From Clostridia bacterium (GTDB lineage Bacteria > Bacillota > DTU025): a stretch of 32,000 nt of DNA. The notes under the pieces were generated by a model. That model was not told where the DNA came from and made no database searches. It was given only the letters and a program-made list of their open reading frames with translations. This document shows positions 1-32,000 of the stretch, piece after piece. The first letter of the stretch is position 1; each line of letters begins with the position of its first letter. The DNA is taken from positions 1 to 32,000 of the forward strand of contig JAYFQW010000081.1 of NCBI GenBank assembly GCA_034926675.1. Direction: 5' to 3'. The translations under genes and the position numbers were made by a program.

Positions 1-882
1 GTACACATGCTTCGGTTCGGGGCGTCCGGTCCCGGGCATAGTCATCGAAGTTGGTTTCTCAAAGTGCAGGCTGTATTCGTACGAAGTCTTGTCCCAGGTG
101 CTTGCCTGCCTGTATGCCCAGCTGGCCTCCACTCTATCCAGGGCGTCGTACTTGTACCATGATGCGGCCCAGTCGCCGAACCCCGGGCCCGTCTGCACAG
201 CGCTCCAGAGCAGCCTGCCCGCGATGTCGTATCCCTGGTATGCTAGTCGCTCAGGCTCCCCGACTCTCCGTGGGGCGCTCTCCTTCTCCCATCGGACCGC
301 AGCCGAGTACCCGACCGGCGCCATCTCAGGCGGGGCTGGCGGCAGTGACATGGGGACCGACCCAGCGCTGACGCGCCATACTTCAGAGAACGTCCTGTCA
401 ACATCGCTTACGTTTGCCTCTTTGGGATAGTAGGTTCGTATCCTCCGTCCGAACGCATCGTATTCGTGCTTGGTCTCATGCGCTGTGCCGAACGCATCGT
501 ATTCTCGCACCGCGTATCCCAACGAGTCGTACTGCACACGGGCGACCTGCCGCCAATCTTCCTCTTCCTGCTCCGCGAGGACGAAGCGACCTAGGCCGTC
601 GCATGTCTCCCTGATTCTGTGGCTGCGGTCGTCGGCTATGGGCTCAGCGATTGTGACTGAGAACTTGGAATCGTCGTAGACGCGGCTATACACGGGGCGT
701 TTGGGATCGCCAAGGCTTTGTGCTGGCCTTTCCACTGTCAGAAGCCGCCCGATGCCATCGTAAGTATACCTGTTGTATGATGCATTCGCCGAGGGATCGC
801 CGACGGTGAACTTGTTGTACTGTATCACCCTTCCATACCATCCTTGCGGTCCTGTTCTCGAGCGTCGTGATGCTTGGCCTTG
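1..882 (-). CDS. RHS/YD-repeat protein fragment; no credible 5' end, and the 3' end runs off the left edge of the window
   Basis: Own translation of the minus strand; this frame is absent from the ORF track because it has no stop in the window. It is open from 882 to 1: ...WYGRVIQYNKFTVGDPSANASYNRYTYDGIGRLLTVERPA...RETCDGLGRFVLAEQ...RVQYDSLGYAVREYDAFGTAHETKHEYDAFGRRIRTYYP...YQGYDIAGRLLWS...WYKYDALDRVEAS. Reiterated YDxxGR[LF]-type motifs are typical of YD/RHS repeats. There is an in-frame TAG at 883-885 and no ATG or SD at the 5' end. Confidence 0.7.
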
Positions 883-1903
883 CTAGAACCTTTGCCTTGC
901 CCGAACTCTCAAGCATTCTGATGTGTGTTACGATCTCAAGCGCACTCCTCAGCCACGGCCTTGCCTTGAACACGTCCCCGAATTCCTGCGGCGTGGTTCC
1001 CGGGGGAAGCTCCGTCTCTTTCAGCGCGAGCGTGAACACCGGCTGGCCTTGACTTCCCTGCCAGTCGATGCCCACGGAGCCCATATCGTCGGAATACGCC
1101 TCCACAATCTCGACGTCGAACGAGATCAGGGCTGGAACGCGGTCGAGTTCTCCAATTGCGTTCTCAACCTGATCCATATCTTCGACGGGTGCGGTTACTG
1201 CGATGGCGTTCGCGCCTCTTATGGGCGTCAGCCTTGCTGACTGAAATTGGCCTTGCAGAGACATCGCGGTCTCAGCGGCATCGGCGTAGCAAAGACGGAC
1301 GAGCCGAAAAGCCTGACTCTCGAGCCGACTGTGGGACGGATTCCTAAGGTAGCCATCAAGCGCCGCTCTGACTGCATTTACTTGACTGTACGGACCTCGG
1401 ACCACTACAGCCTTCAACTCAGAGAACGGCTGCGCCTCAATGTCTTTCCCTACTGCCTCTATCAGTGGGAGGATTGACTGAAGATCCCAGGCGGAGACGT
1501 CGAAGACCTGCACCCGCTCATCACGATGTACAGGTCTCCGTCAACCGTTGCCTGGGCGCCCGACGCCCTGGCTATCGTCTCGAGCGTGCTCGAAGGGGAC
1601 GTTTACAAGGCAAACGGTGATCTTCGCGTTGATGGCGTCATCGATAACGATGTTCACGCCAGCAGCCGATGCGAGTTGGGAGATCACCAACCTAGCATCC
1701 TGGGATGCCGCGTTGATGGACACGAGGGGAGAATGCACTTCAGAAGCCGGGCTCGATGCGCAAGCGCAGGAAGCGACACCGCAAGTCGCGCAGAGGAACA
1801 CGACTAGCGCAGCAAGAAGGCGCCACAGGCGGAACGACGCTGTTTGAGCCTCGAGATGAGTGGGAGCGGACCTGCGAGAAACTGCCTCGGCCATGGCTTC
1901 CAC
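686..1903 (-). pseudogene. PilQ/GspD-family secretin, disrupted: in-frame TGA, local frame excursion, C-terminal secretin domain missing
   Basis: ORF 1541-1903 has a signal peptide (FRLWRLLAALVVFLCATCGVASCA) and an N0-like domain (SINAASQDARLVISQLASAAGVNIVIDDAINAKITVCLVNVPFEH). It ends at TGA 1541-1543, in the same frame as ORF 686-1513. ORF 686-1513 carries two secretin N-domain repeats (FRLVRLCYADAAETAMSL...ANAIAVTAPVEDMDQVENAIGELD) and only the first ~25 aa of the secretin domain (LESSGKAKVLARPSITTLENRTARM). Between ~1500 and 1590 the canonical continuation LETIARASGAQATVDGDLYIVMSG is in another frame. Confidence 0.75.
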
Positions 1904-2435
1904 CTCGCGTGCATAGCCACATGGCAGCGAACACTAGCACATAGAAGGTGAGAGCATCTTGCAGGATTTGTGGCTTGATTCTTTGGCACTTACAGATTCC
2001 TCCCACTATTTAGCGATTCCTCCTTGCAACAGCTCGCGAAATCACTACAGATATCTATGAATTATGTGATTCTTCGATGGCCTTTGTAAGGGTATCATCT
2101 TCACTGCCCTAACCATCCCAACCGAAAACTAACAGAAATCGCGCGCCTTCTTCAAGTTCCACTCTGCGACTGATGCCTTCGTCTTGGACAACTGGCGCTG
2201 CCGCGATCGCCGTTGGGGACTCTGACCCGGCAGGTCTCGATCGCGTCAGGTACACCACCAATGAGTGTAGGCACACCCGCAGGCGTGCCCACCGCGCGCC
2301 AAGCCATCGGTTCTTCGCATTTGCCTGGACCTCGCCAGCCCTACTGCGAAGCTACAGAGAGTTGGCGGGCGGGTTCTAGCTTTGTCCGGACTGAATATGC
2401 TCTACAGGTGGCTTTGCGCCCCTGGAGGTACGGCT

Positions 2436-3407
2436 GTGGGGAGGTTCCTGTGTATCGCTGCGCTGCTGTGCGTACTCGTAATAGTCGCAGTTCCGAGTGG
2501 GATTGCCCTGCTCATTGGGTCGCCGAACCGGGATCGCGAGGGGATCATGAGCATTTCCCTGTACGATTCCAGCACGGGCGCAATCAGGCGGATGACTCTC
2601 CAGGAGTACCTTGTGGGTGTGGTCGCTGCGGAGATGCCTGCCTCATTCGGATATGAGGCCCTGAAGGCGCAGGCGGTGGCTGCGAGGACCTACACTATCC
2701 GCAGGATCATCCAGAACAGGGAGGCGCCGTGCGACGCACACAGGGGAGCGGACATGTGCAGCGATCCCGGGCACTGCCAGGCGTGGTGTTCCAGAGAAGA
2801 GCTTGTCCGGAAATGGGGTGTGGCATCGTACATATCCAATGTGCGGACTATCATCGGGGCAGTCGCCGACACGGATGGTCTTGTGATGACATATCAGGGC
2901 CAGCTCATTGATGCCGTGTACCATTCCTGCTGCGGAGGAGTCACTGAGGACGCGGCAGATGTCTGGGGCCGGAAGGCGCCTTATCTGGTCCCTGTGAGAT
3001 GCGATTACGAGGGAAGGGCAGGAGGGCTTACAGAATCAAAGACCTTCACCAGCGCTCAACTCATCGCAGCATTGGGAATCAGGGATCGGGCGGTTCCGAC
3101 GCTCTCTTCTGGAGTGAGGGTGGCGGCGACGACCCCCACTGCACGAGCCAGTGTGGTTTCGGTGTACGGCGTGCCTGTGCTGGCAGCCGACCTCCGTCGG
3201 GCTCTCTCCTTGAAATCCACTGCGCTTGCGGTGCGCAGTGATAGCGGCAAAGTCACGTTCACTACTAGAGGATACGGCCACGGCGTCGGGATGTGTCAGT
3301 GGGGAGCAGATGGCATGGCAGCTGCCGGCATCAGTTTCGACCGCATTCTCCTGCATTACTATACCGGGGTTCAGATTCAGAGAATCCGGTTGGGGCCTGG
3401 GGAATAG
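2436..3407 (+). CDS. spoIID: Stage II sporulation protein D (SpoIID, lytic transglycosylase / amidase-enhancer family)
   Basis: Family motifs: LQEYLVGVVAAEMPASFGYEALKAQAVAARTY, AVYHSCCGGVTEDAADVWG, GYGHGVGMCQWGADGMAAAG. It has an N-terminal TM anchor. I prefer the GTG start at 2436, preceded by GGAGG at 2424-2428. The ORF track allows TTG 2382 or ATG 2397. Confidence 0.9.
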   Translation: MGRFLCIAALLCVLVIVAVPSGIALLIGSPNRDREGIMSISLYDSSTGAIRRMTLQEYLVGVVAAEMPASFGYEALKAQAVAARTYTIRRIIQNREAPCDAHRGADMCSDPGHCQAWCSREELVRKWGVASYISNVRTIIGAVADTDGLVMTYQGQLIDAVYHSCCGGVTEDAADVWGRKAPYLVPVRCDYEGRAGGLTESKTFTSAQLIAALGIRDRAVPTLSSGVRVAATTPTARASVVSVYGVPVLAADLRRALSLKSTALAVRSDSGKVTFTTRGYGHGVGMCQWGADGMAAAGISFDRILLHYYTGVQIQRIRLGPGE

Positions 3408-3493
3408 ACACACCATGGCTTCCGTGGCCTTCGGCCTGGAAGTCACGCATACCCCTGCCTGCCTCGGGGAAGAATTCGCCCCGAGGTGGTTTC

Positions 3494-4111
3494 ATGCTCA
3501 GGAAGAAGATCTCTGCGCGTTTGGTCGTAATTACGGCTGTCGCCGCAGTGTCGTTGTGTATCGGCTATTCTGCGGCCCTCGTCTGGCCATGGCGCGCCAC
3601 GGCGCCAACTGGTCCTCAGGTGACTGCGGCTGGGATCAAGACTGACACCGGGGACACCTGGATCTCTGCAGGCCTAGATGCAGCTACGCCGGTCAGCGCT
3701 CCGGCGCCAAGAAGGCCAGAGACGATGACGATGCCAGTTCAGGGGAAGGTGGTCGCGGACTATGGCTGGCAGCGGGATCCCATCCTTTCGGACTGGCGAT
3801 TCAGGGACGGAATCGACATTCTGTGTGACGCGGGTGCGCAGGCGTCAGCAGCACTATCAGGCACGGTGCGCGAGGCAGCTGGGAATGGATCATCCGGCTT
3901 CACAGTAGTCCTGGAACACAGGGGCGGAGTCTCAACGGTCTACGCCAATCTCAGGACGCTTTTGGTATCCACGGGCGACTCAGTGGAACAGGGGTCTGGC
4001 ATAGGGGATGTGGGGGCATCGCCTGAGGCAGGCGGCAGCGTGCTTCGATTCAAGGTCGAGTGCGAGGGGGAGCTCAGAGATCCCGCGTCCTGCATGGGGC
4101 TTGTGTTCTAG
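3494..4111 (+). CDS. Membrane-anchored degenerate LytM/M23 domain protein, SpoIIQ-like
   Basis: ATG 3494 follows GAGGTGG. N-terminal TM: MLRKKISARLVVITAVAAVSLCIGY. The C-terminal M23 fold is recognisable but the metal/catalytic positions are substituted. WRFRDGIDI replaces HxGxD, YANL replaces YxHL, and SVLRFKVE replaces HLHFE. It sits between spoIID and spoIIID. The upstream part of track ORF 3293-4111 overlaps spoIID and is rejected. Confidence 0.6.
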   Translation: MLRKKISARLVVITAVAAVSLCIGYSAALVWPWRATAPTGPQVTAAGIKTDTGDTWISAGLDAATPVSAPAPRRPETMTMPVQGKVVADYGWQRDPILSDWRFRDGIDILCDAGAQASAALSGTVREAAGNGSSGFTVVLEHRGGVSTVYANLRTLLVSTGDSVEQGSGIGDVGASPEAGGSVLRFKVECEGELRDPASCMGLVF

Positions 4112-4123
4112 CTGAGGAATAAT

Positions 4124-4165
4124 CCCTCCCTGTACGAATACCTATCTAGCAAACGACAGGGAGGG
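4124..4165 (+). promoter_or_regulatory. Perfect 10-bp inverted repeat (CCCTCCCTGT-N22-ACAGGGAGGG); the right arm overlaps the spoIIID Shine-Dalgarno region
   Basis: Arms at 4124-4133 and 4156-4165 are exact reverse complements. GGGAGGGAGG at 4159-4168 is the only SD-like element before ATG 4180. No U-tract follows. Confidence 0.4.
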
Positions 4166-4179
4166 AGGCCGGACGACAC

Positions 4180-4437
4180 ATGAGGGAGTACATTCGTCGG
4201 CGCGTCCTTGAAATAACTGACCACATGATTGAGACCAAGGCCACGGTGCGCCAGACGGCGCGCCTGTTTAATGTGAGCAAGAGTACTGTTCACAAGGATG
4301 TGACCGAGAGGCTTCCCTCGATCAACAAGCAGCTTGCACGCAAAGTAAAGAAAATTCTTGACCAAAACAAGGCCGAGAGGCATATCAGAGGGGGCGAGGC
4401 GACCAGAAGGAAGTACCGCACCGCTCTCCATAGCTGA
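4180..4437 (+). CDS. spoIIID: Sporulation transcriptional regulator SpoIIID (small HTH protein)
   Basis: 85 aa: MREYIRRRVLEITDHMIETKATVRQTARLFNVSKSTVHKDVTERLPSINKQLARKVKKILDQNKAERHIRGGEATRRKY. This is the characteristic SpoIIID sequence and size. An mreB/mbl homologue lies immediately downstream, as in Bacillus subtilis. Confidence 0.9.
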   Translation: MREYIRRRVLEITDHMIETKATVRQTARLFNVSKSTVHKDVTERLPSINKQLARKVKKILDQNKAERHIRGGEATRRKYRTALHS

Positions 4438-4550
4438 TGTATGATGGAAGGTGAAACCGGACTGAGGCCGAATTCTACCGAAATCCAGAGGATGACCCGC
4501 AGTGACTGGTTCAAGCTGGTCATTCCCCTGGCACACCCGGGGGTAGCGGA

Positions 4551-5561
4551 ATGGCGTGGTCACAGATGGACATGGGAATCGACTTAGGCACTGAGAACAT
4601 CCGGGTCTTCGTTCGAGGGCGGGGAGTGGTTATCGACGAGCGCTCAGTAGTGGCAGTGCACGCCCGGACCGGCCAGTTCCTCGAGGCCGGGAACCGAGCG
4701 AGCGAAGCTCTGTACAAGGACCCATACGAGAGGAAACTCATCAAGCCGATTTCAGCCGGGGCGATCTCTCGATATGATGGTGCGCTGATGATACTGAGGT
4801 GGGCCATTGCCAGGGCCATTGGCGGCGCGGTCATCCGCCCCAGAGTGGTATTGTCGGCGCCGTCGCGTGCAACCGACGTGGAGAGGCGAGCTTTGAGGCA
4901 GGCCGCGATGGAGGCTGGGGCGCGTGAGATCGCTATGATCGAGGCCCCGATGGCCGCTGCGATTGGCGCCGGCATAGATGTGTTCGAATCCACAGGGCAT
5001 ATGGTTGTAGACATAGGAGCAGGTGTAACCGATATTGGCGTGATAGCCATCGGCGGGCTGGTTGCTGGGGACAGGCTCGACACTGGAGGAGACAGCTTCG
5101 ATAAGGCCCTGATAAGGTACGTTCGCTCGTCGAGGAACCTGATGTTAGGAGACCGGGCCGCAGAATGCATGAAGGCGGAAGTGGGAGCGGCGCATGGCGG
5201 CGTCGCTGCCCTTTCCATGATAGTGCATGGGCGCGATCTCGCCTCGGGCCTCCCAAGGGAGGCCAGTGTGACATCGCAGGAGATCTCCGAAGCACTGTCA
5301 GCGTGCTTGCGGGACATCTCCGATGCGGTAAGATGTGTAATAGAAGCAACACCGCCTGAGCTAATAGCGGATATCTCTGAGCACGGCATACTCCTTACTG
5401 GCGGAGCATCGCGCCTGCGAGGAATCGCCGATTGTGTCGGGGAAGCGGCAGGTGTTCGCGCGCTGGTCGCTCCTGACCCCGCGAGGTGCGTGATTAACGG
5501 CCTTGGAAGGTTCGCAGAGGGCATGGACCTGCGCGTGACATCCAGCGTCAAAAGAGTATGA
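4551..5561 (+). CDS. mreB: Actin-like rod-shape protein MreB/Mbl family (divergent)
   Basis: Motifs: GIDLGTENIRVFV, ERRALRQAAMEAGAREIAMIEAPMAAAIGAGI, MVVDIGAGVTDIGVIAIGG, GGDSFDKALIRYV, ATPPELIADISEHGILLTGGASRLRGI. The start could also be ATG 4566 or 4572. Confidence 0.85.
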   Translation: MAWSQMDMGIDLGTENIRVFVRGRGVVIDERSVVAVHARTGQFLEAGNRASEALYKDPYERKLIKPISAGAISRYDGALMILRWAIARAIGGAVIRPRVVLSAPSRATDVERRALRQAAMEAGAREIAMIEAPMAAAIGAGIDVFESTGHMVVDIGAGVTDIGVIAIGGLVAGDRLDTGGDSFDKALIRYVRSSRNLMLGDRAAECMKAEVGAAHGGVAALSMIVHGRDLASGLPREASVTSQEISEALSACLRDISDAVRCVIEATPPELIADISEHGILLTGGASRLRGIADCVGEAAGVRALVAPDPARCVINGLGRFAEGMDLRVTSSVKRV

Positions 5562-5592
5562 TTGGTCTAGTCAACAGGCATCGAGAGGAGCG

Positions 5593-7491
5593 TTGCGTCG
5601 AGTGTTTAGGAGGATTTCGTCTGGGAGATTTCTTGCCTTCGCGGTCATCGCTTGCATTGTCGTCCTTTGGGCGCATTCACCGGCCATGGCCGCCTCCAGC
5701 GGTGTGCCTACCATGGGTGTTCACGAACTCACTCCTGGTATGGCGGCATCCGGCAGGACGGTCTTCGCAGGAACGGCGCCGGAGGACTTCCCAGTGGAGA
5801 TCCTCGGAGTGCTTCCCGGGGCCGGACAGGTCGGAGATCTCGTGCTGATCCGGGCTTTTGGTCCTGCCATTGATAAGGCAGGAGGCATAGCTGAGGGCAT
5901 GAGCGGCAGCCCGGTGTATGTCGACGGGAAGCTGATCGGCGCAATAGCATTCGTTTTCCCGTCGGGGGATCAGTCAGTGGGGATGGTTACGCCAATTGCG
6001 GACATGATGAGGATGCTGTCGTATCCAGACAATGCTGATCGAAGCGCATCAGTTTGGACAGGCGCTCCCCTAGGCCTTGTCGCATCTACGGTGATGGTGA
6101 GTGGCCTATCCGGCAGGGCATACGATAGACTAGCGGATTCGCTGAAGAAGCTCGGAATTGCGGCCAGGCAGGGCGCTGCATACACAGCTGCTGCGGGGGT
6201 CAGTGGAAATGGATCGTTTGCCAGCGGCTTGTCACAGGTCGAGCCCATAATTCCAGGCTCTGCCATAGGGGTGCAGCTTGCGCAGGGAGATATCGAGATC
6301 ACTTCATTCGGGACTGTTACGTACGTCGAAGGGGACAGGTTCCTTGCGTTCGGCCACCCTCTGCGCGGTGTGGGTGTGACTGACCTTCCTGCGTGCTCAG
6401 CGTATGTGCATGGCGTGTTCAAATCGAACGCATCGCCGTTCAAGGTGATGTCGTCAGGACGTCAGGTCGGAGCATTCAGTCAGGACCGCCTGACTGGCAT
6501 GCTGGGCAGGACTGGCGCGAATGCGGCGATGACGCCCGTCAGGGTGCGGGTGGTTGACGGGGAGACGGGACGCGAGAAGGAGACCATCGCACGGATTACC
6601 ACAGATGACCTGATCATTGCCGACGTATTCGGCTCCGCAGTTCTGGCCGCAACCGACCGCACGCTCGAGCGAGTTGGAAAGGGCGCAGCAACCGTCACTC
6701 TCAAGGTAGACCTGGACGGCAGGGAACCTTTCGAGCGGATCAACACGTTCTGTAGTAATTCGGATGTAGCTGGGGCGAGCGCGTCGGAGGCTGTGGACAT
6801 CGTAAACCTGATCGCTTCCAACACCATTGAGAGGGCGAAGATCTCGGGCATCGATCTGGTCGTGCAGGTGGACCCGGTGCGCCGCACTGCCGCCATAGAG
6901 AAGGTCAAAGTGGCTCAGAATCAGGTGAAGCCAGGCGACACCATCGATGTGGAGGTGACTCTGAGAGAGTACCGTGGAGAGAGAATCGTAAAGACGGTGC
7001 AACTGGCAATCCCAGAGGATGTGCCGGGCGGTCCGATCTCCATATGTGTGAGGGGTGGAAGCCCTGCATACGATGAGGAGGATTACAGCTGCCTCCCACC
7101 GACCATCGAAGAGCTTCTCAAGATGGATCTGGACACAATGCTTGAGAAGCTTGGCGCCCGCTACCGCGGGAACGAGCTTGTCGTGGAACTTGAGCCATAC
7201 TATACCGACGAAGCCGGGACGCCTGGCAAGGAGGCGCCTGCCCATGACGCTTCCGGGGAACCGCAGCCCCATCGGGGCAACCCGCTGGATTCTGCCAAGG
7301 GCATGGATAAGCAGCAGGATAAGGCGGCCAAGCCGACTATCGCGCCTCCTGAAGAGGAACTGTCTCCTGAGCCTGTGGTGTCGAAAGTAGCGACAGACTG
7401 GGTCATCGAGGGGATCAGGTGGGCAACTGTTGAGATAGAAACACCTGTGGATGACGTCCCCATTGCGGACGAGACTGCATCCGACTGGTAA
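5593..7491 (+). CDS. Secreted peptidase S55 (SpoIVB-family) domain protein with a long C-terminal extension
   Basis: Signal peptide: FLAFAVIACIVVLWAHSPAMA|A. The block DLVLIRAFGPAIDKAGGIAEGMSGSPVYVDGKLIGAIAFVF...GMVTPIADMMRML matches the SpoIVB serine-motif region ([26 protein letters not shown]...IEWML). A later block GTVTYVEGDRFLAFGHPL resembles the SpoIVB histidine-motif region. No PDZ domain is obvious. Confidence 0.7.
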   Translation: MRRVFRRISSGRFLAFAVIACIVVLWAHSPAMAASSGVPTMGVHELTPGMAASGRTVFAGTAPEDFPVEILGVLPGAGQVGDLVLIRAFGPAIDKAGGIAEGMSGSPVYVDGKLIGAIAFVFPSGDQSVGMVTPIADMMRMLSYPDNADRSASVWTGAPLGLVASTVMVSGLSGRAYDRLADSLKKLGIAARQGAAYTAAAGVSGNGSFASGLSQVEPIIPGSAIGVQLAQGDIEITSFGTVTYVEGDRFLAFGHPLRGVGVTDLPACSAYVHGVFKSNASPFKVMSSGRQVGAFSQDRLTGMLGRTGANAAMTPVRVRVVDGETGREKETIARITTDDLIIADVFGSAVLAATDRTLERVGKGAATVTLKVDLDGREPFERINTFCSNSDVAGASASEAVDIVNLIASNTIERAKISGIDLVVQVDPVRRTAAIEKVKVAQNQVKPGDTIDVEVTLREYRGERIVKTVQLAIPEDVPGGPISICVRGGSPAYDEEDYSCLPPTIEELLKMDLDTMLEKLGARYRGNELVVELEPYYTDEAGTPGKEAPAHDASGEPQPHRGNPLDSAKGMDKQQDKAAKPTIAPPEEELSPEPVVSKVATDWVIEGIRWATVEIETPVDDVPIADETASDW

Positions 7492-7505
7492 GCTGGGATG
7501 GACGC

Positions 7506-8543
7506 CTACGCCAACTGCCCGGGTTGTCTTGAGAAGACGGCTCGGGCCTTTCGCTGTTCAGCAAACCATCGCAGTGAATCAGAGATCGAATCCCGAAGCG
7601 GCCTTGGTGAGTATCCCAGCTCTCTTCTGGCCTTCGCGCTGCTTATGTCGCAGTTCGACAGCAGCGTTTCGATGGAATACTTGGTGATGCGAGTTGGGAT
7701 CCGCGTCAGAGCCGAGACCGTCATTGCTACGTGAGCCGCGACCCGAGCAAGCCACGCCGGAATCCTCACGCGAGTGATCCGACGCCTGCCAGATACCTCA
7801 TCGACTACCCGGCCCAGATTCGCTACAGTGATGCACTCGCCGGACAGAATATAGGTCTCGCCAGGCCTGCCTTTCTCGCATGCGAGTATGTGGCCGATGG
7901 CGACATCACGGACATCAACGAAATCGTAAGCTCCTTCCGGGACGGCTCTGAGGGAGCCCGATGCGAGATCCAGAAGCACCTGGCCCATTATGGATACACG
8001 GTAGTCGTAAGGACCGATCACCCCTGTGGGGCAGACGATCACCGCGTTCAACCCGCGCTTGGCCGCGTTGAGCACTGCCAGAGAGGCGTGGGCCTTTGAC
8101 CTGTCATACCCACCCCTGGAGCGGTTGGGATCGAATCCGCACGATTCGTCGATGGTGCGGCCCTTCGGCGGCTCTACCAGGGAATGAATGGAGCTGGTGT
8201 ACACGAGCTTCTTTACCCCTGCACGTTCCACCGCAGCAATGACGTTGATTGTTCCCTCAACGTTTACTCTGTTCACAAGCGCCTCCTGCTCAGGGGAGAT
8301 CACCACGAGGCCTGCGACGTGGTAGACGGCCTCGGCGCCAGAAAACGCCCTGTCGAGGGAATCCGGATCCAGTATGTCTCCGCGGACCACATCTACATCC
8401 AGCCCTGAGATGGCGCCCGTATCTTCAGACGGCAGAACCAGGGCCCTTACCTGTTTTCCGCGGGCCAATAGCTCCCGAACCAGCACATTCCCGATGTGGC
8501 CAGTTGCGCCTGTCACGACGATCATTTCACGCTCATCCTCCAA
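7506..8543 (-). CDS. NAD(P)-dependent epimerase/dehydratase (extended SDR family)
   Basis: N-terminal Rossmann motif MIVVTGATGHIGNVLVRELLARG, a YxxxK-type centre (GGYDRSKAHA) and ~345 aa length. Convergent with the S55 gene and divergent from tamB. Confidence 0.8.
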   Translation of the reverse strand: MEDEREMIVVTGATGHIGNVLVRELLARGKQVRALVLPSEDTGAISGLDVDVVRGDILDPDSLDRAFSGAEAVYHVAGLVVISPEQEALVNRVNVEGTINVIAAVERAGVKKLVYTSSIHSLVEPPKGRTIDESCGFDPNRSRGGYDRSKAHASLAVLNAAKRGLNAVIVCPTGVIGPYDYRVSIMGQVLLDLASGSLRAVPEGAYDFVDVRDVAIGHILACEKGRPGETYILSGECITVANLGRVVDEVSGRRRITRVRIPAWLARVAAHVAMTVSALTRIPTRITKYSIETLLSNCDISSAKARRELGYSPRPLRDSISDSLRWFAEQRKARAVFSRQPGQLA

Positions 8544-8616
8544 ACATACGGCGCTGGCCGAGCCCGCGGGGCGCCCGCATGAACAGGCGGCAACGATGTT
8601 CCGCCAGGCCTCGGCG

Positions 8617-8638
8617 ACTGACTGACCGTTCAGTCAGT
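8617..8638. promoter_or_regulatory. 9-bp perfect palindrome ACTGACTGA-CCGT-TCAGTCAGT in the divergent epimerase/tamB intergenic region
   Basis: Arms at 8617-8625 and 8630-8638 are exact reverse complements with a 4-nt spacer. It lies ~75 nt upstream of the epimerase start and ~160 nt upstream of the tamB start. Function (operator or hairpin) is not determinable from sequence. Confidence 0.35.
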
Positions 8639-8797
8639 TACAGTATAGATCTCACTGCCGTGGCTGTCAACGAGGCGATCTGCCCAGTGGAATTTAATGG
8701 GACAGTCCTCAACATATGCGCAGCCCGGAACGTTTTCACGCAAGCGCGCTCGAAGGTGGAGGGGAACCGATGTCGAACTCACCGAGTGGTGATATAT

Positions 8798-10975
8798 GTG
8801 AAACGTGCGATTGCAGTTGTCATGTGCCTGCTGGTGGCCGTTTGCGCAATTGCGGTTTCCTTGCGCATGAACTTGCGTGGCATTACATCGCGGGCCATAG
8901 AGCACGCCATCTCCCGCGCCACCGGCGTGGAGGATGTGGGCGTTGGGGCAGTGGAACCTCGAGGGTTCCGCTCGCTTCGGATATCCAACGTTAGGATCGG
9001 CGATGCGATTTCCATCAGTGAGCTGACTATCACATACGATCTCCGGGGTCTTCTTCGCGACAAGGTGAACCCAGGGCGGAGCATCACCGCGATGGAGGCG
9101 GGCCGAGTGCGGCTCGACTGGCCGGAAATGCAGCTCCTTGCCTCCGGCGACGGCGGTGGCGGTCGCGCCAGGCTCAATGGCCTCCGCAGCGATAGAGGCG
9201 CGTCCCGCGCAGCCCAGTCAGGCAGTGCCTTTGGTGGTTTCCGGGGGACCATATCCGTGAGGGACGCTGAAGTGAAGCTAGCTGGCGGGGCCAACCCAAC
9301 ACTGCTTCTCGCCACGGAGGTCCGGGCGGCCTTGGGGCAGCCGTTGGCGCTGTCGCCTGGGTCCTCTCCAGACCGGACCGCAGATGCGTTCCCCGGTTCT
9401 TCCTGGAACGTTTCGGCAGAGCGTGTGGAGTACGCTGCCGAGACCCCATTTGTGGTCGGGCGCCCCCAGGCCGTAGTATCGATAACGCCAAGCGGAAAGG
9501 TGCAGGTATCGGGGCTTGGGGCAGAACTCCTTGGGGGCAGAGTGGAGAGGGCGTCGGCACTTCTAGACCCAGCGGGCGCCCGGTTTCTGACGAGCGCAGG
9601 AGCGGTGCTGTCGCGAATCTCATATCGGGGGGTCGCATTCACGGGCGACGTTGAGATTCGAGAAGACGGATCTGCGGTCACTCACGCTATCGTCGATCTT
9701 CCGCAGGATCTAGGAGGCCCTGCCCACGTGGATGCGAGCTTCGTCGGGCGTGTAGCCTTAGGCCTCGATGCTGCTGTTCCAGGAGTGGCGAAGACCGATC
9801 CTCTGCGGCTTTCGGCAAAGGGCGACCTTCATCTTAATGCTGTCCGCACTCAATGGGGAGAGTGGCATGATCTGAAAGCATCCGTTGAAATCATGGCCTC
9901 AATGTCCGGAATTAGGGTTGACGCCGGCGCCAAGAGGACGTCGCTTTCGGACCTCGCCGCGGGCGGCGGGGCATCAGGCGTGGTATCTGGCTGGGTAAAC
10001 TGGAGCGCAGGTGTTGATGTCCGAAATGGCTGTGCTCAAGCGAATGTGGACATCACGGACGGCCTCGTGAAGACGCCCCTGTGGTCTCAGGAGTTCCAGG
10101 ATATCGCTGGGCGCATAGAGATTGCCAACACCGACGCGCGGCGTTCGCCAGGGGAGAGGGACGTTGCAGGTGCGGACCTGATGCACGGCATTGGCGCCGT
10201 CGTTCACGTGCCGAGCCTCAGGGGGACTATCGGCGGAGGCCAGGCGGAGGTCGCAGGGGCGCCAGGAGCCTGGAGAATCATCTTGAGCGGGGCGCGACTC
10301 GAGCATCAGCTGCTGAGGGGCCAGGTGAATGCAGACCTCTTAGTGCAGGGCGGCGCCTCAGACGGCCTTATCCTGTCGGGCGACATACATCTGAGCCATG
10401 CAGAGGTGGATGCCGTAACGGCTGGGTTCTCCCAGGTTCCATCATTGCCTGATGCCGTTCTCGATTTGGATCTGCAGTTTGGCGATGACGTGAAGATAGT
10501 GAGGGATGGATCCTGGGCTATCATGGCCCCAGGATCCATTAAGCTCGGCGGATCGGTGCGAAACCCCAAACCAGAGGGCGTTCTCATCGCAAGCGGCGGC
10601 GCGGTGGAGTTGTCAGGTGTTCCGCTTGAGATCGTCTCGGGGCGCATCGACTTTCCGGGCAAGGCAGGAGGGACGCTCCAGTTCGGGCTGGAGGCGCGCG
10701 ATATGTCTGCAGAACCCCCGATCGTCGCAAGCATCACAGGTGAACCGGGCAAGGTCAGCATTTCCATGAGGTCTGACGCGGCAGAAGAAACTGACCAAGG
10801 AGGACTCCTCATGAAACTTCTCGACGCTCGTTTGCGTCTATACATGTTGAGCGGCATTGGGAGGCTCCTGGATGAGAGCGTGGATTCGTCCGCAACAGTG
10901 TCCTCATCCCGGACCCGCACTGAGAAGGAATCGGTGTGGGGGAGTAGAATAGGGAATCCGACCATTAGCCCATGA
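8798..10975 (+). CDS. tamB: TamB/AsmA-like translocation and assembly module protein (DUF490-type C-terminus)
   Basis: N-terminal anchor: VKRAIAVVMCLLVAVCAIAVSL. The body is long and predicted beta-rich. C-terminal region is typical of TamB: LSGDIHLSHAEVD...LDLDLQFGDDVKIVRDGSWAIMAPGSIKLGGSVRNPKPEGVLIASGGAVELSGVPLEIVSGRIDFPG. Its stop overlaps the bamA ORF start (ATGA at 10972-10975). The track ORF start at 8249 overlaps the epimerase gene and is rejected. GTG 8798 is preceded by GGTGA. Confidence 0.75.
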   Translation: MKRAIAVVMCLLVAVCAIAVSLRMNLRGITSRAIEHAISRATGVEDVGVGAVEPRGFRSLRISNVRIGDAISISELTITYDLRGLLRDKVNPGRSITAMEAGRVRLDWPEMQLLASGDGGGGRARLNGLRSDRGASRAAQSGSAFGGFRGTISVRDAEVKLAGGANPTLLLATEVRAALGQPLALSPGSSPDRTADAFPGSSWNVSAERVEYAAETPFVVGRPQAVVSITPSGKVQVSGLGAELLGGRVERASALLDPAGARFLTSAGAVLSRISYRGVAFTGDVEIREDGSAVTHAIVDLPQDLGGPAHVDASFVGRVALGLDAAVPGVAKTDPLRLSAKGDLHLNAVRTQWGEWHDLKASVEIMASMSGIRVDAGAKRTSLSDLAAGGGASGVVSGWVNWSAGVDVRNGCAQANVDITDGLVKTPLWSQEFQDIAGRIEIANTDARRSPGERDVAGADLMHGIGAVVHVPSLRGTIGGGQAEVAGAPGAWRIILSGARLEHQLLRGQVNADLLVQGGASDGLILSGDIHLSHAEVDAVTAGFSQVPSLPDAVLDLDLQFGDDVKIVRDGSWAIMAPGSIKLGGSVRNPKPEGVLIASGGAVELSGVPLEIVSGRIDFPGKAGGTLQFGLEARDMSAEPPIVASITGEPGKVSISMRSDAAEETDQGGLLMKLLDARLRLYMLSGIGRLLDESVDSSATVSSSRTRTEKESVWGSRIGNPTISP

Positions 10976-12765
10976 TCACAGCCAGAGGGTGCTGTGGATA
11001 TGGAAGTTGTCGCATGATGTGGGAGGGGAGACTGTTGAAGGACGTTCGCTTCAGTAGGTTCTGCGGTATTCTGGCGGTAATGGTTGCCGCGGTCCTGCTG
11101 GCTTCATCGGCAGCCTGGGCTGCCGAGCCGAAGTCGCTGGGTAAGGTAACCGCTATCGAAGTCCAGGGAAACCAAAGGATCGATTCGGACATAATCATCC
11201 GTGCAATGGCCATCAAGGTTGGCGATGAACTAACAGAGCAAGCAATCAACACTTCATTCGGAGCGATCGATGCTCTAGGATGGTTTGCCGACCTAGGAGC
11301 AAACACCGCCCCTTACTTGGGCGGAGTCAAACTGATCGTCATCGTTCAGGAGTTCCCGGTGATCAGCAAGGTTAGCATTAGCGGCAACAAACTGATCGGC
11401 TCCGATGTGCTCACGGCAGCGCTTGGCTCAAAGCCCAACGCCCAGCTCAATATGAACACGCTGAGGGTGGACCTTCAGGCTCTTGGAAAGATCTATCAGG
11501 ACAAGGGCTACTGGGTGAGCATTGAACCGTCCGTTCAGGAACAGGGCGTGCTCTCCCTCAATGTCTTCGAGTGGACAGTCGCCGATGTGCGGGTGTCCGG
11601 CAATGAGAAGACCAAGGCCTACGTGATTCAGCGGTCTATCCAGACGAAGTCAGGCGACTACGTCGACGTAAACAAGATAAACGACGATCGCCGCCGCGTG
11701 TACATGCTGGGGGCCTTCGAGGACGTGGAGGCGAAGGTGGAACCGGTCCCTGGCAAGTACGAGTATGCCATCAACTATGTGGTCAAGGAGCGGAAGACCG
11801 GCACTGCCAACATGGGAATAACCTACAGCTCTGCAACTGGCCTAACTGGCTATTTGCAGCTCGGCGACGAGAATTTCCTAGGCAATGCCCAGACCGTCAA
11901 CCTCAGGGCGGAATTCGGAGGCGGCCAGACGAACTACGAGATTGGCTTCCACGAACCCTGGGTCGGGAAGTCCGGGAAGACATCTGCGGGCTTCAACCTG
12001 TTCGCGAAGTCCGTGGAGAAGAAGTACACGCCCGCGGAGGATGTGGACGACGGAAACCCTGATACCCCCGCCCCAATCCAGTACAAGCAGCGAAAGACTG
12101 GCGGAGACGTCACCATTGGGAGGTCTCTGTCTCTCAATACCACTGCATCTCTCAAGCTGAGAATAGAGAATGCTGTCAATACTGCTGTGAACCCTGAGGA
12201 TCAGCTTCTGACGCCGGCGGGCGGCAACACCCGGTCCCTCACCCTATCAGCGCAGAACGATACGAGGGATGATCTGTGGAACCCAGCCGCGGGTCACAGG
12301 GTCACGGGGTCTGTCGAGTATGCCGGAGGCCTGCTCGGGGGAGATGCTTCATTCTCCAAAGTCGAGGCTGAGGGCTCGATTTATCGCCAGGTCCGCGAGG
12401 GGCACATCCTCGCAGGCCGCGTCAGTGGCGGTTTCGGGCTTGCAGCCCTTCCAGAGGATCAGCAGTTCAAACTGGGAGGGGCCGAGACAGTTCGCGGGTA
12501 CAACTACGGGGATTTCCAGGGCGACAGAATGGCCCTGGCGAACGCGGAGTACAGGTTCAGCATCGTGAAGGGATTCCAGGGCGTGGTGTTCGTCGATGCG
12601 GGGCAGGCATGGAAGATCGGTGAGCCATTCCAGCTTTCCAACACCAAGATGGGGTATGGAGTGGGCGTCCGGGTGATGGTGCCTGTGCTCGGCATGATCC
12701 GAGTTGATTACGGAATCGGAAAGAATGGCGGACAGGCCTACTTCAGTTTCGGTCAGACGTTCTAG
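10972..12765 (+). CDS. bamA: Outer membrane protein assembly factor BamA (Omp85 family; POTRA repeats plus 16-strand-type barrel)
   Basis: POTRA-like repeats: VTAIEVQGNQRIDSDIIIRAMAIKVGDEL; ISKVSISGNKLIGSDVLTAALGSKPNAQLN...LQALGKIYQDKGYW; VADVRVSGNEKTKAYVIQRSIQTKSGDYV. Omp85 barrel end: VRGYNYGDFQGDRMALANAEYRF...GVVFVDAGQAW...GYGVGVRVMVPVLGMIRVDYGIG...YFSFGQTF. The true start may be TTG 11035 (GGGAGGGGAG upstream), giving the signal peptide KDVRFSRFCGILAVMVAAVLLASSAAWA|AEP. Confidence 0.92.
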   Translation: MITARGCCGYGSCRMMWEGRLLKDVRFSRFCGILAVMVAAVLLASSAAWAAEPKSLGKVTAIEVQGNQRIDSDIIIRAMAIKVGDELTEQAINTSFGAIDALGWFADLGANTAPYLGGVKLIVIVQEFPVISKVSISGNKLIGSDVLTAALGSKPNAQLNMNTLRVDLQALGKIYQDKGYWVSIEPSVQEQGVLSLNVFEWTVADVRVSGNEKTKAYVIQRSIQTKSGDYVDVNKINDDRRRVYMLGAFEDVEAKVEPVPGKYEYAINYVVKERKTGTANMGITYSSATGLTGYLQLGDENFLGNAQTVNLRAEFGGGQTNYEIGFHEPWVGKSGKTSAGFNLFAKSVEKKYTPAEDVDDGNPDTPAPIQYKQRKTGGDVTIGRSLSLNTTASLKLRIENAVNTAVNPEDQLLTPAGGNTRSLTLSAQNDTRDDLWNPAAGHRVTGSVEYAGGLLGGDASFSKVEAEGSIYRQVREGHILAGRVSGGFGLAALPEDQQFKLGGAETVRGYNYGDFQGDRMALANAEYRFSIVKGFQGVVFVDAGQAWKIGEPFQLSNTKMGYGVGVRVMVPVLGMIRVDYGIGKNGGQAYFSFGQTF

Positions 12766-12783
12766 CCCTGCGGACGCAGTGGA

Positions 12784-12819
12784 TGTATAATGGGTAGGCG
12801 CCGCGACGCCGTGGCGCCT
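12784..12819 (+). promoter_or_regulatory. Possible extended -10 promoter (TGTATAAT, 12784-12791) followed by a 7-bp GC hairpin (12796-12819) in the bamA-skp spacer
   Basis: TGnTATAAT match at 12784-12791 with no good -35. Hairpin is AGGCGCC-N10-GGCGCCT. It could be a promoter plus leader structure, or a weak bamA terminator. Sequence alone cannot decide. Confidence 0.3.
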
Positions 12820-12856
12820 GCCTTGCTTGTGATGAATTGGAGCTCAGAAAGAAAGG

Positions 12857-13321
12857 ATGAACCGAATGTTCAAGAACCTTCCGAAGACCCTTGTTACTAT
12901 GCTCATCTGCTCAGTTGTCATCGGCGCAGGCGCCGGTCTCATGAACTTGGCAGTCTCCTCGGCCGCTCCTGAGCCGGTCGTGATCGGAAAGATAGATGGC
13001 CCCAAGCTGAACAGCGAGTTTCCCGCACTGAAGGCAGCCTGGGACAACATCTCCAAGCAGAAGGCTACACTGGAGAAGGAACTGAACTCCAAGGCCGAGA
13101 ATCAAGACGAGGAGACCCAGAAGGTTCTCCTCGACCAGTACAACAAGAAGTACAACGACTATGCCAAGACGCAGCTTGAGCCGGCTACCAAGTCCCTCAA
13201 GGATGCCATTGCGGCTGTTGCTAAGGAGAAGGGCGTCAACGTCGTCCTCGACCTCAACGTTGTGCATCTCGGTGGAATCGACATTACCGACGCCGTGATG
13301 AAGAAGGGCGGCGCCAAGTAG
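12857..13321 (+). CDS. skp: Periplasmic chaperone Skp/OmpH family
   Basis: ~150 aa with a signal peptide (LVTMLICSVVIGAGAGLMNLAVSSA). K/E/Q-rich helical arms (ALKAAWDNISKQKATLEKELNSKAENQDEETQKVLLDQYNKKYNDY) and an OmpH-type C-terminus (IAAVAKEKGVNVVLD). Position directly after bamA is the classical synteny. Confidence 0.8.
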   Translation: MNRMFKNLPKTLVTMLICSVVIGAGAGLMNLAVSSAAPEPVVIGKIDGPKLNSEFPALKAAWDNISKQKATLEKELNSKAENQDEETQKVLLDQYNKKYNDYAKTQLEPATKSLKDAIAAVAKEKGVNVVLDLNVVHLGGIDITDAVMKKGGAK

Positions 13322-13350
13322 GAAGGCGTGTCGTTCCGGAAATCGTATGG

Positions 13351-13382
13351 GGAGGCGCGCTTGGCGTCTCCCCATTCTTCTA
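13351..13382 (+). terminator. Rho-independent terminator after skp
   Basis: GGGGAGGCGC-GCTTG-GCGTCTCCCC (10-bp stem with one G.U pair, 5-nt loop) followed by ATTCTTCT. Confidence 0.65.
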
Positions 13383-13407
13383 GAGAGCAGCGATGGGGGT
13401 GGCGTAG

Positions 13408-14241
13408 ATGAGTACTAGTAGGATGATCTCCGCGATGTTCACCGCCATCTTCGCATTGATGCTGCTCCAGGGGAATGGGGAAGTGTCAGCGTGCGTCGGA
13501 GCGCGTCCGATGGCCCTGGGAGGGGCATTTGTGGCCATGGCGGAGGGCTCATCCGCAGTGTACTGGAACCCCGCGGGCCTTGCCTGGCTTAAGTCGGGGG
13601 ATGCAGGGCTTACTGCCACCCTCAACAACAAGTGCACCTACAACTACGACCTCTTCGTTTCTCTCTGCTCACCTCTGGCTCAGGGGTGGGGTGTGGGCTT
13701 GGGCTATGTCCTCTCCACAGTCGCTGCCGGCGCCGGTGTTCTCCGAGAGGATTGGGCAGTAGCGTCGGCTGCCCGGGCCATCGACGATCAACTCGCCATC
13801 GGCGGCAGCGTGAGAATGGAGGCAGTGTCCTTTGAGCCGGAGTCCCCATCCACGAGGCTGAGGTTCGATATCGGCGTCATGTACCGGCTTACTCCGAAGC
13901 TCAGCGCCGGGCTGCTCATCCAGGATCTATCAGCAGGTTCGTCGGCCGCCAATATCAGACCGGGCCTCGCTATCAGGCCAGATGACCGTAGCCTTCTTAC
14001 CATTGATGTTTACGATATGGTCGGGGCATGGGGGCGCCCGAGCGGAAGGGCCGGATTCGAGAGACTGGTAGGGGATAATCTCGCTCTGCGCCTGGGGTGC
14101 TACGGGTTCAGCCCAGGATTCTCCTGGGGCGCACTGACCCTCGGCGCCGGCCTGACAGCCGGGCCATTTCGTGCTGATTACGCATTCCTCGGCGGAGCCC
14201 TGGGCGGCACTCACCAGTTGGGGGTGGAAGTTGCGTTCTAG
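13408..14241 (+). CDS. Small outer-membrane beta-barrel protein with a FadL/PorV-type N-terminal motif
   Basis: Signal peptide: MISAMFTAIFALMLLQGNGEVSA|C. The motif GARPMALGGAFVAMAEGSSAVYWNPAGLA resembles the G-x-A...NPA(G/A)L hatch motif of FadL/TodX/PorV-like barrels. Amphipathic strands alternate throughout, and the C-terminal beta-signal ends in Phe (HQLGVEVAF). SD GGGGGTGG precedes the ATG. Confidence 0.6.
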   Translation: MSTSRMISAMFTAIFALMLLQGNGEVSACVGARPMALGGAFVAMAEGSSAVYWNPAGLAWLKSGDAGLTATLNNKCTYNYDLFVSLCSPLAQGWGVGLGYVLSTVAAGAGVLREDWAVASAARAIDDQLAIGGSVRMEAVSFEPESPSTRLRFDIGVMYRLTPKLSAGLLIQDLSAGSSAANIRPGLAIRPDDRSLLTIDVYDMVGAWGRPSGRAGFERLVGDNLALRLGCYGFSPGFSWGALTLGAGLTAGPFRADYAFLGGALGGTHQLGVEVAF

Positions 14242-14256
14242 CGAGGTGTCAACTGG

Positions 14257-17200
14257 ATGAGGATTCTCGACCGTTACGTCATCCGCGAGTTTGTAGGGCC
14301 GTTCATCCTGTCTGTTTCGGCGTTCATAATCATCATGCTAAGCGGCCAGCTCTTCTGGCTGATGGATCTGATCATCCAGACACACGTCCCTGCGCTCGCG
14401 GTGATGCGCATGCTCTTATACAGTCTGCCTGGGATAGTCGCTCAGGTCCTGCCAGTTGCTGTGCTCCTGGCGGTCATGTTGGGCCTGGGTCGCCTCAGCC
14501 GCGATTCGGAGCTCTCGATCATGCGCGCCATCGGAACCCCTTTCGCGAGGATTGTGCTGCCGCTGATTGCCGTTGGCGCTGTTGTGAGTGGAATCGGCTT
14601 CTGGCTAGGGGATTCCGTAGTGCCATGGGCGACTCATGAATCGGAGAACATCGTTAGGCAGATGATCCTGAAGGACGTCATGCCCAATGTGGAACAGGAC
14701 GTCTTTTTCAAGGCGCCGGAGGGCAGGTTCGTCTATGTTGGCAAGGCTGATCCCGCGAGCGGGCTCATGGAACGTGTGATGGTGTATGAAACCAACTCCG
14801 GCGAATTCCCTCGGATAGTGACAGCCATGTCAGGTCGCATATCCGGGCTTTCCTGGCTGCTTACTGACGGCGCCATCCACCAACTGGATTCACGAGGGCG
14901 CGTCAGCATGTCAATGTCCTTCGAGAGCTTGGATATCAAGATGGACAACACGTTCGACCAGTTTGTTGCGAACCAGAAGACTCCTCAGGAGATGAGCAGG
15001 CGAGAGCTTAAGCAGAACATCGACCTGTTCGAACGGAGTGGCATCAAAGTCTCCGGGCTGCGGATCGATTACCACCTGAAATCGGCAGAGCCCGTGGCGG
15101 CCTTGGTGTTCGCTATTATCGGGGCGCCGCTCATTACCAAATCTCCTCGGCGAGGCGGCGGCTACTTCGGAGTGGTGGCAGCGGCTGTGCTGGCGCTTGC
15201 GTACTATGTGGTGCAGGCCATCGCCAGATCGCTGGCATCCCAAGGGACGGTCCCTCCACTTCTGGCCGCATGGTTCCCTAACATCCTGTTCCTGGCAGCA
15301 GGCCTCGCCATGCTATTTTCAGTTGATAAGGTGCGCGGCTTCCGTGCGCGGCGGCGCATTCCGATGGCTGCTATCCTCCTCGGTGCGCTGCTTCTTGTCG
15401 CCATTGCGCCTTCGGCTGCGAGGGCGGCGGATTTCCCAATCGACGTGCGCGGGACCTTGCTGTCGTTCGATGGCGCCACAGGGATCTGGGTAATCTCGGG
15501 GCAAGTGAAGATATCATTCAAAGACACGAAGATAACCGGGGATAGCGCGGAGTTCGATCTAAAGGACAACATTGCGGTGATACGCGGCAACGTTGTGGTA
15601 ATCCGGAACGATGAGGAACTCCGAGGCGATACTGTGACCTACAACGTCTCCACCGGGGACGTAATTGCAGGCAACGCGTGGGCAAAGATCCGCGATGAGA
15701 AGGTCACCGGTTTCCTTTACATGAAAGGCGCGGAGTTGGAGAGGAAGGACAGCTACGTTCGCCTCTCTGACGGCGCCGTAACCACGTGTGATCTTGACAA
15801 CCCCCACTATAAGGTGGTCGCCGAGAGAATGGAGATCTACGTAGACAGCAGAATCGTCCTACATGGAGTGGCCTATTACGAAGGGAAGGTCAAACTCCTG
15901 TCGCTTCCCCACCTTACTATTCCGCTCAAAGAGGATGAGAGGTTCGAGCTTCCGAAAATCGGGTACGGAGCTGCGGAAGGCTGGTACATCAAGACCAAGT
16001 TCAACTACAGGATCAATGATGATGCCACGGGGTCTCTGTATGCCGACTACTATCAGCTGCTAGGGCCTGCGGCTGGCGTCAGTCAGAGGATCAACCTTGG
16101 CAAGATAGGCGAGTTCACAGGGTATCTCTACGGGCTCTGGAACATCAACTCGGACCGGCTCGACACCACAGTCGAGCTGACCCACGCCGTGTCGCTCCCA
16201 TTCGATGTATCCTCGAAGGCGGAGCTGAAATTCAGGGATTTCACAACGTCAGCCGGGTTGCCTGCCCTGGAGAGGACCTATGGACTCAGTTTGCACAGGC
16301 AAGCATCTGGGTCGGCAACTGCGTTGACCTGGAACACCACCCAGCTCGAGTCGGTATCGGATACCTCAAACACTACTCTGATCCTCAAGCACAGCTCCAC
16401 GTTGCCGCAGCCGCTCTCTGTCAGGCTCAACGCCGACGCTTCATTCAGGCGCCAGACTGCGGGGGATTCTGTGGTGCGCAATGTGCTCAACTACAGAGTG
16501 CAGGCGGATAGGGCATTCGGGCCGATTACCGTGACGGGCCTGGCCCAATCCCAAGTTGTGATCGACGATGACTCAAGCCAGGATGGCTCGAACGCGCCAC
16601 CGCCTCCGTGGAAGGCGCTACAGAGGCTTCCCGAAATCACGGTGAAGGCGGATCGGCTGGAGATTCCAAATACTCCGCTGAGAATGGGCGTAAAGATGGT
16701 CTATGGGCGGTACACTGAGGACGCGATAAGAAATGGAGTCAGATCGGATATTACGGCTGGAAAAGGAGAGGCCGAGCTAACTCTCGGAATGGACTCGCGC
16801 AAGCTCACTCAGGGCCTCAGCGTGGATGCGACTGCCAGAGGAGTGTTCAGCCTCTATGAGGGGTACGGAGCACGAGGAGCTGCAGGCTACACCATCGGCG
16901 CCTACGTTGCCCCGGTGCAAGGATCTACACTGAGGATAACGTACAACAAGACCGATGTGATCGGAGCGTCTCCGTTCATGTTCGATCGAATGGCGGAGAC
17001 GAGCAGGCTTGCTGCGAATCTTACCGCCGTGAAGGGTCCGCTCAGGCTCACCCTCTCCAGCGGTTACGACTTTCGGACCCACACCTACGATAGCCTCACA
17101 GCCGCTGCCAGGGTGGATCTGGGTGGTGGGATAGCGGCGGACCTGTCGGGGTCGTACAGCATCTCCACGGGGAAGCCCACATCTCTTGTTGGAAGGGTAG

Positions 17201-17535
17201 TGGTGCAGCCCAATCCGGATCTGGATTTCAAGGCCGCTGCGAGCTACAGTTTCATCACGGGGAAGCTTGCAAGGGTGGAATCCTCTGCGAACATGAAACT
17301 CAGCTCCGACTACCGGCTTGCTTGGGCAGCGGTGTATGATGTGGCCAAGGGCGGCCTGATCAGGGGAGATATCGGAGTGACCCGCGATCTGCACTGCAGG
17401 GAGATTTCGCTGCTGTACGAATACACATCCCGCAGAGTGTGGTTGGACTTCCGGATCAAGGCATTTCCAGGGCAATCCCTAGGTTTCGGGCTAGGAGAGG
17501 ATGGCGTGATCCTGAGCCAGCCCAGCCTGTTCTGA
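14257..17535 (+). CDS. lptG-lptD: Single ORF encoding a complete LptF/LptG-family LPS export permease (aa 1-~358) followed in frame by a complete LptD/OstA outer-membrane LPS translocon (aa ~359-1092)
   Basis: N-terminal part: MRILDRYVIREFVGPFILSVSAFIIIMLSGQLF, six TM segments with a periplasmic insert, ending AAWFPNILFLAAGLAMLFSVDK. Then a signal-peptide-like segment: VRGFRARRRIPMAAILLGALLLVAIAPSAARA|ADF. Then an OstA N-domain (KITGDSAEFDLKDNIAVIRGNVVVIRNDEELRGDTVTY), the LptD signature region (AVTTCDLDNPHYKVVAERMEIYVDSRIVLHGVAYYEGKVKLLSLPHLTIPL), and a large barrel ending SQPSLF. There is no in-frame stop between the two parts. Confidence 0.85.
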   Translation: MRILDRYVIREFVGPFILSVSAFIIIMLSGQLFWLMDLIIQTHVPALAVMRMLLYSLPGIVAQVLPVAVLLAVMLGLGRLSRDSELSIMRAIGTPFARIVLPLIAVGAVVSGIGFWLGDSVVPWATHESENIVRQMILKDVMPNVEQDVFFKAPEGRFVYVGKADPASGLMERVMVYETNSGEFPRIVTAMSGRISGLSWLLTDGAIHQLDSRGRVSMSMSFESLDIKMDNTFDQFVANQKTPQEMSRRELKQNIDLFERSGIKVSGLRIDYHLKSAEPVAALVFAIIGAPLITKSPRRGGGYFGVVAAAVLALAYYVVQAIARSLASQGTVPPLLAAWFPNILFLAAGLAMLFSVDKVRGFRARRRIPMAAILLGALLLVAIAPSAARAADFPIDVRGTLLSFDGATGIWVISGQVKISFKDTKITGDSAEFDLKDNIAVIRGNVVVIRNDEELRGDTVTYNVSTGDVIAGNAWAKIRDEKVTGFLYMKGAELERKDSYVRLSDGAVTTCDLDNPHYKVVAERMEIYVDSRIVLHGVAYYEGKVKLLSLPHLTIPLKEDERFELPKIGYGAAEGWYIKTKFNYRINDDATGSLYADYYQLLGPAAGVSQRINLGKIGEFTGYLYGLWNINSDRLDTTVELTHAVSLPFDVSSKAELKFRDFTTSAGLPALERTYGLSLHRQASGSATALTWNTTQLESVSDTSNTTLILKHSSTLPQPLSVRLNADASFRRQTAGDSVVRNVLNYRVQADRAFGPITVTGLAQSQVVIDDDSSQDGSNAPPPPWKALQRLPEITVKADRLEIPNTPLRMGVKMVYGRYTEDAIRNGVRSDITAGKGEAELTLGMDSRKLTQGLSVDATARGVFSLYEGYGARGAAGYTIGAYVAPVQGSTLRITYNKTDVIGASPFMFDRMAETSRLAANLTAVKGPLRLTLSSGYDFRTHTYDSLTAAARVDLGGGIAADLSGSYSISTGKPTSLVGRVVVQPNPDLDFKAAASYSFITGKLARVESSANMKLSSDYRLAWAAVYDVAKGGLIRGDIGVTRDLHCREISLLYEYTSRRVWLDFRIKAFPGQSLGFGLGEDGVILSQPSLF

Positions 17536-17559
17536 TCATGGAGAAGGAGGCGGCCTGCT

Positions 17560-18237
17560 GTGAGCTTGAAGCTGGCCCGAACTGCAGCAGTCCTGGCGGC
17601 GGTCGCCATTGCCTGCGTGTATGTGTATGCGTTCGTGGTTCACAGGCCTTCACCCGCTCGTGATGGGCCAGATGTGAGCCAAGGCTTGATACGACCTGAC
17701 CTGGTCTTCAAGGGTGTTCAGGTTGAGGGCAGAGAGGCCGGCGAGCGGATCTGGACCTTGTCGGCAGCCAGGGTGGAGGCAGGTGCGCGGGGATCTCAGA
17801 CCAGGCTTGACGAAATCACTGAGGGCGAGCTATATCGGACGGGCGAGGCCCATTACGCTTTCAGTGCGGGCCGGGGTGTTCTGGACTCCTCTACTGGGAT
17901 GCTGAGCCTCATGGGTGGAGTCAAGGTGGGCAGCGGCGGACGCGACCTGCTTGAGGCTGATGAGGTGAGATGGGACCCTGCTAGATCCATGGTGATAGTG
18001 CCCGGCCCGGCGAGACTTCACACAGCCAATGGCGAGGCCGCCGCCTCCTCCCTTGAGATTGATGTCAGGTCCTCCGAGATACTCACACAGGGCGAGGTGC
18101 ATGTCGACGAGGGGAACTCGGGGCCGGGATCGGGAGTGACCATCAAGAGCGCCAAAATGCGTATCAACCCGGACACCGGGTCGGTAGAGGCAGAGGGCGC
18201 GACGGAGATCACATTCCGGGTGAGTTCTGATGAGTAG
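17560..18237 (+). CDS. lptC: LptC-like membrane-anchored LPS export protein
   Basis: GTG start after GGAGAAGGAGG. Single N-terminal TM: LARTAAVLAAVAIACVYVYAFVV. This is followed by ~180 aa of beta-jellyroll-like sequence with the A...G..v.l.g.V pattern of LptC/OstA folds. It lies between lptD and lptA. The call rests largely on context and architecture. Confidence 0.6.
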   Translation: MSLKLARTAAVLAAVAIACVYVYAFVVHRPSPARDGPDVSQGLIRPDLVFKGVQVEGREAGERIWTLSAARVEAGARGSQTRLDEITEGELYRTGEAHYAFSAGRGVLDSSTGMLSLMGGVKVGSGGRDLLEADEVRWDPARSMVIVPGPARLHTANGEAAASSLEIDVRSSEILTQGEVHVDEGNSGPGSGVTIKSAKMRINPDTGSVEAEGATEITFRVSSDE

Positions 18238-18265
18238 AACTGGGATGAGAGGAGAGGCGAGCGAG

Positions 18266-18943
18266 ATGGCATGGCGCAGACTCGGGGGATTTCTGATGAT
18301 GGCGCTGCTCTGTGTGGTGGCGTCACTTCCCGCTGCTGCAGCTAACAAGGATGTCATAGTGCGGCTGGGGGACAGTGGGAGAACGACCTACCAGGGGGCA
18401 AATGGAGACACTGTGCTGGAGGGCGGTGTAAAGATCGAGTACGGCGACACTGTGATCACCGCCCAGCGAGCAGTTGTTAACATGGGAGCAGGTAAGGCGC
18501 ATCTCACAGGCGGCGTTACGCTGGTGCAGGGCGATGTCACACTCGGCTCCGACGCCATGGATGCTGACCTTAAGAAAGAGACCGCTGTGCTGACTGGAAA
18601 CGTGAAGCTTCAGAAGAAGGAGCAGCAGGCCGAGAAGGACTCATCCGGGAAGGCCAAGGTGTCGACGATCGTGATGACCTGTGCGTATCTGGACATCTCC
18701 ACTATCACTCAGGATTTCACTGCCACCGGGCCCGTGAGCATAACCGTGGATAAGCAGAAGGCGCAGTCTGCGAAGGCGACCTATTCCAACGCCCAGAAGG
18801 TCCTCGTGTTGACTGGTTCTGTGTTTATTCAGGGTGGAGACGGCGAGACCATCAAGTGTGATAAAGCCAGCCTACACACTGACAAAGAGGCAATTGAGGC
18901 CGAAGGCAAGGGAATGGAGATCACATTCGTGATCAAGGACTAG
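18266..18943 (+). CDS. lptA: LptA (periplasmic OstA-like LPS transport protein)
   Basis: Signal peptide: MAWRRLGGFLMMALLCVVASLPAAAA. OstA_N-type repeats: VLEGGVKIEYGDTVITAQRAVVNMGAGKAHLTGGVTLVQGDVTLGSDAMDADLKKETAVLTGNVKL and AQSAKATYSNAQKVLVLTGSVFIQGGDGETIKCDKASLHTDKEAIEAEG. The track ORF begins at 18230; I prefer ATG 18266 with GAGAGGAGAGG upstream. Confidence 0.75.
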   Translation: MAWRRLGGFLMMALLCVVASLPAAAANKDVIVRLGDSGRTTYQGANGDTVLEGGVKIEYGDTVITAQRAVVNMGAGKAHLTGGVTLVQGDVTLGSDAMDADLKKETAVLTGNVKLQKKEQQAEKDSSGKAKVSTIVMTCAYLDISTITQDFTATGPVSITVDKQKAQSAKATYSNAQKVLVLTGSVFIQGGDGETIKCDKASLHTDKEAIEAEGKGMEITFVIKD

Positions 18944-19002
18944 CTCCTCGACTATCCTACCAGTAAACCAAGGAATTCCCCGACATACTAGTGGGGCGAA
19001 CA

Positions 19003-19011
19003 TGCTATAAT
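19003..19011 (+). promoter_or_regulatory. Possible extended -10 promoter element TGCTATAAT
   Basis: Exact TGnTATAAT match in the 90-nt AT-richer spacer after lptA, ~26 nt upstream of ATG 19037 (SD AGGGGG at 19023-19028). No convincing -35. Confidence 0.35.
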
Positions 19012-19036
19012 CTCCGTGAATAGGGGGTTTAGCTGC

Positions 19037-21253
19037 ATGTTCGCCCTTTTGCGCGATGGGTTCGTCCGAGACGTGATCGCCGCAGTCCTTGTGACGATCA
19101 TTGTCGGGTCCGGCGCAGTGCTTGCTGTATCGAACGGCGCAGACCGGTTCTTCGGCCGCGCAGTCTCGGGCGTCCTCGGCGAAGATGGGGAGTACGACAT
19201 GGTTGTCCATGTAAGGGCCGAGGTCCGGCGTGAGGCTGCCCGCGCAATTGAATCTGACATCCCCCGGGAACTGCCGGGAGCGCGGGTGAAAGAGGGTGTG
19301 ACAGTCCTGTCGCGCTCGAATTTTCTTGTGGCGCTGCCGGAAAAGAATGCCGAATCATTTGATCGGCTCGTCCGCGTCGCAGCGGAAATCCCGGGATACG
19401 TTGGGTACACAGTAGTGATGGAGCCGAAGATCACAGTGAGCGGAGTGGGGCCTGGGGTGGCTCCCTTGATCACTCCTGAGCTTGAGAAGATCGATGGGGT
19501 CCTGTTCACTGTGCAAGCAGGCGGCGAGATCCATCTTGTGTGCGATTCGCCCGAGTCGGCTCAGTCGGCTGGCCGGACAGCGGAGGCGCTCCTCAGCAGG
19601 CGACAAGTGGTCGACATCAGAATGGCCCCGGGGAGCGAGGCGCTCCTCCCGGGCAGTCCAGCCCGGAGTGGACTTCTGGATGGGATCAGGCGCGGCGCGT
19701 CCAGTGGCGCGTCCAGTGGAACACATCACGGACTGTCAGATGCGGAGGTGCACGACGTCACGCCCGATGCAGCCATAGACGACTCGTCCAGATTAGCATC
19801 TACTCTTCAGAAGATGCGGGGGTTCCTGGAAACGTGGGGCCCAAAGGCAACTGAGTTCTCATCATCTCTTGACGAGGCAGAACAACTGCTTTCTGACTTC
19901 CACAGGGCGGTGCAGGGTGCACTGGTTGCAGCCGAGAGCTCTGAGAAGGCGCTGGCCGAGTATGAGAAGGCCCTGGATTCCCTGATCAGCCTGCAGCGTG
20001 CACTTGAAAGGATCGGTGTCGGCGAGCCCAGTCCGCTCCGGATCGACCCGGAGGCCATTGATTCACTTGTGGAACTGACCGACAAGGCCATTGCGGAGAT
20101 CGCGAGGCTACGCGAGACTGCGGAGGCAGTATCCCTGTTCACCACGAGGTACGATCCTCTGATGGGCAACCTGAAGCTGTGGGAGGGCAGGCTCGATTCC
20201 TTCGCGCGGAAGCTCGAGTTGATCCGCTCTGCGGCAAATGGCGCCGGAGGAGTGGCGGCCGTCCTGAACGACATGTCGACGGCTGCATCTGGGATTCTCA
20301 GGACATTGCAGGAGCTTGATGCAACGGGCCTTCGGCATAAGGTGGAGGCGGCGCGAGAAGACCTCTCTGTGGCCTCTGCGGTGGACGTAGAATCGATAGC
20401 CGCGAAGGTGAGAGAGATGAGAGACTCCATCCCAAAGCTATCTCCCGATGAAGCTGATGGCTCGATTCAGCTCATAGATAAGCTAGTGGAGGAGCAGCGG
20501 GAATTTGTTGGCAGGCTTCAGATTCTTGTGATCTCGGACGTCTCATCGAAGGAATTGACCAAGCTCTCCCGGCTTGCGGCGGGCCCATCGGCGGCAGCAT
20601 CCTATGCGTTGCCAGCAGGGGTAGTTCAGCCGGGAGTGAGATCCGAAGTCCGAACGCTCCTAGGCTCAGTGAGGAGCACAGTGGCTGGAATGACAGCTCT
20701 GGGAATCACCATTATGTCCCTGGTGTTCGACCACGCGGCGATCATATCCACGGCTGCGCACATGGGAGACCGACGGCGCGGGAGGCCGGCGCCGGGAGTG
20801 GCGGGCTGTCTGTACGGCGCCACGATCGGCGGCGTGACCCTGTGGGCCATCTCATTCATCGCCGGCGCTTCCGTAGCATCCCTGGGGCGACCTGCTCTTG
20901 CCGTTGTCGGAATGGCGACCGGTGCGACGGTGGCGATGATGGCGATGCGCGTATCCCCGGTGAACGCGGACGAGATCGAGGCCTGCGCAGCACTGGGCAT
21001 GAACCCCTCCGCGATTCTGCGCGAGGTAATCCTCCCAGCAGGCAAGCCGGGCGTTATCTCCCTTCTGAACAGGTCGCAGCTGGTATTCGCAGGATCCTTC
21101 CCCGACGGATTTGTGCAGAGTATAGGCGGCGTGGACGATGAGGGAGCAGTGGATCAAACTGGATGGGAGGTGGACACTGATGCTCAGCATGCGCCGACTG
21201 ACGCGCTCCTTCGGCCATCGGATAGCGCTCGCAAGCTTCAGCATGGATGTTGA
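19037..21253 (+). CDS. Uncharacterised polytopic membrane protein: N-terminal TM, two small alpha/beta domains, ~250-aa coiled-coil/helical region, C-terminal 3-TM module with an EAA-like loop; putative permease partner of the downstream ABC ATPase
   Basis: TM1: VIAAVLVTIIVGSGAVLAV. FtsX-ECD-like blocks: YDMVVHVRAEVRREAARAIESDIPRELPGARV and EIHLVCDSPESAQSAGRTAEALLS. Helical region ~19778-20540: EKALAEYEKALDSLISLQRALERI...LELIRSAANG...IQLIDKLVEEQREFVGRLQ. TM segments: TVAGMTALGITIMSLVF, VAGCLYGATIGGVTLWAISFIAG, ALAVVGMATGATVAMMAM. Then ADEIEACAALGMNPSAILREVILPAGKPGVISLL resembles the EAA-x3-G-x9-I-x-LP loop of type I ABC importer permeases. I recognise no family for the whole protein. Confidence 0.5.
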   Translation: MFALLRDGFVRDVIAAVLVTIIVGSGAVLAVSNGADRFFGRAVSGVLGEDGEYDMVVHVRAEVRREAARAIESDIPRELPGARVKEGVTVLSRSNFLVALPEKNAESFDRLVRVAAEIPGYVGYTVVMEPKITVSGVGPGVAPLITPELEKIDGVLFTVQAGGEIHLVCDSPESAQSAGRTAEALLSRRQVVDIRMAPGSEALLPGSPARSGLLDGIRRGASSGASSGTHHGLSDAEVHDVTPDAAIDDSSRLASTLQKMRGFLETWGPKATEFSSSLDEAEQLLSDFHRAVQGALVAAESSEKALAEYEKALDSLISLQRALERIGVGEPSPLRIDPEAIDSLVELTDKAIAEIARLRETAEAVSLFTTRYDPLMGNLKLWEGRLDSFARKLELIRSAANGAGGVAAVLNDMSTAASGILRTLQELDATGLRHKVEAAREDLSVASAVDVESIAAKVREMRDSIPKLSPDEADGSIQLIDKLVEEQREFVGRLQILVISDVSSKELTKLSRLAAGPSAAASYALPAGVVQPGVRSEVRTLLGSVRSTVAGMTALGITIMSLVFDHAAIISTAAHMGDRRRGRPAPGVAGCLYGATIGGVTLWAISFIAGASVASLGRPALAVVGMATGATVAMMAMRVSPVNADEIEACAALGMNPSAILREVILPAGKPGVISLLNRSQLVFAGSFPDGFVQSIGGVDDEGAVDQTGWEVDTDAQHAPTDALLRPSDSARKLQHGC

Positions 21254-21920
21254 AGAAGGTCAGACAGCTGTGATCATGGGGCCATCAGGCTGTGGGAAAT
21301 CCACGGTTCTCAGGAGCATCATCGCGCTTTCACGACCGGACTCAGGCGAGATACTGTGGCAGGGCAATTCGGTGCTGGATATGTCAGAGTCGGAACTCCG
21401 CCAGTTCCGGAGAAAGACCGGGTTCGTGTTTCAGCGGTCCAACCTCATAGGCAGGCTGAATGTGCTTCAGAACGTGATGCTTCCCGCCGTGATGGCTGGG
21501 ACCGGCATAGATGTGGCCCAATCATGGGCGATCGCGGCTCTGGAAGGAGTGGGTATGGAAGACCGCTCGTCAGCAAAGGTGACCGAGCTGTCAGGCGGAG
21601 AAATGCAGCGGGTGGCCATAGCCCGCGCGATTTCAGGCCGACCCAGATTGGTGCTGTGGGATGAACCCACTGCCTCTCTTGATCCCATCCTGGTAGTTGA
21701 CACGCTGAAGCTTATCGAGGGGCTGATAGATCGCCTGGAGGTGACCATGGTGGTAGTTACGCACGAAGTCAGCTTCGCTCGCCGAGTTGCCGACAGGGTC
21801 ATCTTGATGGAGCACGGCGCCGTAGTGGAGGAGGGTCCGCCCGACAAGGTTCTGGTGTCGCCCGAATCCCGACTTGGTGCGAGGTACGCTGGCTGCCTAT
21901 CTTACCTCGAGGGGCAATAG
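21180..21920 (+). CDS. ABC transporter ATP-binding protein (HisP/GlnQ-like subfamily)
   Basis: Walker A GPSGCGKST, Q-loop FVFQRSNL, signature LSGGEMQRVAIARA, Walker B LVLWDEPTASLDP, H-loop VVVTHEVSFARRVADRVILMEHGAVVEEGPPDKV. I prefer ATG 21180 (GGGAGGTGG 7 nt upstream) over the track start 21138. Either start overlaps the 3' end of the upstream ORF. Confidence 0.9.
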   Translation: MLSMRRLTRSFGHRIALASFSMDVEEGQTAVIMGPSGCGKSTVLRSIIALSRPDSGEILWQGNSVLDMSESELRQFRRKTGFVFQRSNLIGRLNVLQNVMLPAVMAGTGIDVAQSWAIAALEGVGMEDRSSAKVTELSGGEMQRVAIARAISGRPRLVLWDEPTASLDPILVVDTLKLIEGLIDRLEVTMVVVTHEVSFARRVADRVILMEHGAVVEEGPPDKVLVSPESRLGARYAGCLSYLEGQ

Positions 21921-21980
21921 AAGGAGAACGCGCTGGGCTGTAGAAATCCTCGTGTGCATGGGTATGGAGTGTGACGCGCA

Positions 21981-23255
21981 GTGGATATGATCTTGGTGGC
22001 AGGCGGACCCGGAGATACGCTGGGACTCGCCAGGCCTGCAGTGGAGATGGTGCGTAGAGCCTATCCTGCGGCTGATGTGTGGGTTTTCGTTGCGCCCGTC
22101 TCACGCGCCACCGGGCGAGAGGCACGGGTCGCATCGTCGTTTCCGGGGGTGAGGCGTGCTGTGCCGCCTTCGGAGTTCGTGAGATATCTCGCCACTGGAA
22201 TCCGGCCACCGGGTTTCGCGGCATCTGGGTCAGGAGTCGTAGTTCACCTCGGAGGCGGCATGACTTGGGCCGCCTGCCTGAGCAGGCGACTTCACTATCC
22301 GTTGGTTACATATTGCTCAAAGGCGATCCCTCCAGCTAGATCCGTAGCTCTGTATCTAGTTGAGGATGAACGGGCACAGGCCTCTCTCATCGCGAGTGGG
22401 GCTCCTGCTGAAAAGGTGCGGCCCGTTGGCAACCTCACTGCAGACAGCGCGGCGTTGAGTGTAAGCCGGAATGAGGCCAGAGCCCGGTTGGGAATTGGCG
22501 AGGACGATCGCCTCGTCGGGCTATATCCTGGGCTTCGGCCATCAGAGGTTTCCGCTATGGCGCCCTTCCTCTTCAGGACTGCAGAGCTCCTCTCCAGGGT
22601 TGAGCGGGGTGTGAAGTTCATCATGCCCCTCTCCCCTTTCGTGGGCACATCATCTCTGGAGCGGCTTTTTGCCATTCCGCGGGGCAAATCCAGGCCTGAG
22701 AGATCCTCTGCAGTGGTAGAGAAGAATGCTGGCCCCATTGAGGCCGTAACATCAGAGGGAATCAGGGTGCGCATCGAGACATCCGCGCGGCAGGAAACCA
22801 CAATTGCCTCGGATCTGGCCATCTGCACACCAGGTCCCATCTGCACTGAACTCGCAGCCAACGGTGTCGCCTATGTCGCGGTTATCCCCTCCAATCTTCC
22901 TCACGCTATGACACTCGGTGGGCTTGGGGGCCTTCTGTCGTCAGTCCCTCTCATCGGCGACGCCATTAGGAGCAGCGCGTACAAGCATGCCGCTGCTTCG
23001 TCGAAGTTCTTCACCATTCCGAACATCAAGGCCGGACGCATGGTGACTCCGGAGGTGGCCGGGGAGATAGGGCCCGAAGACGTAGCGATACCCTCTGTTG
23101 GGCTTCTCGGCGATCCTGCGCGTCGCGACAAGATCGGCCGCGAGCTGAGGGAGGCCGTGGGCGGCCCTGGCGCCTCTGGCAGATTCGCCAATCAGATTCA
23201 TCTCATCACTGGTCCGAGCTCACCGGCCAGTCTAGCTGGCCCAGGCCAGGGCTAG
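21981..23255 (+). CDS. lpxB: Lipid-A-disaccharide synthase LpxB (GT19), divergent
   Basis: By-eye alignment to E. coli LpxB. [11 protein letters not shown] matches [35 protein letters not shown] matches [53 protein letters not shown] matches [41 protein letters not shown] matches the C-terminal region. The PGSR motif is changed to PGLR. Confidence 0.65.
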   Translation: [424 protein letters not shown]

Positions 23256-23484
23256 GCCGCATATATCCAACCCCATCCCGCTTACAAGACTCATCCCAGG
23301 AAACCCCGGGCATGTTCCAGGCCTGCTTGTGCAGGTGAGACCTGTTCATCTGTCGAAAGAGATCATAACATGGCCGGATTGCGCGCTCCACGAGGGAACC
23401 AAACTGCACCTATTAGCGTCATTACATGGGGCGAATGGCGATATCTGCACGGAGCAGGTCACAGCCGGTGGGAGTGTTCGGCAT

Positions 23485-24204
23485 TTGGGCATTCGCGGTG
23501 ATCAGCTGGTCAAGGCGTATGGCCGTCGCCGGGTCGTCGACGGCGCCAGTATAGCGCTTGAGCGCGGTGAGGTCGTCGGCCTCCTCGGACCGAACGGCGC
23601 TGGCAAGACCACTACCTTCTACATGATAGTCGGCCTTGAGTCGCCTGATTCCGGTTCTGTTGCAATCGATGGGGTAGATGTGACCGACTGCCCTGTCTGG
23701 AGGCGAGCGAGGCTCGGATTGGGCTATCTCGCGCAGGAACCGTCGGTGTTTCGCGGGCTCTCGGTGGAGAGCAATCTTCGAGCAGTTCTCCAGTTGGCGG
23801 GGGTTGCTCGAACTCAGGAAAGCGCAGATTTGGAGCGCCTGCTCTCCAACTTCGATCTGGCGAGGATACGGCGGCAGACTGGCTTGACCCTCTCGGGCGG
23901 AGAGAGAAGACGGGTGGAGATCGCGCGGGCGCTGGCCGCGTCTCCGTCATACATCCTTCTCGATGAGCCATTCACTGGCATTGATCCGATAGCAGTCGGA
24001 GAAATCCAGGAGATTGTAGGTAGGCTCAAACGCGCGGGCTTGGGTGTGCTGATCACCGACCACAACGTCCGCGACACGCTGGCCATAGTGGATCGTGCTT
24101 ACATAATGCACGAGGGCCGGATACTTGTTTCGGGATCTGCACGCGAAATCCTCAACGATCCGACTGCGAGACGGCTCTATCTGGGCGAACGGTTCACGCT
24201 TTAG
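23485..24204 (+). CDS. lptB: LPS export ABC transporter ATP-binding protein LptB
   Basis: Near-canonical LptB: LVKAYGRRRVVDGASIALERGEVVGLLGPNGAGKTTTFYMIVGL, LGLGYLAQEPSVFRGLSVESNL, LSGGERRRVEIARALAASPSYILLDEPFTGIDPIAVGEIQEIV, GVLITDHNVRDTLAIVDRAYIMHEGRILVSGSAREILNDPTARRLYLGERFTL. TTG 23485 gives 239 aa, close to the ~241 aa I recall for E. coli LptB. The track ORF start 23329 adds a non-homologous extension. Confidence 0.92.
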   Translation: MGIRGDQLVKAYGRRRVVDGASIALERGEVVGLLGPNGAGKTTTFYMIVGLESPDSGSVAIDGVDVTDCPVWRRARLGLGYLAQEPSVFRGLSVESNLRAVLQLAGVARTQESADLERLLSNFDLARIRRQTGLTLSGGERRRVEIARALAASPSYILLDEPFTGIDPIAVGEIQEIVGRLKRAGLGVLITDHNVRDTLAIVDRAYIMHEGRILVSGSAREILNDPTARRLYLGERFTL

Positions 24205-24232
24205 ATCTAGCCCTGCCCGGGAGGGTTGCTAA

Positions 24233-25555
24233 GTGCCCGGTATGGCGCTGATACTGGTTCTGGCTGTCACTGGCGGAGTCATCGCGTACGCTGGAGACCG
24301 TATTGGAATGAAGGTTGGGCGCAAGAGGCTCTCGATCTTCGGGCTCAGGCCTAAGTACACCTCCATTATAGTCGCAGTGATCACTGGTGTGGTCATTACA
24401 GCATGCACGCTGTTCGTACTCACTCTCGCATCTGAGAATGTCCGCACTGCTCTTTTCCGGATCAAGGAGATTCAGGACGCTCTCTCCACTGCCCATTCAG
24501 ATCTGGAGACGAAGCGTGCTGAGGCCGACGCCCTCTCAACCAGAGTCAAGGAGATTGCCGATGAGTACAACAACCTAGAGAGCCAGTTCGACGTGGTCAA
24601 CTCGGAGCTTTCCGAAGCGGTTGCAGAGAAGGCGAAGGCGCGTAAGGAACTCTCAGGAGTACAGGCGAAACTCACGGAATCTGAAGGCCGACTCGAAGAT
24701 GTGAAAGCCAGATTCGCACAGGCATCGGCTGGCCTCGGCAAGGCGAACGCCGATCTTCGCCAGGCTCGAGGGGATGTCGCTGGGCTTGAGGCAGAGAAAT
24801 CCGACCTGGAGCGAGATGTGGCGGCGCTATCCTCGGAGCAGGCGCGCCTGCAGGCAGAGGTCAGTGATCTCGACATGAATGTCCGCGCTCTCATCGAGCT
24901 TAATGCCAGGCTCCTCGAAACCAAGGAGACAGCGCTCATGGGACAGGTCATTTTCCGCGCCGATCAGGTGATTCTCGGAGCGACGATTGACTGCTCGCAG
25001 CGTCGCGACGCCATTGAGAACCAGTTCAACGGGTTCCTGCTGAAGGTGAACGAGATCGCAGTGAGGCGAGGCGCTAGTAGCGATGACCCGGGTGGGGATC
25101 CATTCGTGCTTAAGTTTGACGAGGCAAATGTGGTTGCCGCCCTCCAGAAGATTGCGCAATCCGATTCCAAAGTGATTCTCCGGGCAATGTCCCCCGTGAA
25201 CTCATGGTACGAAGCGCCGTTGCTTGTGTCCCTGCATGTGCTTCCCGATGCCAAGATCTACTCCGCTGAGGAGGTGATCGCATCGAAGATTATCGACGGG
25301 TCTATCGGGTCGAGCCGAATACAAGAGGACATGCTCGAGTTGGTGCAGGCTGTGAACAGTGCGTGCATAGCAGAGGGAATGGCAAGTGACGAGGAAGGCA
25401 AGATCGGTACGGTGATCACGATTTCGGAGTTCACATCGGCCATCATGAACATGGTCCAGCGTAACTCCAAGCAATTGGTGGAGGCCGTTGCAGTGCGCGA
25501 TATCTGGCGCAGCCAGATGTCGCCATCGATCAAGCTCGTCGTCAAGCCCATGTGA
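24233..25555 (+). CDS. DUF3084-like membrane protein: two N-terminal TM helices, ~150-aa coiled coil, C-terminal globular domain
   Basis: GTG 24233 follows GGGAGGG and lies 28 nt after the lptB stop. N-terminus LILVLAVTGGVIAYAGDRIGMKVGRKRLSIFGLRPKYTSIIVAVITGVVITA matches my recollection of the DUF3084 signature (GD.lG.kvGKkRlslfgLRPr.Ta). Heptad-rich region: HSDLETKRAEADALSTRVKEIADEYNNLESQFDVVNSELSEAVAEKAKARKELSGVQAKLTESEGRLEDVKARF...LERDVAALSSEQARLQAEVSDLD. Confidence 0.7.
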   Translation: MPGMALILVLAVTGGVIAYAGDRIGMKVGRKRLSIFGLRPKYTSIIVAVITGVVITACTLFVLTLASENVRTALFRIKEIQDALSTAHSDLETKRAEADALSTRVKEIADEYNNLESQFDVVNSELSEAVAEKAKARKELSGVQAKLTESEGRLEDVKARFAQASAGLGKANADLRQARGDVAGLEAEKSDLERDVAALSSEQARLQAEVSDLDMNVRALIELNARLLETKETALMGQVIFRADQVILGATIDCSQRRDAIENQFNGFLLKVNEIAVRRGASSDDPGGDPFVLKFDEANVVAALQKIAQSDSKVILRAMSPVNSWYEAPLLVSLHVLPDAKIYSAEEVIASKIIDGSIGSSRIQEDMLELVQAVNSACIAEGMASDEEGKIGTVITISEFTSAIMNMVQRNSKQLVEAVAVRDIWRSQMSPSIKLVVKPM

Positions 25556-25857
25556 GCAATTGCGCCTCTAGCTTGGCCTGGTGAGGGCAAAAAACTCGCT
25601 CCCGGTGAAGGAGTTGAGTGCTGCCTTGGAGAATATCTGATAAGGATATGCTGTATCGACATTACCTGCGTTTCCGTGGTTTTCCGATTGAAGCTGGCTG
25701 AAAGGGGGCTCCCGAAACCAGTCGTCGCCAGCTGGACCTGTACGCAACGAGCCTCGCGCCGATCAACGTGCAAGCCTGAGGAAACATGACCACTCGGGCC
25801 AGCGCCAGATGGGGGCAGGCGTCTAGCGTTTACTATCACTAAGGGGGGAATCGCTTG

Positions 25858-28800
25858 ATGAAGAAGTTCCTAGCTGTCCTCCTCACGACCGTCCTGGTAG
25901 TCGCCTTGGCGGTGCCTGCGTTCGCAGGTCCCTACAAGGATTTGGCGGACAACCACTGGGCGGCTGACGCGGTGAGGATGCTTACTGCCCTCGGGGTGAT
26001 CACCGGCTACCCTGACGGGACCTTCAAGGGCACTCAGAGCGCTAACAGGTATGAGGTCGCCGCTATGGTGGCCCGGGCGCTCGAGTACCTCGACAAGGAC
26101 ATCGCCGCAAGAATGACCGAGCTTGAGGCGAGGCTCAGGAAAGACGCTCCAGCTGGATCCGGCCCCGTGGCGGTCGTGACTATCCCAACGAATCCGGAGA
26201 AGCAGGTGGTGCTGCAGCCATCGTCTCAGCCGGACTCCACGATTCTCGAGACTATTATCGCGGAGAAGATCGCTGGTATGACCGATGCGCAGTGGGCGGA
26301 GTTCGACAGCAGGTTGTCTGCGCTATACGCGCGGGTGAACGATCTGTCGGACGACAATCTAGCAGCCCATGCGGCGGTTCGCGCCGACATCGACTCGATC
26401 AAGGCAGCTCTGGCGATGCGCCAGGCTGATGGGACGATACCTGGGATCGAGGTCCACACTGTGTCAGTTTCCGATCCTGAGGTGAAAGCCGCTATTGAGC
26501 AGACTGCGGGTCAGCTCGGGGGAAGAATCGCTGTCCTAGAGGCGCAGATGCCCGGCATCTCCAAAGCCATGAACGACGCTGCCGCGAAGACCAGCACAGG
26601 CTGGGAAGATGCGGTCAAGAGGCTTGAGGAGAGAGTCGCCGCACTTGAGGCCCTCAATATGGATCCCAAGGCGTACGATGCCGCTATCAGCAAGGCCGCA
26701 GCCGAGGAAGTCGCCAAGGCCGTGGCCGAGGATAAGGCAGTTGTGGCGGCCCTTTCGGCTAACCTCGATAAGCTTGGCAAGGAGCACATTGCTGATCTTG
26801 CCGCTCGAGAGAAGGCCGTGGAGGACCTGCTCGCGGTACATACCCTCGCAGAGGAGCGCGCGCGCATAGACGCCCTGGCTGCTCTCAGCGCTGAGAATGA
26901 GACTGCCCTCGCTGAGCAGCAGGCTGCTATCACGATGACCTTCTATGATGCTCTCGCTGCTGAGCGAGACGAGCGCGAGAAGGCCATGGAGAAACTCCAG
27001 TCCGCGCAGGCAGGGAAACTGACTGCGGAGATTGACGGTCTCGCTAAGTCGTTCAGAGGTTCTCTCGATGTTGAGAAGAGCGAAAGGGACAAGGCCGTAG
27101 CTGAGCTGGCGGCCAAGTTCGAGCTTCAGCTGGCGGAGAGAACCAAGGCGACCCTCAGCGAGGTCTACGCGAGGCTCGCTGAACTCGCTCAGATGTGCGA
27201 CAAGTTCGACGCAGCCAAGGCCGACCAGGATGCGGCCATCGCAGAACTGGCCTCGAACGTGGAGATTGCCCTGTCTCAGCAGAATGCTGAGCTTGCGGTG
27301 ACGTTCTACGATGCGCTTGACGCGGCGAAGGAAGAGAACGCCGCAGCCCTTGCCAAACTCTCCGAAGAGCAAGACTTGGCCCTATCGGAGCAGAATGCGT
27401 CACTTATGGTGGCATTCTACGATGCGCTCTACGCTGAGAAGGATGAGCGGGAAAAGGCCATTGAGAGGCTGACTTCCGATTTCGACCTTGCTCTATCGGA
27501 GCAGAATGCGTCACTGATGCTGGCGTTCTACGATGCTCTCTACGCCGAGAAGGATGAGCGGGAAAAGGCCATTGAGAGGCTGACTTCCGATTTCGACCTT
27601 GCTCTCGGTGAGCAGAACGCGTATCTCATGTGCGAACTGTACGATGGCATCTGGGCTGCGAAGGAAGAGGTATACGCATCCATCGACAAGCTAGATGCGA
27701 AGATCCTCGGAGTCATGGCCGCTATCGATGCTCTGAAGAGTGAGTTCGGCCGTGAACTCGCTGCCCTCGGGGTCCGGGTGACCGCACTCGAGGATCAGCT
27801 TGCCGGGGCCAAGACCGAGATCGCGGTGCTTAGCGCGGCAGTTTCGGAGAACGAGAAGGCCATCGAAGAGGTCCGCGGGCAGGCGGCTGCGATAGACACC
27901 CGCCTCGTTGCGGAGGAACAGGCCTCAATCGGCATGAAGGCCGACATCGAGACCCTCAAGGCTCTCGCGGCACAGAATGCCAAGGACATTGCCGACATGT
28001 ACTACAAGGTCGAGTCCACGGTGTCAGCCATCGAAGCGAAAGACGCTGAGCAGGACGTGGAGATTGGCAAGCTCAAGCAGAAGGACCTTTCGCTAGACAC
28101 CCAGATAGCTAACATATGGACGGATCTGAATCGGGTGCGCTTCACTGGCGCCGATGAGGTGAAATTCCTCGACATCGACCTGAAGGGCGCGCCTGGCGCT
28201 GTGTTCTACAAGGATCCGTACGCTCCGTCGGCCGATCCGAACAAGCAGTATCAGCCCACATCGAAGCTTCAAAACGAGCTGAAGCTGGCGCTCAATATCA
28301 AGCCTGAGAAGGGCGTAGATGTGTCGGTTGGCATTACCGCTGTGACCGACGTATTCGGCGCTGCTCATCAGACGGTTGGGCTCTTCAATGGCGACCTGGA
28401 TCTCGCCATCACGACTCCGTCCTCGAAGACGAAGATCGTTGCGGGCGAGCTCGCGAGGCCAGCCAATTATACCAAGTATCAGATCGGAGCTGTCAAGTTC
28501 GCTGATGCCAAGATTGAGGGCATCGGAGCGAACACCACGCTCGGCGGCTTGAATGCCACTGCGACCATAGCGAAGATCGCCGATCCTGACCTGGCGGTCG
28601 GCGGCTATCAGCACCTGATGGGCGCTAGCGCGAGCTACCAGGCCACCGACATGCTGAAACTTGGTGCAAGGTGGTTCCGTATTGTTGACGACCCGCTGTC
28701 GGGCGACACGACACTCGATAAGCTGGAGGATGTGTACGGAGGAGACTTCACGCTGAGGCTTGGCGATGCATGGACTGCCGGCGGAGAGCTGTCTGTCTGG

Positions 28801-29757
28801 GCAAACAAGACCATGGCGACGCCGGCTGCCGCGTACAAACTGCAGACAGACGCCAAGTTCGGAATCCTGGCGATCAATGGCTCTGTTGAGCAGGTTGCTG
28901 CGGGATATGCTCCGAAGTACATGGAGACCGCTGATGATGAGGATGCAGACTACGTGAAGGCAGACACAAGTGTGGCGAGGCTCTCAGTCACCACCGACCC
29001 GATCAAGGGGGTCATCCTTTCGGCCGGCGCGGTCAAAGAGGGAGATGAGGGATACATCGCTGCGGATAAGACCACGTTGACTGCAGACGCCAAGTACGGG
29101 CTTAGGCTAGCTATCGCCGATGTCACTCTGAAGGGCGGAGTGAAGCAGGTGAACGTTGTGAAGCCGACGCCTGTCTCTATGGGTACAACCACCAGCCTGG
29201 GCTTCGATGCCACGATCAAACCAGCCAACTTCGGGTTCACATGGGAACACGATGTTGAGGCAAACGACAACGCCTACGTTGCATACGCCAACGCAGAGGT
29301 TCCAGTTGGCGGCGATGCGCTGGTCCTGAAGGGCTCATGGGAACAGGGATTCGGCTACAAGGACTACTACAAGTACAACGCTGGAGCCGACATGAAACTT
29401 GCTCTTGTGAAGGACGTTGCGACCTTCGGCGCAGGCGCCTCATACGGAAGAACCTATGGAACATCCGATGATGACAAGAACTACTCCAGAATGCAGGTTG
29501 GCGCCAATCTCGATTGGAAGCTAGCCAGTTCGACTACTCTGACTGGAAAGGCGTCGTACGAGTCTCGTGCCTACGACAACGGCGTGAAACCCTCAGGCGA
29601 CTACTTCCAGTACGGACTCGCTCTTGCTCAATCGCTCTACAAGTCCACAACCCTGAGCATCAAGTACGATGTCAAGGACGTCTACTATGTGCCAGCGACA
29701 GGGTATCGGGACTACGGCGCGAGGATAGTCGACCTGTCCTTGAAGACTGCATTCTAA
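25858..29757 (+). CDS. SLH-domain / long coiled-coil / C-terminal beta-barrel outer-membrane protein (OmpM/SlpA-like OM-peptidoglycan tether and porin)
   Basis: ATG 25858 follows AAGGGGGG. Signal peptide: MKKFLAVLLTTVLVVALAVPAFA|G. SLH domain: YKDLADNHWAADAVRMLTALGVITGYPDGTFKGTQSANRYEVAAMVARAL. About 650 aa are A/E/K/L-rich helical sequence with 37-aa repeats. From ~aa 760 there are alternating beta-strand patterns (VRFTGADEVKFLDIDL...), ending with a beta-signal (IVDLSLKTAF). Confidence 0.85.
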   Translation: MKKFLAVLLTTVLVVALAVPAFAGPYKDLADNHWAADAVRMLTALGVITGYPDGTFKGTQSANRYEVAAMVARALEYLDKDIAARMTELEARLRKDAPAGSGPVAVVTIPTNPEKQVVLQPSSQPDSTILETIIAEKIAGMTDAQWAEFDSRLSALYARVNDLSDDNLAAHAAVRADIDSIKAALAMRQADGTIPGIEVHTVSVSDPEVKAAIEQTAGQLGGRIAVLEAQMPGISKAMNDAAAKTSTGWEDAVKRLEERVAALEALNMDPKAYDAAISKAAAEEVAKAVAEDKAVVAALSANLDKLGKEHIADLAAREKAVEDLLAVHTLAEERARIDALAALSAENETALAEQQAAITMTFYDALAAERDEREKAMEKLQSAQAGKLTAEIDGLAKSFRGSLDVEKSERDKAVAELAAKFELQLAERTKATLSEVYARLAELAQMCDKFDAAKADQDAAIAELASNVEIALSQQNAELAVTFYDALDAAKEENAAALAKLSEEQDLALSEQNASLMVAFYDALYAEKDEREKAIERLTSDFDLALSEQNASLMLAFYDALYAEKDEREKAIERLTSDFDLALGEQNAYLMCELYDGIWAAKEEVYASIDKLDAKILGVMAAIDALKSEFGRELAALGVRVTALEDQLAGAKTEIAVLSAAVSENEKAIEEVRGQAAAIDTRLVAEEQASIGMKADIETLKALAAQNAKDIADMYYKVESTVSAIEAKDAEQDVEIGKLKQKDLSLDTQIANIWTDLNRVRFTGADEVKFLDIDLKGAPGAVFYKDPYAPSADPNKQYQPTSKLQNELKLALNIKPEKGVDVSVGITAVTDVFGAAHQTVGLFNGDLDLAITTPSSKTKIVAGELARPANYTKYQIGAVKFADAKIEGIGANTTLGGLNATATIAKIADPDLAVGGYQHLMGASASYQATDMLKLGARWFRIVDDPLSGDTTLDKLEDVYGGDFTLRLGDAWTAGGELSVWANKTMATPAAAYKLQTDAKFGILAINGSVEQVAAGYAPKYMETADDEDADYVKADTSVARLSVTTDPIKGVILSAGAVKEGDEGYIAADKTTLTADAKYGLRLAIADVTLKGGVKQVNVVKPTPVSMGTTTSLGFDATIKPANFGFTWEHDVEANDNAYVAYANAEVPVGGDALVLKGSWEQGFGYKDYYKYNAGADMKLALVKDVATFGAGASYGRTYGTSDDDKNYSRMQVGANLDWKLASSTTLTGKASYESRAYDNGVKPSGDYFQYGLALAQSLYKSTTLSIKYDVKDVYYVPATGYRDYGARIVDLSLKTAF
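27268..27711 (+). repeat. Four tandem 111-nt (37-codon) in-frame repeats inside the SLH protein coiled coil; the middle two are nearly identical
   Basis: Units start at 27268, 27379, 27490 and 27601. Units 2 and 3 (ALSEQNASLM[V/L]AFYDALYAEKDEREKAIERLTSDFDL) differ at about 6 of 111 nt by eye, and their last ~55 nt are identical. The flanking units are diverged (ALSQQNAELAVTFYDALDAAKEENAAALAKLSEEQDL; ALGEQNAYLMCELYDGIWAAKEEVYASIDKLDAKIL). A more distant copy lies near 26900 (ALAEQQAAITMTFYDALAAERDEREKAMEKL). Confidence 0.9.
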
Positions 29758-29773
29758 GGGGATAGCGGAGCAG

Positions 29774-29801
29774 CCCCGGGGAAGGCATGCCTTCCCCGGG
29801 G
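29774..29801 (+). terminator. Rho-independent terminator after the SLH gene
   Basis: Perfect 28-nt palindrome CCCCGGGGAAGGCA/TGCCTTCCCCGGGG, 17 nt after the stop codon, followed by CATTTCGTT. Confidence 0.75.
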
Positions 29802-29854
29802 CATTTCGTTATGGTGGAGGAGACTGTGGAAGTGGGATTCTGGGGGTGGCGCGA

Positions 29855-30256
29855 ATGGATGAAGGGCTGGTTGTGGCAGTGGACCCCGGAAGGGAAAAGG
29901 CGGGAATAGCGGTGTGCTCCCGGGAGCGCGGAACCATTGCCAAGTGCGTGGTTCCGGCTGCTGATTGTGTCAGCCGAGTCTATCAACTCGCAGTGGAGCA
30001 CGGTGCACGGGTAGTAGTGGTTGGCGACAGAACCGGCTCAACCCTCATGGTCGAGGCCCTTTCTGATCGGCGGGATCTGGTTGTTGCGGTTGTAGATGAG
30101 CACCGGTCATCCATGGAAGCACGCGAACGCTATCTGCGAGACCATCCAGGACGTGGGCTGGCAAGGCTCCTGCCGAACGGGCTCAGGACCCCTTCCGAGC
30201 CATACGATGACTACGTGGCCGAGATCCTTGCTGCCAGATACTTCGAGCAAGTGTAG
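29855..30256 (+). CDS. ruvX: RuvX/YqgF-family RNase H-fold nuclease (putative pre-16S rRNA nuclease / Holliday-junction-resolvase-like)
   Basis: GLVVAVDPGREKAGIAV matches the YqgF N-terminal LLAFDFGTKSIGVAV. ARVVVVGDRTG matches IIVGLPLNMDG. DEHRSSMEARERYL...YDDYVAEILAARYFEQV matches the E. coli end DERLSTVEARSGLF...VDSASAVIILESYFEQ. Confidence 0.75.
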   Translation: MDEGLVVAVDPGREKAGIAVCSRERGTIAKCVVPAADCVSRVYQLAVEHGARVVVVGDRTGSTLMVEALSDRRDLVVAVVDEHRSSMEARERYLRDHPGRGLARLLPNGLRTPSEPYDDYVAEILAARYFEQV

Positions 30257-30329
30257 TCGGGAAGGAATCGGGCCTGCGGCGAAGAATATATACTGGACGA
30301 ATGCGTGCACGAATGGAGGTGGAAGGCGC

Positions 30330-31847
30330 ATGCGCAGCCAGTTTGCTGCCTGGACCAGTAGAATCTCGGTGATCCTGGCAGCTGCTGTCATTGTTGTCTC
30401 TCTCTCCGTCTGCATTCAGGCGTCGTCCCCTCTGGTATTGCCCGGCGACTGGCGGTACCGCGCCATCGCTGAACTCGCTGCGGGTGGTCTAGTTGATCCA
30501 GAAGACGCGGTCGTGTACGCCAGCAGTACGCCTATTCCCGTCGACAGACTGGCGACCAGCGTTCATAGGCTGGCCCAGAGGCTTCAAGCGCAGGTCAGGA
30601 ACGCTAACGCGATCTCAGACGGGGCCAGAGCAGGGGAATCCCAGCCGTTGCTTCTGTACGGAGTCGAACAGATGGGGGTGGCCGCTTCTTCAAGCTCCAC
30701 TTGGGCTGAGCCTGTTCTCACTGGGCGTCAAGCCAACCTCATCTCCGATCTGATGTGGGAATTCGGCCTCTCGTCGGAGGGGCGAGTTGGTAGGATACTC
30801 GGCCTTTCCGACCTTTTCCTGACGGAGGAAGTTGGGCTCATTCTCAATCCTCTGCAGGCTTTCGCGCATGGCCAGTCCGGTGTTCAGCCTTTGGCGCTTC
30901 GCGGCGACTCCATTGCCGAGCACCGGCAGGCCTTCGCGGGCCCAACTCAGGCAGCAGAGTTTGCCGACCTGGAGGCCCTTCTTCGAAAGACCATCGATAG
31001 CGGTGACGACAAGCCTGGAAAGCAGGTTCAAATAGGAGTGCCGAGCCCAATAGGCACGCTGTCGGTTGAGCTGTCGAGCCAGGCTGCGAGCCGTCCTCAG
31101 CAGCCCCAATCTCAGCAACCCAAGGCTGAGGAGCCTCCGCCGGCAACAGGATTCGATCTGTCAACGAGTGTGCAGCTGTCCGATGTGCTGAATGTCAGTG
31201 CGCAGTTCTTTGCTGACGACAAGTCCCGCGAGAAGGCCACATCCACATCGGTTGGGGTATCCATAGGCGAGAAGGACGGTGCAGGGCTGACGGTTGGGCA
31301 CCGTGTCACTGATGTCGGAACGCCGGCCGACCTCGCAGGCAGGCGCGAGACGTACACATCGGTGGATGTGAAGTACTCGCTGCCCGATGTGGCCAGTGCC
31401 GTCGGTGTTCCTGCGGCCTCTGATTCACTGACAGTTCGGGCAGGCTATGAGCTGTATGGGCGGGAGCCCCACTTGATTGGGGCGGAGCAGAACAGCTTTC
31501 AGGCGACCATGTCGCTGGGCATCGATTACAAGCTCCTCCTTGGCGACTCTGCCTTTCTGCAGGCAGGATACAGGTATGAGAGGGTTCGCGATCTGATTTC
31601 GTCGGGCGCTGTATGGACCAAGTCCGGCCTGTATGACGAAGGAGGCTTCTCCAGCTGGCTTGGGCAGGAGTCACTGAAGCTTCAAGGGTCCAACGCGACC
31701 AGGACCATCGCCTCCATCGACTTCGGGTACAGGCTCATGGAGAACTCATCGGTCAACGTGGGCTACAAGCTCATCGACTTTGCAGACCTGGGCGTGCTCG
31801 AGCTAAATAAGAACCTGGCGACCGCCGGAGTCAGCATCAAATTCTAG
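30330..31847 (+). CDS. Secreted protein with a degenerate SLH-like N-terminal motif, helical middle, P/Q-rich linker and small C-terminal beta-barrel (putative outer-membrane protein)
   Basis: ATG 30330 follows GGAGGTGG. Signal/anchor: ISVILAAAVIVVSLSVCIQA. PGDWRYRAIAELAAGGLV resembles the SLH core (HWAxxAVxxLAxxGI). Linker: SRPQQPQSQQPKAEEPPPA. C-terminal amphipathic strands: TYTSVDVKYSL, LTVRAGYELYG, FQATMSLGIDYKLLL, AFLQAGYRYERV, TIASIDFGYRL, VNVGYKLIDF. It ends in Phe (AGVSIKF). The track ORF start 30096 overlaps ruvX and is rejected. Confidence 0.5.
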   Translation: MRSQFAAWTSRISVILAAAVIVVSLSVCIQASSPLVLPGDWRYRAIAELAAGGLVDPEDAVVYASSTPIPVDRLATSVHRLAQRLQAQVRNANAISDGARAGESQPLLLYGVEQMGVAASSSSTWAEPVLTGRQANLISDLMWEFGLSSEGRVGRILGLSDLFLTEEVGLILNPLQAFAHGQSGVQPLALRGDSIAEHRQAFAGPTQAAEFADLEALLRKTIDSGDDKPGKQVQIGVPSPIGTLSVELSSQAASRPQQPQSQQPKAEEPPPATGFDLSTSVQLSDVLNVSAQFFADDKSREKATSTSVGVSIGEKDGAGLTVGHRVTDVGTPADLAGRRETYTSVDVKYSLPDVASAVGVPAASDSLTVRAGYELYGREPHLIGAEQNSFQATMSLGIDYKLLLGDSAFLQAGYRYERVRDLISSGAVWTKSGLYDEGGFSSWLGQESLKLQGSNATRTIASIDFGYRLMENSSVNVGYKLIDFADLGVLELNKNLATAGVSIKF

Positions 31848-31888
31848 GGGGGTGGCCCCCTGGCGTAGTAGAACAGGGAGGTAGCCTG

Positions 31889-32000
31889 ATGAGAGTTTCG
31901 AGAGTGGGATTCGCAGTACTCGTTTGCGCAATCGCAGTATTGATCGCGGCTGGCCCAGGCCGGTGCGCCGAGGTCGTCGTTAGCCCTGTTGAACGACTGA
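31889..32000 (+). CDS. 5' end of a secreted protein of unknown function (partial, runs off the right edge)
   Basis: ATG 31889 follows GGGAGG. It encodes MRVSRVGFAVLVCAIAVLIAAGPGRCAEVVVSPVERL, a typical signal peptide. Only 37 codons are visible. Confidence 0.4.
   Translation, partial: MRVSRVGFAVLVCAIAVLIAAGPGRCAEVVVSPVERL

Follow-up and report, generated by a model that had tools for sequence, protein, structure and literature searches.

A conserved fusion of an LptF/G permease and an LptD-type translocon with an internal signal-peptide-like segment in a Clostridia bacterium

The Lpt machine of Escherichia coli consists of LptB2FGC, LptA, and LptDE, in which LptF, LptG, and LptD are separate polypeptides and LptE plugs the barrel. 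In the 32,000-nucleotide stretch of Clostridia bacterium DNA analyzed here (the window), the permease and LptD folds match those of E. coli, and the accessory proteins LptB, LptC, and LptA are also encoded at the locus; however, LptD is joined to a lone LptF/G paralogue, and LptE was not seen. The locus raises the questions of whether the fusion is genuine and how one translation product could supply both membranes. The open reading frame (ORF) starts with ATG and comprises 1092 codons plus a stop, encoding 1092 amino acids (aa) with no in-frame stop. Its order is LptF/G permease, basic loop, signal-peptide-like segment ending in ARA/A (the slash marks a predicted cleavage site), LptD-type jellyroll, and large barrel (Table 1). 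The first-pass annotation of this DNA had read it as one 1092-codon ORF joining an LptF/G permease to LptD, which is borne out by the ORF listing, Pfam, and AlphaFold2/Foldseek, and the junction that it quoted, ...GLAMLFSVDKVRGFRARRRIPMAAILLGALLLVAIAPSAARA/ADFPIDV..., has the same letters in the sequence. The exact protein is absent from a 5.8-billion-protein collection, in which the best match is 56 to 57% identical. Modeling of the full ORF, which the annotation had proposed, recovered both folds, with Foldseek matches to LptD and then to LptG/LptF, in support of an LptF/G fold and an LptD-type fold. The AlphaFold2 model has a mean pLDDT of 83.9, and its inter-domain arrangement is uninformative (pTM, 0.53).

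Table 1. Features of the fused ORF and of its neighbors in the window
Feature	Residues	Nucleotides	Strand	Basis or remark
BamA		10972-12765	+	Pfam Omp85/POTRA
Skp/OmpH		12857-13321	+	Pfam OmpH
Whole fused ORF		14257-17535	+	Full-length homologues
LptF/G-type permease	1-358	14257-15330	+	PF03739, NCBIfam, hydropathy, AlphaFold2, Foldseek, PDB profiles
Positively charged loop VRGFRARRRIP	359-369	15331-15363	+	Predicted cytoplasmic; equivalent to signal-peptide n-region
Codon G361 (GGC), homologous to the lptFG stop of split relatives	361	15337-15339	+	Codon alignment
Internal signal-peptide-like h and c regions, MAAILLGALLLVAIAPSAARA	370-390	15364-15426	+	Hydropathy, AlphaFold2, split orthologues
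Predicted signal peptidase I site	A388-R389-A390/A391	15418-15429	+	-3/-1 rule
LptD N-terminal OstA-type beta-jellyroll	391-556	15427-15924	+	Pfam LptD_N, PDB profile, AlphaFold2 strands 396-556
LptD-type C-terminal beta-barrel	557-1092	15925-17532	+	AlphaFold2, Foldseek, DUF3769
LptC, N-terminal TM helix and jellyroll		17560-18237	+	PF06835; TIGR04409, 46 bits (cut-off 38)
LptA-like periplasmic jellyroll protein		18230-18943	+	PF03968, E 3e-10
LptB ATPase		23329-24204	+	TIGR04406, 340.9 bits (cut-off 240)

The permease part matches Pfam LptF_LptG (PF03739) at aa 6 to 353, covering model positions 1 to 351 of 353 (E 2.9e-95; 319.7 bits, cut-off 27.9). Hydropathy and AlphaFold2 reveal six transmembrane (TM) helices; TM3 and TM4 are separated by a periplasmic beta-jellyroll (aa ~149-228). 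PDB profiles of LptF/LptG match with E values of 1e-20 to 1e-10, and a Foldseek match to 6mit_G (E 3.5e-17; TM-score on target, 0.68) ranks after the LptD matches. The NCBIfam equivalogs TIGR04408 (LptG; 219 bits, cut-off 240) and TIGR04407 (LptF; 211 bits, cut-off 230) both score just below their cut-offs, and the permease is not assignable to LptF or LptG specifically; near-equal scores are what an undifferentiated LptF/G, present as a single paralogue in diderm Firmicutes, should give. A tblastn search of the window with the LptF/G part found no second paralogue, and a lipobox scan of the window gave no convincing candidate for an LptE-like lipoprotein. Both results agree with the first-pass annotation, which had singled out the lone paralogue and the missing LptE, but these traits were already reported for diderm Firmicutes. 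Acetonema longum and Veillonella have a single LptF/G, proposed to be a homodimer, and no LptE (PMC13018214, PMC5007114, PMC10665443), and a lack of LptE has been reported to be the rule in diderm Firmicutes and Terrabacteria (PMC13018214, PMC10665443). A cluster of outer-membrane genes that includes BamA, Skp, and TamB is a further feature common to the window and diderm Firmicutes. However, LptF/G and LptD of A. longum are separate, and 16 strands are predicted for its functional LptD (PMC13018214, PMC5007114, PMC10665443).

The LptD part begins with a jellyroll that matches Pfam LptD_N (PF03968) at aa 425 to 544 (E 5e-7; 30.4 bits, cut-off 20.4) and the PDB profile of LptD 8h1r_A at aa 395 to 531 (E 2.4e-6). 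In the AlphaFold2 model, the barrel contains 31 strand elements (DSSP) at residues 567 to 1067, with pLDDT mostly >85; solved LptD barrels have 26 strands. The sole sequence-family match of the barrel is DUF3769 (aa 879-942; E 1.8e-6), with no match to Pfam LptD PF04453 and only 19 bits against the NCBIfam NF002997 cut-off of 683. A weak but significant sequence link to bona fide PF04453 LptD proteins is provided by protein P0062 (E 7.7e-11). The top 15 Foldseek matches in the PDB are all LptD (E 6e-29 to 1e-21; ~800 aligned columns), with TM-scores of only 0.36 to 0.50, and the best are the full-length LptD structures 5iv9_A (E 6e-29) and 4q35_A (E 1.7e-28). Two cysteines, C511 (15787-15789) in the TTCDL motif of the jellyroll and C1047 (17395-17397) in the DLHCRE motif of the barrel, are nearly invariant among homologues and lie at positions that we take to be comparable, in position only, to those of the C173-C725 interdomain disulfide of E. 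coli LptD.

A fused frame could also be produced by a sequencing or assembly error. One more T in the run at 15316 to 15319 would bring an off-frame TGA TAA (15324-15329) into frame, leaving separate, translationally coupled lptG and lptD genes, and the first-pass annotation had pointed out that an extra T in sister genomes would mean an artefact. The run of four Ts and the adjoining TGA TAA are indeed present, related lineages do have split arrangements, and one nanopore-derived relative is visibly broken by frame changes. However, 17 species-level genomes with 34 to 57% identity and GC contents of 46 to 65%, obtained independently by different projects and assemblers, all have one open frame through both parts. 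The TGA TAA lies inside the codons GTT GAT AAG of V356-D357-K358, and fused homologues keep the [V/A]-[D/E] pair when read in the fused frame. Moreover, the following K-V-R matches the C terminus of split LptF/G proteins codon for codon and would be deleted by the proposed shift. On this comparative evidence, an artefact is ruled against as scarcely credible, and the fusion is confirmed as real and conserved.

Full-length homologues form 25 protein clusters at 90% identity (26 to 57% identical to the window protein; 1079 to 1124 aa), and fused proteins are found on many independent contigs from NCBI, JGI, ENA, and Logan. An exhaustive search, clustered at 50% identity, gave 27 or more fused representatives, the named members of which belong to Halanaerobiales, Bipolaricaulia, and Thermotogota. 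Comparison of fused with separate genes, also proposed in the first-pass annotation, showed that all 17 genomes of the window's clade are fused and that only more distant relatives are split. In both the LptF/G tree and the LptD tree, the fused loci form one clade, with split loci as sister group and outgroups, which indicates a single origin of the fusion within the window's clade. The nearest relatives of this clade have separate, adjacent lptFG and lptD. A codon alignment places AGC GAG AAG GTG CGG TAG of one split locus (L022) against GTT GAT AAG GTG CGC GGC of the window, so that the split C terminus ...SEKVR-stop aligns with SVDKVR-G361. In two split loci (L016 and L036), lptD is in the same frame just past the lptFG stop. 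These alignments indicate that the fusion arose by loss of the stop codon between two adjacent genes.

What follows the permease C terminus has the n-h-c anatomy of a signal peptide, comprising basic residues, a 15-residue core, Pro385, and then ARA. The loop contains five Arg residues, making six basic residues at aa 358 to 367 with K358, and its residues 361 to 367 have pLDDT values of <50. The hydrophobic core has a Kyte-Doolittle 12-mer mean of 3.10 and is modeled by AlphaFold2 as a helix of just 15 residues (369-383) with disorder at 382 to 391; as modeled, a short helix followed by disorder would be more like a cleavable signal than a stable anchor. The basic loop and hydrophobic core are kept in all 52 fused proteins, namely 28 in alignment A3 and 24 further representatives, whose named members again come from Halanaerobiales, Bipolaricaulia, and Thermotogota. 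An AxA-type site 22 to 26 residues before the conserved G415 is present in each of the 28 proteins scored, against a background of such sites in 34 to 55% of 5-residue windows; this count is suggestive and not a probability, given a -3/-1 rule that is permissive in Ala-rich sequence and the phylogenetic relatedness of the 28 proteins. The 24 further representatives show a small-residue c-region after the core, AxA having been formally scored on the 28 only. Split LptD orthologues carry an N-terminal n-h-c signal peptide with an AxA site that aligns with the internal segment of the window protein. The alignment indicates that the internal segment descends from a true LptD signal peptide, and the proposal of the first-pass annotation that a retained signal peptide forms a seventh hydrophobic segment holds on the basis of these split orthologues.

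The fused gene probably works as a polyprotein from which LptD is released at the predicted cleavage site. The permease C terminus after TM6 would be cytoplasmic, and the Arg-rich loop would remain in the cytoplasm. The ~15-residue hydrophobic core would insert as a seventh membrane segment in an N-in/C-out orientation and thread the LptD part through Sec co-translationally, after which signal peptidase I would cut ARA/A behind aa 390. A 7-TM LptF/G would be left in the inner membrane to work with LptB and LptC, and the freed LptD of ~700 residues would be inserted in the outer membrane by Skp and BamA, where its N-terminal jellyroll may take LPS from the LptC-LptA bridge. In this polyprotein, signal peptidase processing would yield permease and barrel in a fixed ratio, with one LptD made per LptF/G subunit, and a very large barrel precursor could be passed to Sec co-translationally. 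With a homodimeric LptF/G, there would be two LptD molecules per transporter and possibly two bridges per machine. A mechanistic precedent is the FbcH cytochrome b-c1 polyprotein of Bradyrhizobium japonicum, reportedly described by Thony-Meyer and colleagues in 1991, in which a polytopic inner-membrane protein lies upstream of an exported protein with an internal signal sequence and the precursor is said to be processed into two proteins at that signal. However, FbcH belongs to an unrelated family, and both of its products stay at the inner membrane or its periplasmic face, whereas the LptD of the window would reach the outer membrane.

Alternatively, the protein may remain uncleaved. In that case, the hydrophobic segment would anchor the chain permanently in the inner membrane as TM7, the barrel would be embedded in the outer membrane, and the two membranes would be physically tethered. 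The LptD jellyroll would then sit beside the LptF/G jellyroll like a TM-anchored LptC, the layout of which, TM helix plus jellyroll, is the same. In Veillonella parvula, a single MlaD chain has been proposed to include both a TM domain that anchors it in the inner membrane and a C-terminal barrel in the outer membrane (PMC10665443), a precedent for tethering. In addition, the jellyroll regions of Bipolaricaulia-type proteins are about double in length (214 to 270 aa from the core to the T-T-C motif) and could help to span the periplasm. However, MlaD has a ~150-residue helical spacer, has no internal cleavable-looking signal, and belongs to another fold and system (PMC10665443), whereas the window protein has a single jellyroll of ~165 aa and no spacer, only ~5 residues separating the predicted cleavage site from the first jellyroll strand in the AlphaFold2 model. 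The separate LptC and LptA genes conserved beside the fusion would be redundant if the machine were directly tethered. Given these genes and the absence of a spacer, the LptD jellyroll should lie where a normal bridge reaches the outer membrane, a placement that an N-terminal tether would prevent. Furthermore, an anchor would not need AxA-type c-regions with a helix breaker, which occur in all 28 scored proteins and are visible in 24 more, and the predicted helix of 15 residues is short for one. Between cleavage and tethering, which the first-pass annotation had both considered, the comparison leans toward predicted cleavage, and an uncleaved chain is unlikely. It is likewise doubtful, and a little more so, that such a chain is a covalent transenvelope LPS conduit and tether, with TM7 and the LptD jellyroll being LptC-like, and represents an ancestral one-chain Lpt bridge common to Thermotogota, Bipolaricaulia, Halanaerobiales, and this Bacillota clade. 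The proposal that V. parvula MlaD, from a diderm Firmicute, spans both membranes (PMC10665443) stands as an observation against a polyprotein.

The first-pass annotation had regarded the permease and translocon as normally separate polypeptides. The fusion is genuine, but its architecture is not unprecedented, having been described in Thermotoga in 2023 (PMC10160955). The T. maritima "pABC permease" G4FGC1 is presented as an LptF/G+LptA+LptD fusion and drawn as envelope spanning (Sexton et al. 2023, PNAS; PMC10160955); it is conserved phylum-wide and was detected in the outer (toga) fraction. Like the window ORF, it combines LptF/G, an OstA/LptA-like jellyroll, and an LptD-like barrel. Toga enrichment fits a released LptD part equally well. 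The sole publication on this architecture thus draws one envelope-spanning polypeptide, which speaks against a polyprotein; the portions of its text that are available contain no discussion of an internal signal peptide or processing (PMC10160955). Processing at the conserved internal signal peptide and its AxA site would be a testable alternative to that picture. BLASTP aligned window residues 1 to 583, through the junction, with P0237 of Thermotoga sp. KOL6 (1062 aa; 27% identity, E 6e-59), a protein assumed to be the orthologue of G4FGC1. After TM6, P0237 has a basic loop, a hydrophobic core, and ...LFSA/Q.

LptD might also be made mainly by internal initiation at GTG 15331 or ATG 15364 as a normal preprotein, the read-through fusion being a by-product. 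The two in-frame codons (V359 and M370) lie just ahead of the hydrophobic core in the window, and the lptD start of split relatives falls in the same region. However, neither codon is preceded by a Shine-Dalgarno-like motif in the window, the fused loci share no conserved start with such a motif, and two of these loci (L005 and L007) lack any ATG, GTG, or TTG between TM6 and the core. A start at M370 would also leave the signal peptide lacking a basic n-region. Internal initiation is therefore very unlikely.

The substrate of the translocon would be LPS, judging by the neighboring genes. LptC, LptA, LptB, and an LpxB-like gene accompany the fusion in an operon-like arrangement. Across the 11 fused loci examined, LptC always immediately follows the fusion, the LptA-like gene is syntenic in 10 of the 11 (the sequence of the remaining locus, L012, stops before that position), and BamA and Skp/OmpH are upstream, syntenic in related loci. 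Nevertheless, the C-terminal part could be an LptD-fold barrel for a different cargo, for example lipoproteins or lipids other than LPS. Such a role would agree with what has been proposed for LPS-less Thermotoga and the Borrelia LptD homologue, and the same architecture occurs in T. maritima; Thermotoga has no LPS synthesis genes, and other lipids were proposed as cargo (PMC10160955). The lack of matches to the Pfam PF04453 and NCBIfam LptD models, with DUF3769 alone matching, and a second, distant LptD-like protein in A. longum are in line with such a role. However, unlike in Thermotoga, the window gene stands among LptC, LptA, LptB, and the LpxB-like gene, the window contains no other LptD-like gene, and the P0062 link connects its barrel with PF04453 LptD proteins. 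A non-LPS cargo is thus quite unlikely.

The fusion bears on the reported distribution of LptD. According to surveys of outer-membrane genes, diderm Firmicutes and other "atypical diderms" lack LptD (PMC5007114, PMC8871954), and its absence has been used in arguing whether the outer membrane arose once (PMC8871954). Antunes et al. (2016) could identify no clear LptD in either Negativicutes or Halanaerobiales. However, a protein from a Halanaerobiales metagenome-assembled genome (P0109) can be aligned with the window fusion from end to end (E 5e-131), and at least some of the "missing" LptD therefore lies inside the LptF/G ORF. In this locus and its relatives, an LptD-type translocon is present but hidden, either fused behind LptF/G under a permease label or as a stand-alone DUF3769-like protein. 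Fused proteins are indeed found in public databases under the label "LptF/LptG family permease."

The fused gene of the window comprises 1,092 codons, starts with ATG, and contains no internal stop codon. Pfam assigned a complete LptF_LptG domain to aa 6 to 353 (model positions 1 to 351 of 353; E value, 2.9e-95), an LptD_N/OstA jellyroll to aa 425 to 544, and a DUF3769 match to aa 879 to 942. The permease part scored similarly against LptG (219 bits) and LptF (211 bits) in NCBIfam, both slightly below the equivalog cutoffs. Its hydropathy profile reveals six transmembrane (TM) segments, followed by the basic loop K358-V-R-G-F-R-A-R-R-R367 and a seventh hydrophobic stretch (aa 370 to 386) with Pro385 and the sequence ARA/A (slashes mark predicted cleavage positions). 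The first-pass annotation, which had described one ORF joining permease and LptD, is supported in its essentials: the joined ORF was confirmed by ORF listing, Pfam, and AlphaFold2/Foldseek. Its statements that the locus holds a single LptF/G paralogue and no evident LptE-like lipoprotein gene also agree with our searches of the window, in which tblastn found no second LptF/G and a lipobox scan found no LptE candidate.

The jellyroll was the sole C-terminal region recognized by sequence methods, with a profile match to LptD (8h1r_A; E value, 2.4e-6), and the NCBIfam LptD equivalog NF002997 gave 19 bits. The barrel was identified neither by PDB profile search nor by Pfam PF04453 or the NCBIfam LptD equivalog, so structure prediction and Foldseek were needed for its identification. 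An AlphaFold2 model built from a 36-sequence alignment (mean pLDDT, 83.9) contains the helices and jellyroll of LptF/G, a short helix (369 to 383) between low-confidence stretches at 361 to 367 and 382 to 391, a second jellyroll at 396 to 556, and 31 strand elements at 567 to 1067. In a Foldseek comparison of the model with the PDB, the best 15 matches were all full-length LptD proteins, including 5iv9_A (E value, 6e-29) and 4q35_A (E value, 1.7e-28), with about 800 aligned columns, and LptG/LptF ranked next (6mit_G; E value, 3.5e-17). Since the TM-scores to LptD were modest (0.36 to 0.50) and the strand number is not exact, we describe the C-terminal part, on the basis of the model, as a translocon with the LptD fold whose sequence belongs to a divergent, DUF3769-like family. 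Two cysteines are nearly invariant, C511 in TTCDL and C1047 in DLHCRE, at positions presumably comparable to those of the interdomain disulfide of Escherichia coli LptD.

A frameshift in the T run at 15316 to 15319, which would make the fusion an assembly artifact between genuinely separate lptF/G and lptD genes, was rejected on comparative evidence and is very unlikely. The exact protein was absent from the large protein collection searched, where the best match was 56 to 57% identical; however, full-length fused homologues form 25 clusters at 90% identity (1,079 to 1,124 aa; 26 to 57% identical), with members from many independent assemblies of NCBI, JGI, ENA, and Logan origin. They are annotated as "LptF/LptG family permease," "hypothetical protein," or, once, "LptD." A locus scan taking one genome per GTDB species, with reading frames checked directly in the returned loci, provided the comparison of fused and separate genes that the first-pass annotation had proposed. 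One open frame crosses both parts in the related loci L001 to L015, L017, and L019 (GC, 46 to 65%), three of which reach a contig end, and separate genes occur only farther off. In addition, the off-frame TGA TAA is built from the codons GTT GAT AAG, encoding V356-D357-K358, and the [V/A]-[D/E] pair is kept in the fused frame among homologues. One member of the fused clade, L020 (8001 to 11216; CAWGMK010000010.1; protein P0024, 621 aa), is split over three frames on a 509-kb metagenome-assembled genome (MAG) contig, which points either to indel errors of long-read sequencing or to a pseudogene.

More distant relatives have a separate lptD immediately after lptF/G. L022, L023, L025, L042, L043, and L045 have them overlapping in different frames, and short gaps lie between them in L037, the one split relative carrying the label "Limnochordia," and in Atribacterota loci L027 to L031 and L033. 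In L016 and L036, lptD lies in the frame of lptF/G with one stop between. The C terminus of split LptF/G (SEKVR, then stop) aligns codon by codon with SVDKVR of the window, where GGC (G361) stands in place of TAG, TAA, or TGA. The split LptD proteins begin with ordinary n-h-c signal peptides with AxA-type sites (e.g., AAASPEP, VFAQEK, and SFAQET), positioned where the window protein has its internal hydrophobic segment. Neighbor-joining trees, built from distances and carrying no support values, were made for the LptF/G and LptD halves. For both halves, the window and the other fused loci group in one monophyletic main clade, with split loci as its sister group and outgroups. P0025, P0026, P0031, and P0035, the only distant fused proteins in the tree, fall outside this clade. 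The codon alignment at the former stop, the position of the signal peptide, and the single clade in both trees together point to one stop codon loss in the lineage of the main fused clade, after which both halves would have evolved together. In L016 and L036, the lptF/G stop lies at 9078 to 9080 and the same frame continues to the lptD ATG two or three codons on; these loci are one point mutation short of the fused state or are candidates for stop codon read-through.

Anatomically, the fusion is marked above all by the signal peptide that it keeps. All 28 fused proteins in alignment A3 have a net-positive loop after TM6, a hydrophobic core (12-mer Kyte-Doolittle mean, 2.2 to 3.45), and a small-residue -3/-1 site 22 to 26 residues before the conserved G415. 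The -3/-1 rule would hold for about 34 to 55% of 5-residue windows taken at random from these proteins. The same loop, core, and c-region layout was found in 24 further fused representatives from other phyla, with c-regions such as PATVSG/T, NFSAAA/EE, PAPARA/AG, PTIQA/ET, FAGLA/QE, and LFSA/QL; the -3/-1 rule was scored on the 28 only. The C termini of LptF/G are cytoplasmic in solved LptB2FG structures. The basic loop conforms to the positive-inside rule, and the core is accordingly expected to insert N-in/C-out and to carry the downstream part across the membrane.

Sequence comparison thus makes it rather likely that the fusion is a polyprotein processed by signal peptidase I, predicted to cleave after aa 390. 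Cleavage is favored over a permanent anchor because all the proteins scored keep AxA-type sites preceded by Pro or Gly, the predicted helix has only 15 residues with a disordered c-region after it, and the first strand of a single jellyroll begins only about 5 residues beyond the site. It is also favored by the separate LptC and LptA genes kept directly 3' of the fusion (LptC in all 11 fused loci examined and LptA in 10), which imply a normal bridge whose far end is formed by the LptD jellyroll at its N-terminal edge, and by the BamA-Skp pair just 5', which could fold the barrel after its release. A mechanistic precedent is found in the FbcH cytochrome b-c1 precursor of Bradyrhizobium japonicum, reported to be processed at an internal signal. 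After cleavage, the signal peptide would stay on LptF/G as a seventh TM segment, and if LptF/G is a homodimer, two LptD molecules would be made per transporter. An uncleaved transenvelope protein, as drawn for a Thermotoga protein (PMC10160955) and with Veillonella parvula MlaD as a loose precedent, is unlikely here; it fits the window poorly, where a spacer is absent and LptC and LptA are retained. Production of LptD by internal translation initiation is unlikely: a survey of the fused loci found no conserved pairing of a start codon with a Shine-Dalgarno sequence, two of them contain no codon between TM6 and the core that could serve as a start, and this route was dismissed as a general alternative to a processed polyprotein.

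To examine the spread of the architecture, 1.84 billion cluster representatives were searched exhaustively by HMMER with the fused profile. This was far more informative than a word-indexed search with the LptD part alone, which returned few distant relatives. Among the top 150 matches, at least 27 representatives exceed 1,000 aa, most with the best-matched stretch over the junction. The search also returned many stand-alone LptD-like proteins of 680 to 780 aa, whose matches begin at about profile position 370 to 400, as well as stand-alone LptF/G proteins and LptF-LptG tandems. P0109 of a Halanaerobiales MAG aligns end to end with the window protein (E value, 5e-131), and Thermotoga sp. KOL6 P0237 aligns from residue 1 across the junction to residue 583 (E value, 6e-59). 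Other fused members include P0120 of "Candidatus Bipolaricaulia" and the P0177 cluster of Thermotogaceae/Thermotogota MAGs. P0120, P0123, P0125, P0127, P0134, and P0197 (1,134 to 1,188 aa) have 214 to 270 residues between the core and the T-T-C motif versus about 125 in window-type proteins, and this roughly doubled jellyroll region might replace LptA and/or LptC. The distant fused homologue P0031 (25% identity; L080, 6001 to 9186; GCA_041302435.1) lies outside any outer membrane cluster, flanked by a MiaB-like radical SAM gene and a CN-hydrolase gene. P0056, P0063, and P0064 (1,030 to 1,175 aa), with LptA/LptD_N, LptC, OstA_2, and PF19838 domains, may be multi-jellyroll bridge proteins. P0027 to P0055 and many exhaustive-search entries include numerous tandem LptF-LptG or LptG-LptF fusions (about 770 to 840 aa), another route to fixed stoichiometry in this transporter family. 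Close homologues of the divergent LptD family occur in Atribacterota loci L027 to L031, L033, and L038 to L040; most Atribacterota loci scanned have separate genes in the same lptF/G-lptD order, with LptA on the opposite strand.

Sexton et al. (2023) described Thermotoga maritima G4FGC1 as a fusion of LptF/G, LptA, and LptD, enriched in the toga fraction and conserved in all Thermotogae, and drew it as a lipid transporter spanning the cell envelope of a species that lacks LPS genes (PMC10160955), so the LptF/G-LptD architecture is not new as a kind. Diderm Firmicutes are reported to have a single LptF/G, proposed to be a homodimer, and to lack LptE (PMC13018214; PMC5007114; PMC10665443). Antunes et al. 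reported no clear LptD in Negativicutes or Halanaerobiales (PMC5007114), and Léonard et al. never found lptD in atypical diderms (PMC8871954); the fused and DUF3769-like forms account for at least part of this reported absence. Our literature search returned no paper on this fusion in Halanaerobiales or in Bacillota resembling Limnochordia, nor any in which cleavage at an internal signal peptide was proposed. The fusion is of a known but barely studied kind, found here in a new lineage and an LPS context, with clear comparative evidence for a stop codon origin and a conserved, probably cleaved, internal signal peptide. Its interest would rise with demonstrated processing, and still more if it were a true one-chain transenvelope machine.

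The fusion lies in a diderm-Firmicute outer membrane gene cluster, preceded by genes for SpoIID, MreB, a SpoIVB-like peptidase, a TamB-like protein, BamA, Skp, and a PorV/FadL-like protein and followed by those for LptC, LptA, a 745-aa protein, an ABC ATPase, an LpxB-like protein, LptB, a DUF3084 protein, and a large SLH domain protein. A cargo other than LPS, a question independent of processing, is unlikely, as the Lpt and LpxB-like gene neighborhood speaks for LPS.

Features of the fusion and its neighboring genes in the window
Feature	Position	Strand	Remark
LptF/G-LptD fusion	14257-17535	+	
PorV/PorQ- or FadL-like outer membrane protein, 277 aa	13408-14241	+	NF033709, E value 3e-14, below cutoff
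745-aa ORF	19016-21253	+	Only family match is a weak BPD_transp_1, aa 623-684
Non-LptB ABC ATPase	21138-21920	+	116-nt overlap with 745-aa ORF
424-aa protein	21981-23255	+	Local LpxB match, TIGR00215, 37.9 bits vs threshold of 190
DUF3084 coiled-coil protein	24233-25555	+	After LptB
1300-aa protein, N-terminal SLH domain	25855-29757	+	After LptB

The 277-aa outer membrane protein gene, between Skp and the fusion, has homologues just 5' of lptF/G in the split loci L016, L022, L025, L036, and L042 and is absent there in the other fused loci. This sharing with the split clade, together with the retained K-V-R motif, suggests that the lineage of the window diverged early within the fused clade. 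The 745-aa ORF, located between LptA and the non-LptB ABC ATPase, is syntenic with the latter in fused and split relatives (28 to 50% identity). This makes it the probable permease of a second, uncharacterized ABC system inside the Lpt row. The 424-aa protein is kept in the fused clade at 42 to 58% identity and so represents a divergent glycosyltransferase, not a clear-cut LpxB. The DUF3084 and SLH domain proteins may be envelope-tethering components.

Follow-up and report, generated by a model that had tools for sequence, protein, structure and literature searches.

A four-helix membrane protein with an importer-type EAA motif and a large ectodomain, encoded with its own ABC ATPase among lipid A and Lpt genes of diderm Firmicutes

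Directly following lptA in the DNA stretch analysed here (32,000 nucleotides, in the following called the window), two genes encode a membrane protein, which we call X, and an ABC ATPase. We see about even chances that the pair forms a homodimeric ATP-driven mechanotransducer, which would be built on a truncated scaffold derived from an importer and would serve outer membrane (OM) and LPS assembly from the periplasm. The build of X, an importer-type EAA scaffold with four transmembrane helices (TMs) and a large ectodomain, is seen in no described ABC transporter, and X is therefore a good candidate for a missing OM assembly factor. This touches the question of how the OM is built in diderm Firmicutes and Terrabacteria without the lipoprotein-dependent accessories of the Proteobacteria. 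The OM cluster of the diderm Firmicutes has been analysed repeatedly, and a 2016 eLife analysis flagged three unknown genes as priority targets (PMC5007114). The ABC pair is neither among these three genes nor in the supplement of that study (PMC5007114), although in three classes it is flanked by genes for lipid A and Lpt. A description of the pair was not found in the literature either. If the role in LPS/OM assembly is true, this pathway would contain a new energy-consuming step. In addition, the mechanotransmission of MacB, LolCDE, and FtsEX would have arisen twice, here on the basis of an importer scaffold, and this second origin would bear on the classification of ABC transporter folds.

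Table 1. Features of the pair and of its neighbours in the window
Feature	Position	Strand	Evidence
LptF_LptG-domain ORF (neighbouring ORF)	14257-17535		Pfam
LptC	17560-18237	+	HMM matches
LptA	18230-18943	+	HMM matches
X (membrane subunit, 738 aa)	19037..21253	+	ORF, identical NCBI protein, start/RBS, hydropathy, AF2 model
TM1 (residues ~9-35)	19061..19141	+	hydropathy peak 2.69; modelled helix 9-47
Two tandem ferredoxin-like alpha/beta domains (residues 55-196)	19199..19624	+	modelled secondary structure, Foldseek, conservation
Helical heptad-periodic region (residues 246-492, 247 aa)	19772..20512	+	AF2 model, periodicity test
Membrane-proximal beta-alpha-beta-beta element (residues 493-532)	20513..20632	+	AF2 model
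TM2-TM4 (residues 534-640)	20636..20956	+	hydropathy, AF2 model
EAA motif EACAALGMNPSAILREVILP (EAA-x3-G-x9-I-x-LP; residues 648-667)	20978..21037	+	translation, family alignment
ABC ATPase (246 aa)	21180..21920	+	PF00005 E = 1.6e-35, start/RBS, motifs read from translation
LpxB-related glycosyltransferase paralogue	21981..23255	+	TIGR00215 37.9 bits, cutoff 190
LptB, canonical (homology from ORF residue 57)	23329..24204	+	TIGR04406, 340.9 bits, cutoff 240

The large ORF of X runs from a GTG codon at 19016 to 21253 (745 aa), and translation probably begins at the ATG at 19037, which has a GGGGG 11 nucleotides upstream. Read from this ATG, X comprises 738 aa and is 100% identical to the NCBI protein P0001, and the N-termini of the homologues agree. 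Therefore, the gene proposed in the sequence-only reading is real, while its start at 19003 was slightly off. According to hydropathy, X contains four hydrophobic segments at about residues 7-35, 545-573, 591-617, and 619-640, with none between the first two and none past residue 640. The extracytoplasmic region thus comprises about 505 residues, and the topology described before, TM1 followed by a large ectodomain and three C-terminal TMs, is right apart from a claimed ectodomain length of about 520 residues. The AF2 model of X is moderately confident (pLDDT 71.5), with values below 50 in the TM2-TM3 loop, which is variable across the family, and in the C-terminal tail, which is not conserved beyond the EAA motif. 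Asp565 is invariant across the family and, as far as the model can be trusted, would be located in TM2 near the cytoplasmic face.

The EAA motif is the most conserved segment of the X family, and A649, G654, and P667 belong to the 15 most conserved columns. X terminates 71 residues past this motif without any later TM, and all non-fused full-length members terminate at most about 75 residues past it, most of them at 18-55 residues. Because X ends after the EAA loop, the two helices that follow the motif in type I permeases are absent. Importer permeases have at least five core TMs, two of them after the EAA motif, and X has four and none, respectively; X does show the type VII arrangement, in which a large ectodomain separates the first of four TMs from the second. 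No Pfam or NCBIfam family matches X above threshold, so that the HMM searches confirm a membrane protein of no recognised family. The sole sub-threshold match is to BPD_transp_1 (19.6-21.8 bits at a cutoff of 26.4), covering profile positions 52-114 of 184, and this domain is matched by 14 of 31 family members. Neither the FtsX domain (PF02687) nor MacB_PCD matches X or its 31 relatives, and the LptF_LptG and MlaE domains do not match X. When PDB sequences were searched with a profile of the full family, coiled-coil matches dominated the result. Informative was instead the profile of the C-terminal 170 aa, which retrieved only MetI (E = 0.002), PotC, ArtQ, and PotB, and no MacB, LolC, or FtsX chain at E <= 10. 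Nor do these three occur in the Foldseek lists of the full and N-terminal models (50 best matches each). As measured by sequence, the similarity to permeases is weak: it lies below the gathering score, reaches E = 2e-3 to MetI, and is confined to the EAA loop and one or two helices. The kinship of the membrane domain of X is nevertheless with type I (binding-protein-dependent) importer permeases, from which it most likely descends, and not with FtsX/MacB/LolCE. The previously noted likeness to FtsX/MacB/LolCE holds for the topology but not for the ancestry, given the missing FtsX/MacB match, the canonical EAA motif, and the importer-type ATPase.

The ATPase ORF spans 21138-21920, its likely start is the ATG at 21180 after a GGAGG, and the gene shares 74 nucleotides with the 3' end of X. 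All motifs are intact (Walker A GPSGCGKST, Q-loop FVFQ, signature LSGGE, Walker B LVLWDE, and H-loop VTHE), and judged by these motifs the enzyme is catalytically intact. The best family matches are GlnQ, PhnC, EhuA, TcyN, and ArtP, with GlnQ reaching 196 bits compared to 161 for FtsE and 160 for LolD. The solved structures that it matches best are DppD, ArtP, MetN, and HisP, of which the last three rank above FtsE and LolD. The second gene is therefore a GlnQ/ArtP-like ATPase, and the HisP/GlnQ-like assignment made from the sequence was correct.

Like X, the type I importers (MetNI, Art(QN)2, HisQMP2, PotABC) carry a canonical EAA motif after homologous helices. They are the only entries of the PDB and Pfam that the membrane domain of X resembles, and their ATPases belong to the same subfamily (PAAT-type). 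However, X lacks the two post-EAA helices and contains an ectodomain of about 500 aa in the first periplasmic loop, and the pair has no binding-protein gene, scores below the Pfam gathering cutoff, and is found in a context of OM/LPS biogenesis. It could still be a solute transporter, in which the ectodomain would bind the substrate as a tethered module and a pathway would be formed by the 2 x 4 helices, perhaps together with a partner. This would agree with the EAA motif, the similarity to BPD_transp_1, MetI, and PotC, and the polar-amino-acid type of the ATPase, and importers with fused binding domains such as GlnPQ and OpuA are a precedent. However, the post-EAA helices are absent from the entire family. 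In addition, the ectodomain shows neither a family nor a fold of substrate-binding proteins (SBPs), genes of SBP families were found neither among the ORFs of the window nor at the annotated loci including that of Sporomusa, and the family is confined to diderm Firmicutes, where it resides inside the LPS/OM cluster. A solute transporter is thus improbable. With the type VII systems (MacB, LolCDE/LolDF, FtsEX) X has in common TM1, the large ectodomain, and the three subsequent TMs, as well as alpha/beta (ferredoxin/Porter-type) ectodomain elements that come from both ends of the loop, and the pair has in common the set of one membrane and one ATPase gene and the context of envelope biogenesis. 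The mechanism is probably analogous to that of the type VII mechanotransducers. The differences are the missing FtsX/MacB_PCD match in sequence or fold and the ATPase, which is closer to importer ATPases than to LolD/FtsE. Furthermore, type VII ABC systems couple mainly via the TM2-TM3 helix, whereas X would couple by the C-terminal EAA loop. LptB2FGC, which serves OM lipid assembly and whose genes are adjacent in the window, is likewise an ABC engine with periplasmic domains, but X contains neither an LptF_LptG domain nor a beta-jellyroll, and its own ATPase is distinct from LptB.

In the AF2 model, both N-terminal domains of X have the order beta-alpha-beta-beta-alpha-beta. The two small alpha/beta domains and the helical segment of about 250 aa that had been predicted are accordingly seen in the model, the latter as a region of 247 aa. 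The tandem domains have a constant length of 153-154 aa in nearly all family members and contain the conserved motifs GEYD, HVR, and EPxxxVxG. Foldseek relates them to tandem ACT/ferredoxin folds and weakly to SecDF, and a separate model of the N-terminal fragment, with a lower pLDDT of 65, matches generic ferredoxin/ACT folds only. The helical region is heptad-like, with 52% of the 28-aa windows above the 95th percentile of shuffles. The longest helix of the model comprises 81 aa, and the length of the helical region varies among family members between 158 and 462 aa. In 67 of 85 relatives it is broken up at residue 274/275 by a beta-rich insert of 57-154 aa, which has no Pfam match and is missing in the X of the window. 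A periplasm-spanning hairpin of 18 nm, as proposed before, is not supported by these data.

Helical bundles dominate the Foldseek matches of the whole model, the best of which is MmpL5 (9mvz_D, E = 2.4e-6). Transporters of the MmpL4/5-type RND family resemble X in having ferredoxin-like periplasmic subdomains and a long helical (coiled-coil) extension, but they are proton-driven proteins with 12 TMs, the match has a TM-score of only 0.12, and the sequences are unrelated. A further match, to Wzc, is weak (E = 0.024, probability 0.28). Based on these matches the pair could be an ABC engine with a PCP-like or MFP-like adaptor, whose ectodomain would either oligomerise (as Wzz, Wzc, and KpsE) or dock to an OM channel (as MacA and MmpL5). 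The substrate to be exported or sized would be an LPS-linked glycan or some other polymer of the envelope. PCPs have an alpha/beta base and a long helical segment between two TMs, a layout that X resembles, and the genes of the pair adjoin LPS genes. However, the TM-scores of 0.1-0.15 and rmsd values above 30 Å imply that the match is driven by the coiled coil. In addition, there is no Wzz or HlyD Pfam match, the 4-TM domain does not have the ABC-2-type export fold, and an ABC dimer would contain just two ectodomains. We therefore give such an adaptor little credence. The modelled folds of the ectodomain are generic (ferredoxin-like and helical) and indicate no ligand.

In a set of 1.84 billion representatives, only about 210 clusters belong to the X family. 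All members with a source name are from Bacillota or from an unclassified 'bacterium' MAG, and the names seen for the copies are 'hypothetical protein' or a generic 'ABC transporter permease'. With no family above threshold either, the pair is uncharacterised, as had been stated. The loci span three classes, namely Limnochordia-like MAGs, Negativicutes, and Halanaerobiales (genera Fuchsiella and Orenia), and OM/LPS genes are present in the flanks of 57 of 59 loci. Usually the pair is located directly 5' of lpxC-fabZ-lpxA-lpxI-lpxB-msbA. The order is LptFG(D)-(LptC)-X-ATPase-LpxC-FabZ-LpxA-LpxI-LpxB in Limnochordia, and LpxL-X-ATPase-LpxC-... in Negativicutes. In the lineage of the window, the lpxC-lpxI genes are not adjacent to the pair and the order is LptA-X-ATPase-LpxB-like-LptB, preceded by LptFG~D and LptC. 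The LpxB-like product is the orthologue of the LpxB-related paralogue that is located after the true LpxB in Limnochordia. The pair had been placed between lptA and lpxB-lptB, which is right for lptA and lptB, whereas the 'lpxB' is this paralogue and not the canonical gene. There is no convincing terminator between the genes, and scans for terminators and promoters gave chance-level counts. The gene-neighbourhood comparison shows that the linkage to lpt, lpx, and bam genes is conserved across the three classes of diderm Firmicutes, and no curated family matches X. A confident match to an unrelated transporter family combined with missing linkage, which would have spoken against the sequence-only reading, was thus not found.

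The position of the pair inside the lipid A/Lpt/Bam cluster of diderm Firmicutes makes OM or LPS assembly the most likely process that it serves. The synteny with lipid A genes may also reflect a mere general clustering of envelope genes. We tentatively suggest that the pair is an ancestral, overlooked component of OM biogenesis and represents a new ABC architecture, in which a type I importer scaffold was reduced to the EAA loop and four helices and became a periplasmic mechanotransducer. It would work together with the lipid A/Lpt pathway and could, for instance, feed LPS delivery or regulate it. In sporulating diderms it might also help to convert inner-type membrane into OM. A replacement of the Lol pathway had been considered before. 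Such an extractor would pull OM-destined lipoproteins out of the inner membrane, consistent with the topology shared with MacB/LolCE and with the absence of LolA and LolB in Negativicutes (PMC5007114). However, it is reported that diderm Terrabacteria do not have any OM lipoproteins at all (PMC11784454), which makes this role unlikely, and a Lol system is predicted for the Halanaerobiales (PMC5007114), to which Fuchsiella and Orenia with their X copies belong. Given in addition that similarity to LolC/E or MacB_PCD is missing and that GlnQ/ArtP are nearer to the ATPase than LolD is, a Lol-like function is very unlikely.

The four TMs with an ectodomain and the helical nature of the latter would also fit a regulator similar to FtsEX, in which ATP would move the ectodomain or coiled coil and thereby switch on an envelope enzyme such as a periplasmic peptidoglycan hydrolase, possibly in engulfment or remodelling of the spore membrane. 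Genes for SpoIID, an M23 peptidase, and a SpoIVB-like protein are found 12-17 kb upstream of the pair in the window, and the named genera carrying the family are presumably all spore-formers. However, the genome scan behind this link used two peptide patterns that match only 9 of the 85 family representatives (about 11%), too few for an absence from Veillonella, Selenomonas, and Halanaerobium to follow from it. Also, X has no FtsX domain, and there is no conserved hydrolase gene beside the pair, whose neighbours in Negativicutes and Limnochordia are lipid A enzymes. Such a regulator seems unlikely.

For the preferred mechanotransducer, the following mechanism can be imagined. X would have retained the helices of an importer permease through the EAA coupling loop and would have lost the two C-terminal MetI-type helices, while its first periplasmic loop would have gained the ectodomain of about 500 aa with the two ferredoxin-like domains, the helical bundle or coiled coil, and the membrane-proximal alpha/beta element. 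With 2 x 4 helices the classical import pathway is probably not formed. The GlnQ/ArtP-like ATPase dimer would bind and hydrolyse ATP, and this would be transmitted via the C-terminal EAA helices and the 4-TM bundles to the ectodomains, which would perform mechanical work outside the cytoplasmic membrane. This would be the principle of MacB, LolCDE, and FtsEX, arrived at from another ancestor. The work could be the extraction or handover of an envelope glycolipid or lipid, or a coupling with the Lpt bridge. The pair most likely constitutes one self-contained ABC machine of the composition X2:ATPase2, with X presumably as homodimer. The ATPase gene follows X in 52 of 52 loci, and six of the 150 cluster representatives listed are fusions of X and the ATPase (932-996 aa). 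In the second copies outside the cluster (loci L038 and L042, the latter a paralogue with an uninformative gene context), the two genes stay together as well.

The 738-aa membrane protein, X, and the ABC ATPase encoded directly downstream of it form a genuine two-gene ABC system, conserved and so far undescribed, in the outer-membrane (OM)/lipopolysaccharide (LPS) cluster of diderm Firmicutes. The ORF of X spans 19016-21253, and its translation probably starts at ATG 19037, which lies behind a GGGGG 11 nt upstream and gives 738 aa. The product is identical to an NCBI MAG protein whose sole name is 'ABC transporter permease'. We found no curated family covering X, its single Pfam match being a sub-threshold one to BPD_transp_1 (residues 623-684), in agreement with the sequence-only reading, which had recognised no family. 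An exhaustive profile search over 1.84 billion cluster representatives yielded only 210 relatives, and all retrievable source names read 'hypothetical protein', the sources being Bacillota or MAGs left unclassified as 'bacterium'. For the OM cluster, the eLife 2016 analysis (PMC5007114) lists COG0816, DUF3084/COG4372, and COG0750 as conserved unknowns and does not list the X-ATPase pair among them; the pair also goes unmentioned in later studies of Mla, OmpM, and BamA in diderm Firmicutes.

In the stretch matched by BPD_transp_1, the sequence EACAALGMNPSAILREVILP is a classic EAA motif of the form EAA-x3-G-x9-I-x-LP. Conservation across 85 aligned, diverse relatives peaks in the EAA region, and A649, G654, and P667 are within the 15 best-conserved columns. 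When 31 relatives were scanned singly, 14 matched BPD_transp_1 and none matched FtsX. A profile of the last ~170 aa, compared with all PDB sequences at E <= 10, had as transporter matches only type I importer permeases, namely MetI (E = 0.002), PotC, ArtQ-type, and PotB, and no MacB, LolC/E, or FtsX chain. The partner ATPase, whose translation contains every catalytic motif, is closest to GlnQ, PhnC, ArtP, MetN, and HisP, with FtsE, MlaF, and LolD ranking behind. Together, the EAA motif, these matches, and the importer-type ATPase argue that X derives, by its sequence, from a type I importer permease. The likeness to FtsX, MacB, and LolCE proposed earlier thus applies to the topology but not to the descent. 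X keeps the N-terminal helix, the three further helices, and the EAA loop of importer permeases, but its first periplasmic loop has been expanded by a huge insertion, and the pair of helices that usually comes after the EAA loop has been lost. Every non-fused full-length member of the family ends at most about 75 aa, mostly 18-55 aa, from the motif. This membrane-domain architecture is unprecedented. A rival explanation would be that the pair genuinely imports a solute and has its binding domain tethered.

Hydropathy gave four hydrophobic segments (about residues 7-35, 545-573, 591-617, and 619-640) and none between residues 36 and 540. In the AlphaFold2 model, for which 15 homologues were used (pLDDT 71.5), two ferredoxin-like alpha/beta domains (residues 55-196) and a 247-aa helical region (residues 246-492), whose sequence has heptad-like periodicity, are followed by a beta-alpha-beta-beta element (residues 493-532) and TM2-4, and the C-terminal motif is borne on two short helices. 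The anatomy originally proposed, with one N-terminal and three C-terminal membrane helices around two small domains and a coiled-coil segment, is therefore essentially correct. The best Foldseek match of the full model is the RND pump MmpL5, whose periplasmic part includes a coiled coil (E = 2.4e-6), at TM-scores of about 0.1, and the other matches listed are mostly helical bundles. A separate model of residues 1-245 matches tandem ACT/ferredoxin folds and, weakly, SecDF; the MacB, LolC, FtsX, and Wzz ectodomains are not among the structural matches listed. The N-terminal alpha/beta region has a constant length of 153-154 aa in nearly all of the 85 relatives. The helical region is anywhere between 158 and 462 aa long, and in 67 of the 85 members it contains a beta-rich insert of 57-154 aa without Pfam match, at a position where X has an unbroken 81-residue helix. 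Besides X, 17 members are insert-less, mostly short forms (~600-640 aa). The suggested 18-nm hairpin spanning the periplasm is therefore not established.

The ATPase gene has its most likely start at ATG 21180, preceded by a GGAGG, and shares 74 nt with the end of X that encodes the non-conserved tail. It lies immediately 3' of X in all 52 loci extending far enough, and six of the 150 listed cluster representatives (P0106, P0110, P0112, P0122, P0126, and P0128; 932-996 aa, all high-GC) are natural fusions of both proteins. Two Negativicutes genomes (loci L038 and L042) carry a second copy of both genes outside the OM cluster in unrelated surroundings. X and the ATPase are, judging from gene arrangement, one module. 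In the window this module belongs to a co-directional plus-strand series leading from sporulation-type genes (SpoIID, M23 peptidase, MreB, SpoIVB-like) through OM assembly (TamB, BamA, OmpH, PorV-like) and Lpt genes (LptF/G fused to an LptD-like region, LptC, LptA) to X, the ATPase, an LpxB-related protein, LptB, DUF3084, and a 1300-aa SLH protein. Close relatives (46-50% identity) share this order around X (TamB-BamA-OmpH-LptFG~D-LptC-LptA-X-ATPase-LpxB-like-(MsbA)-LptB-DUF3084-SLH). The order is LptFG(D)-(LptC)-X-ATPase-LpxC-FabZ-LpxA-LpxI-LpxB-LpxB-like-MsbA in Limnochordia, BamA-...-OmpH-LpxD-YjbH-like-LpxL-X-ATPase-LpxC-FabZ-LpxA-LpxI-LpxB-MsbA in Sporomusa, Pelosinus, Dendrosporobacter, Propionispora, Anaerospora, and Massilibacillus, and BamA-LpxD-YjbH-like-X in Fuchsiella (Halanaerobiales); Orenia also has a family member. 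OM/LPS genes flank the pair in 57 of 59 loci, so that its placement among lpt/OM genes extends well beyond the window. The genome scan for the family used two peptide patterns that match 9 of the 85 representatives, and absence from Veillonella, Selenomonas, and Halanaerobium can therefore not be inferred from it.

We infer the function of the pair solely from anatomy and synteny. A role in OM/LPS assembly is the best guess because, in three classes, the neighbours of the pair include genes for lipid A synthesis and Lpt. In our preferred reading, two copies each of X and the ATPase would form an eight-helix ABC machine. ATP-driven closure of the ATPase dimer would act, by way of the C-terminal EAA helices and then the 4-TM bundles, on the ectodomains, which would then do work in the periplasm. 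The chances that the complex is such a periplasmic mechanotransducer, lacking a classical translocation pathway, seem evenly balanced to us. It would be analogous to the mechanotransmission of MacB, LolCDE, and FtsEX, but is proposed to be convergent from an importer scaffold. Alternatively, the pair could activate an envelope enzyme in the manner of FtsEX, perhaps in connection with sporulation, or be a PCP/MFP-like export adaptor. A Lol-like extractor is a further rival, but according to a 2024 review (PMC11784454) diderm Terrabacteria have neither OM lipoproteins nor Lol, which weakens a role in lipoprotein extraction.

Features in the neighbourhood of X and the site of the insert found in its relatives
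Feature	Position	Strand	Remark
Secretin_N protein	686-1513	-	opposite strand to sporulation-type genes
SpoIID, M23 peptidase (overlapping SpoIID), MreB/Mbl, protein with SpoIVB S55 peptidase fragment	2382-7491	+	directly 5' of OM cluster
Small PorV/PorQ-family-like OM protein	13408-14241	+	between OmpH and LptF/G; E = 3e-14, below cutoff
LptF/G-LptD-like fused ORF, 1092 aa	14257-17535	+	LptF/LptG permease complete, residues 6-353; LptD_N 425-544; DUF3769 879-942
Site of the insert that X lacks	19859/19860 (residue 274/275)	+	from family alignment
LpxB-related protein	21981-23255	+	
LptB ORF as listed	23329-24204	+	
DUF3084 protein	24233-25555	+	N-terminal membrane segment and long coiled coil; directly after lptB
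OmpM-like protein, 1300 aa	25855-29757	+	N-terminal SLH domain, very long coiled coil

The gene formerly read as lpxB scores 37.9 bits with TIGR00215 against a cutoff of 190, and in a Limnochordia locus (L013) a canonical LpxB (328 bits; 17425-18630) directly precedes its orthologue (18599-19882). These data indicate that the window gene is an LpxB-related paralogue. The lpxC-fabZ-lpxA-lpxI-lpxB block, located 3' of the pair in Limnochordia and Negativicutes, is not in the 32,000-nt window, and in this lineage the lipid A genes may be encoded at another site or have been lost. Because the N-terminal 56 aa of the listed LptB ORF have no LptB homology, the true start is probably further downstream. 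Based on the sporulation-type genes upstream of the OM cluster and the Secretin_N protein, the source organism is probably a sporulating diderm Firmicute.

The fused ORF contains the only LptF/G-type gene of the window. Its junction runs through a signal-peptide-like segment, RRRIPMAAILLGALLLVAIAPSAARAADFP, and the fusion is also called as one ORF (1042-1104 aa) in the homologous loci L001, L003, L004, and L005. The product may be a fusion that spans the envelope or may be cleaved internally; alternatively, there may be a restart within the ORF. The PorV/PorQ-like gene is found in L003, L004, and L031 but not in every relative. The DUF3084 gene, of the COG4372 family flagged in PMC5007114, occupies this place in every close relative. 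A further unstudied member of the OM cluster is a small YjbH-like protein that matches an N-terminal fragment of PF06082 (L049, 8108-8740); loci of Negativicutes, Limnochordia, and Fuchsiella have counterparts. In Negativicutes and Halanaerobiales its gene is kept between lpxD and lpxL/X, and some Limnochordia-like loci have it near LptFG. The OmpM-like protein, which by analogy with OmpM is presumed to end in a porin-like barrel, far exceeds classical OmpM in length, and its coiled coil contains near-identical internal repeats, with EKDEREKAIERLTSDFDLALSEQNASLM present twice.
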